NCBI GenBank assembly: GCA_965214805.1
Contig: OZ243982.1
Coordinates: forward strand, 2,840,982-2,904,981
Reading direction: 5' to 3'
From: Thermoanaerobaculia bacterium
GTDB lineage: Bacteria > Acidobacteriota > Thermoanaerobaculia > Multivoradales > Multivoraceae
Length of the DNA stretch: 64,000 nt
A program made the translations under genes and the position numbers. The notes below the pieces were generated by a model, which worked only from the letters and a program-made list of their open reading frames with translations, ran no database searches and was not told the origin of the DNA. This document shows, piece after piece, positions 1 to 64,000 of the stretch. Position 1 is the stretch's first letter. Each line of letters opens with the position of its first letter.

Positions 1-1106
1 CCTTCATGACCTTGGCCTCGATCGGCTTCGTTGTCCTCGTGTACATCGGCGTGCTCGCTCTGGCCGGTGGCCTGCAGGCGGCGTTTGCCGCTACCGGCAA
101 CCCGTCCGTCGTCATCGTGATGCGGGACGGCACCCGCGCCGAGATGGAGAGTTCCTACGCCCAGGAAGATCACCGGCTGCTGGCCGCCATGCCGGGAGTC
201 GAGCGGGCCGACGACGGCACGGTGCTGGCCTCGGGAGAAGTGGTCCTCGTGCAGATCTTCGAGCGGGCCGACGGCACCGAGACGAACGTGATGGTCCGAG
301 GAGTGGAGCCTTCGGCATTCGCGATCCGGCCGCGCCTGGAGATCACCGAGGGCCGCCGATTCGAGCCCGGCCGCGGCGAGATCATCGTCGGTCGCAGCCT
401 GGCCGGGAGGCTCGGGCTGCGGGTCGGCGACGAGCGGAAGATGGGCCGGAGCACGTTCCGCGTCGTCGGCCTGTTCTCGGGCGCCGGTGCCCACGGCTCG
501 GAGATCTGGGGCGATGCCCGCGACCTCGGCGACTCGTTCCGCCGCAGCGGGTACTACTCTTCGACCCGGCTCATGGCTGCGTCGCCCGCTGCGGCCCGCG
601 ACCTGATCGAGACCGTCAAGGCGGACCAGCGGCTTCAGGTGCGGGCCGTGACGGAACCCGAGTACTACGAGGAGCAGTCCGCGACCTCGTCCGGCCAGTT
701 CATCGTCCTCGGCAACGTCCTCGCCGTGCTCATGGCGGTGGGCGCCTGCTTCGCTGCCGCGAACACGATGTACGCCCAGGTCGCCGCCCGCGCCCGCGAG
801 ATCGGCACTCTGCGTGCACTGGGCTTCCGGCGCCGCTCGATCATGGGCAGCTTCTTCCTGGAAGCGGTGCTGCTCGGTGTCGTCGCGGGCGCCTTCGGCG
901 CGCTCCTCGCCCTGCCTCTGAACGCGATTCAGACCGGCACGATGAACCAGGTCACATTCAGCGAGATCACCTTCCAGCTTCGCACCACGCCGTTCGCCCT
1001 GTTCTCCGGCATTTGCCTGGCGACCATCACCGGCGTCCTCGGCGGCCTGCTCCCCGCCTTCGGCGCCTCGCGGCAGAAGATCACCGACCTCCTCCGCGAA
1101 GCGTAG
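1..1106 (+). CDS. ABC transporter permease, FtsX/MacB family (5' end probably outside the window)
   Basis: TM helix, periplasmic MacB-like region, 'AAANTMYAQVAARAREIGTLRALGF' FtsX-type signature, then three C-terminal TM helices. Confidence 0.88.
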   Translation, partial: FMTLASIGFVVLVYIGVLALAGGLQAAFAATGNPSVVIVMRDGTRAEMESSYAQEDHRLLAAMPGVERADDGTVLASGEVVLVQIFERADGTETNVMVRGVEPSAFAIRPRLEITEGRRFEPGRGEIIVGRSLAGRLGLRVGDERKMGRSTFRVVGLFSGAGAHGSEIWGDARDLGDSFRRSGYYSSTRLMAASPAAARDLIETVKADQRLQVRAVTEPEYYEEQSATSSGQFIVLGNVLAVLMAVGACFAAANTMYAQVAARAREIGTLRALGFRRRSIMGSFFLEAVLLGVVAGAFGALLALPLNAIQTGTMNQVTFSEITFQLRTTPFALFSGICLATITGVLGGLLPAFGASRQKITDLLREA

Positions 1107-1143
1107 GATCGACCGCTGGCCGAGCGGCGTGCAACGTAGCCGG

Positions 1144-2661
1144 ATGGCGTCCGCGCCGGTCCGTCGTCGTCTGTTCCGGGCCCTTGCGCCCTCTGGCCCG
1201 GCTCTGCTCCTCGGCGCCTGCGCCGCAGACCTTGCGCCGGTGCCCGCCGCGCCGCCGGGCCCCCTTCCCAACGTCGTCCTCATCGTCCCGGACGACCTGG
1301 GCCGCCACGACGTGAGCTTCCACGGCGGCGGCATCGCGACCCCGAACATCGACAGGATTGCCGCCGAGGGGGTGCTGATCGAACGCTTCTACACGGCGCC
1401 GATCTGTTCGCCGACCCGTGCCGGGCTGATGACGGGCCGCTATCCGATTCGCTTCGGGCTGATGCGGGACGTCATTGCCCCCTGGCGGACATTCGGTCTG
1501 GACACGGAGGAAGTCACTCTGGCCGAAGTGCTCGCCGCGGCGGGCTACGAGCATCGCGCCGTCTTCGGCAAGTGGCACTTGGGTCACATCGGCCGGAAGT
1601 ACCATCCGCTGCGGCGAGGCTTCACGGAGTCCGTCGGTCACAACACGTCGATCGACTACTTCACCAAGGAGCGGTTCGGACAACGGGACTGGTTTCACGG
1701 CTACGAGCCGGTCGCGGAGGAGGGTTACGTCACGGACCTGGTGGCCGAGCATGCGGTCCGGTTCATCCATCGGCACGCCGGCGGCAAGGCGCCGTTCTTC
1801 CTCTACGTCCCCTTCAACGCGGCGCACTCGCCGCTGCAGGCGAAGGAGGAGGACCTGCCGCTCTACGCGGACCTGGACGCGCTCGAACCGCCGCGCGGCT
1901 GGGAAGAAGTGACCGGCGGCCGGCCTCTGGCGCCGGAAGAACGGCGCCGCGAGAGCCGCCGCATTCACGCCGCGATGGTCCACGCGCTGGACGAAGGAGT
2001 TGGCCGCATCCTCCGTGCCATCGACGACAACGGCATCGCCGAGGACACGCTCGTGCTCTTCTTCAGCGACAACGGCGGCGGCGTCGGCATCGGCGACAAC
2101 GGGCCCTATCGGGGTGCGAAGAGCACCGTCTTCGAGGGAGGCACTCGGGTCGCAGCCGCGGCGCGCTGGCCGGCGGGAAGCGTCTCGGGCGGCGGTCGGG
2201 TGAAGGCGCCGGTCGCCTACATCGACGTTCTGCCGACCTTGATGAGCGTCGCGGGCGTGGACGACCACGGCGGCAAGCCGCTTGACGGCCGGAACGTCCT
2301 CGAGGTGCTCGCAGGCGTGGACCCGGACGGACCGGCACGCGACCTGTACTCCTTCGTCGGTCAGAAAACCCCGGGGCGAGAACAGGTGTCGGTGATTTCG
2401 GGCGCCTGGAAGCTCGTGGTCATCGGCCCGCCCCTCGACCGGCCCGGATCGGCGGCGGCGTCCCGGAAACTGCTCTTCCGTATCGAGGAGGATCCCTTCG
2501 AAGAACGGGATCTGGCTGCGGATCGTCCGGACGTGGCAGCCCGTATCCTCGACAAGGCCCGGGAGTTCCGCGCCCTGCAGCCGCCGAACCCCGTGGCGCC
2601 TTTCGGCGTGGGCGCGGAAGGGTTCGAGCCGCCGCCGAACTGGCAGTTCCCGGACGTCTGA
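1144..2661 (+). CDS. Arylsulfatase / sulfatase-like hydrolase, probable lipoprotein
   Basis: PNVVLIVPDDLG, formylglycine motif CSPTR, GKWHLG, SDNGG; lipobox-like LLLGAC. Confidence 0.92.
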   Translation: MASAPVRRRLFRALAPSGPALLLGACAADLAPVPAAPPGPLPNVVLIVPDDLGRHDVSFHGGGIATPNIDRIAAEGVLIERFYTAPICSPTRAGLMTGRYPIRFGLMRDVIAPWRTFGLDTEEVTLAEVLAAAGYEHRAVFGKWHLGHIGRKYHPLRRGFTESVGHNTSIDYFTKERFGQRDWFHGYEPVAEEGYVTDLVAEHAVRFIHRHAGGKAPFFLYVPFNAAHSPLQAKEEDLPLYADLDALEPPRGWEEVTGGRPLAPEERRRESRRIHAAMVHALDEGVGRILRAIDDNGIAEDTLVLFFSDNGGGVGIGDNGPYRGAKSTVFEGGTRVAAAARWPAGSVSGGGRVKAPVAYIDVLPTLMSVAGVDDHGGKPLDGRNVLEVLAGVDPDGPARDLYSFVGQKTPGREQVSVISGAWKLVVIGPPLDRPGSAAASRKLLFRIEEDPFEERDLAADRPDVAARILDKAREFRALQPPNPVAPFGVGAEGFEPPPNWQFPDV

Positions 2662-2854
2662 CGCCGATGCTTGTGCGACTGCCGTGAAGAGACGATCCGC
2701 CCCGCTGTTGCGAATGGAGTCGCGACTTGAAGCGGACGTGTCCTGCCTGGGTTTTCTGGCTTTCGGGGTCCCGGTCGCAGCGGCAGATCTTAGCCATGTA
2801 TCATTGAGATCAAAGTTCGAAAACTCGATGTGAAGTGATGTATCATGCGAAGCC

Positions 2855-3345
2855 ATGTACATCGAAAGCGTCCCCAACCGGACTCCCTACCCGCCATCCT
2901 GCTGAGAGAGTCCTACTGACAGGACGGAAAGGTCAGGAAGCGCATCCTCGCAAACCTCTCGAAATGGCCGGAGCATCTCCTCTGCCACTACCTCGAATCC
3001 AGGGTGCGGGCGCACGTCTTCCTGTGCATGCTCGCCTGCCACGTCGGGTGGCACATGCGACGCGCTCTCGCGCCGCTGCTCTTCGACGACCACGAACCCC
3101 CCGAGGACCGCAGCTTGCCGGTCGAACCGGCGCGCAGGTCCCGAGCGGCAATCGCCAAGGCCAACTCCCGTCGCACCGCCGACGGATTCCCCGTCCACAG
3201 CTTCCAGACCCTGCTCGCAGACCTCGCCACACTCACACGCAACCAGGTGCGCCTGCACGGCGCCGGCGGCTCCACCGTCGATCTGCTCGCCAGACCCACG
3301 CCATTGCAGAGCGAGGCCTTCAGACTGCTGCGAGTGCGCCCCTGA
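2855..3345 (+). pseudogene. IS1634-family transposase remnant (frameshift, internal stop, large internal deletion)
   Basis: MYIESVPNR, then after a frameshift at ~2880 AILLRESY*QDGKVRKRILANLSKWP, joined directly to the C-terminal VRAHVFLCMLA...VHSFQTLLADLATLTRN...PTPLQSEAFRLL. Confidence 0.8.
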
Positions 3346-3504
3346 CCGCCCGGAAGTACCCAGTACCCAGTAGCGTGCAAACCTGATTCCAGACAAAGCC
3401 CCGTCGCACAAGGACTTCCCTGCCTTTGCCAGCAGAACTTCGGGTTAGAGTGACCGCAGGTCGCCCATGAGGGGTGGCCGCAGTGTTTGAAAGGAGCCAG
3501 ACAA

Positions 3505-4698
3505 GTGAGGAAGTTGATGACATTGGTCGTCATGGCGCTGATGGGCGCCGCAGTTGGTGCGCAGGAAAAGGAAGTTCTGCTCTGGCCGCCCGAAGGGGGA
3601 CCGTCCGGGGTGGAGCTCTCCGCCCCTTTGTTTGGGGCGTTCTCGGACGTAGTTCATGCAGGTGTGCATGAGCCTGTTGTCTTGGTGAACGGGACTGACG
3701 GAGTCGCCCATTATCAGTATGACGATGACGTGTTCGAGCAGGCCTTCTTCCTTCAAGGCGGCGTATGGGAGATGGAATTAGCCCAGCAGTACACCATGCG
3801 GTCAGCGGGTGAGATCGAGTATGTGGAAGCGTGCTTCCACAACCAGCAGCGTTTTCAACGGCGCTTTCGTTTCACTGTGCGTGTCAGGCTGGATTCCAAC
3901 GGGGCGCCCGGTGAAGAGGTAGGGTCCGCCGCTAGCGGTTACAAGACGCTGTCGGGTGATCGACTCTCAAACTTCGACTGCTACAGAGTCACAGGTTTCA
4001 CCGGCCGCGTACCCCGTGATGACGTGTGGGTGACCGTCGAGTGGCTGTATGGCTTCCATGACGAGGCAGTGAGCCTCATGGTCGACACAAGCAACCAGCG
4101 CGGCAGGCGCGCTTGGAAGGCGCGCAGGGACGGGGAACCGTACAGTGCCTGGACTGCGTCGAACATCTCGGGAGTCTTCGGGCTGCGTCTTGGCGTCATC
4201 ACCCAGAGCCAGGACCCTGATCCCGACCCCGACCCTGACCCCGACCCCGACCCTGATCCCGACCCCGATCCCGACCCTGATCCCGACCCCGATCCCGACC
4301 CTGATCCCGACCCCGATCCCGACCCCGAACCGTCGTGCACAGGGAATCGTACCCGGCTGGAGAACGGCTTCACGGTGCAGGTTGAGTACCAGGACCCGAA
4401 CTCGGGTCAGTGGAGGGATTCTCTCGAGCACTGCAACGTGAGCCGGGATAGCGCCGTGGCCTACTTCTTCGACCGGAACAACGCCGAGGTGCTGGTCAAG
4501 GTGCTGAACGGATGCCGAATCAATCAGCACCGGTGGGTGTACTCCGCACCGGCAACCGATCTCGCGTACCGCGTGTCGGTCTGGCCGCCGAGTGGACAGG
4601 GTTCCATGTGGACTACAGACAGGGGCGTTGCCCTTGATTCTCCGGGGTTCACTGCCGTGACCGCCATCACCGACGTGAAAGCGTTCGGTTGCAGCTGA
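3505..4698 (+). CDS. Secreted protein with (Asp-Pro)19 linker and Acidobacteria-type Cys-containing C-terminal domain
   Basis: Signal peptide ([13 protein letters not shown]), DP tract, [26 protein letters not shown] motif; start could be 3487, 3505 or 3517. Confidence 0.75.
4213..4326 (+). repeat. Hexanucleotide tandem repeat (GAYCCY)19 encoding (DP)19
   Basis: gaccct/gatccc/gacccc units read directly, with a higher-order 24-nt periodicity. Confidence 0.95.
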
Positions 4699-4989
4699 TA
4701 TGCCAGCGCCGCTATCACGGCTGTCAACGGGGTCGCCGTCCCGGTCATCGCGGCCCCCGAGACCGGCGCTGACGGGCGCGTGGACTTCACGACGTTGCCG
4801 AAGCATTTCCGTTCGGGCACGGACGCGTTCACGGTCACCGCCGGTGACGTGGCCGCTGACGTGAACTCTTGAGGTCGCGCTCTGATGGCCTGTCGCACAC
4901 GCAAACCGCTTCCGTGGCGGCAGTGCACGATGGACTGCGCTACCACCTGCTCGACATCAGGCACGCTCATCACCCAGACTCACCGCGAC

Positions 4990-5705
4990 CTCTTGCAGCC
5001 TGGTCCCATTCAAGATGAGCCCGAACGGCGGTTGTTCGGGAGTCGAGTCAGGGCGAGAGCGTCGGGGCAGTTTTCAGGACTGCTGATCGGAGTGAAGCAG
5101 AGATCAGCACCAGAGACCAGCGGTAGCGCGGGGACCGCGAGGCGGCGGTTGAAGTGCGCGGAGACGAGTGTCGTGTGGGCCATTGGCAGGTTCCGTTTCG
5201 CGGGATGCCGGCGGGGGTGTTCACTCATGCGACGGCGTCGCGGCGTCGGATCCTTGGCGAGGAGCGCGGCGAGAGCCTCGTTGACGGCTTTGGCGGCGGC
5301 GAGGTCGTCGATGGCCAGGGCCTGACGGTCGAGCTGCTCGAAGGTGACGCCGGGTCGCAGGTACCGCGCGGCGCCGTGGAGGGACTTCAGCTTGAAAACA
5401 GGGCGTGGTGACCTTCTCGAAGGGACAGGTCTTGCGCGCGCGCCCCTTGGCGTCCCGCGTCTCGACGGGAAAGTGGCAGCACCGGTGGTAATTGAGAGAA
5501 GGGGGCGAGCACGTCACGCAGGAAGCGATCGACGAAAGCTGCGTGATGGCGAGGAATTTGGTCGTGGCCGAGGTAGTGCCGCACCACCGGGGCGTTCCTG
5601 CTCTCGACCAGGGCGTCGTCGTTGCAGCGCCTCGGGCGGGACTTCGTGAACTCTTCGACGTGCTGCCTGTTCAGCAGCGCGGCGACCTTGTAGTTGACCG
5701 GAGCC
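4990..5705 (-). mobile_element. Degenerate IS remnant with an rve/DDE (ISNCY-like) transposase pseudogene, 5'-truncated
   Basis: Frameshifted fragments VNYKVAALLNRQHVEEFTKSRPRRCNDDALVESRNAPVVRHYLGH / LNYHRCCHFPVETRDAKGR / KLKSLHGAARYLRPGVTFEQLD; possible end motif 'ttcgggctcatcttgaatgggacc' near 5000-5025. Confidence 0.72.
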
Positions 5706-5752
5706 AGGCGTCGGCTCTGACGGGGAACCGCGCGGGCGAGCGGCAGGCGTCG

Positions 5753-6841
5753 CTACGCGGCCCTGGCGAACTTCCGCCGCAGCCAGTCGATCAGTACGCG
5801 GTTCGTCTCTTCGGGCTTCTCCTGCTGCGTCCAGTGGCCGCAGTCGGCAACCGTGTACTTCTCGAGGTCGTCAATGAAGTCCTCCATGCCGTCGGCGGAG
5901 GAGGGGCGGAGTATCACGTCGTTCTCGGCGCCGATGTAGAGGCACGGAACCTCGATTTCCCACTTCGCGTTCTCGATGCCGGGAATGGGGCGTCCCGCCA
6001 TGCGGTACCAGTTCAGGCCGCCTGTGAAGCCCGTGATCTCGAAGGTCTCCGTGAAGTAGTCCAGGGCTTCCTCGGACAGGAACACCTCGCCGGGGTAGTC
6101 CTCGCGCTCCAGCATCCGCAGCAGGTCCAGCTGCCGTTCGGGCGAGTCCTCGGGCATCGCCCGGAACGCCTCGACGTCCCAGATGTAGCCGCGGCGGAGC
6201 AGCATCTCGAAGGACTTGCGCACGTCGGCGGACAGTGCCTTCTCCGCCCGGCCGGGCTCCTGGAACTGCACCGTGTAGTAGTTCTCGGAGCGGACGATCA
6301 GCGGCGCTTCGGTCCGCTCCGCCGGGGCCATGCCCGGTGGCCGTCCGCCTGGCGTGTTCACGCCGACGATGCCGAGGCAGCGGTCCGGGTGCAGCCGCGC
6401 CATCATCCACACCACGCCGCCGCCCCAGTCGTGGCCGACGAAGACGGCCCGGTCGAGCTCGAGTGCGTCGAGCATCCCGGCCATGTCGTCGCAGAGGCGC
6501 CTCAGGCCGTACTCCGCCACGTCGTCTGGCCGGTCCGTCAGGCCGTATCCCCGCTGATCGGGCGCGATGGCGCGGAAGCCGGCGTCGGCGAGCGCCGGGA
6601 GCTGGAACCGCCAGGAGAACGCGAGTTCGGGGAAGCCGTGGCAGAGCACGACGGGGATGCCGGCACCCTGTTCGTAGACCGCCATGCGGATGCCGTTCGT
6701 CTCGACGAAGCGCGGCGCCGGCATCCCGGGGGCCGGCCGGACCTCGGCGCCTCGTGCCAGGCCGGGCATCGCGAGCGCACCGGCCAGGGCGCCGGTCGTC
6801 TGCAGGAAGCTGCGGCGGGTCAAGGCGCGAGGGGGAATCAT
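5753..6841 (-). CDS. Alpha/beta hydrolase (epoxide hydrolase-like) with Tat signal
   Basis: TRRSFLQ twin-arginine signal; HGFPE oxyanion motif; GHDWGG nucleophile Asp; GGLNWYR; CGHWTQQE. Confidence 0.9.
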   Translation of the reverse strand: MIPPRALTRRSFLQTTGALAGALAMPGLARGAEVRPAPGMPAPRFVETNGIRMAVYEQGAGIPVVLCHGFPELAFSWRFQLPALADAGFRAIAPDQRGYGLTDRPDDVAEYGLRRLCDDMAGMLDALELDRAVFVGHDWGGGVVWMMARLHPDRCLGIVGVNTPGGRPPGMAPAERTEAPLIVRSENYYTVQFQEPGRAEKALSADVRKSFEMLLRRGYIWDVEAFRAMPEDSPERQLDLLRMLEREDYPGEVFLSEEALDYFTETFEITGFTGGLNWYRMAGRPIPGIENAKWEIEVPCLYIGAENDVILRPSSADGMEDFIDDLEKYTVADCGHWTQQEKPEETNRVLIDWLRRKFARAA

Positions 6842-6949
6842 CGGGACCTCCGAAGTCGGGGACGGGCTGGCGTGCGCTCTGCGGGTTGGCCGGAGTATCT
6901 CAGGCCGAACCGGAACGACGAACAGAGCGAAGTGTGTACGATAGCCGCG

Positions 6950-7315
6950 ATGCGCAACGTGTTCCGGCTTGCGGGTTCGTTCCTGGCGCTCGCCGTACTG
7001 GCAGCCCCGGTAGCGGGAATGTGCGCTGCGCTCTCTTCGCCCGGGGATCCGTGCGCCATGCAGGAGTCGCACGAGGCGGTGTCCTGCGGGCACGCCGAGA
7101 TGGTGATGACGGGCTGCTGCAACGTCGAGACCGTCGATCCCGCCGCGCAGGCGATCCTGCCCGGTCCCGCCGGCGACATCGACCCGCCCGCCCTGGCCGG
7201 GAGCGGGCCGGACGCGCTTGCCGGCGACGGTCTCCAGGCCGTCGTGATCGCCTGCGATGGGGATCCGCCGTCCGCTGTTCCGCGCTACAGGCTGTTCTCC
7301 GCGCTGTTGCTCTGA
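6950..7315 (+). CDS. Small exported Cys/His/Met-rich protein upstream of metal efflux operon
   Basis: Signal peptide, then CAMQESHEAVSCGHAEMVMTGCC; C-terminal PP..PRYRLFSALLL; sits immediately before tolC-cusB-cusA. Confidence 0.65.
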   Translation: MRNVFRLAGSFLALAVLAAPVAGMCAALSSPGDPCAMQESHEAVSCGHAEMVMTGCCNVETVDPAAQAILPGPAGDIDPPALAGSGPDALAGDGLQAVVIACDGDPPSAVPRYRLFSALLL

Positions 7316-7394
7316 TCCTCCGCCGAAGCGAGTCGCAGCGGTCGCCCCGTGAAGGCGGGCGGCTGCTGGAAACACGTTTCTGCGGAGGAATCGG

Positions 7395-8780
7395 ATGGTT
7401 CGACCTGTGCCTTGCCTGCTCGCCGCCGTTCTGCTGACGGTCGGCTGGGCGGGAACATCGATCGCCGGGACAGACCGGCCGGCCCCGGATCCGGCACCGG
7501 CGGACCGCGTCGCCCAGGGAATCGCGGACGAGCTGCTGCGCGAGCTCGTCGAGGAGGCGCTGGAGCGGAATCCGGGTCTTCGGGCCGGCCTTGCCCGGGC
7601 TCGGGCCGCCGCGCACAACGCGCCGCAGGCCGCCTCCCTGCCGGATCCGACGGCGGAGGCGACCGCCTTCCTGGCGCCGCCGGAAACGCGGGTCGGGCCG
7701 CAGCGGCTCGTGCTCGGTTACATCCAGCCGCTGCCGTGGCGGCCCAGGCTCGGTCTGCGGGAGGACGCGGCAGTTCACGCTGCGCACGCCCTGGAGCAGG
7801 GCGTGCAGGCGGAGCGCCTGCGGCTGGTCACGGAAGTCAGGCGGCTCTACCACGAGCTGGCGTTCCTCGATCGTTCGAGAAGAACGGCCGAGACCTTTCT
7901 CGAGCATCTCGTCCAGCACGAGGAAGTCGCCCGGGCCCGCTACGCGACCGGCGTGGGATCGACTCGGGCGGTGCTCAAGCTGCAGGCGGAGATCACGCGC
8001 GCCGAGCAGGCGCTCGTCGACCTGAATCTCCGTGAAGCCGCCCTGCGCGCGCGGCTCAATTCGCTGCGGGACCGGCCGGTTGCCACGCCGGTCCCGAGAA
8101 GTTCCCTTCCGGCGGCCATCGAGGAAGCCGCGCTGGAGGCAGGGAACCTCGCGGCTGCGGCGCGATCGTTGCGGCCCGAGCTGCGCGCGGCCGCGGCCGG
8201 ACTTGCCCGGGCCGAAACGGTGGAGGCCCTGGCCCGGATGGCCTACAGGCCCGACTTCAGCGTGGGCGTCACCTACACGCTGGTGACTCCGCGCGACGAC
8301 GAGGCCGCCCGCCTGCTGGCCCCGGCCGGCAACGGCAACGACGTGTTCGGCGTTCGCGGCGGCGTCACGCTGCCGTTGCGTCGACGCAGCCGGGCGGCGG
8401 CGGTGCAGGAGGCACTCGAACTGCGCTCCCACGCGGTCGATCAGCGGCGCGCCGCGGAACTTGCCGTCGAGACGGAGGTGGGCGACCTGACAGAGCGGCT
8501 GCCGCTGGCCTGGAGGCGGCTGCGGCTGCTGGAGGACCTGCTGGTCGTGCAGGCGGAGGAGGCGCTGGAGTCGGCGGAGGCGGCGTACATCGCCGGCGCC
8601 CTCCACACGCTCGACCTGTTCGACGCCGAGCACGTCCTGTTCGAGGCGCAGACGGCGACCGACCGGGCCAGGGCGGACTACCTGATCGGTCTTGCGGAAC
8701 TGGAGGGGGCTGTCGGCAGACCGCTGGCGGTTCGCACAGAACGGGGAGGCGCCGCAGAACGGGGAGGCGCAAGGAGATGA
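7395..8780 (+). CDS. TolC-family outer membrane efflux protein (CusC/CzcC-like)
   Basis: ALERNPGLRA...LPDP and RPELRAA...RPDF OEP repeats; signal peptide; stop overlaps the next start. Confidence 0.9.
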   Translation: MVRPVPCLLAAVLLTVGWAGTSIAGTDRPAPDPAPADRVAQGIADELLRELVEEALERNPGLRAGLARARAAAHNAPQAASLPDPTAEATAFLAPPETRVGPQRLVLGYIQPLPWRPRLGLREDAAVHAAHALEQGVQAERLRLVTEVRRLYHELAFLDRSRRTAETFLEHLVQHEEVARARYATGVGSTRAVLKLQAEITRAEQALVDLNLREAALRARLNSLRDRPVATPVPRSSLPAAIEEAALEAGNLAAAARSLRPELRAAAAGLARAETVEALARMAYRPDFSVGVTYTLVTPRDDEAARLLAPAGNGNDVFGVRGGVTLPLRRRSRAAAVQEALELRSHAVDQRRAAELAVETEVGDLTERLPLAWRRLRLLEDLLVVQAEEALESAEAAYIAGALHTLDLFDAEHVLFEAQTATDRARADYLIGLAELEGAVGRPLAVRTERGGAAERGGARR

Positions 8781-10300
8781 CGGCCAACGCGAACGAACCC
8801 GGCAGGCCGCTCCGGACCTGGTTGCCGCTTTCGACCTGGTTGCCTGGGGCGGCCTGGGTTGCGGGGAGCTTCGCCGCTTTCTTCCTTCTGTTCTTCGATC
8901 CCCTGGGCCTGCACCCGGTCGATTCCTGGCTGCAGCGGACGGTCGGCTACCAGACCGGTCCGACGGCGTCCGGGAGCGGCCAGGCTGCCTCGGCCTCCGG
9001 CGGTGAACGCGAGGTCGTCTTCTACCGGAATCCGATGGATCCGACGATCACTTCGCCGGTGCCGGCCACGGACGAGATGGGCATGGACTACGTGCCGGTG
9101 CATGCCGACCAGGCGCAGCAGGCGCTCGGTGCCGGCGCGACCGTCGCGATCGACCCGGTCGTGGTGCAGAACATGAACGTCCGGACGCAGCTGGTCGAGA
9201 GGCGCGACCTCAGGCGCGAGATCCGGACCGTCGGCTACCTCGAGTACGACCAGGAGCGGATGGTCACCGTGACCACCAAGTACGACGGCTGGGTCGAGAA
9301 GGTCCACGTCAACCACGTCGGCGAGCCGGTGGCCGAGGGCGAGGGGCTGTTCGAGGTCTATTCGCCGGAACTCGTTCAGACCGAACACGAGCTGCTTTCG
9401 GCGATCCGCTACGCCGCCCGCCTGGGCGATGCGGCGGGCGACGCCCGGCGCCATGCCGAAGGGCTGGTCGAGGCAGCGCGCACGCGGCTTGCGTTCTGGG
9501 ACATCTCGGCGGATCAGATCGCCCGGCTCGAGGAAACGGGCGAGATCTTCCGCACGCTGACCGTGACCGCGCCAGCCGGCGGATTGGTCATGAAGCGGAT
9601 GCCGGGCCTCGAGGGGATGGCGGTGACACCGGGCATGGAGGCGTACCACATAGCCGACATCACCTCCCTGTGGCTGTCGGTCGAGGTCTTCGAGGACCAG
9701 GTGATCTGGATCCGGCCCGGCGCCGAGGCGGAGGTGACCTTCACCTACTTCCCGGGCGAGACGATTCGAGGCGTCGTCGAGTTCATCGAACCCGAGTTGT
9801 CGGAACAGACCCGGACCCTGACGGTCAAGATCGCGGTGCCGAATCCGGACGGCCGATTGCGCAAGGGGATGTTCGCCACCGTGGTGTTCGATCCGGTGGT
9901 CGTGCGGGGGGTGGTCACGGCGCCGACCGAGTCGGTTCTTCGGACCGGGCGGCGCAGCGTCGTCATCACGGCGCTGGGCGGCGGCCGGTTCGAATCCCGG
10001 GAAGTCGATCTGGGCCACGCGCACGGAGGTCTTGTGGAAGTGCGATCGGGCCTCGCCGCGGGCGAGCGGATCGTTACCTCGTCGCAGTTCCTGCTGGACT
10101 CGGAGTCCAGGCTGCGAGCGGCCGTGCAGAGGATGCTGAGCGGTTCGGCGGCGCCGGCGGCCGCTCGCGAAGGCCGCGACCTTGGCGGCATGGGCGGGAT
10201 GGACCACGGCACGGGTCTTCAGGGTCACTCCGCGGCGGAAGCCGACGACGCGGCCGAGCCCCGCCGCCCTCGCCACGTGCACGAGGACCACGGCAGGTGA
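8777..10300 (+). CDS. cusB: CusB-like RND periplasmic adaptor
   Basis: YRNPMDP...DEMGMD heavy-metal-binding motif, YSPEL, VTSSQFLLDSES, His/Met-rich tail. Confidence 0.88.
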   Translation: MTANANEPGRPLRTWLPLSTWLPGAAWVAGSFAAFFLLFFDPLGLHPVDSWLQRTVGYQTGPTASGSGQAASASGGEREVVFYRNPMDPTITSPVPATDEMGMDYVPVHADQAQQALGAGATVAIDPVVVQNMNVRTQLVERRDLRREIRTVGYLEYDQERMVTVTTKYDGWVEKVHVNHVGEPVAEGEGLFEVYSPELVQTEHELLSAIRYAARLGDAAGDARRHAEGLVEAARTRLAFWDISADQIARLEETGEIFRTLTVTAPAGGLVMKRMPGLEGMAVTPGMEAYHIADITSLWLSVEVFEDQVIWIRPGAEAEVTFTYFPGETIRGVVEFIEPELSEQTRTLTVKIAVPNPDGRLRKGMFATVVFDPVVVRGVVTAPTESVLRTGRRSVVITALGGGRFESREVDLGHAHGGLVEVRSGLAAGERIVTSSQFLLDSESRLRAAVQRMLSGSAAPAAAREGRDLGGMGGMDHGTGLQGHSAAEADDAAEPRRPRHVHEDHGR

Positions 10301-10304
10301 TCCG

Positions 10305-13300
10305 GTGCTGAACCGGCTCATCGAGTGGTCGCTGCGCAACCAGCTGCTGGTTGCGGCGGGCCTGCTGGTGGCGGTCGCGGCCGGCGTGTGGTCGGTGCGA
10401 ACGACGCGCGTCGATGCCATCCCCGACCTGTCCGACGTGCAGGTCATTCTCTACACGGAGTTCCCGGGCCAGTCGCCCCAGGTCGTGGAGGACCAGGTGA
10501 CCTACCCCATCACCTCGACGATGCTGTCGGCGCCGTACGCCAAGGTGGTCCGCGGCTACTCGTTCTTCGGCTTCTCCTTCGTGTACGTCATCTTCGAGGA
10601 CGGCACGGACCTCTACTGGGCGCGTTCCCGGGTGCTCGAGTCGGTGGCGGGGCTCCAGAGCCGGCTGCCGCAGGGGGTGTCGCCCCAGCTCGGTCCCGAC
10701 GCCACCGGCGTCGGTTGGGCCTTCATGTACGTGCTGAACTCCGAGTCGCGGTCCCTGGCCGAACTGCGCTCGCTCCAGGACTGGTACCTGAAGTACGGCC
10801 TGCTCGCGGTCGAAGGAGTCTCGGAAGTCGCTTCGATCGGCGGCTTCGTGCGTCAGTACCAGGTGGAGGTGGACCCGGTCCGGCTGCGCGCCTACGGTCT
10901 CTCCCTGCCGGTGCTGCGGCGGGCGATCCAGGAGTCGAACGCGGATGTCGGCGGACGCCTGATCGAGGTGGCCGAGCGCGAGTACATGGTGCGCGGCCGC
11001 GGCTACGTGCAGGATCTGCAGGACCTGGAGACGATCGTCCTTGTGTCCGGGGCGGGGGGCGTGCCGGTGCTGCTCCGGGACGTGGCGAACGTGACGACGG
11101 GACCCGAGATTCGCCGGGGCCTCGCCGACTGGAACGGCGAGGGCGAGACGGTGGGGGGAATCGTCGTCGTCCGCTCCGGCGCCGACACCCGGGCGACGAT
11201 CGAGCGGGTCAAGGAGCGCTTGGCCGAACTGGCCGGCGGCCTGCCCGAGGATGTCGAGATCTCGGTCGCCTACGACCGCAGCGGGCTGATCGAACGCTCG
11301 ATCGCGACGCTGACGGACACCCTGGTCGAGGAGTCGATCGTCGTCGCGGCGGTGTGTCTGGTCTTCCTCTTCCACTTCCGGTCCGCGCTGGTGCCGATCC
11401 TGGCGATACCGGTGTCGGTCCTGCTCGCCTTCGTCGTGATGCGGATCCAGGGGCTCGGCGCCGACATCATGTCGCTGGGCGGCATCGCCATCTCGATCGG
11501 CGTGCTCGTCGACGCTTCGATCGTCATGGTCGAGAACGTTCACCGGCGTCTCGCGGAGGACGGGGAGAAACGGACCCGCTTCGAGATCGTCCTCCGCGCT
11601 GCCCAGGAAGTCGGTCCGACGCTGTTCTTCAGTCTGCTCGTCATCACGGTGTCCTTCCTGCCGGTCTTCACCCTGGAGGCCCAGGAGGGTCGGCTGTTCA
11701 AGCCGCTGGCCCTGACCAAGACGTACTCCATGGCGATGGCGTCCGTGGTTGCCGTGACCGTCGTGCCGGTGCTGATGTTCTGGCTGGTGCGCGGGCGGAT
11801 CCTCCCGGAGGACCGCAACCCGTTGTCCCGGTTCCTGCGCTTCGTCTATCGGCCGCTCGTGGCCGGAGCGGTGCGGCGGCGCTGGCTGGTCATCGCGCTG
11901 ATGCTGGGGGCGCTGGCTTCGAGCCTCGCGCCGCTCAAGCGGATCGGCTCCGAGTTCATGCCGCCGCTGTGGGAGGGCGATCTGCTCTACATGCCGACGA
12001 CGCTGCCGGGCGTGTCGATCGGCAAGGCGCGGGAGATCGTGCAGCAGACGGACCGGATCATCCGCAGTTTCCCGGAGGTCGAGTCCGTGTTCGGCAAGGT
12101 CGGTCGGGCGGAGACGGCCACCGATCCGGCGCCGCTTTCGATGCTCGAGACGACGATCGTGCTGAAGGACCAGGACGAGTGGCGTCCCGGGCTGACGCCG
12201 GACGACCTGATCGCCGAGCTCGACCGCGCGCTTCAGTTCCCCGGCGTCACGAACTCCTGGACGATGCCGATCAAGACCCGGATCGACATGCTGTCCACCG
12301 GCATCAGGACCCCGGTCGGGATCAAGCTCGGCGGCCCGGACCTGGAGACGCTGGAGCAGCTCGCGGAGCAGGTCGAGGCGGTTGTCAGGCCGCTTCCGGG
12401 CACGCTTTCGGCCTACGCCGAGCGGGTCATGGGCGGCGCCTACCTCGACTTCCACATCGACCGGGAGGCCGCGGCGCGCTTCGGACTGCGGATCGCCGAC
12501 ATCCAGGACACGATCCAGTCCGCGGTGGGCGGCATGAACGTCTCCTGGACCGTCGAGGGACTGGAGCGCTACCCGATCAACCTGCGCTATCCGCGGGAGC
12601 TGCGGGACGATCCCGAAGCGCTGGAGCAGATCCTGGTCACCGCGCCCGGCGGCGCCCAGGTGCCGCTGGGTCAAGTCGCGGCGGTCGAGTTCCGCGACGG
12701 ACCGCCCAGCATCAAGTCGGAAGGCGCCAGGCCGAACGCCTGGGTATACGTGGACCTGGAGAGCCGCGACATCGGCGGCTGGATACGGCGCGCGCGCGAG
12801 GAGGTGGCCGAGAACGTCGAGCTGCCGCCGGGCTACACGCTCCTCTGGTCGGGGCAGTACGAGTACATGGAGCGTGCGCGCGACCGCTTCCTGATCATCG
12901 TGCCGCTCACGTTCCTGCTCACCTTCGCGCTGCTGTACCTGAGCACGCGCTCGGTCATCAGGACCGCGTTCATCGTTTCGGCGGTGCCGTTCTCGCTCGT
13001 CGGATCGGTGCTGCTGCTCGACCGGCTCGACTACAACTGGTCGGTCGCCGTGTGGGTGGGGATGATCGCGCTCGCAGGACTCGCAGCCGAGACGGGCGCC
13101 GTGATGCTGCTCTACCTCGACCTCGTCTGCAACGAACGGTCGGGCGCGGGGAGGATGGAGACCGTGGACGATCTCCGCGACGCGGTGACGCTGGCCGCGG
13201 TGCAGCGGATCCGCCCGATCACGATGACGGTGCTGACCACGTTCATCGCTCTGGCGCCGATCCTGTGGGCGACCGGCGCCGGCGCCGACGTGATGAAGCG

Positions 13301-13421
13301 GATCGCGGCACCCATGGTCGGCGGTCTGGTGACGTTGTTTCTCGGTGTGACGTTCGTCTTCCCGGCGCTCTACGTCGTCTGGCGTTCGTTCGGTCTCCGC
13401 TCGGCTCGGCACGCTCGGTGA
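10305..13421 (+). CDS. cusA: CusA/SilA-family heavy-metal RND efflux permease
   Basis: DAIPDLSDVQVI, LGPDATGVGW, GVLVDASIVMVEN, WTMPIKTRIDMLSTGIRTPVGIK, GADVMKRIAAPMVGG. Confidence 0.93.
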   Translation: MLNRLIEWSLRNQLLVAAGLLVAVAAGVWSVRTTRVDAIPDLSDVQVILYTEFPGQSPQVVEDQVTYPITSTMLSAPYAKVVRGYSFFGFSFVYVIFEDGTDLYWARSRVLESVAGLQSRLPQGVSPQLGPDATGVGWAFMYVLNSESRSLAELRSLQDWYLKYGLLAVEGVSEVASIGGFVRQYQVEVDPVRLRAYGLSLPVLRRAIQESNADVGGRLIEVAEREYMVRGRGYVQDLQDLETIVLVSGAGGVPVLLRDVANVTTGPEIRRGLADWNGEGETVGGIVVVRSGADTRATIERVKERLAELAGGLPEDVEISVAYDRSGLIERSIATLTDTLVEESIVVAAVCLVFLFHFRSALVPILAIPVSVLLAFVVMRIQGLGADIMSLGGIAISIGVLVDASIVMVENVHRRLAEDGEKRTRFEIVLRAAQEVGPTLFFSLLVITVSFLPVFTLEAQEGRLFKPLALTKTYSMAMASVVAVTVVPVLMFWLVRGRILPEDRNPLSRFLRFVYRPLVAGAVRRRWLVIALMLGALASSLAPLKRIGSEFMPPLWEGDLLYMPTTLPGVSIGKAREIVQQTDRIIRSFPEVESVFGKVGRAETATDPAPLSMLETTIVLKDQDEWRPGLTPDDLIAELDRALQFPGVTNSWTMPIKTRIDMLSTGIRTPVGIKLGGPDLETLEQLAEQVEAVVRPLPGTLSAYAERVMGGAYLDFHIDREAAARFGLRIADIQDTIQSAVGGMNVSWTVEGLERYPINLRYPRELRDDPEALEQILVTAPGGAQVPLGQVAAVEFRDGPPSIKSEGARPNAWVYVDLESRDIGGWIRRAREEVAENVELPPGYTLLWSGQYEYMERARDRFLIIVPLTFLLTFALLYLSTRSVIRTAFIVSAVPFSLVGSVLLLDRLDYNWSVAVWVGMIALAGLAAETGAVMLLYLDLVCNERSGAGRMETVDDLRDAVTLAAVQRIRPITMTVLTTFIALAPILWATGAGADVMKRIAAPMVGGLVTLFLGVTFVFPALYVVWRSFGLRSARHAR

Positions 13422-13646
13422 CAAGTCGTCGCCGCGCTCGTGCCGACCCGGTCGCATGAACGATGAACGCGGGGCGCGGCCGCGGACTGCCGGGCCCGAA
13501 CCTCGCCGGGAGCCTCTGCCCTGTCGCCCGCCGGCGGCGCGACCCGCGCCACCCGTGAACCGGTCCGAAAGCCCGTTCTCGGGCGCTCGGACTGGCGCTC
13601 GCCGTGCTCCGTTCTGCGGCGCTGCCGGAGCGAGCCGGCGCCGAAG

Positions 13647-14474
13647 CTAGACGGCTGCTGCGAGTCGGCCGTCGTGAATGCTCTGCCGCATCCCGTCGAG
13701 CTTGTCGAGGTAGAGCTGCCTGCACTCGTCGTGATCGAGCCCGAACGGTGCATTGCCCGGCTCGAAGCCGGCGAAGGTCTGGTCGGGACCGTGTTCGGCG
13801 AAGGGACGCATCGCCTCGACCTGCTGTTCGAACAGGTCGACGAGATGAGGGTGCTCGGCGAGAAGCCGCTGCAGGACGTAGACGCCGAAGGCGATGTGGC
13901 GCGCCTCGTCCCGTTGAATCAGGCGGATGCCGTTGCCCAACGCCGGCAGGCGGCCGGTGCGCTCGAAGATCGCGTAGTACATCGGGTAGCTGGCCTCGGC
14001 GCCGACACCCTCGACGTAGAAGTGGTACAGCAGGATCGCGCGCAGCAGCGCTTCGGGACTGTCGTCGGTGAACAGGGCCCGCATTGCTTGCGGCAGGCGG
14101 GTGGAGAACATGTCGCCGTGGAGGTCGGGGTAGGGGATGTCGACGCCGAAGCGGCCAGGCAGCGCCTCGATCAGCCAGGTCTCGAAGAACTGGACGTGGC
14201 GTGCTTCCTCGTACAGCTGAGCGGTGACGTACATCTCCTCTTCGAGCCGCCCCTGCTGGCGGAACCGGAACTGAAGCGGAGCGAGCTCGTGGGTCACGCC
14301 GCGCTCGCCGACCCGGAAGCCGGAAATCAGCCGGATCAGGAAGTTCCGCTCGTCGTCGGTGAAGGACAACCAGTCGGAGCGTTCCTGGGAGAAGTCGATG
14401 TCGGCGGGGTTCCAGGTTCGTTCGTGGGACGCGGTGAAGAGCCGCATGGGAAGGGAATTGCTGTTGAAGGGCAA
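13647..14474 (-). CDS. R2-like ligand-binding oxidase (R2lox, Mn/Fe ferritin-like)
   Basis: WNPADIDFSQE, GERGV, EEARH, YHFYVEG, DEARHIAFG metal ligands; AAAGGAGG RBS before the TTG start. Confidence 0.88.
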   Translation of the reverse strand: MPFNSNSLPMRLFTASHERTWNPADIDFSQERSDWLSFTDDERNFLIRLISGFRVGERGVTHELAPLQFRFRQQGRLEEEMYVTAQLYEEARHVQFFETWLIEALPGRFGVDIPYPDLHGDMFSTRLPQAMRALFTDDSPEALLRAILLYHFYVEGVGAEASYPMYYAIFERTGRLPALGNGIRLIQRDEARHIAFGVYVLQRLLAEHPHLVDLFEQQVEAMRPFAEHGPDQTFAGFEPGNAPFGLDHDECRQLYLDKLDGMRQSIHDGRLAAAV

Positions 14475-14788
14475 CGGTCAGGCCTCCTTTGAGGACGACG
14501 ATTCTGGCTCTGGCAGTCGGTCTGGGTTCGGTTCTCGGGGCGGCGGTCGGTCCGACCCGTCGTCGTCCCGCAGGGACGCCGATGGGGGCGGCGGTCGGGC
14601 CGTTCCGGGCTTTGGCCGCAAGGGCTGTCCGGCAGTCTGGCCGCCACCGTCCTTCCCGACGTCCTGAACGGTCGCATGATTGCGTGAGTGTCATGGCTCG
14701 CATGACAGGCACAGGATCACAGGAGCAGGGAAGATGCCGAAGCATAGCAGCGGCATCGCTGCTCCCCGGCGGTTCCGGTTCCCTGCTT

Positions 14789-16021
14789 CTAGTGGCGGCG
14801 GAACGTCCTGATCAGCAGGAGCATGGCCACGGCCATCAGCAACGATCCGGCGAGCAGCGGTGCGCCGGGCAGCTCGAACGGAGCAGCTTCCGAGGTGAAG
14901 AAGCTGAACAGGCCGGCGGTGAACACCAGCGGCGCGACGATTGCCGCCAGGCTCATCAGGGAGGTCAGGGCGCCCTGGACCTTGCCCTGGTCGTGGGGCG
15001 CCACCGTGCCGGCGATGATGCCCTGGACGGCGGGTCCCGCAATGCCGCCGAGCGAGCCGATCACGATCACCGCAATCAGAATCCAGCCGCGAGAAGCCAG
15101 GCCGTAGCCGGCGAAGGCCAGTGTCCCGATGCCGAAACCGATCAGCACTGCCTTGCGTTCGCCCAGCCAGGCCACGGCATGGCGCACCAGAAGTCCCTGG
15201 ACCAGCGCCGCCGAAACGCCGACCGCGGTCAACGCCAGACCGTTCTGGAACTCGTTCCAGCCGTAGCGATAGCCGGTATAGAGCACCCAGCAGGTTTCCA
15301 GGCCCCGCTGCGCCAGGACGAGGAGCACGAAGGCGGCCGCCAGACTGGCAACCAGGGGATAGGTGCGGAGCTTGACGAGGCTCGAGACCGGGTTCGCGCT
15401 GCGAAGCGAGAAAGCGCTGCGGTTCTCCGGGGCCAGCGACTCGGGCAGAACGAAGAGCCCGTAGGCCGAGTTGATCAGGCAGAGAGCGGCGGCGACGAAG
15501 AAGGGCAGCCGCAGATCGATGCTTCCCAGCAGGCCGCCCAGGCTTGGGCCGAGCATGAAGCCGATTCCGAAGGCGACGTTGATCAGGCCGTAGTTGCGGG
15601 CCCGGGTCTCGGGAGTCGAGATGTCGGCGATGTAGGCGTTGGCCGTCGTGATGCTGGCGCCCATGATGCCGGCAACGAGCCGGCCCGCGAACAGCCAGGC
15701 CACCGATGGGGCGAAACCCATGACGAGGTAGTCGACGCCCAGGCCGAACATCGACAGCAGCAGCACCCGGCGCCGTCCGAAGCGGTCGGAGAGGGCACCG
15801 AGAATGGGAGCGAACACGAACTGGGCAACCGCGTAGCAGGATGCGATGAAGCCCAGCATGCGGGCGGCGGACGACGTGTCGCCCGCCATGAACTGCTCGA
15901 TCAGTTCGGGAAGAATCGGGATGATGATGCCGACTCCGAGCATGTCGAGCAGGATCACGGCGAAGATGAAGGACACGCCGGCCTTGCGGCCTGGCGGCGC
16001 CTGGGAAGCGGAAGTCGTCAT
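14789..16021 (-). CDS. TetA-like (TCR/Tet, DHA1) MFS transporter
   Basis: LDMLGVGIIIPILP, GALSDRFGRR motif A, AYIADIS, GIGFMLGPSLGG motif C, LPESL. Confidence 0.9.
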   Translation of the reverse strand: MTTSASQAPPGRKAGVSFIFAVILLDMLGVGIIIPILPELIEQFMAGDTSSAARMLGFIASCYAVAQFVFAPILGALSDRFGRRRVLLLSMFGLGVDYLVMGFAPSVAWLFAGRLVAGIMGASITTANAYIADISTPETRARNYGLINVAFGIGFMLGPSLGGLLGSIDLRLPFFVAAALCLINSAYGLFVLPESLAPENRSAFSLRSANPVSSLVKLRTYPLVASLAAAFVLLVLAQRGLETCWVLYTGYRYGWNEFQNGLALTAVGVSAALVQGLLVRHAVAWLGERKAVLIGFGIGTLAFAGYGLASRGWILIAVIVIGSLGGIAGPAVQGIIAGTVAPHDQGKVQGALTSLMSLAAIVAPLVFTAGLFSFFTSEAAPFELPGAPLLAGSLLMAVAMLLLIRTFRRH

Positions 16022-16280
16022 CGCTCGGAGTCCTGGGTCGAGGAGAGGAAGCAGGCGCCGCGTTGACGCCGCTCATGTTTGCTGGGCCTGTCGTTCCTGG
16101 CGCGCCTCCGGATCGCAAACGGCGGTGCACGGTCGGTCCTTCGGAGCGCCGGGAGACACCATCCGCGTTCGCTGACGGTCGCGCGGGACGGTCCGCGGAT
16201 TGGTGCCGCCTCGCGCCGCCTCGGTTCCTGCGTTGCCCCGAGGCGTGGAGTTACGCAGAGTTGCACGTTAGAGTTGCATC

Positions 16281-16769
16281 ATGCACGCCGAGTCCGAGAC
16301 GACACGGTCGGACCGGGCCGGGTTCCGGTCCCGCGTCGCGGCCGGATTGTGCCTGGTCGGCCTGGGTGCGCTGGTCCTGCTCGGGGGTTTGGCGTGCGCC
16401 GAACCGCTGGACGAACCCAACAGGGACAGTCTGAAGGCTTCCTTCGTTGCGCAGATCGAAGCGGACAGGCACGTGCAGGACCTGAGGGTCTACGGCGACG
16501 AGATCCACTTCGCCCGCCGCGACGGCTCGGGCGAGCATGTCGACTGGCGGGTTCGCATCGACTCGCTGTCGGTGGAGCCCTGGGCCGGTGACGAGGCCGA
16601 GCTGGCGGGTCGCGTCATGTCGAGCTGGAGCGTCGCCGGACGCCCTGTGACGGTCGAGGTCGGACTGGAGGGCCTGGTCACCGACATGCCGATCTGGGTG
16701 CTCGACGCCGGTCTGGCGCCCGAGTGCTGGGCGTTCTGGGACGAGGAGGCGAAATCCTGGGGCTGGTAG
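16281..16769 (+). CDS. Hypothetical protein, probable lipoprotein
   Basis: Hydrophobic segment ending GGLAC; coding-like composition. Confidence 0.65.
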   Translation: MHAESETTRSDRAGFRSRVAAGLCLVGLGALVLLGGLACAEPLDEPNRDSLKASFVAQIEADRHVQDLRVYGDEIHFARRDGSGEHVDWRVRIDSLSVEPWAGDEAELAGRVMSSWSVAGRPVTVEVGLEGLVTDMPIWVLDAGLAPECWAFWDEEAKSWGW

Positions 16770-16837
16770 CCGGGCGTTCGCTGACAGTGCGGTGGCCATG
16801 ACAGATCACGGTACGCGAATGAACACGCCGATGGAGA

Positions 16838-17944
16838 TTGGAGGGCAGGCTCGTGAGGAAGCATGAACGCTCGAACGTCACATGGACCGTGGCTGTCGTT
16901 GCCGCGCTCCCGGCCCTCGTCGGCGCCGGCGCCGTGTTCGCTGCAGGCAACAACCCCGCCGGCGCCGCCAACGACGCCGACTGGACGGTCCCCCGCACCG
17001 CGTACGGCCATCCCGATCTCCAGGGAGTGTGGGCCAACAACAACGGCTCTCCGCTTCAGCGGCCCGCCGCCTGGGCGGGCAAGGAGCGCCTGTCGGACGA
17101 GGAGTTCCGGGAGCTGATGGCGGCCGTCGCCGAGGCGACGGACCCGGGCGCGGATGCGCTGTTCGGCGACCAGCTCGTTCTGGCGGCCATCGAACGCACG
17201 AAGGCCACGTCCTACGATCCGACGACCGGCAACTACAACCAGTTCTGGATCGCGGACCGGTACTTCACCAGACGTACTTCGCTCGTCGTCGACCCGCCGG
17301 ACGGGCTCATCCCGCCGTTCACGGAGGCGGCCAGCAAGCGTCTCTGCCGGAGGGTGAAGCACCTGATGGAACATCCGGCCGATTCCTGGCTCGACCGCCC
17401 GATTCCAGAGCGTTGCATCAGCTACGGCGCCCCGTTCATCTTCCCCGGCTACAACAGCTACCACCAGATCTTCCAGACCGAGGATCACGTGGTCATCCAC
17501 CAGGAGATGATCCACGACGCGCGGGTCATCCCGCTCGACGGCAAGCCCCATGTGGCCGACGAGGTGCGGCTCTGGCACGGTGATTCCCGTGGCCGCTGGG
17601 AGGGAGACACCCTGGTCGTCGAGACCAGGAACTACTCGAAGAAGAACGACTTCATGGGCTCGTCGGAGCAGCTCACGATCACCGAGCGCTTCACTCTCAC
17701 CGACCCGGACACCATCGAATGGGCGATCACGGTCGACGACCCGGGGACGTGGACGAGGTCCTGGACGGCCTCGATGCCCCTGAAGCGCACCGAGGACGCG
17801 ATCTTCGAGTATGCCTGCCACGAGGGCAACTACGCGATGGAAGGCATGCTTGCCGGCGCCCGCGCCGAGGAGGCTGCGAACAAGCCGAAGCAGCTCGATC
17901 CGGGAGCGGTGTTCCGCTATCCCGGCCTGACCTGCGATTTCTGA
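16838..17944 (+). CDS. Conserved hypothetical secreted protein of the type common in Acidobacteriota
   Basis: PRTAYGHPDLQGVW, RTSLVVDPPDG, GDSRGRWEGDTLVVET, FEYACHEGNY; start could be 16853. Confidence 0.8.
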   Translation: MEGRLVRKHERSNVTWTVAVVAALPALVGAGAVFAAGNNPAGAANDADWTVPRTAYGHPDLQGVWANNNGSPLQRPAAWAGKERLSDEEFRELMAAVAEATDPGADALFGDQLVLAAIERTKATSYDPTTGNYNQFWIADRYFTRRTSLVVDPPDGLIPPFTEAASKRLCRRVKHLMEHPADSWLDRPIPERCISYGAPFIFPGYNSYHQIFQTEDHVVIHQEMIHDARVIPLDGKPHVADEVRLWHGDSRGRWEGDTLVVETRNYSKKNDFMGSSEQLTITERFTLTDPDTIEWAITVDDPGTWTRSWTASMPLKRTEDAIFEYACHEGNYAMEGMLAGARAEEAANKPKQLDPGAVFRYPGLTCDF

Positions 17945-18002
17945 GCGGGCGGCCAACGCAGTTCAACCCGCCTTCGCCCCGCCAGTGCAGTTCGACGTCT
18001 GT

Positions 18003-18392
18003 TCAACGGATGGTGCGGACTTCGACTCCCAGCTGCTCCAGTTCGAGCCAGGCGCGGTCTGCCGTGAGCACAGGCAGACCCTGTGCCGCCGCCGTGGCCA
18101 GACAGGCGCGGTCGCCCAGGCCCAGACCGGCAGAAGCCGTGGCTGGTCGAAGCGCTCCACTGGCAAGGGCCGTCTCCGCGTTGAAGGGAAGGAACTCGAT
18201 CCCGAGGACTCCGAGGGAGAACGCAACGTCCCGCTCCGACCATCCTTGATGGTGGAGTCGTGCGGCTACCTCTTCGACATTGACGGCGGACATGGCAGCT
18301 CCGAGGGACAGAGCGTTCGACACGGCTTCCGCCCCTTGTTCGCTCTGGATCAGCGCCAGAAGCGCGGAGGCGTCCAGGAGCGAACGCGCCAC
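18003..18392 (-). CDS. vapC: PIN-domain toxin (VapC)
   Basis: LLDASALLA, SAVNVEEV, LGLGDRACLA, VLTADRAW. Confidence 0.9.
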   Translation of the reverse strand: MARSLLDASALLALIQSEQGAEAVSNALSLGAAMSAVNVEEVAARLHHQGWSERDVAFSLGVLGIEFLPFNAETALASGALRPATASAGLGLGDRACLATAAAQGLPVLTADRAWLELEQLGVEVRTIR

Positions 18393-18393
18393 G

Positions 18394-18669
18394 TCACTCC
18401 TTCCGGGCCTCGGCTCGCCGCTCGGCGATGAAGGCGTCCACTTCGCCGCCCCCGCCGCCTCCTCCGTACTTCCTGGCCAGGGACTGAACCTTGGCCACGG
18501 CTGCTTCCAGCGAGGCCTCGACGGTCATCATCCTGATCGAGGAGCCGTCAAGCGTGAGGACGACTTCCTGGCGCGGGCGGAACCCGAGCGCTGCCCGGAA
18601 GGGGGCCGGGACGACGAGCCGCCCCGCTGCGTCGACGACCGTCGATGTCCGGTCTCGTGAGATTGGCAT
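18394..18669 (-). CDS. vapB: AbrB/MazE-type antitoxin (VapB)
   Basis: VDAAGRLVVPAPFRAALG swapped-hairpin motif; VDAFIAERRAE tail; directly upstream of vapC. Confidence 0.85.
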   Translation of the reverse strand: MPISRDRTSTVVDAAGRLVVPAPFRAALGFRPRQEVVLTLDGSSIRMMTVEASLEAAVAKVQSLARKYGGGGGGGEVDAFIAERRAEARKE

Positions 18670-18953
18670 GGCGAGAGCAGGGTACCATGCGTCTTCTCCG
18701 TGGCAGATGGTGTTGTCGTGACCGGACACTTTCTCTTTCACCAGACTGCCAGTGTCGTGGCGGTGATGTCAGCAGTGGGGTTGGAGGGGCCGACAGGCTG
18801 GATCACGCAGTCGCTTCGCCGGACGTCGTCCTGTCGGCGTGTCGGTCGGCCGGACTGCACGCAGATGGTCATGCTCGGGTTGGCCGCGTACAGACGATGG
18901 CGGAGAGGGGGGAGCCAGGAGAGCCTGGCCGGCAGCAGCAGTCGCAGCCTCGT

Positions 18954-19685
18954 TCAGCCGCCGAGCATCTTCTCGCGGCGTTCCGCGCGCGCGAAGGCAA
19001 GTGCGACGATGGCCGCGATGGCGAGCGTGATGCCGACCCGGTTCTGGACGGCCATCGCGAGCAGCTGATCGGCGTCAGCTTCTTCGACGGCGAGCGGGTT
19101 CCAGAACGCCGAGACGCGGGGCGATGCCCCGAGCCTGCTGACGATGAATGCCTCCAGGCCGAGCAGCGCCGTCGTGGCCAGAGCGCCGGCCGTCTCGCTG
19201 CGGAAGAGGTTGCCGAGCCCCATTGCAGCAACCATGTAGAAAGCGGCTGCCTGCGCTGCGCCGTGGAAGGTCACGAAGACGGGAAAGCCGGTGAAGAACG
19301 TGAACGTGAACAAGGTCATCAGGATCAGACTGGCAAGCAGCATCAGGAACGCGGCGGCGAGTTTTCCGAGCCAGACGCGATGAGCGCCGCCGGGTACGGT
19401 ATACGCGATCTCCAGCGTGCCCTGGTCCAGTTCGCCGGCGATGATCCGGCCGCCCAGGAAGGCCCCGAGAATCGCCACCGGTACGCCGATCAGCGTGTTC
19501 TGCGCCGAGACGGGTTCGAAGGTCGGCAGTTGGCCGCCGATCAGCAGGGCGGCCTGACCCGCAAGCCACAGCAGCGGCGACAGGAGGAGCAGCCAGTAGC
19601 GCCGCCCTCCGATCAGCACGGCGGAGTGCCGGAGGACGATGAGCGCGCCGAGGCCGCTCCACCTGTCGCCTGGAGAGTCCGCCAT
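18954..19685 (-). CDS. ABC-2-like multi-pass membrane protein (paralogue 2)
   Basis: About 6 TM helices; IIAGELDQGTLEIAYTVPGGAHRVWLGKL resembles the ABC-2 'E...GT.E.....P...KL' motif. Confidence 0.75.
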   Translation of the reverse strand: MADSPGDRWSGLGALIVLRHSAVLIGGRRYWLLLLSPLLWLAGQAALLIGGQLPTFEPVSAQNTLIGVPVAILGAFLGGRIIAGELDQGTLEIAYTVPGGAHRVWLGKLAAAFLMLLASLILMTLFTFTFFTGFPVFVTFHGAAQAAAFYMVAAMGLGNLFRSETAGALATTALLGLEAFIVSRLGASPRVSAFWNPLAVEEADADQLLAMAVQNRVGITLAIAAIVALAFARAERREKMLGG

Positions 19686-19718
19686 GGTTGCCTTGGGCAA
19701 CGTCAGCGGTGCTGTCGA

Positions 19719-20024
19719 CTAGGCGCAGATGGCGCGCGCGCTGATGAAGAGGCCGAGGCCCAGGCCTCGCCCGATCGGGTCACGCAGTATGCTCGCCATT
19801 CCGAAGAGTCCGAGGCCTGCGCCCTGGACTACCCGCGTGCAGGCGGCGGATCGCAGTCCCTTCCCCTTGAAGACTGCCAAGTCGGTGTCCGCGAGTTGGC
19901 CAGGTTCGTGATTCCCGGTGCCGGGATGGTCGTTCGGGACCACCGAGTTCGGCGGTTCTGCGAATGCACCGCCGGCACTCAGCACCAGCGCTGCAACTGC
20001 GAGCGGCAGGATCTTCGTCATCAT
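19719..20024 (-). CDS. Small secreted peptide precursor, bacteriocin-like (101 aa)
   Basis: RBS GGAAAGGAA; signal peptide ending AFA; LADTDLAVFKGKG; Gly-rich core with two Cys. Confidence 0.7.
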   Translation of the reverse strand: MMTKILPLAVAALVLSAGGAFAEPPNSVVPNDHPGTGNHEPGQLADTDLAVFKGKGLRSAACTRVVQGAGLGLFGMASILRDPIGRGLGLGLFISARAICA

Positions 20025-20342
20025 GATTCGTTCCTTTCCTTGCAAGTCTCCGATTGCCGTCGACCCTGTTCGAGCAGGCCGGCGACGTTGGTCGTCAGGT
20101 GGATCCTCCGAAGTTGAAGGACCTCTGCAGACCTGGACGGAAAACGGAGCGTGCTCTTGGTGGAATGGCCTGTGGCGGGTGGACCTGATCGACGAGCTGA
20201 TCGGTGTGCCGCGGCCCCGGCGCTTGCGGCTCACCGCGAGCGTGGTGCGACCGGTCGTGATTGCGGCAGGTCGCGCTCCAGCCCGCGTTCGAGGCACTCC
20301 GCGGCAGCGGCTGCCTGTCCTTACCGCGTGCGAAGGCTGCGT

Positions 20343-21016
20343 TCAGCCGCCGAGCATCTTCTCCCTGCGCTCGGCGCGGCTGAACGTGAGTGCGACGATG
20401 GCGACGATCGCGAGAGCGACGCCGATGCGGTTCTGAACGTTCAGCGCGAGCATCTGCGCTGCGTCGGCGTCTTCCACCGCGAGCGGATTCCAGAAAGGCG
20501 AGATGCGGAACGAGCCAAGCAGCCTGTTGAGGCCGAGGAGGCCGACCGTGGCCAGGGACCCTGCCACCTCGCTGCGGAACAGCGTTCCGAAGCCCATCGC
20601 CGCGGCGAGGTAGAAGACGACCCCCTGAGCGGCGCCGTAGAGAGTCGGCAGGATCGGGAAGTCGGTGAAGAAGGCGTAGGTGACGGCGGCCAGGAGAACC
20701 AGGCTCGAGAGCAGCATCAGGATCGCGGCGGCGAGCTTGCCGAGCCAGACGCGATGGGCGCCTCCGGGCACGGTGTAGGCGATCTCCAGGCTGTGCTGGT
20801 CAAGTTCGCCGGTGATGGTCCGCCCGCCCAGAAAGACGGCGAGAACCGCTGCCGGCACGCCGATCAGACCGTTCTGCGCCGCCGCCGGGTCCATGCTGGC
20901 CCGCATTCCGGCCACCAGCATGATCGCCTGTATCCCCAGCCACAGCAGGGGCAGGAAAGGCAGCAGCCAGTACCTGCGCCCGGCAAGCAGGACCGCGGAC
21001 GTGCGCAGCACGGTGA

Positions 21017-21020
<4 letters not shown>
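20343..21020 (-). CDS. ABC-2-like multi-pass membrane protein (paralogue 1)
   Basis: GTG start overlaps the upstream TGA; GELDQHSLEIAYTVPGGAHRVWLGKL; ends AERREKMLGG like the 18954 gene. Confidence 0.78.
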
Positions 21021-25837
<4,817 letters not shown>

Positions 25838-25864
25838 GGACCTGCTTTCAAGGCGTGTTCCCGG

Positions 25865-28800
25865 TCAGGCGTCGGGTTTCGGGCGTCGCGGGCCGCCGCC
25901 GCGGCCGGCCAGGATCAGGTACAGGCAGGGCAGCACGAGCAGCGAACCGACGGTGGAGGTCACGATGCCGCCGATGATCGTGTAGGCCATCGGGCTCCGC
26001 AGTTCAGCCGCCTCGCCGGCGCCGGCGGCGAGCGGTGCCAGAACCAGCACCGTGGTGAGTGTCGTCATGAGGATCGGCCGCAGCCGGATCGCGGCGGCGC
26101 GGGCCAGGGCCTTCCGCCGCTCGACGCCGGCGGCCATCAGCCGCCGCGCGGCGGCGATCAGCAGGACAGCGTCGTTGACCGCGACGCCGGCGAGCACGAT
26201 CAGGCCGAGCAGGGCCATCACTCCGACAGGCTTTCCGAGCGGTCCCAGCGTGCAGGCCACGCCGACCAGGGCCAGCGGGATGGAGAACAGCACGGTGAGC
26301 GGCTGCAGCAGGGACTCGAACGTCCCCGCCAGGACCATCAGCACGAGGACCAGCGCCAGCACGCCGGCAAGACGCAGTTCCGACGTGGCCCGCTTCCGCT
26401 CTTCTTCCTCCCCGGCCAGCCGGACGATCAACCCGGGGGGCAGCTCGGTGGCGGCGATCGCGGCGTTTGCGGCGGCGACGGCGCTGGGGTAGTCGCTGCC
26501 CTCGGCGATCCGGGCTGTCACCTGGGCCACGCGGCGCTGGTCTCGGCGGAATACCTCGCGCGCCCCTTCGGTGGGCACGAAACGGGCGACCTGACCGAGA
26601 ACCAGGTCGGCTCCGGCGCTGCTCGTGAAGCGCAGCCCGGCAAGTTCCTCGGGCCGGGGCTGGGGCAGCGAGAGGACGACGTGGCGCTCCTCGTCGCCCA
26701 CCGAAAGCAGGGTGACCTTGCGGCCGTCCAGCGCCGACTGGAGCACGCGGGCGATCGTTTCCAGATCGACGCCCAGACCGTCGGCCATCGCCCGGTCGAG
26801 TTCGATCCGCAGTTCCGGCGGCCCGCCCTCGAAGGACGAACGGACGTTCCAGAGTTCCTCGCGGGCGGCCAGGGCACCGCGCAGGCTGGTCGCGGCGGCG
26901 CGCAGATCGGGCAGCGACTGACCGGCGAACTCGACCGCGATCGGCGGCCCGGACGAACCCAGCGCCTCTGCCAGAGCGGAGGCGCCGACCTCCCATTCGA
27001 TCTCCGTGCCCGGCAGGTCGGTGAAGTTCGGCGACAGGGCGCCGACGATCTGGCTGCCGGCGGGACCCTCGGCCGACATCCGCACCAGGAGTCGCGCCGT
27101 GTTCTCCTCGGTCAGTTCGGTGGTCACCAGCCGGTCGTCCTCCGGCAACCGGCCGACTTCTGCCTGGATCGCCTCCAGGTGCTCGCCGGCGGCCTGCCGC
27201 ACGGCCTCTTCGAGCGTGGATACGGCGGCCGCCGTCGCCTCCACGCGCTGGCCCGGCGGTCCGACCATGCGGACCGAGAACTGCCGAGGGTCGGCCGGGG
27301 GCAGCAGTTCGCCGCCCAGGCCGAGCAGGACGTTCACCGCGGCCGCGGCGGCCAGTACGGCCGCTCCGACGACGACCCAACGCAGACGCAGGAGGAAAAG
27401 CACCAGCCGCTCCAGCGCTCCGAAGGCCCAGCCGAGGGGGCGCGCTTCGCCGCCTTCCGGTTCGGTTGGCGATCCGTCGGCGGCTTCGGCTGCCGCCGCG
27501 TCGGCGTCGGCCGCGGGCAGCGAGCGCGGCAGGAACCAGCGCGACAGGGCCGGGATCAACATCATCGCGACGGCGAGCGAAGCGGCCAGCGACGCGGTGA
27601 CCGTGAAGGCGATGCCCTCGATCAACCGCGCGGCCAGCCCCTGCACGAAGAGGACCGGCAGGAAGACGACGCAGGTGGTCAGCGTCGAGGCGGCGATTGC
27701 GCCCGCGACGTCGCCGGTGCCGCGGGCGGCGCTCTCGGCCGCCGACACGCCGGGCCGGTGGCGCCGATGGATGCTCTCGACGACGACGATCGCGTTGTCC
27801 ACCAGCATGCCGGCGCCGAGCGCCAGGCCGGCCAGCGTGATGATGTTGAGCGAGTGGTCCCACAGGCGCATCGCGAACAGGGCGACGAAAAGGGAAACGG
27901 GCACCGCGGAGGCGACCACCACGGTCGGACCGAAGGCGCGCAGGAACAGGGCCAGCACGACGACGGCGAGCGCGATGCCGACCAGCGCGGCGTTCTGCAG
28001 ATCGGCCATCGCGTCCTCGACCAGGGCGGCGTCGTCGCTCACCATGGATACCTGGACCCGTGGCAGGTCGAGTTCCAGGTCTTCCAGCGCCGATCTGACG
28101 GTGCGCGAGACCTCGACCGTGTTCGCACCGGCCTCCTTGAACACCTGCAGGCCTACGCCCTCGCGGCCGTTCACGCGCACCAGGTGGTCGATCTCGGCGT
28201 CGGCGACTTCGACCTCCGCGACATCGGAAATCCGGATCGGCTGACGGGTCTCCCGGCCGGCGGCGCCCGCCTGCGTTCGATACCGGATCACGACTCGCTC
28301 GACGTCGCGCGGGTTGCGGAAACGCGAGATGCCGCGGACCAGGAAGACCTGTCCACGGTCCTCCAGGGTCCCGGCGTCGATGTCGACGTTCTCGGCTACC
28401 AGGCGCTGCTCGATCTGGCTCAGGGTCACGCCGAACGCCTGCATGCGATAGCGGTCGACCCGCACGCGCACTTCCAGCTCGCGCCCGCCCAGCACCCGCA
28501 CTTCGGCGACATCGGCAAGTTGCTCCATGGCGGGCGCGACCTGCCGCCGGGCCAGCCGCCGGAGCTCGGCGAGATCGGGGCCGTCCGGCTCGGCGGCGAG
28601 CCCCAGAGTCATCACCGGGGACTGCCTGGGGTCGAGCTGACGCACGAGGACCTCGTCGACCTCCGGGTCGGCCGCGACCGGGTTGATCGACTTCTGGACC
28701 TCGATCAGGGCCAGGTCCATGTCGGCCTCCCAGTCGAAGCGGACGGTCGCGATCAGGCGGCCGGTGCGGGCGACCTGCTGGACCTCGCGGATGCCGCGCA

Positions 28801-29041
28801 CGGTGAACAGACGCTGCTCGACCTGCTCGCCGTAGATCCGCTCCATTTCCGTCGGCGGCCGGTCGCCGGAGCGCACCGCGACGACGATCGTCGGCGACCG
28901 CAGGTCGGGGAGGAGGTCGATCGGCAGTTCGCGCCACGACATCCAGCCCACGAGGGCGAACGCCAGGGCCGTGACGGTGACCGCCACGGGACGCCGGGCG
29001 GCAAGTCGGGCCGGGCCGGAGCCTCCACCGATGGCAGTCAT
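25865..29041 (-). CDS. AcrB/MdtB-type RND permease
   Basis: RRPVAVTV, LPIDLLPDL, GMLVDNAIVVVE, ASTLTT, RLRPILMTT. Confidence 0.92.
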   Translation of the reverse strand: MTAIGGGSGPARLAARRPVAVTVTALAFALVGWMSWRELPIDLLPDLRSPTIVVAVRSGDRPPTEMERIYGEQVEQRLFTVRGIREVQQVARTGRLIATVRFDWEADMDLALIEVQKSINPVAADPEVDEVLVRQLDPRQSPVMTLGLAAEPDGPDLAELRRLARRQVAPAMEQLADVAEVRVLGGRELEVRVRVDRYRMQAFGVTLSQIEQRLVAENVDIDAGTLEDRGQVFLVRGISRFRNPRDVERVVIRYRTQAGAAGRETRQPIRISDVAEVEVADAEIDHLVRVNGREGVGLQVFKEAGANTVEVSRTVRSALEDLELDLPRVQVSMVSDDAALVEDAMADLQNAALVGIALAVVVLALFLRAFGPTVVVASAVPVSLFVALFAMRLWDHSLNIITLAGLALGAGMLVDNAIVVVESIHRRHRPGVSAAESAARGTGDVAGAIAASTLTTCVVFLPVLFVQGLAARLIEGIAFTVTASLAASLAVAMMLIPALSRWFLPRSLPAADADAAAAEAADGSPTEPEGGEARPLGWAFGALERLVLFLLRLRWVVVGAAVLAAAAAVNVLLGLGGELLPPADPRQFSVRMVGPPGQRVEATAAAVSTLEEAVRQAAGEHLEAIQAEVGRLPEDDRLVTTELTEENTARLLVRMSAEGPAGSQIVGALSPNFTDLPGTEIEWEVGASALAEALGSSGPPIAVEFAGQSLPDLRAAATSLRGALAAREELWNVRSSFEGGPPELRIELDRAMADGLGVDLETIARVLQSALDGRKVTLLSVGDEERHVVLSLPQPRPEELAGLRFTSSAGADLVLGQVARFVPTEGAREVFRRDQRRVAQVTARIAEGSDYPSAVAAANAAIAATELPPGLIVRLAGEEEERKRATSELRLAGVLALVLVLMVLAGTFESLLQPLTVLFSIPLALVGVACTLGPLGKPVGVMALLGLIVLAGVAVNDAVLLIAAARRLMAAGVERRKALARAAAIRLRPILMTTLTTVLVLAPLAAGAGEAAELRSPMAYTIIGGIVTSTVGSLLVLPCLYLILAGRGGGPRRPKPDA

Positions 29042-29067
29042 GGTTGCCCGACCTCGTAGTGGGCGCG

Positions 29068-30174
29068 TCAGCCGGAGACGCGGACGCGGGTGCCGTCGGT
29101 CAGGGTCTCGAGTCCGCGGACGACGATCCGCTCGCCGGGCTCGAGCCCCTGGCGGACCTCGGCGATCTCGTCGTCGCCGAGACCGAGGACGACTTCGCGC
29201 CGTACGGCGCGCTGGCCGTCGAGCACGAACACGACCCGGCGGCCGCCGCGCTCGGTGACGGCCTCGCGGGGAACCACCGGCACGGCGGCGCGCTGTTCGA
29301 CGACCAGGGTGACCTCGACGAACATGCCGGGCCGGAGCAGGCCTCCAGGGTTGTTGACCGCGACCTCGGCGCGGAACGTGTGGGTCGTCGGGTCGACCTC
29401 GGGGGAGAGGCGGACGACGGCGCCCTCGAAGGCGAGGTCTTCCCAGGCGAAGTGGCGGAGCCGGCCCCTCTGGCCGGGGCGTACCCGCGCCAGTTCCGGA
29501 CCCACGAGGTCGATGTCGGCGACCAGCGAGTCGACGGGGGCGATCCGCGCCACCTGGAATCCCTGCGACACGAGCTGTCCGTCGGCAATCGGCATGCCGC
29601 CGGCGTCGCGGGCGATCTCCATCAGCACGCCGCCGATCGGGGTCAGCATCCTGGCGCGGTCCTCGGTGAGCAGGCTCTGCTCCCAGGTCGCCTTGGCGTC
29701 CTCGAGCGCCGTCTCCGCCCGGCGCAGCTCTTCGGCGGCGATCAGTTCCTGCTCGAACAGCTTCGCGCGGGCGTCGCGCTCCGCGAGTGCGCCCCGATAC
29801 GCCTGGTGGGTGGCTTCGACCCGCGCGGCGAGCCGCGCGTCCTCGCCCGTGACTTCGGCGATCAGCTGGTCGGGCACGACGGCGTCGCCTTCGGCCAGGC
29901 GGCTGCCGTCCCGGTTGCGTCCGATCTGCAGTCGGCCGGGCGTCTCGACCTGCAGCACGATGGTCTCTGCGGCCCGCAGCGTGCCGGTGGCGACGATCAG
30001 GTCTTCGACGTTGCCGGTCGTCACTTCGGCGGCACTCACCGGAACCAGGAAATCGACCGTGTCCGTCGTGTTCGGGGCCTGGCAGCCGACGATCGAGGCG
30101 CAGGCGGCAGCCGTGGCGAGCAGTCGCGGCGGCAGCCGAAGCGCGGCCGAAGAAGAGGCTCGGCGGGCCCTCAC
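29068..30174 (-). CDS. RND membrane fusion protein (lipoprotein)
   Basis: SIVGC lipobox, TPIGGV, SPEVDPTTHTF, LRPGMFV, GLEPGERIVVRG; GTG overlaps the upstream stop. Confidence 0.9.
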   Translation of the reverse strand: MRARRASSSAALRLPPRLLATAAACASIVGCQAPNTTDTVDFLVPVSAAEVTTGNVEDLIVATGTLRAAETIVLQVETPGRLQIGRNRDGSRLAEGDAVVPDQLIAEVTGEDARLAARVEATHQAYRGALAERDARAKLFEQELIAAEELRRAETALEDAKATWEQSLLTEDRARMLTPIGGVLMEIARDAGGMPIADGQLVSQGFQVARIAPVDSLVADIDLVGPELARVRPGQRGRLRHFAWEDLAFEGAVVRLSPEVDPTTHTFRAEVAVNNPGGLLRPGMFVEVTLVVEQRAAVPVVPREAVTERGGRRVVFVLDGQRAVRREVVLGLGDDEIAEVRQGLEPGERIVVRGLETLTDGTRVRVSG

Positions 30175-33100
30175 GGCGCACCGCCTCCGGCGGTCGTCTC
30201 GGTGCCGGCGCCGTTGTCGAGGCGCACGAACCGCACCGCGTCGGCGGCCACGACGTTGCCGGTCGTGTCGTCGCTCAGTTCGAGTTCCACCGTCCCCGCG
30301 GCGAGATCGAAGTCGCCCAGAACCGCCCAGCCGATGCCTGCCCCCTGGGCGTCGAAGTCGATCGGATGCGAACTGCCGCCGTTGCGCAGCTCGAGGTCGT
30401 AGGCGCCCAGGTTCAGACCGAAGGACACGGCGACCTGGGCGCCGCCGGTGTCGCCGGGCGGACCGCCATCCCCGCCGCCGATCCGCACCTCGCGTCTGAT
30501 CTCGCTTCCTCCGGGGACGGGCGACAGGGAGGGCACGTGCATCTCGACACGCCAGCGCCCGGCCGCGGGAAGTTCGGCCCGGTAGGCGGCGCGCCGGCTG
30601 CCGTCTCCCTTCGAGACGAGCGCTGTGGTCCGGCGGTAGCGGCCCCAGCTCGACGGCTGTTCGTAGCGCGACCACGTGGACGGCGCTCCGGAGAAGATCT
30701 GGAAGACCGGCAGCCCCTGATCGGTTTCGACCGTGGGTGCGAAGAAGCCTGCCAGGCCGCCTCGGAGTCTGATGCCGTCGGCTTTCTCCTCGTCCGTCGC
30801 CACGGAGAAACCGGGGTCCAGATCGTCGACGACGATCGTGTGCGTGCCGGAGTCCAGGAACGACGGCATCCAGGCGGCCGGCCGGGCACCGCGCAGCGGT
30901 TCGCTGTCGGTGATCGTCTCGTTGTCGACTCGCGGCAGCTCGACCGGGAACTCGCGCCGATTCAGGGAAAGATACGGCGAGGCGAGCATCGTTACCGGCG
31001 GCCGGGAGGTGACGAGACCCAGCTCGACCGTCGTGTTGCCGGCGATCAGGACCGGTTCGCTCGAATCCCGGCGGGGGCCGCTCGGGCTGCGCACCGTGTA
31101 GCGGAGCCGGAACAGGCCGGGCGTCTCTTCGCCGTTGCGAACGAACAGGCGCGTCTGATAGCGGGGCACGCCCTGGTCGTCGTCCGGCAGCCGTTCGATT
31201 TCGGCAGGCGAAACCAGGAAACCCGGCAGTTCGGTCTGATGCAGGAAATCGCCGACCATGCCTGCCAGGTCGACGCCTGCCTCGTCGGCGGCGCGGTAGA
31301 GATCGTCCGCGGTGAAGGTCGAACCCCGGTGGTCGCGGAGCAGGTTGGCCATCATGGCGGCGGCGCGCTCGCGCCCGGCGCCGTCGAGAATCGCGGAGGC
31401 CAGGGCGGAGGTCTTGAGATAGAGCGCGTTCACGGCGCGCTTCGGATCCTCCTCCGTTTCCAGCTCGGCGAGGGAACTGCCGAGCACGGCGTCCCAGGTT
31501 CCGGGCCGGTCGGTGATGCTCCTGACGATGCCGGCGGCTGCCGTGCCGCCGCCGGCCGTGAACTGACCGGTAAATCCTCCCTGCATCGCGCTGGCGATCG
31601 TCCAGCCGAACTCCCGATCGAACAGGTGAGCCGAGAAGTACGACTCGCCGCCGTTCACCAGCCGGTTCACGAGGTTCTGGCACAACGCCTCGAGCGCCAG
31701 CGCCTCGGGGCCGCGGGCGCCGGTCTGATGGAGGAACAGGTTGCGCACGCCGCCGACCTCGACGTTGCCGCCGACGAAGTCGGTGCGGAAGAACTGCTGC
31801 AGCCCGTTCGCCTTGGCCCGCGGGAACCCTCCTTCCTGGTCCTCGTAACGCTCCGGATTGCGGAACCGGAACTCGAAGCGGGAGGTCGGCAGGCCGCTTT
31901 CGCTCAGCAGGAGCATGCCGGGCGGCGCGCGCTCCGAGTCCATGCGCCAGCCGCCGCCATAGGCGCGCAGGGTCCAGGGCACTTCGACCAGCGTCAGCTG
32001 ACGGTAGGGGTAGGGCATCCCGAGTTCGCGGGCGGTGACGAAACGCTCGGCGGCCAGGGTCTCGATCTCCTCCCTGGCGTCGGCGAAGAAGTCCAGGTTC
32101 CGCAGGTGGCCGGGGTGGAAGAGGACTTCGACCTCGATGCCCTCGATCGCCGTCGTTCGACGCTCGAATCGGCCGGCGACCAGCATGGCCTCGGGCACCG
32201 AACCTGCGGGCGCGAAGCGTTGGCCGTCACCGGTCGGCTGCGCTCTGCCCGGCCCCGCGACCGTCCAGCCGGAGGGGGTTCGGACCTCGAGGTCGAGTTC
32301 GAAGAAGTCGCGGGGCCGCTGCCGGGGATCGTCCACGCCTACCGACGCTCCAGGGCGCGGAAGCCACGCCAGAGAGGCGGGGAGTGCGACGAAGTTGCGT
32401 TCGACGAAGCCGTTCAGGTTGCCGAGAATGACGATCTGGGCGTCCTGCCACTCGATCCTGCTGAAGTCGATTGCCGCGTCGAGGTAGGCGAAACGGAGGT
32501 CGGGACGCCCGTGGGCGCGTATCCGGACGCCTGCGGCCTGGCCCGAGGCCGGCGTCGAGCCGATGTCGATGTCGAGCAGGCCGTTGTCGTGGCTGAAGTG
32601 GAGCGCCTCGCCGCTCGCGGCCCAGACGCCGTCCACGTCGAGACCCGGATTCAGGCTGAACATGGGGGCGGCGCCAACCGCCGGTACGAAGTGGACTTCG
32701 AGGTCGAGGGTCAGACGCCCGCCGCGTTCGAGGTCGACCGAGCCGCGGATCGCCTGCAGATCGACGACGGGGTCGGCGCGGCGCTGCTCGTGGGCGTCGC
32801 GCCACGCGTCACGCTCGGCGAGCCGGTTCGTGCTCCACGTGATCGTCGCGAAGATGACCGCGGCGCCGGCCAGCAGCCCGGCGCCGCCCGCGATCCCCCA
32901 CGTCTTCCGTCTGGTGTCGTCGAGTCGGGGATGGACGGCGACGGCGACGGCCAGCAGACCGGCGCCCAGCAGCGCGAAGCTGCCCCGGTTCAACAGGTTG
33001 ATGCCGGTCCAGATCTGGGGCGCCACGTCAGAGATGCTGCTGACGAACCCGCCGCCGAGCGCCAGCGAAGGCAGCATGTGGACCGGTACCCGGAAACTCA

Positions 33101-33704
33101 GGAACGTGCTTCCCACGGCCAGGCCCACGCCCGCCAGGGCGGCGATCAGGCGGTTGTTGACGACCAGGGAAACGGCCTGCACGAAGGCGACGTAGACGGC
33201 GAGTGCGGGCAGCGCCTCGATCAGGAGGTAGGCCCACACGGAACTCCAGACTGCCGGTTCGCCGAACCACCAGCCGAAGGCGACACCCGCGTGGCCGAAG
33301 CTCTGGATGATGATCATGGCGACGATCGCCACGCCCCAGACCATGAACAGAGCCCCGAAGAAGCGTCCGAGCACGAGTTCGGCGTTCGAGTAGGGCCGGC
33401 TGTCGAGCACTTCGATCATGCGGTCGCGCCGGTCGCGGGCCCGCAGGTCGAAGGCGAGGAAGACGACGCCGACTCCGAGCACCAGCGTCTGCCACAACGC
33501 AGTCTGGCTGAGCAGGAACCTGGGGCTGAAGGAGCCGGCGGAGGCCGAGAAACCGGAGGCCAGGCCGTGGATGACCCAGAAGTAGGCGTACTGGATGAGG
33601 CAGAAGAACAGCGCCACGACCGAGAACAGCCAGAAGCGGAACAGCCGGCGGATGGTGCGCATCTCCGCGCGGGCAAGCGACGAGACGTTGGCAAGCGAGA
33701 TCAG
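30171..33704 (-). CDS. ABC-2 permease fused to an M1-aminopeptidase-like ectodomain (no HEXXH) and a golvesin/xanthan-lyase-like C-terminal domain
   Basis: N-terminal TMs with RDRRDRMIEVLDSRP; PYPYRQLTLVEVP; YLKTSAL...FTADDL; VVAADAVRFV; likely CTG start at 33704 (alternative ATG at 33662). Confidence 0.75.
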   Translation of the reverse strand: MISLANVSSLARAEMRTIRRLFRFWLFSVVALFFCLIQYAYFWVIHGLASGFSASAGSFSPRFLLSQTALWQTLVLGVGVVFLAFDLRARDRRDRMIEVLDSRPYSNAELVLGRFFGALFMVWGVAIVAMIIIQSFGHAGVAFGWWFGEPAVWSSVWAYLLIEALPALAVYVAFVQAVSLVVNNRLIAALAGVGLAVGSTFLSFRVPVHMLPSLALGGGFVSSISDVAPQIWTGINLLNRGSFALLGAGLLAVAVAVHPRLDDTRRKTWGIAGGAGLLAGAAVIFATITWSTNRLAERDAWRDAHEQRRADPVVDLQAIRGSVDLERGGRLTLDLEVHFVPAVGAAPMFSLNPGLDVDGVWAASGEALHFSHDNGLLDIDIGSTPASGQAAGVRIRAHGRPDLRFAYLDAAIDFSRIEWQDAQIVILGNLNGFVERNFVALPASLAWLPRPGASVGVDDPRQRPRDFFELDLEVRTPSGWTVAGPGRAQPTGDGQRFAPAGSVPEAMLVAGRFERRTTAIEGIEVEVLFHPGHLRNLDFFADAREEIETLAAERFVTARELGMPYPYRQLTLVEVPWTLRAYGGGWRMDSERAPPGMLLLSESGLPTSRFEFRFRNPERYEDQEGGFPRAKANGLQQFFRTDFVGGNVEVGGVRNLFLHQTGARGPEALALEALCQNLVNRLVNGGESYFSAHLFDREFGWTIASAMQGGFTGQFTAGGGTAAAGIVRSITDRPGTWDAVLGSSLAELETEEDPKRAVNALYLKTSALASAILDGAGRERAAAMMANLLRDHRGSTFTADDLYRAADEAGVDLAGMVGDFLHQTELPGFLVSPAEIERLPDDDQGVPRYQTRLFVRNGEETPGLFRLRYTVRSPSGPRRDSSEPVLIAGNTTVELGLVTSRPPVTMLASPYLSLNRREFPVELPRVDNETITDSEPLRGARPAAWMPSFLDSGTHTIVVDDLDPGFSVATDEEKADGIRLRGGLAGFFAPTVETDQGLPVFQIFSGAPSTWSRYEQPSSWGRYRRTTALVSKGDGSRRAAYRAELPAAGRWRVEMHVPSLSPVPGGSEIRREVRIGGGDGGPPGDTGGAQVAVSFGLNLGAYDLELRNGGSSHPIDFDAQGAGIGWAVLGDFDLAAGTVELELSDDTTGNVVAADAVRFVRLDNGAGTETTAGGGAP

Positions 33705-34684
33705 GGTCGTGCCTCCTCTCCGGCAGCGTCCGCCGCGGCTTGCGGCGTGCCGAGGTCGGTTTCGCCGTGGCCGAAGTGCTCGTCGCCCACCACGGCCTCG
33801 GCGCGTCCTCGCGCGACCATGAAGGCGAGGTAGCCCTCCTCCAGCGTCGGCGCGTCGGCGATCCGGGCGCCTTCCGGAACGCCGCCCGGCGCGGCGACGG
33901 CGCGGTACGTGGCCTCGCCGGCGCCGTCCTTGCGCGAGACGATCTCGAAGTCTCCCTCGGGCTGCGGCGCCGACAGCGGCAGGGCGAGTTCGAAGACCTG
34001 ACCCGCGGCTCGTTCGAGCAATCGGGTCGGCGAACCCCGGAACACGACCTTGCCGGCGTCGAGAAGCGCCAGGTCGTTGCAGCCCGTGCCCAGATCGGCC
34101 ACGATGTGGGTGGAAAGAACGATGGTTCGTTCGCGCCCCAGGGTCGCCATCAGCTGGCGGAACCGGATGCGCTCCTCGGGGTCCAGACCGACGGTCGGTT
34201 CGTCGACCACGAGCAGACGCGGCTGATGGATCAGCGCCTGGGCGATGCCCAGTCGGCGGGTCATGCCGCCGGAGAGCTTCTTCACCTTGCGGTGGGCCAC
34301 GTCGCCCAGGCCGACGTCGTCGAGGACGGTGTCGACGCGCTCGCGCCGCGCCGTGCGGTCGTCAAGGCCGGACAGTTCGGCAAGACTGTCGAGCACCTCT
34401 TCCACGCGGTGCAGGCGCCAGGCGCCGAACTCCTGCGGCAGGTAGCCCAGCTGGGCGCGGACGGCGCGGCGCTCCCTGACCGCGTCGCGGCCGAACACGG
34501 TCACGGTTCCTTCGCTCGGCTGCAGCAGGGTGCAGACGATCCGCATCAGCGTGCTCTTGCCGGCGCCGTTGGGACCCAGCAGGCCGAACAGGCCGGCGCC
34601 GATCTCGAGATCCACGCCGTCCAGGGCGACCGTGCCGCCCTTGTAGACGTGGCGCAGGCCGCGCGCGGCCACTGTCGTGCTCAA
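33701..34684 (-). CDS. ABC transporter ATP-binding protein
   Basis: GPNGAGKST, YLPQ, LSGGM, VVDEPT, LSTH; GGAGGAGG RBS before the TTG start. Confidence 0.93.
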   Translation of the reverse strand: MSTTVAARGLRHVYKGGTVALDGVDLEIGAGLFGLLGPNGAGKSTLMRIVCTLLQPSEGTVTVFGRDAVRERRAVRAQLGYLPQEFGAWRLHRVEEVLDSLAELSGLDDRTARRERVDTVLDDVGLGDVAHRKVKKLSGGMTRRLGIAQALIHQPRLLVVDEPTVGLDPEERIRFRQLMATLGRERTIVLSTHIVADLGTGCNDLALLDAGKVVFRGSPTRLLERAAGQVFELALPLSAPQPEGDFEIVSRKDGAGEATYRAVAAPGGVPEGARIADAPTLEEGYLAFMVARGRAEAVVGDEHFGHGETDLGTPQAAADAAGEEARP

Positions 34685-34910
34685 GTTGCCTCCTCCCCGA
34701 GAATCTATACGGACGCGGGCAGCCCTGGTTGCGGTTCGAACCCGCCCGAGCGGCCGGAGACGATCCGCGACGCGGGCGAAACCCGCAGCCGAAACCCGCA
34801 GCGCAGGGGCGCGTAGAAGTCGGTATAGTATGCGGCTGTCCCCCACAGCCCTTCAACCGACAACTTCTCTGGACAGTTTCGTCCTGGAGATCCTCAGACG
34901 GAGGTTCCGA

Positions 34911-36425
34911 ATGATCCGAGTGATTGGCGCCCAGCGCCAGACCGCGATTCGCGTTCTCGCCTCGAGCGTCGTTGGCGCGCTGGCAGTTTCCGGCGTTGCC
35001 GCCGCAGCCGCGGTCGACCCCGAGCCGGTCACCTTCCACCGCGACGTGGCGCCCGTGTTGCAGCAGGAATGCCAGGTGTGCCACCGCCCGAACGGCGCCA
35101 ATCTCGGCGGCATGGTGGCGCCGATGGCGCTCACGACCTATGAAGAGACGCGCCCCTGGGCGCGTTCGATCGCACGCCAGGTCGCGTCTCGAGAGATGCC
35201 TCCGTGGGATGCCTCCCCCGAACACGACGGCGTGTTTGCGAACGAGCGCACGTTGAACCAGGAGCAGATCGATCTCCTGGTCCGCTGGGCCGAGTCCGGC
35301 GCCCCGGCCGGCGATCCGGCGGACGCCCCGGAACCGATCGAGTGGCCGAGCAGCGACGGCTGGCTGATCGGCGAGCCCGACCTCGTCCTGCAGTTCGACG
35401 AGCCCTACTTCGTCGACGACGACGTCGATGACCTCTACATCTACTTCAAGACGACGGTGACCGAGGAGATGATCCCCGAGGACCGCTTCGTCAAGGCGAT
35501 CGAGTTCCGGCCCGGCAGTTCGGCGGTCCACCACATCATCGTGCCCGGTCTGGGCGGCATCGCTCCCGGCAACGACCCGGTGATCCACGCCGACGGCATG
35601 GCGGACGTGCTCAAGGCTGGCCGTGACCTGCAGTGGCAGATGCACTACCACAAGGAGCCCGGCGAAGGCACCGGCGTGTGGGATCAGTCGCAGGTGGCGC
35701 TCAAGTTCTACGACAGCGACGAGGAAGTGAAGTACGAGGTCTTCAACGCGGACATGGGCAAGTACGACTTCGCCGTGCCGCCGGGCGCCGCGGACTACAC
35801 GATCCGGACCGACTGGACCTTCCCGACAGATTCGGAGATCGTCGGCTACCTGCCGCACATGCACCTGCGCGGCAAGGCGGCAAAGTACGAGGCGTTCTAC
35901 CCGGACGGCAGCCATGAGGTCCTGCTCGACGTGCCGAACTACGACTTCAACTGGCAGACCACCTACAAGTACAAGGAACGCAAGAAGGTGCCTGCCGGCA
36001 CCCGGCTGGTCCTGACCACGGTGTTCGACAACTCCGAGAACAACCCGGCCAACCCGGACCCGACCGCGACGGTCCGCTGGGGCGAGCCGACGACGGACGA
36101 GATGAGCTACGGCTTCGTGTCCTACATCAACGACGAGAACGAGGGTCACGTCGCCTTCACGAGCGACGAGGGCGGCATCGACGTCACCGCGATCGTGGCG
36201 TTCTCCGACGAGAGCCGCGACGGCAAGATGCAGCTCGAAGAGGCTCCGGGCATGGTCAGGCAGTACTTCGAGATGATGGATCAGAACAAGGACGGCGCCG
36301 TCGACATGGAGGAGGCGAAGGCCGCCAACGCCTTCCTCGCGCAGATGGCCGAGCAGAGGGCCGCGGAGCAGGGGGCCGCCGAGCAGACGGCCCAGGCCGC
36401 TGCCGGAGCAGCCAGCGGAGAGTAG
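34911..36425 (+). CDS. Secreted cytochrome c / copper type II (PHM/DBM-like) monooxygenase-domain protein with EF-hands
   Basis: Signal peptide; CQVCH heme motif; VHHII, QMHYH, PHMHLRG and DEM copper-ligand pattern; DESRDGKMQLEE and DQNKDGAVDMEE EF-hand-like loops. Confidence 0.8.
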   Translation: MIRVIGAQRQTAIRVLASSVVGALAVSGVAAAAAVDPEPVTFHRDVAPVLQQECQVCHRPNGANLGGMVAPMALTTYEETRPWARSIARQVASREMPPWDASPEHDGVFANERTLNQEQIDLLVRWAESGAPAGDPADAPEPIEWPSSDGWLIGEPDLVLQFDEPYFVDDDVDDLYIYFKTTVTEEMIPEDRFVKAIEFRPGSSAVHHIIVPGLGGIAPGNDPVIHADGMADVLKAGRDLQWQMHYHKEPGEGTGVWDQSQVALKFYDSDEEVKYEVFNADMGKYDFAVPPGAADYTIRTDWTFPTDSEIVGYLPHMHLRGKAAKYEAFYPDGSHEVLLDVPNYDFNWQTTYKYKERKKVPAGTRLVLTTVFDNSENNPANPDPTATVRWGEPTTDEMSYGFVSYINDENEGHVAFTSDEGGIDVTAIVAFSDESRDGKMQLEEAPGMVRQYFEMMDQNKDGAVDMEEAKAANAFLAQMAEQRAAEQGAAEQTAQAAAGAASGE

Positions 36426-36459
36426 CCGTCGGTCAGTTCACGGACAGTCCGTTCGGTAC

Positions 36460-36494
36460 GAACCGCCGGCGCGCCGCCAGGCCGCCGGCGGTTC
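36460..36494 (+). terminator. 12-bp perfect stem-loop downstream of the monooxygenase (terminator- or REP-like)
   Basis: gaaccgccggcg ... cgccggcggttc; lacks a clear U-tract. Confidence 0.45.
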
Positions 36495-36636
36495 TGCGTC
36501 TGGCTCCCGGCTGCGGTTCGAACGATGCGGCTGGCTGGGGAGGCGCGTCGCAGGAGAGGGTCGCCAGACCCTCGAGGTGGTGTCCCAAGCCGGTTGTCCG
36601 GCTTTCGGCTTGTCACGCTGGCGGAACGACGGCCTG

Positions 36637-36809
36637 GCAGCCTGTGGCTGAAGTCGCGTTGCATTCGGGGGTCGTTCATCCCCGCCCGGCAGCGTTGCTC
36701 CTCGGGTCCGCCATGGCCCTGAAATGGCCCGCTATACTTGTTCGTCCCGCCCTGCCGGACGGGCGGCTGACCTCCCTTGGTGCGACCTGGACTTCTACCG
36801 GACGGGAGC
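36637..36809 (-). mobile_element. MITE-like element, diverged inverted copy of 38994-39136
   Basis: Reverse complement shares 'gaatgca.cgcgactt..gccac.gg.tgc', 'ccgaggagcaacg' and 'tccggca.ggcg.gacga' blocks. Confidence 0.7.
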
Positions 36810-36845
36810 CATGGCCACGAGCCTCTTCGGGTTCCGCCGGAGTTG

Positions 36846-37820
36846 ATGAATGCCGAGATGAGTCTCCAGACCGCTGGCGCCAGCGGCGAGGTGAGTCCGT
36901 TCCCGATGTCCTGCCGCATCATCCTGTCGGACAACCTTCCGGTGCTTCAGGCAATGCGCGCCGACAGCGTGGATCTGATCTACGTCGATCCTCCGTTCAA
37001 CACCGGCAGGCTCCAGAGCCGCACCCGCATCCGGGTCGCTCGGGATTGCGAAGGCGACCGTACAGGCTTCAACGGAACCCGCTACAGAACGGAGGTCGTG
37101 GGCCGGAGCGGCTTCGACGACCGTCATGGGGACTACATGGGGTTCCTTGCACCGCGCCTCCGCGAGGCCTACCGGATTCTTGAACCGGCAGGTTCCTTCT
37201 TCCTTCACATCGACTACCGCGAGGCCCACTACTGCAAGATCCTCCTCGACGAGATCTTCGGCCGAGCGTCGTTCATGAATGAGATCATCTGGGCGTATGA
37301 CTACGGTGCTCGCTCGAAGCGGAAGTGGTCGGCCAAGCACGACACGATCTTCTGGTACGCCAAGGACCCCGCCGCCTACACGTTCAACTTCGACGTGATG
37401 GACCGGATCCCCTACATGGCTCCGGGGCTCGTCTCCAGGGAGAAGGCCGCCCGCGGCAAGACGCCCACCGACGTGTGGTGGCACACCATCGTGAGCCCGA
37501 CAGGACGCGAAAAGACGGGTTACCCCACTCAGAAGCCCTTGGGGGTTCTGGAACGCATCATCAAGGTCCATTCCAACCCCGGCGATGTCGTAATGGACTT
37601 TTTCGCCGGGAGCGGAACAACGGGCGAAGCCGCGGCGCGCTGTGGCAGGCACTGCATCCTGGTCGACTCGAATCCCGAGGCGGCGCATGTCATGGCTCGG
37701 CGCCTGGTCGACCACGACGTGGATACCATCGGGTTTGACCGGGAGAGCGCGCGAGGGGATCAACAGAGCCTGTTTGCTTCACGACACGGACGAAGCGCGG
37801 CAGATGATCAGCGATCCTGA
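36846..37820 (+). CDS. N4/N6 DNA methyltransferase, beta class
   Basis: DLIYVDPPF precedes YPTQKP and DFFAGSGTTG; start could be 36846, 36858 or 36906. Confidence 0.92.
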   Translation: MNAEMSLQTAGASGEVSPFPMSCRIILSDNLPVLQAMRADSVDLIYVDPPFNTGRLQSRTRIRVARDCEGDRTGFNGTRYRTEVVGRSGFDDRHGDYMGFLAPRLREAYRILEPAGSFFLHIDYREAHYCKILLDEIFGRASFMNEIIWAYDYGARSKRKWSAKHDTIFWYAKDPAAYTFNFDVMDRIPYMAPGLVSREKAARGKTPTDVWWHTIVSPTGREKTGYPTQKPLGVLERIIKVHSNPGDVVMDFFAGSGTTGEAAARCGRHCILVDSNPEAAHVMARRLVDHDVDTIGFDRESARGDQQSLFASRHGRSAADDQRS

Positions 37821-38358
37821 AGTGCAGCTTCTGGCTGCCTTGGCGGAGGGCTTGAAGAGCGAGTATCAGACCGACGAGGATACGAATTGGGCGCAGAGCC
37901 CGTTCGGGTGGATCAGGTGGCAGCCATCGAGGCGCAAGGGAGCGATCGGCGAGAGGCTGGTCGCCGGATGGTGCGCGGCTCGGGACATCAACGTCCTGCG
38001 ATCTCCCGACGCCGAGGCAGATCGTGTCCTGGAGGGGTTCCGAACCGAGATCAAGTTCTCCACCCTCTGGGACAACCAGCACTACAGGTTCCAGCAGATC
38101 CGGGATCAGGACTACCAGCTGCTGGTCTGCCTGGGCGTTTCTCCGTTCACCGCTCACGCCTGGGTCTTCGCGAAGGAGTTCGTGATCTCGAACACCGGTG
38201 TGGTCGCAGGGCTGTCTCATCAACACGGTGGCGCGGAGGGCCGCGACACAGCCTGGCTCAGCGTTTCGCCGGCCGACGTTCACCCTTGGATGCAAGGACA
38301 CGGCGGGGACCTGGGTACCGCAATCCGGCGACTGCGGGAGCTGGTCGGCTTGCCCTGA
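37804..38358 (+). CDS. Putative type II restriction endonuclease (PD-(D/E)XK)
   Basis: KGAIGERLV...ADRV...TEIKFSTLW...FQQIRDQDY; overlaps the 3' end of the MTase. Confidence 0.7.
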   Translation: MISDPEVQLLAALAEGLKSEYQTDEDTNWAQSPFGWIRWQPSRRKGAIGERLVAGWCAARDINVLRSPDAEADRVLEGFRTEIKFSTLWDNQHYRFQQIRDQDYQLLVCLGVSPFTAHAWVFAKEFVISNTGVVAGLSHQHGGAEGRDTAWLSVSPADVHPWMQGHGGDLGTAIRRLRELVGLP

Positions 38359-38612
38359 AGGCGTGGACGCCCCATCTACCTGGCGACTGCCGAGACGACT
38401 GCGGGGAGCAGTCGTGCCGTACCTGCGGAAGCGGGACGGGCAGCAGGCCTCGGTCGTTCGGCGCCTCGATCACGAGAGTCGTTCACGAGAACTCTGGGGG
38501 GATCGGCATCATGCCGGTTTTGCGGCGCTCGGAGTCTTGCGGGCCGCGGCCTGAAATCCTCGAGGTCTTGGCGACAGCGTCTTCGCCGTTCGCGCGCTGT
38601 AGAGTCGGGTCC

Positions 38613-38996
38613 GTGACTCGTGCCTCGCCTTCAGCGGCTTGCGCCGTCGTCGTCCGGCGCGCCGACGACGTGCCGGCGAACCGGGTCGAGCTCGGTACCG
38701 CAACGACGACGCAGGTGCTGCTCGGCGCCGACGACGCGGCGCCCCACTTCGCGATGCGTCGGTTCCGGATGGAGGACGGCGGCGGCATGCCGCTGCACAC
38801 GAATCAGGTGGAGCACGAACAGTATGTGCTGCGGGGCCGGGCGCGGATCGTGCTGGGCGAGGAGACGGTCGAGGTGGCCGCCGACGACGTGCTGCTGATT
38901 CCCGCCGGCCTGCCGCACTCCTACGAAGTGATCGAGGCGCCGTTCGAGTTCCTCTGCCTGGTGCCGAACCGGCCGGACCGGATCGACCTCGTCTAG
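38613..38996 (+). CDS. Cupin domain protein
   Basis: MPLHTNQVEHEQYVLRG and IPAGLPHSY cupin motifs. Confidence 0.85.
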   Translation: MTRASPSAACAVVVRRADDVPANRVELGTATTTQVLLGADDAAPHFAMRRFRMEDGGGMPLHTNQVEHEQYVLRGRARIVLGEETVEVAADDVLLIPAGLPHSYEVIEAPFEFLCLVPNRPDRIDLV

Positions 38997-39136
38997 CAGT
39001 CCGTGGCGAAAGTCCGCGTCGCACCGAGAGCGGCCAGGCGCCAGTCCGGCAAGGCGCGACGAGGGAGCATGTCAGGCCATGTCCGACCGAGGAGCAACGA
39101 CGCTCGAATGCAGCGCGACTTTCGCCACGGGTTGCC
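38994..39136 (+). mobile_element. MITE-like element with 19-bp terminal inverted repeats
   Basis: gcagtccgtggcgaaagtc (38996-39014) and gactttcgccacgggttgc (39117-39135), 17/19 match; no ORF inside. Confidence 0.75.
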
Positions 39137-39158
39137 TGCTCTGGCAGCTCGAGCGAAC

Positions 39159-40544
39159 GTGACCGCCCGCGCCGGCCTCGTCTTTCTTCTGGCGCTCGCT
39201 GCCGCCGCCGCCGCAGCTGATGAAGACACGCTGCCGCCTGACCTGCGCACCCGTGCGGACGGCATCGACTGGCCGGGCTTCCTGGGACCGAATCGCGACT
39301 CGAAGTCGCCCGAGACCGGGGTGCGGACCGACTGGAAGACCGACCCGCCGCCGCTTCTGTGGCACCTTGAACTCGGGGAAGGCTACGCGGCGCCATCGGT
39401 TGCCCGGGGGCGGCTCTTCCATTTCACGCGCGTTGGCAGCCGCGCGCGGCTGGTTGCCGTTCGCGCCGACACCGGCAGGGAACTCTGGCGCTCGGAGTAC
39501 CGCACGGACTACGAGGACTACTACGGCTACGACGGCGGCCCGCGCGCGGCGCCGCTGGTCGATGGCCCGCGAGTTCATGCGGTCGGCGCCGACGGCATCC
39601 TGCGCTGTCACCTGACGCTCGACGGCCAGGTGCTCTGGGAGCGTGATCTGCACGCCGAGTACGGAGTGCAGCAGAACTTCTTCGGCGTCGCCAGCTCGCC
39701 CTGGATCGAGGACGACCTGCTGATCGCGGCGGTCGGCGGCAGTCCGCCGGGCTCGCCCGGCATTCACAGCGGGCGGGTGAAACCGAACGGAACCGCGCTG
39801 GTCGCCTTCGACAAGCGCACCGGGGAGGAGCGCTACCGTCTCGGCGACGATCTCGCCAGCTACGCGAGCCCGGTGGTCCGAGACGTGGAAGGCAAGCGGC
39901 GCGGCTTCCACTTCGCGCGCTCGGGACTGATCGTCTTCGACCCGAAGGAGGGTCGGGAGCTCGCCGGTTTCAGCTGGCGGGCGCGCCGGCTGAGCAGCGT
40001 GAACGCCGCGAACCCGGTCGTCGTCGGCTCGCGCGTGCTGCTCACCGAGTCCTACGAGAAGGGGGCGGTGCTGCTCGCGTATGACGACGACCCGGAAGGT
40101 GACGCGCCCGGCCTCCGGCCGCTGTGGCAGGACGGCCCGCGCAACCAGGCGATCGCGGCGCACTGGAACACGCCGGTCCATCACGAGGGCGTGATCTACG
40201 TCTCGAGCGGCGAGAAGTCGCCTAACGCGGAACTGCGAGCCGTGGATCTGTCGACCGGCGAAGTGCACTGGAGTCAGCCGCGCCTTGCCCGCGTCCAGTT
40301 GCTCCACGTCGACGGCCACCTGGTGGTGCTGAACGAGGTCGGCGACCTGTTTCTTGTTCGCGCGACGCCGGACAGCTACCGGCAGGTCGCGCACCTGCGT
40401 CTCCGGGCCGAAGTCGACGGTCGAAACGTCGATCTGCTGCGCCATCCGGCGTGGGCGGCGCCGGTGCTCGCTCACGGGGTTCTGTACGTGCGTGGCCGGG
40501 GTCGCCTGGCGGCCCTGGAACTCATCCCGCCGCCAGCCCCGTGA
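39159..40544 (+). CDS. PQQ-like beta-propeller repeat protein (BamB-like)
   Basis: Signal peptide, DWPGFLGPNRD, repeated 'A.D..TG...W' blades; the ORF extension upstream lies inside the MITE. Confidence 0.85.
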   Translation: MTARAGLVFLLALAAAAAAADEDTLPPDLRTRADGIDWPGFLGPNRDSKSPETGVRTDWKTDPPPLLWHLELGEGYAAPSVARGRLFHFTRVGSRARLVAVRADTGRELWRSEYRTDYEDYYGYDGGPRAAPLVDGPRVHAVGADGILRCHLTLDGQVLWERDLHAEYGVQQNFFGVASSPWIEDDLLIAAVGGSPPGSPGIHSGRVKPNGTALVAFDKRTGEERYRLGDDLASYASPVVRDVEGKRRGFHFARSGLIVFDPKEGRELAGFSWRARRLSSVNAANPVVVGSRVLLTESYEKGAVLLAYDDDPEGDAPGLRPLWQDGPRNQAIAAHWNTPVHHEGVIYVSSGEKSPNAELRAVDLSTGEVHWSQPRLARVQLLHVDGHLVVLNEVGDLFLVRATPDSYRQVAHLRLRAEVDGRNVDLLRHPAWAAPVLAHGVLYVRGRGRLAALELIPPPAP

Positions 40545-43500
40545 CGGTCCCGGCTGCCGCGTCGATCCTGGTCTCGACTTCCGCCAGGGCGCGGTTGGCG
40601 GCCGCCGGCGACCGCCTGCGTGAGTTCCTCGTGACCAGCGACGAGGCCTTGCTGCTGGCGCCGTCCCGCGGCGCCGCAGATGACCTGCTGCTGCGGCTGT
40701 CGGCTGTGGGCGGCGGCTTGCTGGGAGTTCACGCGATGTCCTTCTGGCAGTGGGCGCTCCAGGCCGCCGCGCTCGATCTGGCCGCCGCCGGCCTGCGGCC
40801 GATCACGCCGCTCGGAACGGAAGCCGTCGCCGCCCGCGCGGCACGCCTGGCGGAGGCCAAGGGAGCACTCGAGCGCCTGTCACCGGTCGCCGGCATGCCG
40901 GGATTGACCCGTTCGCTGGCCGCGACGATCGGCGAGCTGCGGGCTGCGGGCGTTCCGGCCTCGGCGCTCATGGACGATGACGGAACGAGGGATCTGGGCC
41001 GTCTCCTCGCACGTTTCACCGCCGAGCTGCAGCGCTTCGGACTGGCCGACCGGCCCGCCGTCTTCCGCCTTGCCGCAGCAGCAGTCGCGGAGGGTCGGGC
41101 AGCCGTGCCGCCGCGGTCGATCTGGCTCGATCTTCCCCTGCGCAGCGGCGCCGAGGCCGAGGTTCTGCGGTCCCTTGCCGGCCGCAGCCTCGAGGTCGCG
41201 GCGACCGTCGCCGCTGGCGACGTGGAATCGATGGAGCGGTTGCGCTCGATACTCGGCGCCGGCGCCGCGATCGACCTCGACCTTGCGGCGGACGGAGAGG
41301 CGAGCGGCGCGCTCGGTCGCGTGCAGCGGTTTCTCTTCGAGACCGGCTCGGACGCGGTCCGGGCGTCTGCGGTTGCCGAGATACCCCCGAGCGTCGATAT
41401 CTTCTCGGCCGCCGGCGAGGGCCAGGAGTGCGTCGAAATCGCCCGCCGCATCCGCAGCGCTGCCGCCGCCGGAGCGGCCTTCGACCGCATCGCGATTCTG
41501 GTGCGGCAGCCGACCGCCTATCTGCCCCTGGTCGAGGATGCGCTCGGGCGCGCCGCCATCCCGGCGTACGTGACGCGAGGTTCGCTCCGCCCCAACCCGG
41601 CGGGCCGCGCCTTTCTGGCTCTGCTCGCCTGCGCTGCCGAGCGGCTGTCTGCCAGCCGCTTCGCCGAGTACCTGTCGCTCGGCCAGACGCCGGAGCCGGC
41701 TGCTGATGGCGCGCCGCCCGACCTCGAGGAAACGCCCTGGGTGGCACCGGCCGGCGAGCAGCTCGTGCTGAAGTCGCTGGCAGCGGCGCCGGCGCCGGGA
41801 GCGTCGAGCCCTCAACTCGAGCCGAGCCCGCAACTGGAACTGCCGGGCATCGGCTCGGAGGACGCAGGCGACTCCCGGGAACGGGCGGCGCCTGCCGGAG
41901 CGCTCCGCGTGCCCGCGCAGTGGGAACGCCTGCTGGTCGACGCCGCCGTGGTCGGGGGCGCCGACCGATGGAAGAGGCGGCTCGAAGGTCTCGACGCCGA
42001 GTTCCGCCTGCAGCTGCGGGAGGCAGACGACGACAACGAGCGCCGGCGCGGCTATCTCGAGCGCCAGATCGCGCGGCTCGGCACGCTCCGCAGCTTCGCG
42101 TTGCCCCTGATCGAGTTCCTGGACGCTCTGCCGGAGCGCGCGGACTGGGGCGTGTGGCTCGACCGCCTCGGCCGGCTGGCGACGATGGCGCTCCGTCGCC
42201 CGGAGTCCGTGCTCGGCGTGCTGGCCGAGCTCCGGCCGCTCTCGGAAGTCGACGAGGTGGGCCTTGCCGAGGTCGAACGGGTGCTTGCCGAACGCCTGCG
42301 GTTCAGCCGTCGTGAACCGCCGAAGCGGCGCTACGGCCGGGTCTTCGTGGGCACCGTCGAGGAGGCGGCCGGGCGGTCGTTCGACCTCGTGTTCGTGCCG
42401 GGGCTCGCCGAGGGTGTCTTCCCGCGGCGTTCCGGGGAGGACGCCCTGCTGCTCGATGAGCGGCGCCGTGCCCTGGCAGCCCGCGGCTACCGCCTCCTGG
42501 TGGATGTCGACCGCACGCGTCGGGAACAGCTCCTTCTGCGGCTCGCTGTCGGTGCGGCAGCCCGTAAGCTCGATGCCTCCTGGCCACGGGTCGATCTGGT
42601 GCAGGGACGGGCTCGGGTGCCTTCGCTTTACGCCCTGGATCTGCTGAGGGCCGCGGAGGGGCGGCTGCCGGACCTCGACACCCTCGGCCGGCGTGCGGCG
42701 GCCGCCGGCGCCGCGGTAGTTGGTTGGCCGGCGCCCCTGGACCCCGATGTCGCGATCGACGAGGCGGAGTTCGATCTGGCCCTGCTGCGGCCTCTGATCG
42801 GCGGCGCCGTGGCGGGTGCGCAACGCCGAGGCCGGGCGCGATTCCTGCTGTCCTCGAACGAACATCTCGCGCGGGCGCTGCGGGCGCGAGCCAGACGCTG
42901 GCGCCGGGCGTGGTTCCCTGTCGACGGCCTAGTCGACGTCGGCGGCGAGGCGCAGGAGTACCTCTCCCGGCATCGCATCGGCGCCCGCTCCTACTCGCCG
43001 ACGGCGCTCCAGAACTTCGCCGCCTGCCCCTACCGTTTCTTCCTGCAGGCAGTTCTGTACCTGCGGCCGCGCGACGAACTCGTGCAGCTCGAGCAGCTGG
43101 ACCCGATGACCCGCGGCGGCATCTTCCACGAGATCCAGTTCCGGCTGTTCGGCGCCCTCGGGGAAGAGGATCTGCTGCCGGTGACGCCTGCCCGGCTCGA
43201 GGACGCGTTCGGAGTCCTCGACAGCGTGCTGGAGAAGGCCGAGCGCGACTATCGCGACCGGCTGGCGCCGCCGATCAAAGGGGTCTGGAAGGCCGAGTTC
43301 GAGGGTCTCCGCGGCGACCTTCGCGGTTGGCTCCGCCAAGTGGCGGACAGGGACGGCGGCTGGACGCCGATTCACGCCGAGCTCGGCTTTGGCCTCTCAC
43401 GGTCGGGCGATCGTGACCCGAACAGCGTCCGGGCGCCGGCCAAGGTCCAGGACGGCGCCCGGCTCAGGGGCTCGATCGATCTGGTCGAAGCGAACGCCGA

Positions 43501-43915
43501 CGGCCGCCTGCGGGTAACGGACCACAAGACCGGCCGTGCACCCCGTCCCGCCGCCGACCACCTGGTCATCGGCGGCGGCACCGTGCTGCAGCCGGTGCTG
43601 TACAGCCTGGCGGCCGAGGCGGTGCTTGGTCCCGACCGCGACGTGGTCTCCGGTCGGCTCTTCTACTGCACTCAGCGCGGCGGGTACTCCGTGGTCTCGG
43701 TTCCGCTTGACGAGCGTAGCCGCGGCGCTGCAAGCCGGATGCTCGCCACCGTCGACCGGGCTCTCGAGGAGGGTTTCCTTCCCGCCGCGCCGGCGAAGGA
43801 CGAGTGCCGGTACTGCGACTACCGATCCGTCTGCGGCCCGTACGAGGAACTGCGCGTTGCCAACAAGCAGAAGCACCGCCTCGAACCGCTCGACCAGCTG
43901 AGGCTGGAGCCGTGA
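40541..43915 (+). CDS. addB: AddB/RexB-like PD-(D/E)XK nuclease subunit
   Basis: Inactive helicase-like N-terminus; SPTALQNFAACPY, GSIDLVE, DHKTG, Q..LY, CRYCDYRSVC Fe-S staple. Confidence 0.82.
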   Translation: MTVPAAASILVSTSARARLAAAGDRLREFLVTSDEALLLAPSRGAADDLLLRLSAVGGGLLGVHAMSFWQWALQAAALDLAAAGLRPITPLGTEAVAARAARLAEAKGALERLSPVAGMPGLTRSLAATIGELRAAGVPASALMDDDGTRDLGRLLARFTAELQRFGLADRPAVFRLAAAAVAEGRAAVPPRSIWLDLPLRSGAEAEVLRSLAGRSLEVAATVAAGDVESMERLRSILGAGAAIDLDLAADGEASGALGRVQRFLFETGSDAVRASAVAEIPPSVDIFSAAGEGQECVEIARRIRSAAAAGAAFDRIAILVRQPTAYLPLVEDALGRAAIPAYVTRGSLRPNPAGRAFLALLACAAERLSASRFAEYLSLGQTPEPAADGAPPDLEETPWVAPAGEQLVLKSLAAAPAPGASSPQLEPSPQLELPGIGSEDAGDSRERAAPAGALRVPAQWERLLVDAAVVGGADRWKRRLEGLDAEFRLQLREADDDNERRRGYLERQIARLGTLRSFALPLIEFLDALPERADWGVWLDRLGRLATMALRRPESVLGVLAELRPLSEVDEVGLAEVERVLAERLRFSRREPPKRRYGRVFVGTVEEAAGRSFDLVFVPGLAEGVFPRRSGEDALLLDERRRALAARGYRLLVDVDRTRREQLLLRLAVGAAARKLDASWPRVDLVQGRARVPSLYALDLLRAAEGRLPDLDTLGRRAAAAGAAVVGWPAPLDPDVAIDEAEFDLALLRPLIGGAVAGAQRRGRARFLLSSNEHLARALRARARRWRRAWFPVDGLVDVGGEAQEYLSRHRIGARSYSPTALQNFAACPYRFFLQAVLYLRPRDELVQLEQLDPMTRGGIFHEIQFRLFGALGEEDLLPVTPARLEDAFGVLDSVLEKAERDYRDRLAPPIKGVWKAEFEGLRGDLRGWLRQVADRDGGWTPIHAELGFGLSRSGDRDPNSVRAPAKVQDGARLRGSIDLVEANADGRLRVTDHKTGRAPRPAADHLVIGGGTVLQPVLYSLAAEAVLGPDRDVVSGRLFYCTQRGGYSVVSVPLDERSRGAASRMLATVDRALEEGFLPAAPAKDECRYCDYRSVCGPYEELRVANKQKHRLEPLDQLRLEP

Positions 43916-46900
43916 CGAGCGGCCCGAAGGCAGGGCCGGCCGACGAGGCCGCCCGCCGCCGGATCCGCGAGGTCCTGGACGAGAGCCAGATGGTCGAGGC
44001 GGCGGCCGGCACCGGCAAGACGACGGTGCTGGTCGAGCGGCTGGTGGCGATCCTGGAGCCGGGTCTCGGCACGGTCGACGGACTGGCGGCGGTCACCTTC
44101 ACCCGCAAGGCGGCCGGCGAACTGAAGCTGCGGCTGCGTGAAGCGCTGGACAAGCGGCTCGTCGAGCTGCGCGCGAAAGGCGCGGCGTCCGGTCGCGTGC
44201 GGAATCTCGAGACGGCGATCTCGCGCCTGGAGGAAGCGTCGATCGGGACCATCCACTCGCTGTGCGCCGAGATCCTGCGCGAGCGTCCGGTTGAAGCTGG
44301 CGTCGACCCGGGGTTCGGCGAACTGGCGGAGGACGAGGCACCGCGTCTCTTCAACCGTGCCTTCAGAAGCTGGATCGAGGAGCAGCTCGAATCGATACCG
44401 CCCGGTCTGCGGCGTGAGCTGGCGCGCCTCACGACGGGGCCGTGGTCGCCGCGGCGGCTGCCGCTCGATCGGCTCCGGGAGACTGGCTGGCGCCTGGTCG
44501 AATGGCGCGACTTCCCCTCGAGCTGGCGGCGACCGGAGTTCGACCGCGAGGCGCAGCTCGCGGATCTCGCGGCCCGGGTGGAACGCCTGGCCGGCCTTCT
44601 GGGCCACGGGCGGCCCGGCGACATTCTCCGGCGAGGCCTCGACCGGGTCGTGGAGCTGGCCGTCTGGCTCTCGCGCGCACGTGAGCTCGGCGTCGCTGGC
44701 CCGACTGACGTCGGTGGGGAAGCAGCCGACGGGGAGGCGTTCGCCGACCAGTTCGAGGCGCGGCTGGTGGAACTGCTCCGCGGCTTGCGCGGCTACAACG
44801 CTCCCCGCAAGGGGCGGGGCGGTTTCGCGGAGGGCGTCGGGCGGGACCAGGTGTGGGAACTCTGGCTGCGGCTGGAGGAGCGCCTGGGCGACTTCGTGCA
44901 GGCCGCCGACGCCGACCTGGCGGCGTTGCTGCGAGACGAACTTGCCGGGGCGGTCGAGCGCTACGAGCAGGCGAAGCGCCAACTGGGCAAGCTGGACTTC
45001 CACGATCTCCTGATCAGGACCCGCGACCTGCTGCGCTCGGACGGCGTCGTCCGGTCCCACCTGCAGCGACGCTACCGACACCTCTTCATCGACGAGTTCC
45101 AGGACACGGATCCGCTTCAGGCGGAGATCCTGCTGCTGCTCTCCGCCGACTGCCCGGACGAGGACCGCTGGCAGCAGGTGCGGCCGACCCCTGGCAAGCT
45201 GTTCGTGGTCGGCGATCCGAAACAGTCGATCTACCGCTTCCGCCGTGCCGACGTCGTGCTTTACCACGAGGTCAAGGAGATGCTCGCGGAGCGCGGCGTC
45301 AGGATCCTCCATTTGACCACCAGCTTCCGCTCCGCGGCGCCGATTCAGCGCCTCGTGAATGCGGCCTTCGCGCCGCTGATGACCGGCGACCGCGACGGCG
45401 GCAGCGCGGACTACATCGCGCTGGGCGAGCACCGCAAGGCGATCCCGGGCCAGCCCGCAGTCATCGCGCTGCCGCCGCCCCGGCCCTACGGCTACCGCAA
45501 TCTGAGCAACAGGGAGATCGAGGCGTGCCAGCCCTACGCGACCGTCGAGTTCGTGAGGTGGCTGATCGAGGACAGCGGCTTCGAGGTCGAGGTTCCGGAT
45601 CCGGCCCGGCCCGGCGAACGCATGCGGTCGCCGATTCGGCCTCGCGACGTCTGTCTCCTGTTCCGCCGCTTCCTGAGCTGGGGCCGCGACACGTCGCGCG
45701 AGTACGTGCGCGGACTGGAGGCCGTGGGCATCCCCCATCTTCTTCTCGGTGCGCGTTCGTTCCACGAACGGGAGGAGGTGGAAGCGCTGCGGTCGGCGCT
45801 CAAGGCGGTGGAATGGCCGGACGACGACCTGTCGGTGTACGCGACGCTGCGCGGGAGCCTCTTTGCGTTCGACGACGAGTTGCTCCTGCGCTTCAAGGCG
45901 CGCTACGGCGGCTGGCGCCCGTTCCAGGCGCCGCGGAAGGCGCGCTGCGGCGGTGAGCCTCCCGGGGAGTTCGCCTCCTTGGTCGAGGTGCTCGACTTCC
46001 TGGCCGAGCTCCACCGCCGTCGCAACCATCGCCCGATCGTCGGCACCGTGCAGGAGGTGCTGGCCAGGCCCCGTGCCCATGCTTCGATGGCGCTCCGGCC
46101 CGCCGGCAACCAGGTGCTGGGCAACGCCCAGCGGGTGTGCGATCTGGCCCGCCGCTACGAACTCGCCGGCGGCCGCTCCTTCCGCGGCTTCGTGGAGCAG
46201 CTCGACGAGGAGGCCGAACGACCTGCCAGCACCCAGGCGCCGGTGGTGGAGGAGGACGCCGAAGGCGTGCGGATCATGACGGTCCACACGGCGAAGGGAC
46301 TGGAGTTCCCGATCGTCATCCTTGCCGACATGACCGCCGGGCTGTCGCGCGGGGCCGAGCGGACGGTGCGTTCGGAGGACGGTCTGTGCGCGATGAAGCT
46401 CCTCGGTCTGTCGCCGCAGGAACTGCTCGATGCCAGGGAGATCGAGGATCGCCGCGAGGAGGCGGAGGGCGTGCGGATCGCCTACGTGGCGGCCACTCGC
46501 GCGCGCGACCTGCTCGTGGTCCCGGCAGTCGGCGACGCGAAGCGGAAGGGCTGGGTCCAGTGCCTGAACGACGCGGTCTACCCGCCAGTGCACCGGCGGC
46601 GGCAGTCCGAGCCGGGAGAGGGCTGCCCGGAGTTCGGCGAACGGACCGTTGCCAGGCGCCCGGACGACCACGACCGCTGGCCGCAGCGCGAACCGGAGAC
46701 CTCGGTCCGGCCGGGCCGCCACCGCTTTCCGGGCGTCGCCGGCGGTCCCGGTCACGACGTCGTCTGGTGGGATGCCGACCTGCTCGACAGGAGACCGCCG
46801 GCGAGCTACGGCCTGCTCGGCGAGGACCTTCTGATCGAGGCCGGCGAGGACGCGAACCTTGCACGATTCGAGCGCTGGCGGCAACGCGGCGAAGAGCTGG

Positions 46901-47499
46901 TCTGCCGGGGCTCGGAACCGAGCGCCAGGCCGGTCGCGGTCACCGAGCTGGCCGGCGAGCCGCCGGGCAAGGTCGCCGACGTGTCGGTGGAGGAACTGGA
47001 GCGGACCCGGAACCGGCCGGGCGGCATGCGCTTCGGCAGCCTGGTGCACACCGTGCTTCGCGACGCGCCGCTTGACGGGGAGCGCCGGCGGATCCGGGAA
47101 CTCACCCGTCTTCACGGTTCCCTGCTGGCCGCGACCGGTGCCGAGATCGAAGCGGCCGAGACCGTGGTGGCCACGGCACTTGCCAGTCCGGCGGCGGAAG
47201 CCGCCCGCGGCTCGAGACGGGTCCTGCGCGAGACGCCGTTTCTGCTTCCCCTGGCCGGCGGCGAGGAACACCGGACCGTCGAGGGAGCGATCGACCTCGC
47301 CTACCTCGACGACGACGGCAAGTGGATCGTCGTCGACTGGAAGACCGATCTCGGCGACATCGACGCGCGGTCAGGAGGGGATTCCGGCGCCCGCGGCACG
47401 ACCCGCGGCGAGCGCTACCGCCGTCAGGTCCGCTGGTACTGCCACGCCCTCGAGCTGCTGACGGACGCGCCGGCGTCGGGCCGGCTTGTCCTGCTCTGA
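43912..47499 (+). CDS. addA: AddA/RecB-like UvrD helicase-nuclease
   Basis: AAAGTGKT, TFTRKAA, DEFQDT, VGDPKQSIYRFR, TVHTAKGLEF, YVAATRAR, GAIDL..VDWKT. Confidence 0.88.
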   Translation: MTSGPKAGPADEAARRRIREVLDESQMVEAAAGTGKTTVLVERLVAILEPGLGTVDGLAAVTFTRKAAGELKLRLREALDKRLVELRAKGAASGRVRNLETAISRLEEASIGTIHSLCAEILRERPVEAGVDPGFGELAEDEAPRLFNRAFRSWIEEQLESIPPGLRRELARLTTGPWSPRRLPLDRLRETGWRLVEWRDFPSSWRRPEFDREAQLADLAARVERLAGLLGHGRPGDILRRGLDRVVELAVWLSRARELGVAGPTDVGGEAADGEAFADQFEARLVELLRGLRGYNAPRKGRGGFAEGVGRDQVWELWLRLEERLGDFVQAADADLAALLRDELAGAVERYEQAKRQLGKLDFHDLLIRTRDLLRSDGVVRSHLQRRYRHLFIDEFQDTDPLQAEILLLLSADCPDEDRWQQVRPTPGKLFVVGDPKQSIYRFRRADVVLYHEVKEMLAERGVRILHLTTSFRSAAPIQRLVNAAFAPLMTGDRDGGSADYIALGEHRKAIPGQPAVIALPPPRPYGYRNLSNREIEACQPYATVEFVRWLIEDSGFEVEVPDPARPGERMRSPIRPRDVCLLFRRFLSWGRDTSREYVRGLEAVGIPHLLLGARSFHEREEVEALRSALKAVEWPDDDLSVYATLRGSLFAFDDELLLRFKARYGGWRPFQAPRKARCGGEPPGEFASLVEVLDFLAELHRRRNHRPIVGTVQEVLARPRAHASMALRPAGNQVLGNAQRVCDLARRYELAGGRSFRGFVEQLDEEAERPASTQAPVVEEDAEGVRIMTVHTAKGLEFPIVILADMTAGLSRGAERTVRSEDGLCAMKLLGLSPQELLDAREIEDRREEAEGVRIAYVAATRARDLLVVPAVGDAKRKGWVQCLNDAVYPPVHRRRQSEPGEGCPEFGERTVARRPDDHDRWPQREPETSVRPGRHRFPGVAGGPGHDVVWWDADLLDRRPPASYGLLGEDLLIEAGEDANLARFERWRQRGEELVCRGSEPSARPVAVTELAGEPPGKVADVSVEELERTRNRPGGMRFGSLVHTVLRDAPLDGERRRIRELTRLHGSLLAATGAEIEAAETVVATALASPAAEAARGSRRVLRETPFLLPLAGGEEHRTVEGAIDLAYLDDDGKWIVVDWKTDLGDIDARSGGDSGARGTTRGERYRRQVRWYCHALELLTDAPASGRLVLL

Positions 47500-47516
47500 G
47501 TCCGAGGCAGCAGCAG

Positions 47517-48647
47517 CTACAGCAACTCGCCGATGTAGCGGTCTCGGGCCAGTCGCCAGAAGACGACCAGGAACGCCGTCAGCGGTATCGCCAGGATCAT
47601 GCCCGCGATGCCGTCGAGCGCCGAGCCCCAGAAGAACACGGCGACGATGATCGCCATCGGGTGCAGACCGGTGCGGTCGCCCATGATCCGGGGCGTCAGC
47701 ACGTACGCCTCGACGAGCTGGACCAGGGCGAAGACGACCACGATCCAGATCACGAGATCGAGCCCGCCGCCCTGTTGCCAGTAGCCGATCGGCAGCGCCA
47801 CGGCCAGGCCGACGACGCTGCCCAGGTACGGGATGATGTTCAGGAAGCCGAGCATGAGTCCGAGAACCAGGCCGTAGCGAAGACCGGCAATCGAGAAACC
47901 GATGGCGAACAGCGCGCCCTGCAGGAAGGCGATGACGAGCTGCCCGCGGAAGAAGGCGACCAGGATGTCGATGAACTCCTGGATCAGGTAGATCACGTCG
48001 GCGCGGGTTCCGGCCTTGAGGAACGGGAACAGGTGGTCGAGCTTGCGGAACCGGTCGGGTTCGACCATGAGGAAGAAGCAGAGGTATACCGGCAGCACCG
48101 CCCAGGCAAGAAGCGAAGCGATGCCGGCGCCGATGCTGCGGAGGATCTCCAGTGCCGTGTCGCCGACGATGCCGAAGCTCGCGAACAGGTTCGAATCGCC
48201 GCCCTCGAGCGCATCCTGGACCCTGATCGCGACCGGATTCGTTTCCAGGAACTCGGTCACGACGGGCGAGATCTCCGCCGTCCATGCGACGAAACGGCCC
48301 CAGGCGGCCGGCAGCGCTTCGAACAGATCGTCGATCTGTGACGCGGCCATGGCGCCGAAGAACCAGGCGAAGCCGACGATCGGCAGCAGCAGGGACAGCA
48401 GGACGGTCGCCACCGCGAGGATCCTCGGGAACCGTAGCCGTTCGTTCAGCAGCTCGTAGCAGGGCCGGAGCACGAACGCCAGCACGGCCGCGACCGCCAG
48501 CGGCAGGAAGACGCTCGAGAAGGCGGCGAAGAAGGCGCCGACGGCCCAGAAGAGCGCCGCGGCGGCGGCCAGGATGACGGCTGCTGCCGCGATCGTGGCT
48601 GCGGCTGCGACCGTGGCGCGCTGGCGTTCCGAGAGTTCGATCTGCAC
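47517..48647 (-). CDS. AI-2E family transporter
   Basis: FFRGQ, NIIPYLG, QLVEAYVLTPRIMG..GLHP, GMILAIP. Confidence 0.88.
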   Translation of the reverse strand: MQIELSERQRATVAAAATIAAAAVILAAAAALFWAVGAFFAAFSSVFLPLAVAAVLAFVLRPCYELLNERLRFPRILAVATVLLSLLLPIVGFAWFFGAMAASQIDDLFEALPAAWGRFVAWTAEISPVVTEFLETNPVAIRVQDALEGGDSNLFASFGIVGDTALEILRSIGAGIASLLAWAVLPVYLCFFLMVEPDRFRKLDHLFPFLKAGTRADVIYLIQEFIDILVAFFRGQLVIAFLQGALFAIGFSIAGLRYGLVLGLMLGFLNIIPYLGSVVGLAVALPIGYWQQGGGLDLVIWIVVVFALVQLVEAYVLTPRIMGDRTGLHPMAIIVAVFFWGSALDGIAGMILAIPLTAFLVVFWRLARDRYIGELL

Positions 48648-48705
48648 CGGCGGTTTCGTCCCTTGCGGGAAGCTACCACCTGCCGGGATGGATACGATCG
48701 GCGCC

Positions 48706-49980
48706 ATGTCCGCCAAGCGGCGATTCCGGACCGTCAAGGGAATGCGCGACCTGCTTCCCGGCGAGGCCGACGCGTACGCGCGGGTGGAGGAGACGGCGCG
48801 TCGCGTGTTCTCGCTCTACGGCTACGGCGAGATGCGCACGCCGGTCGTCGAGGACACGGATCTCTTCGTGCGCGGGGTGGGCCAGGGCAGCGAGATCGTC
48901 GGCAAGCAGATGTACACCTTCGACGACAAGAAGGGCCGCAGTCTGACGCTGCGGCCCGAGAGCACCGCTGCCGTCGCGCGCGCCTACCTGCAGCACGACA
49001 TGGCGTTGCTGCCGCAGCCGGTCAAGGTCTTCTACATGGGACCGCACTTCCGGTACGAACGGCCGCAGGCGGGGCGCTACCGCCAGTTCAGCCAGATCGG
49101 CGCCGAACTGATCGGCGATGCCGGACCGCTGAGCGACGTGGAGCTCCTGGTCATGCTCCTGCGCTTCCTGTCCGAACTCGGGTTCGAGGATCTGGCGGTC
49201 GGGCTCAACTCGGTTGGCGATGCGGAGTGCAGGCAGCGCTACTCGCAGGGCTTGCGGGAGTACCTGGAACCGTACCGTCGCGAGCTCGGCGCGGACAGCC
49301 GGCGCCGCCTGGAGACGAACCCGCTCCGCATCCTGGACACCAAGGCGCCGGGGGAGCGCCGACTGCTGGAGGGCGCGCCGCGCCTGCGAGATGTGCTGGG
49401 GCAGCCGGCCCGCGAGCACTTCGAGGCGGTATGCGAGCGACTCGAGCGGTTCGGCATCGCCTATCGCGTCGACGACGGGCTGGTGCGGGGCCTCGACTAC
49501 TACACCCGGACGGTGTTCGAGATCACCTCGCGATCCCTGGGCGCGCATGACGCGATTCTCGGCGGCGGCCGCTACGACGGGCTGATCGGCCAGCTCGGCG
49601 GTCCGGGTGTGCCCGGCATCGGCTTCGCGATCGGCGAGGATCGGCTGGTCGATGTCCTGCCCGTCTCGTCCCCGGTCCGAAGCGGCCGGACCGTGCCCGT
49701 GTGCGTCATCGCGATCGGCGAGGACCGCCTCGACGCGGGACTGGACGCGGCCGAAGAACTTCGAGCGGCCGGCGTGCCGGCAATCTCGAATCTTGCCGGC
49801 GGCACGCTCAGGTCAGGACTGCGTCGAGCAGACCGCCGCGGCTGCCGATGGGTCGTCCTGATCGGCGAGGACGAACTCGCCGCCGGAACAGTCGTTCTCC
49901 GGGACTTCGAACACGGCGTCCAGGAGACCATTCGGCGCGACGGGTTCACCGCCGCGGTGAAGGCGGGCATCTCGGCCTGA
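48706..49980 (+). CDS. hisS: Histidine--tRNA ligase
   Basis: KGMRDLLP, LRPESTA, FRYERPQAGRYRQF, LVRGLDYY, GGGRYDGL. Confidence 0.97.
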   Translation: MSAKRRFRTVKGMRDLLPGEADAYARVEETARRVFSLYGYGEMRTPVVEDTDLFVRGVGQGSEIVGKQMYTFDDKKGRSLTLRPESTAAVARAYLQHDMALLPQPVKVFYMGPHFRYERPQAGRYRQFSQIGAELIGDAGPLSDVELLVMLLRFLSELGFEDLAVGLNSVGDAECRQRYSQGLREYLEPYRRELGADSRRRLETNPLRILDTKAPGERRLLEGAPRLRDVLGQPAREHFEAVCERLERFGIAYRVDDGLVRGLDYYTRTVFEITSRSLGAHDAILGGGRYDGLIGQLGGPGVPGIGFAIGEDRLVDVLPVSSPVRSGRTVPVCVIAIGEDRLDAGLDAAEELRAAGVPAISNLAGGTLRSGLRRADRRGCRWVVLIGEDELAAGTVVLRDFEHGVQETIRRDGFTAAVKAGISA

Positions 49981-50035
49981 CTTGTGCGAGGATCGGCGGT
50001 TCGAGCCCGCAAGGCGCCGAACCGGGAACAGGCAA

Positions 50036-51799
<1,764 letters not shown>

Positions 51800-51807
51800 G
51801 GCTGCCC

Positions 51808-53100
51808 TTGGCCGAGCACGCCGCCGCCGTCGACGTCGCCGATGCGGTGCAGCGCCTGACTCTCGCCCATCCCCGCGGTGTGAGCGAGATTCTCGTCGGC
51901 CCGGGCGTTCTGGCCGACGCGGGGGGCGCGCAGGCGTTCGGCGACGTGGCGCAGTGGTGCCGGGGCCGGCTCGTGTTCCTGATCACGAGCGAGACGCCTG
52001 ACCGTCTGTGCGGCGCCGCGGCGCGGCAGTTGTTCGAGACCGCGGGCGCGGTCCGGATCGAGACGATCGACGTGCCCGACGGCGAGGCGGCGAAGACGGT
52101 CGAGTGGGCGGCCTTCGTCTGGCGGGAGATGCTCGAGCGCGGCGGCAAGCGCGACAGTCGCCTGGCGACCCTGGGCGGCGGGGCGGTGGGCGACCTCGGA
52201 GGCTTCGCCGCCGGCTGCTTTCTGCGCGGCATCGGCTACCTTCAGATCCCGACCACCCTGCTTGCCCAGGTCGACGCCTCGGTCGGCGGCAAGACCGGGG
52301 TCGACCTGCCCGGCGGCAAGAACACGGTCGGCGCCTTCCACCATCCGCGGTTCGTGCTCGCCGACACCCTGTGCCTCGAGAGCCTGCCGGTCGGCGAGCT
52401 GCGGGCGGGGCTGTTCGAGGTCATCAAGATGGCGGCGCTGCTTGATCTCGACCTGCTGGGCTCGGTGGAGGAGTCGGTTGAGCGGCTGCTCGCGGGCAGC
52501 GCGGAGGCGCTGACGCCGGTCGTGGCGGCCTCGATCCGGGCCAAGCTGGGCGTCGTCGAAGCGGATCCGGAAGAGGGGGGCCGCCGGCGGCTGCTCAACT
52601 TCGGTCACACCCTGGGCCACGCGATCGAGGCGGAGTTCCGCTACCGGGGTCTGCGTCACGGCGACGCGGTGGCTCACGGGATGAGGTTCGCGTTGCGCCT
52701 GGCGCGTCGGCGCGGGCTGGAGGCGGAGTTCGCGGAGCGTCTGGAGCGGTTGATCGACCGGTTGGGACCGCCCGATCTCGGCTCGCTGGAGCGGCAGCGC
52801 GGCGTGGTCCTGGACGTGGACCGGCTCCTCGCCGCGATGGGCCGCGACAAGAAGGCCCGCGAAAGCGGCCTGGTCTTCATCCTGCCGGCGGCGCCGGGCC
52901 GGGGCGAGATCGTCGCCGATCTCGATCCGGTGGTGGTCCGCACCGAACTGCGGGCGTTTGTCGACGACTCCCGCGCTGGCTCCCGCGCTGCGTCCTGCGC
53001 GGACACGTCTTCCCTGATGAGCATGAGCCGGGTGGGCCAGGTCGACGAAGGAGGCGACCTCGGGTCGTCGTGCGCTGCGTCGTGCGGAGACATGCGATGA
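51808..53100 (+). CDS. aroB: 3-dehydroquinate synthase
   Basis: PDGEAAK, GGGAVGDLGGF, PTTLLAQVDASVGGKTG, LNFGHTLGHAIE, HGDAV, DKK; start uncertain. Confidence 0.95.
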   Translation: MAEHAAAVDVADAVQRLTLAHPRGVSEILVGPGVLADAGGAQAFGDVAQWCRGRLVFLITSETPDRLCGAAARQLFETAGAVRIETIDVPDGEAAKTVEWAAFVWREMLERGGKRDSRLATLGGGAVGDLGGFAAGCFLRGIGYLQIPTTLLAQVDASVGGKTGVDLPGGKNTVGAFHHPRFVLADTLCLESLPVGELRAGLFEVIKMAALLDLDLLGSVEESVERLLAGSAEALTPVVAASIRAKLGVVEADPEEGGRRRLLNFGHTLGHAIEAEFRYRGLRHGDAVAHGMRFALRLARRRGLEAEFAERLERLIDRLGPPDLGSLERQRGVVLDVDRLLAAMGRDKKARESGLVFILPAAPGRGEIVADLDPVVVRTELRAFVDDSRAGSRAASCADTSSLMSMSRVGQVDEGGDLGSSCAASCGDMR

Positions 53101-54116
53101 GCGTGAAGGCCGGCGGCGGCGCTGCGGCCGAGGGAGGCCGTCGTGAATCCCGCTGGAAGTCCCGACGCGAATCCCGGCGCGAATCCCGGAGATCCGGAAA
53201 GGGCGGGCTGTGGCGGCGGCTGCGGCGGGGCCTGGGCCGCACTCGCAAGGGACTGATCGGTCGGATCAGCACCGCTCTGGGAGGCGCCGCGCGGATCGAT
53301 GAAGACGTGCTGGAGCGGCTCGAGGAGACCCTGATCGAGTCGGATCTCGGCGTCGCGACGTCCCTTGAACTCGTCGAGCGGTTGCGTCGGGCGGGGGATT
53401 CGGGGCCGATCGCCGCCGGAGACGAATTCGCATTGCGGCAACTGCTGATCGACGAGGTGGCCGTGCTGCTTCTCGACGCTCCGCCCGCGGTGCTGCCGGC
53501 GACGCCGCGCATCACGATGCTGGTGGGCGTCAACGGCTCGGGCAAGACGACTTCCGCCGCCAAGCTGGCGCAGACGTCCTTGGCCCGCCGCGAGAAGGTC
53601 CTTCTGGCGGCCGGTGACACGTATCGGGCCGCGGCCGCGGAGCAGCTCGAAGTGTGGGGCGAGCGGCTGGGCGTCGAGGTCGTCCGTCGCCCTTCGGGCG
53701 GCGACCCGGCGGCGCTCGTGTTCGACGCCGTGCAGGCGGCGGGGGCGCGCGGCGTCGATCACCTGATCGTCGATACGGCGGGTCGGCTCCACACCCGCAG
53801 TCATCTGATGGGCGAACTGTCGAAGGTCCACCGCGTCGCGTGCCGCGCAGCCGGCGACGCCTGGAACCTGTTCACGCTCCTCGTGGTCGATGCCGGCAAC
53901 GGCCACAACGCGTTGGTGCAGGCGCGGGAGTTCGGGGCGACGGTCCCGATCGATGCCGTCTTTCTGGCCAAGCTCGACGGCACCGCCAAGGGCGGCATGG
54001 CGGTGGCCATCGCCCGCGAGCTTCGTCTGCCGGTCGCCTACCTGGGGGTGGGCGAGGGAGTGGAGGACATCGTCGACTACCAGCCGCGGCCCTTTGCGGC
54101 CGCTCTGTTGGGTTGA
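53097..54116 (+). CDS. ftsY: Signal recognition particle receptor FtsY
   Basis: GVNGSGKTT, GDTYRAAA, DTAGRL, KLDGTAKGG. Confidence 0.95.
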   Translation: MSVKAGGGAAAEGGRRESRWKSRRESRRESRRSGKGGLWRRLRRGLGRTRKGLIGRISTALGGAARIDEDVLERLEETLIESDLGVATSLELVERLRRAGDSGPIAAGDEFALRQLLIDEVAVLLLDAPPAVLPATPRITMLVGVNGSGKTTSAAKLAQTSLARREKVLLAAGDTYRAAAAEQLEVWGERLGVEVVRRPSGGDPAALVFDAVQAAGARGVDHLIVDTAGRLHTRSHLMGELSKVHRVACRAAGDAWNLFTLLVVDAGNGHNALVQAREFGATVPIDAVFLAKLDGTAKGGMAVAIARELRLPVAYLGVGEGVEDIVDYQPRPFAAALLG

Positions 54117-54310
54117 GTGCCTTTGGGGGAGAGTGCTCGAGATGAAGTCCGAGCGGGTGGGCCTGTCCGTGGTCACCGCGCTCTTGGTGCGGCTCGACCT
54201 GGAGATCGTCCGCTCATGGTCGATTTCGACCACCAGCATGCGCCGGCGAGTCGGGTGCGGCAGCGCACATCGGCAGATGCAGTCCGGCAGGTGCAGATCC
54301 CGATGAGCAC

Positions 54311-55495
54311 ATGAGCATCGTGGGCGCCGGCAAGGTCGGCGCGGCGGATCGCTTCGACGACGGGGATCGAACCGCGATGGCCCGCGCGCTGGCCCTGGCG
54401 CGGCGCGGCCGCTTCACCGCGGCGCCGAACCCCGTGGTCGGCGCGGTGGTCGTGCGGGAGGGGGAGATCGTCGGGTCCGGCTGGCACCGTCGGGCCGGCG
54501 GCGACCACGCGGAGGCGATGGCCCTGTCCGCGGCAGGCGACCTTGCGGTCGGCGCCACCGTCTACGTGACCCTGGAACCCTGCAACCATCACGGCCGCAC
54601 GCCGCCCTGCGCCCGGGCCATTCTGGAGGCCGGCGTGGAGCGCGTGGTCTTCGCGCACCACGATCCGAACCCGGAGGTGACGGGAGGCGGCGCCAGGCGC
54701 CTGCGAGCCGCCGGCCTCCGGGTCGAGGGCGGGCTGCTGGCGGAGCAGGCGATCGAGATGAACGTGGCCTTCCTGACCGGCGTCCTGCACCGGCGTCCGG
54801 CCGTGACGTTGAAATGGGCGATGAGCCTGGACGGACGGATCGCGACGGCAAGCGGCGACAGCCAGTGGATCTCGTCGCCGCGCGGACGGCAGTGGGCCCT
54901 GGAACTGCGCGAAGAGCATCAGGCAATCGTCGTGGGCAGCGGCACCGCACTGGCGGACGATCCGCGTCTCGACCGCAGGCTCGGCCGGGCGGAAGGGCCG
55001 ATCGTGCGGGTGGTGCTCGATCGTCGGTTGCGCCTGTCGCCGCGGGCGCGGATGTTCGAGCTCGCGGGGCCGGTCGTCGTCTACACGAGCGAACCGCGCG
55101 ACGGACCGGCGGATGCGGCGCTGGAATGGGCCGACCGAGGGGACCGCCTGCTCGGGGCGGGCGCCGATGTGGTCGTGCTCGAGGCCGTGGAGCCGGCGGC
55201 GGTGCTGGCGGACCTCGCCGGGCGCGGCATCTCGAACGTGCTCGTGGAGGGGGGCGCCGGGATCCTGGAGGCGTTCGCTTCGTCCGGCCTCTGGGATCGG
55301 GCCGCCGTGTGCTGCGCGCCTGTCCTGATCGGCGGCGCGAAGGCCCCGGGTCCGCTCGGCGGCGCCGGCGCCGCCAGGCTCTCGGAAGCGTGGCGCCTGG
55401 ACCGCCTGCGCGTGCGCCGGCGCGGCCCGGACGTGATTCTCGTAGGCTACAGGAAGGGATGTTTACCGGAATTGTCCAGGAGCGTGGCCGGGTAG
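54311..55495 (+). CDS. ribD: Riboflavin biosynthesis deaminase/reductase
   Basis: PNPVVG, HAE, LEPCNHHGRTPPC, SLDGRIAT..SQWI, VEGG. Confidence 0.96.
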   Translation: MSIVGAGKVGAADRFDDGDRTAMARALALARRGRFTAAPNPVVGAVVVREGEIVGSGWHRRAGGDHAEAMALSAAGDLAVGATVYVTLEPCNHHGRTPPCARAILEAGVERVVFAHHDPNPEVTGGGARRLRAAGLRVEGGLLAEQAIEMNVAFLTGVLHRRPAVTLKWAMSLDGRIATASGDSQWISSPRGRQWALELREEHQAIVVGSGTALADDPRLDRRLGRAEGPIVRVVLDRRLRLSPRARMFELAGPVVVYTSEPRDGPADAALEWADRGDRLLGAGADVVVLEAVEPAAVLADLAGRGISNVLVEGGAGILEAFASSGLWDRAAVCCAPVLIGGAKAPGPLGGAGAARLSEAWRLDRLRVRRRGPDVILVGYRKGCLPELSRSVAG

Positions 55496-56235
55496 TCGAG
55501 GGCCCCGGAGACTCACGGGGCCGCGATGCCGGTCACGGCGCCCGTGTGGTGGTCGGGCACTCGGCGGAGCTTGCATCCCGGCTCGGTTCGGGCGCCAGCC
55601 TCTCGGTCTCGGGCGTCTGCCTGACCGTGGTGGAGCAGGGCGTGTCGGAGCGGCCCGTGTCGAACCAGCCCGGCCGACGCTCGTGGCGGTGCCCGCGCCC
55701 GGACCCGCCGGAGGCGAGTGCCACGGGCCGAGACATGGCGCACCGCGTTCCGGCTGCCGGTGCGGCGTGCCCGCCAGCGGCCTGGTCGGCCTTCGATCTG
55801 TCTCCGGAGACCCTGAGCCGCACCACGCTGGGCACGCTGCAGGCCGGCGGCGAGGTGAACCTGGAGCCGCCGCTTGCTGCCGGCGACCCCCTGGGCGGCC
55901 ACTGGGTGCAAGGACACGTCGACGCCACGGCCCGGGTGGCGAACGTCGAGACGCTGGGGGAGAACCGGGTCATCACGTTCGAGATCCCCGCCGAACTCGA
56001 GACCGGCCTCGTGTTCAAGGGCAGCGTGACGATCGACGGCGTCAGCCTGACGGTCGCGGCCCTGAACGAAGGGACCTTCGATGTGGCTCTCATCCCACAC
56101 ACGCTCGAGGTCACCACCCTTTCGGAGCTGAAGCCCGACGACCGGGTCAACGTCGAGGGCGACATCCTCGCCAGGTACCTGCAGAAGTCCGTCGAGGCCG
56201 CCGTCGCCGCCGCGCTCGAGTCCGCGGGACGTTGA
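55459..56235 (+). CDS. ribE: Riboflavin synthase (alpha chain) with internal insertion
   Basis: MFTGIV, GVCLTV, ETLSRTT, VNLE, GGHWVQGHVD, KGSVTIDGVSLTV, LIPHT. Confidence 0.94.
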   Translation: MFTGIVQERGRVVEGPGDSRGRDAGHGARVVVGHSAELASRLGSGASLSVSGVCLTVVEQGVSERPVSNQPGRRSWRCPRPDPPEASATGRDMAHRVPAAGAACPPAAWSAFDLSPETLSRTTLGTLQAGGEVNLEPPLAAGDPLGGHWVQGHVDATARVANVETLGENRVITFEIPAELETGLVFKGSVTIDGVSLTVAALNEGTFDVALIPHTLEVTTLSELKPDDRVNVEGDILARYLQKSVEAAVAAALESAGR

Positions 56236-56271
56236 TGAGCGGCTTCGCCGGCGGCCCCTCGCCGCCGAGAC

Positions 56272-56345
56272 TCTGACGTCGGTGTTCTGACATCCGGTGT
56301 TCTGCCGTTGCCAGTTCTGCTGCCGACTGTTCTTCCGTTGGCTGT
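56272..56345. repeat. Five degenerate ~15-nt tandem units (tctg......c.tgt)
   Basis: tctgacgtc-ggtgt / tctgacatccggtgt / tctgccgttgccagt / tctgctgccgactgt / tcttccgttggctgt. Confidence 0.55.
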
Positions 56346-56475
56346 CCGGCCTCAGGGACCGCGGGCGTCCGGACCGCGGGCTGCGAGCCATGTCCGCCGC
56401 CGTTGACGCCGTGTTGTCACGCCGAGAAGCGTGCGGGTCCATGCAGGCCCGTGTCCGGTTCGGGACGGTCGCGCC

Positions 56476-57516
56476 GTGAGTCCGCTCACGCTGCGGGAGT
56501 ACATCGCCGAACCGGAGAATCTGTGGATCCGTCACGGCTTCGCCCGTTGGCCAGCGGGCGGCAGCGACGAGGTCTGGTGCGATTTCGCCACTGGCGGCCT
56601 GCGGCCGTCAGCCTCCGGGCCGATGCCAGGGGCCAGCGAGGCCACGGAGGCCGCCAGGGCCGCGGAAGCCGCGGCGGCCGCCGAAAGCGTGCGCTCGGTG
56701 ACCGACGTCGTCTACGTTCCGCCGCTGCCGGCGGATCACCAGCAGCTTCGCACGCGCATCCTCGAAGCGGCCGCCGAGGCCGGGGTGCCGCTCCTGATTC
56801 AGGTTGCTGGGAACATTCCCGCCGCCGGGTCGCGCCTGCGCGCACTGGCCGCGCCTCGGCTCTCCGACCTGCCTTCGAACCAGGTCGTCGCGGTCGACCT
56901 CCTCGAGTTCCTGGTTCGCCATGCTGCCGTGCTGCGGGAAGAACGGAGCGAACGCCGGCAGCCGGGCCTGCCCTTCGAGCCGGCGCCGCTTCAGGGCATG
57001 ACCGTCGTCTGGCCGCTGATCGTCGACTGGACCGACCGGCCGGGCCTCCTGGAACCGGCCATGGTCCGAATCGCGGCCGCCGGCGCCCGCCGTGTCGCGC
57101 CGCGCGTCATGCATCTCGACGCTCGGGAACGGCGGCTGCTCGCCGAACGTCTGCAGTCCGCTTGGCCCCAGGCCTTCGACACGCTGTTTCACGGCAGTGA
57201 TTCCCACCCGGACAGCTCCGCTTTCCGAGCCGCAGCCCAAGCCGCGGGCCTCGAGCCCCGCCTTCCCAGGCCGCTGCTCGCGCCGCCCCTGCCGCTCAGG
57301 CTCCGGCGCGCTCACGAACTCGCCGGCCACCTGATCGAGCTCGGGGACAGAGCGGCCCAGGGCGACGCCTACTACCGCGCCGCCCGCTTCGTCGCCCGCA
57401 ACGAAGTCGACATCGATGCCGCCGCCCGCGAAGGCAACCTCGGCGTCCTGCCCTGGCTGGAGGACCCGGTGAAGCGGGCGGTGGAGCGGTGGCTGACCGC
57501 GCCGCGCGGCGGCTGA
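56476..57516 (+). CDS. Hypothetical protein: degenerate SplB/Rv2578c-like barrel plus C-terminal PolX-type helix-hairpin-helix domain
   Basis: WPLIVDWTD..LLEPAMVRIAAAGARRV; AYYRAARFV...DIDAAAREGNLGVLPWL; no CxxxCxxC. Confidence 0.55.
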   Translation: MSPLTLREYIAEPENLWIRHGFARWPAGGSDEVWCDFATGGLRPSASGPMPGASEATEAARAAEAAAAAESVRSVTDVVYVPPLPADHQQLRTRILEAAAEAGVPLLIQVAGNIPAAGSRLRALAAPRLSDLPSNQVVAVDLLEFLVRHAAVLREERSERRQPGLPFEPAPLQGMTVVWPLIVDWTDRPGLLEPAMVRIAAAGARRVAPRVMHLDARERRLLAERLQSAWPQAFDTLFHGSDSHPDSSAFRAAAQAAGLEPRLPRPLLAPPLPLRLRRAHELAGHLIELGDRAAQGDAYYRAARFVARNEVDIDAAAREGNLGVLPWLEDPVKRAVERWLTAPRGG

Positions 57517-57811
57517 CGCGCCAGGCTCCTGGTCTTCGGCGTGGACGGGAACCTCGCCTGTGGCCCTGAGGCGAGGCCGCGAGTGCCGTCGGCGCCGAAT
57601 CCTCCCCGTGGTCTGAGGATTCAGACGCGACGCTCTGTACGGGACGCTCTGCCTCGGGCTGCCAACACCCTCTGGCATCGACGCTGGTCCTGAACCTGGT
57701 GGATCTGGAGCCGATGCCGAAGTCGCCGAATGCCGGATAACGAGGAGCTCCAGGCCCGCACCCAAGGCCGCGCCGCGAACCTCGGCCACCACCGGCGCCG
57801 GGTGCTCCCGG

Positions 57812-58825
57812 ATGGCTTCCGAGGTTGACGCTACACTCGCCTGGACGGCGGACCGCGGTCATCCGTACGCAGCCTGCAGGGGAATGGCGCGAGTGGCGAG
57901 TGTGACGACAGCCGTGCAGATGCACCTCCTGGGCGGCAGGGAAGCGACCGGATCGGCCGACGAGATCCACGTTTCGCCAATTCCCGCGGTGAACGTGGCG
58001 TCGGTTCCCCAACGTAGTCCGCTCCGGTACCCTGGCGGGAAGACATGGCTGATCCCGCACATTCGGGCCTGGCTCGAACAGATCGCGCCTGCGCCCTCCC
58101 TGCTCATCGAACCCTTCGCCGGTGGTGGGATCGTGTCCTTGACCGCAGTCATGGAAGGTCTGGCCGACAGGTGCCTGATGGCGGAGCTCGATCGTGATGT
58201 CGCTGCCTTCTGGCACGCTTCCCTTCGGCGCGGGCAGGAACTCGCCGATCGCGTTCTGGCGTTCGAACCGACACGGGAGAGCGTCACGGAGTTGGCCGAA
58301 CGGTGTCCCGGCGACGTCGCCGCGCACGGCTTTCGCACGCTCGTTCTGAACCGAACTCGCAGGGGCGGCATTCTCGCTCCTGGTGCGGCCTTGACGCGGT
58401 CGGGCGAGGCGGGGAAGGGTATTTCCTCTCGCTGGTATCCGAGGACGATCGTCAACCGCCTGGAGGCAATTGCGTCCTGTGCGGACCGCATCACGTTCTG
58501 TGAGACGGACGGCATGAAGCTGCTCGGCGCCTTGCTGCATGCCAGGCCCGAGGGCGTGGCCGTCTTTGTCGATCCGCCCTATACGGCGGGCGGGAAGCGA
58601 GCGGGCAGGCGCCTGTACGCGCACAATGAAATCGACCACTCTCTTCTCTTCAGGATGCTGGCCGAGAGTGGCGCGAGCTTCCTGATGACCTATGACCGTG
58701 CCCCGGAAGTGGAGTCCCTGATTCGAGAGCACGGGTTCTTCGCAGTCCAGGTGTTCATGAAGAACACCCATCACGCGCGCGTGCCCGAGTTGGTGATCAC
58801 GCCACGGCCGGTGTTTGTTTCTTGA
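57812..58825 (+). CDS. Dam-like (D12 class) DNA adenine methyltransferase
   Basis: SPLRYPGGKTW, EPFAGGG, FVDPPY, MTYD; true start may be 57920 or 57989. Confidence 0.9.
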   Translation: MASEVDATLAWTADRGHPYAACRGMARVASVTTAVQMHLLGGREATGSADEIHVSPIPAVNVASVPQRSPLRYPGGKTWLIPHIRAWLEQIAPAPSLLIEPFAGGGIVSLTAVMEGLADRCLMAELDRDVAAFWHASLRRGQELADRVLAFEPTRESVTELAERCPGDVAAHGFRTLVLNRTRRGGILAPGAALTRSGEAGKGISSRWYPRTIVNRLEAIASCADRITFCETDGMKLLGALLHARPEGVAVFVDPPYTAGGKRAGRRLYAHNEIDHSLLFRMLAESGASFLMTYDRAPEVESLIREHGFFAVQVFMKNTHHARVPELVITPRPVFVS

Positions 58826-58886
58826 GTCCTCGCTACGGTATTGCCTACGTACCCGGTCTGGGAACCGTTCCAGCCTCGGAGCCCCT

Positions 58887-59381
58887 TCATCGCTTTCTCC
58901 AGTCGGTACGGAAGTCCAGTTCCCGCAGCATCTGAAACGTGTCGATGCAAGGGACTTCCAGGTCGGCGCAGACATCCGGAATGTGGCGGTTCGCCCGTTG
59001 CCGGCTCGGCCTGCTTCGTTCCATGGTCACGATGGTCACCTGTCCGGGCAGAGCGAGTCCGTACGCAACGATGAACGGGTCCATCCCGAGCTTCTCCAGC
59101 TCGTCCTCGGTCAGATCGGCGGCGTAGCCCTCTTCCACTGTGCGGCTCACGGGACCGGTCTCCAGCCTTGTTTCTTCCAGAAGAACAGCCTTGTGTTTCT
59201 TGATCCAGTCGACGAGCTGGCCCTTGACGCCCGTGATCTCCTCGAACGCTTCCAGTGGCACCCTGGCGAGCCCTTGCCCGGCAAGGTGCAGCAGCCAATC
59301 CCAGAACTCGGGCACACGTTCGATCGGGTAGTAGTCGCGGTCCGCGTCGATGAGGACGTTCGAGTCCAGGAGATGGTGCAA
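58887..59381 (-). CDS. PIN-like DUF4411 family protein
   Basis: LLDSNVLIDA..YYP....PEFWDWL, DPFIVAY, VTME, IPDVC. Confidence 0.82.
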   Translation of the reverse strand: MHHLLDSNVLIDADRDYYPIERVPEFWDWLLHLAGQGLARVPLEAFEEITGVKGQLVDWIKKHKAVLLEETRLETGPVSRTVEEGYAADLTEDELEKLGMDPFIVAYGLALPGQVTIVTMERSRPSRQRANRHIPDVCADLEVPCIDTFQMLRELDFRTDWRKR

Positions 59382-59396
59382 GCCGGTCGCCTCGGG

Positions 59397-60584
59397 CTAT
59401 GCACTCAGCATGGCGCCCACCTGAGTGGGCTTCACGCCAAGCACGACCGCGGCCCGGGTCGTCGGCAGGTCGCCGGCGCGGTGCGCTCGCCTCACGGCCT
59501 CCACCAGGGCCTTGCCGACGCGATGGCGCCGAACCGTGTAGAAGGTGGGGCCGCCGTCGGCGGCTCGTGATGCCTCTCTCCGTGTGGCTCTCCTGTCCAG
59601 CCATCGGGTACGGAAGTCGGCAGCGAGCCTCCTGTAGTCCAGTTTCGCGATCTGACCGGATCGGAACAAGCGGTACGCCACCAGCGTGCGGCTCACGTTG
59701 TGGGTCTTGGCCGCCCTGCCGATGACGCCAGCTGCTTCGTCGTATTCGAGACCTCTCACCTCCAGCGGGGCCAGGGCCTCTTCGGGAAGCAGGAACGCGC
59801 TGGCGACGTCGTTGCAGAAACGCTCCACGTGATGGTCAACCCCCATGGCATGGTCGGCCGCCATGGCGCTGACGCCCGTGTTGCCCAGGAGCAGGTGCAC
59901 CAACTCATGCACCAGCGTGAACGACCGCGCAGTCCTGGCGTCGTTGTCGTTGATCACGATGAACGGGGCGAGCCGATCGGCCAGGGCAAAGCCGCGGAAC
60001 GTGTTCGTGTCGATCGCTGTCGGATGGTTGCCGAGGTCGCCCTTCAGCAACACGAACGCGCCGGCCTCGTGGGCAGCCTCCCGCAGCCTGTCGAATGCCT
60101 GGGTCGGGTCCCGGGCCTGGCCGGGATGTGACGAACCCAGGATTCGGTGAACGGAGTCGAGAGCCGCCTGGCGTCCGTCGTCCAGCGTGAGGGAATCCAC
60201 GAAGGACACCTCGTCGGCCTCATCTTCCGCCAGGATCTCGCGCAACAGGCTCTGACGGGCCAGAACCTGCCGAACGAGGATCTGCACTCTGGCGTCGGCG
60301 TCCTTCGGCCCGGCGCCCGACAGAGTGCGAAAGTCCGTTCCGCGATCGCCTGGTCGCGGCGGTCCCGAGAGATAGAAGGCAACCAGAGGACGTCGGTACT
60401 GCTTCGCCATTCGGACCAGCATGGGCCGCGAAGGCTCCCGATCTCCGGACTCGAGCTCCTCGAGCCGTTCGATCGGCGTCCTGCCGTAGGCGCCTTTCAG
60501 CTGGAGCCTGGCCGCGGCCTCCTTCATCGACAGGCCGGCGCTCTCGCGGGCCCACAACAGAATGGCCGGGTTCACGGCGGGCAT
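59397..60584 (-). other. XRE-HTH + ImmA/IrrE metallopeptidase
   Basis: NPAILLWARESAGLS HTH; FRGFAL; FTLVHELVHL (HEXXH); ERFCNDVASAFLLP. Confidence 0.9.
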
Positions 60585-60603
60585 CGAGAACTGCGTCGCT
60601 GTG

Positions 60604-60993
60604 TCAGAATCGTCGACAGGTTCCGGATCGGAGATACCGCACTTGCATCAGCGTCTCCGGGTGGTAGCAGAGGTTGAAGAACTCGCCCAGATCTCCTTGC
60701 CATCCGGCGTCCTTCGGCTCGCCAAAGCCGCGCCGCAAGTCCGTGAGGCGCGCTCTCGTCTCGGAGTAGCCGGGTGGATCCGCCTTGGCTCCCGAAATGC
60801 AGACCGCCACGGGATGGACGTCTGTACCGGCAGCCTTGCGCCCTTGAAGCAAGGCCTGGAAGACCGTAGTGCCACGACCGCAGAACGGATCGAAGACGAC
60901 ACCGTCGTGCGGACTGGCGGAAAGGTGTTTCTCGACGAACGTCTCCGGAAACATCGCGAAATACGGACAGATCGAGTGAAAGCGATGCCTCAT
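60604..60993 (-). pseudogene. 3'-truncated DNA methyltransferase (SAM-binding N-terminus only)
   Basis: HSICPYFAMFP, VFDPFCGRGTT, GTDVHPVA; stops after 129 aa with no SPPY/DPPY; ATGA-coupled to the upstream gene. Confidence 0.75.
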
Positions 60994-61976
60994 GCCGCAG
61001 CCCTTTTCTGATCGCGGTACCCGGCGGCCCATGACGCCACTTCGGGCAGCCGGTCGTAGGCCTCGATGGAGACCCCGGCTCGTTCGAGAGTGCTCGCCTC
61101 CGCCACACGGCGCGGCACGCGGAGCCGGTGCAGAACGTTGCCCATCGTGCGGACGCGGTCGAGAAACTCGTCGTCGGCGATCGCGAACGGCACGATCATG
61201 TAGGGGATGAACCCGGTTGCGGGTTGAATACGAAACCACCGTTTCTTGAAGGCGTCCAGGTGCCCCTTCAGCGACTTGGTCCAGGCGTTCTTCCCTGTGG
61301 CGACCTGGGCCGCCGCGAGAAGAAAGCCCGGCAGTCGATCACCCTGAGTGCGGGCGGCGAACACGTCGATCTGGTCGTCTTTGGGTCGTGTCGGTGCGCC
61401 TGCCTGTGCTTCGATCCAGCCGTCATGGAGGACCTGCCAGATTTCCTCGAGTTTGGGGAGAAAGGACGATCCATCGGGTCGCGGAAAGCCGAACGACCAG
61501 GCCTGACCCTGCACTTCGGCCGCCAGTGCGGCGGTCGCGGCATGCTGGAAGTACTCGCGCATTCTCCGGGCCTCCTCGTCGTTCGGGTGCAGGTCGGACT
61601 CGGCGAGGATGGGTGAGACAGCGCGGAGGTGCGATAGCAGAAGGCTCAGGATGTACGTGGAATGACCGAAGCACTGCTCATCGAACACGCAGGCCAGGAC
61701 GCTGCCTTCACGATCCAGCGCAAAGGGATAGGCAGCCTCGAGCGCGCGCGATCGTTCCGTGATGCGGTAGACAGCGCTGGAGACGGTCTCTTCTTCTCCG
61801 CCTTCCATCTCGTCCTGAACGTCGGCGAAGTCCTCTTCCGATGCGAGCGAGACAGCGTTCGCGAGATCGGATGTGCGGGCAGCGCCGTCGCCGGCAAAGA
61901 ACGCGGTCAGCTCGAGATAGTCGGCCGCGGCATCCACATCCGTCGGTGAATCCAACGGAGGAGCCAGTGCGGTCAT
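60990..61976 (-). CDS. Hypothetical protein, probable restriction-endonuclease-like fold
   Basis: AADYLEL...YPF N-terminus; FGFPR; KDDQIDV...AAQVATG..W.K resembles a PD-(D/E)XK variant. Confidence 0.6.
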   Translation of the reverse strand: MTALAPPLDSPTDVDAAADYLELTAFFAGDGAARTSDLANAVSLASEEDFADVQDEMEGGEEETVSSAVYRITERSRALEAAYPFALDREGSVLACVFDEQCFGHSTYILSLLLSHLRAVSPILAESDLHPNDEEARRMREYFQHAATAALAAEVQGQAWSFGFPRPDGSSFLPKLEEIWQVLHDGWIEAQAGAPTRPKDDQIDVFAARTQGDRLPGFLLAAAQVATGKNAWTKSLKGHLDAFKKRWFRIQPATGFIPYMIVPFAIADDEFLDRVRTMGNVLHRLRVPRRVAEASTLERAGVSIEAYDRLPEVASWAAGYRDQKRAAA

Positions 61977-63108
61977 TCGGCCTCCAGGGCTTTCTGGCGC
62001 TTCCTTCTCATGCGCTCGACTACGGTGTCGGTTGTCTCCTTCACGTCTTCGGCGATGTCGAGTAGCGACTCGTCCGTTCCGTCGTAGGCCCGAAGGGCTC
62101 CGGCTGCGTCCCTGATCGAGTTGCGCGCCCGAATCAGCGCAGCCATGAAGCGTGAGTCGACGGGCTGGCTACTCGTGTGTGCCTGGTCGAGGTCGCGCGT
62201 CTGCTCCAGGACATGACGAGCCTCGGCGTGGGCCAGGACCTCGCCCAGTCGCTTGATGTCCGGATTCTGGACCCTGACAACGGAGGTGTGCCAGCGTTGT
62301 CCGAGCCGTAGATCCACACAAGCACGTTCTTCAGTTCAGGAAGCTTCTCCCTGGGGATCTGGTCCGGCCGAGGGTCATGCTTGGTCCAGCCCGGTTCGAG
62401 GCCGAGATAGTCCATGTACTGAGAGCGGGAAAGCGCCGTGTAGAGGTGGGAGAAGTTGAACTTCGGAGTGAACCGGTCGTCAACCTGGAACAGGTCTTCC
62501 TTGCTTGCCTGATCCAGCACGTAGATCGCAAACACCATCCTCTTCACCGTGGCATGGCGATCGCCGATGGCTTCGGCGATCTGTTCCAGGGTCGTGTTTC
62601 CTTCCTGCTGGTACCAATCCGCGGCGAATCGCGCCTTCGCGTAGGCGTTCCATTTTGCTGGCCCGTTGATGTGCTTGAATCCGATGAAGGGTCGCGCTTC
62701 CTCGCGGCTCGCCACCTGGTAGACCGTGACCTGTTCAAGGCCAGGGCGGACGGCATCCTCGAAGTCAGGAATCGAGATGGTGAGGTTCTCCGAGGAGGCG
62801 ATCCTGCCGACCAGGTCAGGCTCGCGCAGAAGGCGGAGGGTTGCGAGGCGTCGGTTGCCCTCGAGGACGGTCAGCCCGTCTTCTTCGGGTGCCTTGACGA
62901 CGACGAGCGGCTCGATGTCCAGGTAGCCGTTCGCGGAGATCGACTGCAGGAGTTCGTCGAGCTCGGCCGAGCGGTACAGCCGCGCGATGATCGACTCGTC
63001 GGTGGCAGCCTTCGCCGTGCCGGCGAGCCGAGGGTTGTGGCGGTCGAGGCGGAGCTGCTCGACGGGTACCTGCCGGGTCGTTCCGACTTCCGACTGTGCG
63101 TCCTCCAT
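61973..63108 (-). pseudogene. ParB/Srx-like N-terminal domain protein, frameshifted near 62283
   Basis: LRLDRHNPRL, SISANGY..EPL, EGNRRLA, HINGP..W; C-terminus VVRVQNPDIKRLGEVL is in another frame. Confidence 0.78.
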
Positions 63109-63356
63109 CAAGGCCGCTATCCTAGCCTTGGACGCGAGGTGCCCGCGGGCCGCCTTGCTGATCTTCGGACCGGCCTGTGGCCATTGCCGGTGTCGCGCAT
63201 GTCGGGCTTGCCGGCGACGACACCGGCGGCTGTCGAGCGATTCTTCGCCTCGCCGCGTTCGCCGCCCTGCTCCCGAAGTTCGACAATCGGCGGGACATCC
63301 CCGGAACAGCGACACATCGTCGCGGATGCCTGCCCAGGGCGGACAGACTGCTGGCA

Positions 63357-64000
63357 TCAGCCGCGATCCAGCACTTGTGCCAGCGATTGCAGGCCTCTCC
63401 GGCCGGGAACGGCCTCGATGGACACGTCCTCGGCTGCCGCGTGCTCGGGCGGCTGGAACAGCGGGTTCCCCGGCGACCACAGTTCCAGGCTCTCGGAATG
63501 CTCCTCGTAGTATGCCGGGTCGGTCGTCACGCGGATCGCCTTGCGCATTCCGGGTGCCGCGAGCTTGTACTCGCGCGGCCCCATCGGTGTCACCTCCACG
63601 CCGGGCGGCATCAGGTCGGCCCGTGAGATGACGCGGTCGAGGCTGGTCATCGTCACCGGAGACTCCGGGAGCACGGGCATCTCGAGATCCTCCTCGAGCA
63701 CTTCGTCGAGATCGAAGCCGCTGGCCTGAGCCTCCTCGATTCGCCCTTGCAGGCGGTCGGCGAGGGAGCCCGCGGGAGCGCGATCGGCGAGGACCTCCCC
63801 GGCGATCGAGCGCGGCAGCTCCGCGAGGATGGGTTGCAGGCGGCCAACGACGGCCTCGAACAGGCCGATGCGGTCCCGCAGCGCCTGGTACACGTCGGTC
63901 TCCACGGTGTCTTCGTAGTGCAGGTTGACGATCCGGATGGTCGGGCATCGTTGGCCCAGGCGGTCGATGCGACCGATCCGCTGCTCGACCCGCATCGGGT
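63357..64000 (-). CDS. SNF2-family helicase, C-terminal part (gene starts outside the window)
   Basis: PMRVEQRIGRIDRLGQ motif VI; VNLHYEDTVE; GLFEAVVG.LQPIL. Confidence 0.88.
   Translation of the reverse strand, partial: PMRVEQRIGRIDRLGQRCPTIRIVNLHYEDTVETDVYQALRDRIGLFEAVVGRLQPILAELPRSIAGEVLADRAPAGSLADRLQGRIEEAQASGFDLDEVLEEDLEMPVLPESPVTMTSLDRVISRADLMPPGVEVTPMGPREYKLAAPGMRKAIRVTTDPAYYEEHSESLELWSPGNPLFQPPEHAAAEDVSIEAVPGRRGLQSLAQVLDRG

What the first reader, a model, noticed from the sequence alone, without database searches (positions are those of the whole stretch)
18954..34684. Hybrid RND + ABC export cluster containing its own candidate peptide cargo
Seen: eight co-oriented genes, several with overlapping start/stop codons. 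Order: ABC ATPase, ABC-2 permease/M1-like ectodomain, MFP, RND, RND-ABC fusion, ABC-2-like membrane protein, 101-aa secreted peptide, second ABC-2-like paralogue. No TolC is in the cluster. Established: RND pumps are proton-driven and ABC exporters are ATP-driven, and they are normally separate machines. Inference: this may be a composite envelope machine (heteromeric RND carrying an ATPase that docks on ABC-2 permeases) that exports, processes or protects against a periplasmic peptide. I know of no characterised system with this architecture.
Basis: partly seen in the sequence, partly recalled or inferred. Interest (0 to 1): 0.88.

Follow-up and report, generated by a model that had tools for sequence, protein, structure and literature searches.

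The report
RND pump fused to ABC ATPase
A conserved six-gene bacterial export operon joins a proton-type RND efflux pump and an ATP-driven ABC motor in one protein, an arrangement I could not find described, and in this genus it carries variable add-on genes for small secreted peptides.

Summary
Eight co-oriented minus-strand genes lie at 18954-34684, and the 1606-aa ORF really joins a full RND permease to an ABC ATPase.

The fusion is conserved. It is in 24 of 24 same-genus genomes, in 20 of 401 sampled genomes of the phylum, and in a Pseudomonadales MAG.

The conserved unit is six genes: ABC ATPase, ABC-2 permease with an M1-aminopeptidase-fold ectodomain, lipoprotein adaptor, RND1, RND2-NBD and a small ABC-2 permease. 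They are collinear in 12 of 12 loci with both flanks. No outer-membrane factor lies in or beside the cluster.

- In the model, the fused NBD is split by a roughly 185-residue, four-helix membrane insertion between its first two strands.
- The small permease is predicted to dock on that NBD: ipSAE 0.66 against a best control of 0.00.
- Both RND paralogues have non-canonical proton-relay residues.
- The ectodomain lacks HExxH and GxMEN.

The 101-aa peptide and the second permease are a genus-specific, hypervariable add-on, not core cargo.

Five literature searches found no description. The scan has already noted this fusion on other genomes.

The parts
33701..34684 (-). ABC1: stand-alone ABC ATPase (327 aa) of the DrrA/GldA/NodI type
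   Evidence: Pfam ABC_tran 2e-31. The best NCBIfam hits, drrA and GldA, are below their cutoffs. Walker A, Q-loop, signature, Walker B and H-loop are all present. It is the reciprocal best paralogue of the fused NBD in the genome.
32784..33662 (-). Perm1163 N-terminal membrane domain (residues 1-293): about 7 helices, ABC-2-like
   Evidence: Weak Pfam ABC2_membrane_3 and ABC2_membrane_2. ABC2_membrane_2 is found in 6 of 12 orthologues. Helices appear in the AF2 model. hhalign against the small225 family is weak: probability 26.8%, E 6.8e-4.
30708..32783 (-). Perm1163 periplasmic ectodomain (residues about 294-985) with the M1 aminopeptidase fold but without HExxH or GxMEN
   Evidence: Foldseek: IRAP, ERAP1, EryP and PfA-M1 at E 8e-16 to 1e-13. 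VIA-align: Deinococcus M1 peptidase 6koz_B, Z 23.8, rmsd 3.3 A, 395 of 433 aligned, model range 294..853. There is no HExxH or GxMEN in the window protein or in 13 orthologues. Pfam Peptidase_M1 matches 0 of 12.
30222..30593 (-). Perm1163 C-terminal beta-sandwich (Golvesin_C-like)
   Evidence: Pfam Golvesin_C 1.4e-9, found in 11 of 12 orthologues. A profile hit matches the C-terminus of Paenibacillus xanthan lyase 6f2p_A at E 0.005. Atlas clusters score 0.97.
29068..30174 (-). MFP: lipoprotein periplasmic adaptor (368 aa). Its GTG start overlaps the stop of Perm1163 by 4 nt.
   Evidence: Pfam HlyD_D23. NCBIfam RND_mfp scores 158 bits against a cutoff of 94.9. The lipobox-like ...SIVGC is read from the translation.
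25865..29041 (-). RND1 (1058 aa): full RND permease with TM4 VDNA, TM10 VAVNDA and TM11 RLRPILMTT
   Evidence: ACR_tran 1e-197. The best PDB sequence hits are MdtB 9lyq_B (1e-81) and ZneA (2e-81). Relay positions were read from the alignments and are invariant in 14 of 14 orthologues.
22691..25837 (-). RND2 part of the fusion (residues 1-1049): full RND permease with TM4 VDNS (D402, N403), TM10 ..VNPA.. (N960, P961) and TM11 R991/R993/T998
   Evidence: ACR_tran 3e-147 over residues 8-1049. Alignment to an AcrB-type chain. D402 and N403 are invariant, and N960 and P961 are at least 90% conserved, in 48 sequences.
22514..22660 (-). Linker helices TM13-TM14 (residues about 1060-1108)
   Evidence: AF2 helices 16-36 and 43-64 of the model; add 1044 for protein numbering. 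Conserved in 13 orthologues.
22424..22468 (-). Displaced first beta-strand of the NBD (residues 1124-1138, ..RLVVRHLRKTYGL..) with invariant Y1135
   Evidence: AF2 strand 82-94, block pLDDT 89. All 50 top NBD structures align from their residues -3 to 72 (43 of 50 from residue 5 or earlier) to model residues 74-81 onward. Y1135 and G1136 are in the predicted interface with small225. K1133, Y1135 and G1139 are invariant.
21875..22423 (-). About 185-residue insertion inside the NBD (residues 1139-1321): one helix, four membrane helices (TM15-TM18), the conserved loop RRARG..D..G.V.PGG.EG, and a long helix
   Evidence: AF2 secondary structure. NBD structural alignments skip it; for example LptB 4p31_B aligns 222 of 230 residues across model range 80..489. 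Conservation is shown.
21020..21874 (-). Rest of the fused NBD plus its C-terminal domain (residues 1322-1606)
   Evidence: ABC_tran 7e-28. All five ATPase motifs are present and invariant in 48 sequences. An ABC1-family profile aligns residues 1327-1596, including the C-terminal extension.
20343..21020 (-). small225: six-helix ABC-2-like permease. Its start overlaps the stop of the fusion gene by 4 nt.
   Evidence: 819 homologues, some carrying PF12679. The motif GE(L/I)D..(S/T)LE(I/V)AYTVPGG is conserved. It is predicted to dock on the fused NBD. One copy lies directly after the fusion gene in all 13 other loci examined.
19719..20024 (-). pep101: genus-specific secreted small protein with a Sec-like signal (..AFA|EPP), the motif QL.D.DL..V.G.G, and a Gly/Ala-rich C-terminal half with two Cys
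   Evidence: It has a Shine-Dalgarno-like AAGGAAAGGAA upstream and GC3 of 0.77. Homologues lie in 6 of the 6 other same-genus loci, although the L093 copy is divergent and was assigned by eye. None is found in 7 distant loci. Only 5 proteins reach E <= 0.01 in the 5.8-billion-protein search. Only sub-threshold hits to double-glycine peptide families were found.
18954..19700 (-). small248: extra, fast-evolving paralogue of small225
   Evidence: 66% identical to small225. All 7 extra copies fall inside the genus clade (support 96/99), with longer branches. It keeps 11 of 13 coupling-helix contact residues, against 64% identity elsewhere.

Best explanation
The locus encodes a conserved, uncharacterised six-gene envelope export module, plus a genus-specific add-on.

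**Shown**
- Contents: an ABC ATPase; an ABC-2-type permease whose periplasmic part has the M1-aminopeptidase fold but lacks the zinc motif; a lipoprotein adaptor; two RND paralogues; and a small ABC-2 permease.
- The second RND paralogue is covalently continued by six membrane helices and a complete, motif-intact ABC ATPase.
- That ATPase's first strand is separated from the rest by four of those helices.

**Inferred**
- The two ATPases and the two permease proteins form an ABC-2-type exporter that is physically tethered to a heteromeric RND trimer.
- The ABC part uses ATP to bring an amphipathic substrate, most likely a peptide, from the cytoplasm or inner leaflet to the periplasmic face.
- The M1-like ectodomain and the RND porter domains take the substrate over there.
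- The RND/adaptor part, using proton-motive force and an outer-membrane channel encoded elsewhere, expels it across the outer membrane.

**The add-on in this genus**
- A hypervariable cassette follows the module: a secreted, bacteriocin-like small protein plus an extra permease paralogue that keeps the NBD-docking helix.
- It probably acts as a strain-specific peptide/immunity pair or as an alternative cargo-specific permease.
For: **The fusion is real and conserved**
- 1342 length-matched hits. Nearly all of the top 120 are about 1600 aa and carry PF00873 plus PF00005.
- Present in 24 of 24 same-genus genomes and in 20 of 401 genomes, or 11 of 227 genera, of the phylum.
- An independent assembly keeps the frame open.

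**The unit is six genes**
- Six genes are collinear in 12 of 12 loci with both flanks. In the Pseudomonadales contig, the five genes that fit on it are collinear too.
- Flanks are unrelated and mostly on the opposite strand.
- The 4-nt overlap between the fusion gene and small225 recurs in L093, L094, L098, L099 and L101.

**The ATPases look functional and related**
- All five ATPase motifs are present in both NBDs and invariant in 48 fusion sequences.
- The two NBDs are reciprocal best paralogues in the genome and share a C-terminal extension.

**Structure**
- In the model the NBD is split by a four-helix insertion. Model pLDDT is 77.4. The top 50 PDB matches are all NBDs, Z 25.9-29.2, aligned from their first strand at model residues 74-81.
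- Docking of small225: ipSAE 0.66, 0.64 and 0.66, against a best of 3 controls of 0.00. That mark was reached by 58 of 80 solved complexes and 2 of 110 mismatched pairs. The runs share at least 92% of contacts and the partner pLDDT is 76. The interface is the coupling helix (residues 75-91) against the Q-loop region plus Y1135/G1136.
- The ectodomain has the M1 fold, Z 21-24.

**Other features**
- The adaptor is a generic RND_mfp above cutoff.
- OMF genes exist elsewhere in the genome.
- Add-on cassette.
Against: - No experiment or transcript data exist.
- No result shows that the ABC part and the RND part touch or communicate beyond the covalent link. The linker helices were not in the confident interface, which leaves this uncertain and is not evidence either way.
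- The docking pass may only reflect likeness to solved ABC transporters.
- The pairing ABC1 + fused NBD and the RND1:RND2 stoichiometry are untested.
- Both RND paralogues lack the AcrB-type D408 and K940, so proton drive is not assured. RND1 has a compensating Asp in TM10; RND2 has none.
- The ectodomain lacks the peptidase motifs, so peptide handling is inferred from fold alone.
- The structure models rest on shallow alignments of 13 and 12 sequences, with mean pLDDT 77 and 70.
- The peptide's bacteriocin likeness rests on sub-threshold hits only.
Confidence: 0.5

Rival explanations
1. ATP-energised or ATP-gated RND pump. The fused NBD, through the four helices inserted in it and TM13-14, drives or gates the RND2 protomer directly. 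This replaces or supplements the proton relay that RND2 has partly lost. small225 is only an accessory scaffold.
For: RND2 has N at the AcrB D408 position and N-P at the K940-N941 positions. These are invariant or at least 90% conserved in 48 sequences. The NBD's first strand, which carries the A-loop-like Y1135, is wired to membrane helices on both sides. The link is covalent and conserved.
Against: The NBD presents a canonical coupling-helix groove to small225, and the two genes are translationally coupled. That is what an ordinary ABC-2 exporter looks like. RND1 shares the D-to-N and K-to-N changes without carrying an NBD. An NBD normally needs a second NBD, which a trimer does not obviously supply.
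Confidence: 0.15
2. Two ordinary transporters that only need to be co-localised or co-assembled. An ABC-2 exporter and an RND tripartite pump act one after the other on the same substrate. The fusion serves as a tether or sets stoichiometry, and no conformational coupling passes through it.
For: Every domain is a complete, ordinary member of its superfamily. The confident interface involves only the NBD and small225. Short proteins carrying the linker exist on contigs of 14.9 and 132 kb and might be split forms.
Against: The linker and insertion are strongly conserved, with invariant motifs across 48 sequences at 50-93% identity. That is more than a passive tether needs. The linker occurs only in this context: 32 representatives among 1.84 billion proteins, and all full-length ones have it at about 1025-1330.
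Confidence: 0.2
3. The whole eight-gene cluster exists to export, process or protect against the 101-aa periplasmic peptide encoded inside it.
For: A pep gene follows small225 in all 7 same-genus loci. The peptide has a signal peptide and a double-glycine-like motif, with weak hits to BlpC (E 0.017) and to class IIb bacteriocin (13.3 bits against a cutoff of 21.5). The core permease has a peptidase-like fold. The extra permease keeps the NBD-docking residues.
Against: The six core genes are conserved without any such peptide in 7 of 7 distant loci. The peptide family is tiny: 5 proteins. The cassette is far more variable than the core. A 318-nt gap separates it from the core.
Confidence: 0.08
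4. Artefact: a frameshift or misassembly joined two neighbouring genes.
For: None was found.
Against: The frame is open, with no stops inside, in every full-length match. These are all but 7 of the 29 rows and all 21 rows. The 7 shorter matches lie on fragmented assemblies. Contigs from an independent study cover the junction. The linker is conserved.
Confidence: 0.01

Closest known systems
MdtABC / MuxABC heteromeric RND pumps (MdtB2C1 trimer; stoichiometry cited from the introduction of PMC7015380, passage read)
   Same: One adaptor gene is followed by two adjacent RND paralogues, and the outer-membrane factor is encoded elsewhere. MdtB is the best solved sequence relative of RND1 (9lyq_B, 1e-81).
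   Different: The second paralogue carries six extra membrane helices and an ABC ATPase. Both paralogues have D-N instead of D-D in TM4 and lack the TM10 lysine. Neither reaches the NCBIfam MdtB or MdtC cutoffs. The operon also holds two ABC-2 permease genes and a second ATPase.
ABC-2-type exporters that work with an HlyD-family adaptor (E. coli YbhGFSR, RbbA-YhhJ-YhiI; recalled, not checked in a paper here)
   Same: DrrA/RbbA-like ATPases and small six-helix ABC-2 permeases sit in one operon with a membrane-fusion protein. There are two different permease proteins and two ATPase domains.
   Different: Those systems contain no RND permease. Here one ATPase is part of an RND polypeptide and is split by a membrane insertion. 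One permease carries a roughly 870-residue ectodomain.
MacAB-TolC (ATP-driven tripartite pump)
   Same: An ATPase, a periplasmic adaptor and an outer-membrane channel act in one envelope-spanning exporter. Peptides are among its known cargo (recalled).
   Different: MacB is an FtsX-type (type VII) ABC protein with its own periplasmic domain and no RND component. Here the ABC part is ABC-2-like, and the periplasmic conduit is presumably the RND trimer.
M1 zinc aminopeptidases (IRAP, ERAP1, LTA4H, the Deinococcus two-domain M1 peptidase, and the lanthipeptide leader peptidase EryP)
   Same: The fold of Perm1163 residues about 290-985 matches: Z 21-24, 380-486 residues aligned, rmsd 3.2-5.3 A.
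   Different: There is no HExxH or GxMEN in 14 of 14 sequences. Pfam Peptidase_M1 matches 0 of 12. The domain is fused to an ABC-2 membrane domain and a C-terminal Golvesin_C/xanthan-lyase-like beta-sandwich.
Bacteriocin or lantibiotic immunity ABC-2 systems (LanFEG type) and double-glycine-leader class II bacteriocins (recalled)
   Same: For the add-on only: a small, secreted, Gly/Ala-rich two-Cys peptide with an L.D.DL..V.GG-like motif lies next to an ABC-2 permease. Both diversify rapidly between strains.
   Different: The peptide has a Sec-type signal in front of the motif. In this window's copy the motif reads GKG, not GG. All family hits are below cutoff. No C39 peptidase gene lies nearby; the one in the genome is about 1.2 Mb away.
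Insertions between strands 1 and 2 of an NBD (the 'regulatory insertion' of CFTR NBD1; recalled)
   Same: This is the same site in the NBD fold where the four-helix insertion sits.
   Different: The CFTR insertion is a short soluble loop. Here it is about 185 residues with four predicted membrane helices.

Membership tests
RND superfamily, HAE-1/AcrB-type permease (RND1 and the RND2 part) | Full-length 12-helix ACR_tran architecture with two large periplasmic loops | tested here: met
   PF00873 covers profile positions 3-1020 (RND1, 1e-197) and 4-1020 (RND2, 3e-147).
RND superfamily, HAE-1/AcrB-type permease (RND1 and the RND2 part) | Proton relay: D407-D408 (TM4), K940 (TM10), R971 and T978 (TM11). 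AcrB numbering is recalled. | tested here: not met
   RND2 has D402-N403, N960-P961, and R991/R993/T998. RND1 has D415-N416, N956-D957, and R986/R988. These were read from HMMER alignments to AcrB-type, MdtB and ZneA chains. They are conserved in 14 of 14 (RND1) and in 48 sequences (RND2).
RND superfamily, HAE-1/AcrB-type permease (RND1 and the RND2 part) | Named NCBIfam subfamily membership (RND_permease_1/2, MdtB, MdtC, CusA/CzcA) | tested here: not met
   The best hit is RND_permease_2, at 531.8 bits (RND1) and 371.5 bits (RND2) against a cutoff of 1250. All others are below cutoff.
Tripartite RND efflux system | Adjacent periplasmic adaptor (MFP) | tested here: met
   NCBIfam RND_mfp scores 158 bits against a cutoff of 94.9. 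The gene lies directly upstream of RND1 in all 13 other loci.
Tripartite RND efflux system | Outer-membrane factor (OEP/TolC) | tested here: inconclusive
   None is in the cluster or among 21 flank ORFs of related loci. Five OEP ORFs lie elsewhere in the genome. Whether one is used cannot be told.
Heteromeric MdtB2C-type RND trimer | Two paralogues assemble in one trimer with fixed stoichiometry | not testable with these tools
   Only the gene order (MFP-RND-RND) is shared. No multimer model of the RND parts could be run: they are 1058 and 1606 residues, over the size limits.
ABC ATPase (fused NBD and ABC1) | Walker A, Q-loop, LSGGQ-type signature, Walker B with catalytic Glu, H-loop | tested here: met
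   Fused NBD: GPNGAGKT at 1345, LPQD at 1390, YSGGM at 1444, IIVVDEP at 1464, STH at 1498. ABC1 has the same five motifs. They are invariant in 48 sequences.
ABC ATPase (fused NBD and ABC1) | NBD fold | tested here: met
   Fused NBD model: all top 50 PDB matches are ABC NBDs, Z 25.9-29.2. Examples are TM_1403 4yer_B (259 of 277 aligned, rmsd 3.0) and LptB 4p31_B (222 of 230, rmsd 1.6). ABC1 was not modelled.
ABC-2 family permease (small225, small248, Perm1163 N-terminus) | Pfam ABC2_membrane family match above the gathering score | tested here: inconclusive
   small225: no hit. small248: PF12679 at 25.3 bits against 27.2. Perm1163: 18.7 and 16.2 bits. PF12679 is precomputed for some small225 homologues and is found in 6 of 12 Perm orthologues at E <= 0.01.
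ABC-2 family permease (small225, small248, Perm1163 N-terminus) | A cytoplasmic coupling helix that docks in the NBD groove | tested here: met
   Tested for small225 only, and only as a model. Residues 75-91 contact NBD residues 1356-1414. ipSAE is 0.66 against a best control of 0.00. The mark was reached by 58 of 80 solved complexes and 2 of 110 mismatched pairs. Runs share at least 92% of contacts, and partner pLDDT is 76. The pass may come from likeness to solved ABC transporters.
M1 zinc aminopeptidase (Perm1163 ectodomain) | Overall fold: N-terminal beta domain plus thermolysin-like domain | tested here: met
   Z 21.3-23.8 for the top 50, all of them M1 family members. Foldseek E values are down to 8e-16. 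Model mean pLDDT is 69.8.
M1 zinc aminopeptidase (Perm1163 ectodomain) | HExxH(+18)E zinc site and the GxMEN exopeptidase motif | tested here: not met
   Regular-expression search found neither motif in the window protein or in 13 orthologues. Pfam Peptidase_M1 matches 0 of 12. A residue-level structural alignment of the active site was not available.
Double-glycine-leader class II bacteriocin or pheromone (pep101) | Family model above cutoff | tested here: not met
   The window copy has no such hit. The L098 copy gives BlpC E 0.017 (14.9 bits against 70), class IIb bacteriocin 13.3 bits against 21.5, and GG_sam_targ 12.5 bits against 25. The Atlas gives a Bacteriocin_IIc-bearing cluster only at rank 10, score 0.76.
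Double-glycine-leader class II bacteriocin or pheromone (pep101) | Dedicated C39-peptidase ABC exporter nearby | tested here: not met
   The genome has one Peptidase_C39 ORF, at C1:1659521, about 1.2 Mb from the cluster.

The most novel reading that the evidence does not exclude
This is a single envelope machine that uses both cellular energy currencies. ATP binding and hydrolysis on an NBD whose first strand is wired to membrane helices on both sides is transmitted mechanically, through the four inserted helices and TM13-14, to an RND protomer with a degenerate proton relay. The partner RND1 protomer remains proton-driven. In effect it is an ABC-RND chimera: a new class of tripartite exporter rather than two pumps side by side.
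Probability: 0.25. Interest if true: 0.92.

Novelty: new variant of a known kind. Interest (0 to 1): 0.78.

Why it matters
RND pumps (proton-driven) and ABC exporters (ATP-driven) are treated as separate classes of inner-membrane engine for tripartite efflux. A natural, conserved protein that joins them covalently, with the ATPase fold itself interrupted by membrane helices, gives a direct handle on two questions.
- How substrates are handed from cytoplasm-facing pumps to periplasm-facing RND pumps.
- Whether an RND protomer can be driven or gated by ATP.

The module occurs in uncultured Acidobacteriota, at least one gammaproteobacterial MAG and a partial Planctomycetota record. It therefore also marks an unannotated export function in environmental and host-associated bacteria. 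The strain-variable peptide/permease cassettes attached to it in this genus suggest a platform for peptide-mediated competition.

Tried and rejected
- **Related-locus search.** It used generic NBD patterns. Of 80 loci only L013 and L014 were true fusions, and the rest are ordinary ABC ATPases. L014 and its genome G431 (a Fidelibacterota MAG) hold 1400 N and scattered partial pieces. I did not count it.
- **Synteny set.** L002-L012 have only 1.5-kb flanks and were not used.
- **NCBIfam.** No specific model reached its cutoff for any of the eight proteins except the generic RND_mfp.
- **Promoter/terminator scan of 18000-35500.** It found 0 and 0 sites, against shuffle means of 0.5 and 5.3. This is uninformative for this G+C-rich organism.
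- **hhalign of the small225 family against Perm1163.** Probability 26.8%, too weak to call homology.
- **Split forms.** Short proteins carrying the linker are mostly on 2-3 kb contigs, so they are fragments. P0244 (539 aa, 14.9-kb contig) and P0241 (526 aa, 132-kb contig) could be split genes, but I could not tell. No 'shorter' homologue search was run, so unfused forms are not excluded.
- **Expression.** No RNA holder was listed among the sequencing runs.
- **Complex model.** The linker helices were not among the confident contacts with small225, which leaves their role open.
- **Active site of the ectodomain.** Sequence-profile search of Perm1163 against PDB aligned only the N-terminal beta domain of a Deinococcus M1 peptidase (E 0.024) and a xanthan-lyase C-terminus (E 0.005). 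Active-site positions could not be mapped.
- **Atlas look-ups.** They gave leads only.
- **Cluster look-up.** It returned no source names for Perm1163.
- **Chem Rev 2021 review of tripartite pumps (PMC8277102).** I searched the first 300,000 held characters for YbhG, ABC-2, RbbA and hybrid. It mentions no RND-ABC hybrid.
- **Supplements.** Supplementary files of papers were not consulted.

Full report
**What is there.**
The region 18954-34684 holds eight co-oriented genes on the minus strand.
- An ABC ATPase (33701-34684).
- A 1163-aa membrane protein with a very large extracytoplasmic part (30171-33662).
- A membrane-fusion protein (29068-30174). I corrected its start to the GTG that overlaps the preceding stop.
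- A 1058-aa RND permease (25865-29041).
- A 1606-aa ORF (21017-25837). It carries a complete ACR_tran match on residues 8-1049 and an ABC_tran match on residues 1331-1471.
- A 225-aa membrane protein (20343-21020), a 101-aa ORF with a signal peptide (19719-20024), and a 248-aa paralogue of the 225-aa protein (18954-19700).

Two junctions overlap by 4 nt: permease/MFP and fusion/small permease. The other gaps are 38, 26, 27, 318 and 18 nt. The cluster contains no outer-membrane factor. The OEP gene at 7407-8780 belongs to a separate, canonical OEP-MFP-RND operon on the other strand. The genome has OEP matches in five ORFs.

**The fusion is real and conserved.**
- A search with the C-terminal 567 residues returned 1342 length-matched hits. 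Nearly all of the top 120 are about 1600 aa and carry both PF00873 and PF00005. Identity falls to about 55%. Source names include Holophagales, Acidobacteriota, Thermoanaerobaculia and Pseudomonadales MAGs.
- The full protein is found, with open frames, in 24 of 24 genomes of the same genus. At E <= 1e-100 it is found in 0 of 16 genomes of other families of the order.
- The linker alone (residues 1050-1330) is found in 20 of 401 sampled genomes of the phylum, or 11 of 227 genera. It always lies inside open frames of 1587-2336 aa, except on cut contigs.
- Against 1.84 billion cluster representatives the linker has only 32 hits. All full-length hits have it at about residues 1025-1330 of proteins of roughly 1530-1600 aa.
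- Contigs of a run from a second study cover 21778-26000 with 36 substitutions and one 6-nt in-frame deletion.

The fusion is not an assembly artefact.

**The conserved unit is six genes, not eight.**
I ran tblastn with the eight proteins against 13 loci: six from the same genus, six from four other families of the phylum, and one Pseudomonadales MAG contig.
- ABC1, Perm1163, MFP, RND1, RND2-NBD and small225 are collinear in all 12 loci with both flanks. The Pseudomonadales contig starts inside the permease gene and has the remaining five genes in order.
- Flanking genes differ from locus to locus and are mostly on the other strand. None of 21 flank ORFs scanned is an OEP.
- The 4-nt overlap between the fusion gene and the small permease recurs in L093, L094, L098, L099 and L101.

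**Anatomy of the fusion's C-terminus.**
An AlphaFold2 model of residues 1045-1606 used a 13-sequence alignment. Its mean pLDDT is 77.4 and its pTM 0.62. Reading along the chain, it gives:
1. Two helices (TM13, TM14).
2. A strand at 1126-1138 (..RLVVRHLRKTYGL.., block pLDDT 89).
3. A helix.
4. Four long helices (TM15-TM18), with a conserved cytoplasmic loop (RRARG..D..G.V.PGG.EG) between TM16 and TM17.
5. A further helix.
6. The rest of the NBD, from about residue 1322.

VIA-align on Foldseek's best 1000 PDB chains lists only ABC NBDs in its top 50, at Z 25.9-29.2. Their alignments start at residues -3 to 72 of the solved NBD (43 of 50 at residue 5 or earlier) and at model residues 74-81. About 220-260 aligned residues are spread over a model range of 400-480. 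For example, LptB 4p31_B gives Z 27.8, rmsd 1.6 A, 222 of 230 aligned, model range 80..489.

So in the model the first strand of the NBD, with the invariant Y1135, is separated from the second strand by a roughly 185-residue insertion with four membrane helices. The motifs in the linker and insertion are invariant across 48 sequences. All five ATPase motifs are present and invariant. From memory, the regulatory insertion of CFTR NBD1 occupies the same site. I know of no membrane insertion there.

**Partner of the fused NBD.**
small225 has six predicted helices and a strongly conserved GE(L/I)D..(S/T)LE(I/V)AYTVPGG..R.W motif after helix 2.

I ran a complex prediction of fusion residues 1045-1606 with small225, using alignments of 48 and 26 rows.
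- ipSAE was 0.66, 0.64 and 0.66, against 0.00 for the best of three controls.
- That mark was reached by 58 of 80 solved complexes and by 2 of 110 mismatched pairs.
- The runs share at least 92% of contacts, and the partner pLDDT is 76.
- The confident interface joins small225 residues 75-91, plus both of its termini, to NBD residues 1356-1414, 1456 and Y1135/G1136.

This is the textbook coupling-helix/Q-loop contact. The pass may therefore reflect likeness to solved ABC transporters. It supports binding but does not show it.

ABC1 and the fused NBD are reciprocal best paralogues in the genome: 161-162 bits against 150 and 133 for the next hits. They also share a C-terminal extension. With two ATPases and two permease proteins in every copy of the module, a heterodimeric ABC-2 exporter is the most economical reading. 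That is inference.

**The RND pair.**
Alignments to solved RND chains give the residues below. AcrB numbering is recalled.

| AcrB position | RND2 | RND1 |
|---|---|---|
| D407-D408 | D402-N403 | D415-N416 |
| K940-N941 | N960-P961 | N956-D957 |
| TM11 arginine(s) | R991/R993 | R986/R988 |

These residues are invariant in 14 of 14 RND1 orthologues. In RND2 they are invariant or at least 90% conserved in 48 sequences.

RND1 thus keeps two membrane carboxylates and RND2 only one. Neither paralogue reaches any named NCBIfam RND subfamily cutoff. The closest solved sequence relatives of RND1 are MdtB and ZneA. The MFP-RND-RND order resembles MdtABC, whose trimer is MdtB2C1 (PMC7015380, introduction passage). 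A 2:1 trimer with two RND2 copies would supply two NBDs. That is speculation.

**The large permease.**
Pfam and NCBIfam see only weak ABC-2 matches and a C-terminal Golvesin_C domain. An AlphaFold2 model (12 sequences, mean pLDDT 69.8) has about seven N-terminal helices followed by a multi-domain ectodomain.
- Foldseek matches M1 aminopeptidases (IRAP, ERAP1, PfA-M1 and the lanthipeptide peptidase EryP) at E 8e-16 to 1e-13.
- VIA-align gives Z 21.3-23.8 for the top 50, all M1 family. One example is 6koz_B: Z 23.8, rmsd 3.3 A, 395 of 433 aligned, model range 294..853.

However, HExxH and GxMEN are absent from the window protein and from 13 orthologues. The domain is probably a non-catalytic, possibly peptide-binding, relative. 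I could not map active-site positions residue by residue.

**The peptide and the second small permease.**
- Distribution: a pep gene follows small225 in all 7 same-genus loci. This count includes a copy in L097 that tblastn missed and a divergent one in L093 that I assigned by eye. In 7 of 7 distant loci there is one small permease and no such peptide.
- Family size: the 5.8-billion-protein search found only 5 proteins.
- Architecture: the peptides share a Sec-like signal (..AFA|EPP) and an L.D.DL..V.GG-like motif. A Gly/Ala-rich half of about 40 residues follows, with a Cys near its start and a penultimate Cys. In this window the motif ends GKG.
- Family matches: only sub-threshold hits to double-glycine peptide families were obtained, and only for a sister copy. 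The Atlas look-up gave a weak lead.
- Variability: against the closest sister locus the core is 89.2% identical in DNA. The cassette is only 72-76% identical, and the mature peptide is not alignable. A related strain in another run shows the same gap.
- Origin of the extra permeases: all 7 extra copies fall inside the genus clade (96/99) on longer branches.
- Docking surface: small248 keeps 11 of 13 coupling-helix contact residues, against 64% identity elsewhere.

I read this as a strain-variable peptide plus matching permease that plugs into the conserved machine. It could be a bacteriocin/immunity pair or a cargo-specific permease. This is the weakest part of the account.

**Mechanism and rivals.**
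- Best reading (0.5): an ABC-2 exporter tethered to a heteromeric RND/adaptor pump, forming a two-step exporter. ATP drives the first step to the periplasmic side, and proton-motive force drives the second step across the outer membrane through a channel encoded elsewhere. The M1-fold ectodomain points to peptides as the substrate.
- Rival (0.15): an ATP-driven or ATP-gated RND2.
- Rival (0.2): two ordinary pumps that are merely tethered.
- Rival (0.01): an artefact.

**Literature and earlier notes.**
Five full-text searches found no paper describing an RND-ABC fusion. The term 'RND-ABC' gave 0 papers. A term search of the held part of the 2021 Chem Rev review also found nothing.

The scan's own notebook holds earlier reports of the same fusion on other genomes: e1-4573035, e1-1094459, e1-1925143, e1-782587 and e1-2378553. 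One report describes bacteriocin-like cassettes (e1-4573034). I reached the six-gene unit and the bacteriocin-like reading before reading them. They agree with my reading but are not independent evidence.

**Limits.**
- There are no expression data; no RNA holder was listed.
- The models rest on shallow alignments.
- Stoichiometry, substrate, the ABC1/fused-NBD pairing and any RND-ABC contact are all inferred.
- Unfused forms are not excluded.

Noticed in passing
window 7407-13421 (+): A separate, canonical tripartite operon: OEP (7407-8780), a CusB/HlyD-type adaptor (8777-10300) and an ACR_tran permease (10182-13421). It holds the only OMF gene in the window and lies 5.5 kb from the cluster's downstream end.
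   Followed up: partly
window 6-1106 (+): A MacB-type permease (MacB_PCD + FtsX), cut by the window start. This is a third kind of efflux component in the same 64 kb.
   Followed up: no
window 34911-36425 (+), divergent from the cluster: A protein of 504-582 aa with a weak Cu2_monoox_C match. It is 90% identical and in the same position in sister locus L098. It is a conserved divergent neighbour within the genus only.
   Followed up: partly
fusion protein residues about 655-690 (window about 23770-23875): A glycine-rich low-complexity loop (GGGSGGGGGG) lies in the periplasmic part of RND2 and is conserved as a Gly run in 48 sequences. A 6-nt in-frame deletion polymorphism at 23820 was seen in an independent run.
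   Followed up: no
P0064, P0065, P0072: Three homologues of 1840-1876 aa carry sigma-70 region 4 domains (PF04545, PF08281) in addition to the RND and ABC domains. This is either a further fusion or a merged gene call with an upstream ECF sigma factor.
   Followed up: no
L013 (Pseudomonadales MAG contig JAKUTH010000058.1): In the tree, its small permease groups with that of one acidobacterial family (L099, L100) at 99/99 support. The whole module is 50-63% identical to the window's. This hints at transfer of the module between phyla.
   Followed up: partly
L099:2436-2852 (-): In one distant locus an unrelated 138-aa ORF follows the small permease on the same strand. It has a signal-peptide-like start and GC3 of 0.91 and has no Pfam hit.
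   Followed up: no
G431 (Fidelibacterota MAG CP070787.1), several places: Pieces of the fusion protein (residues 7-784, 342-897, 904-1381 and 7-297) lie at four separate places of one 'chromosome' that also contains runs of N. This looks like a fragmented or chimeric assembly.
   Followed up: partly
window 40541-47499 (+): An AddAB/RecBCD-like helicase-nuclease pair (PDDEXK_1, UvrD domains). It is ordinary.
   Followed up: no
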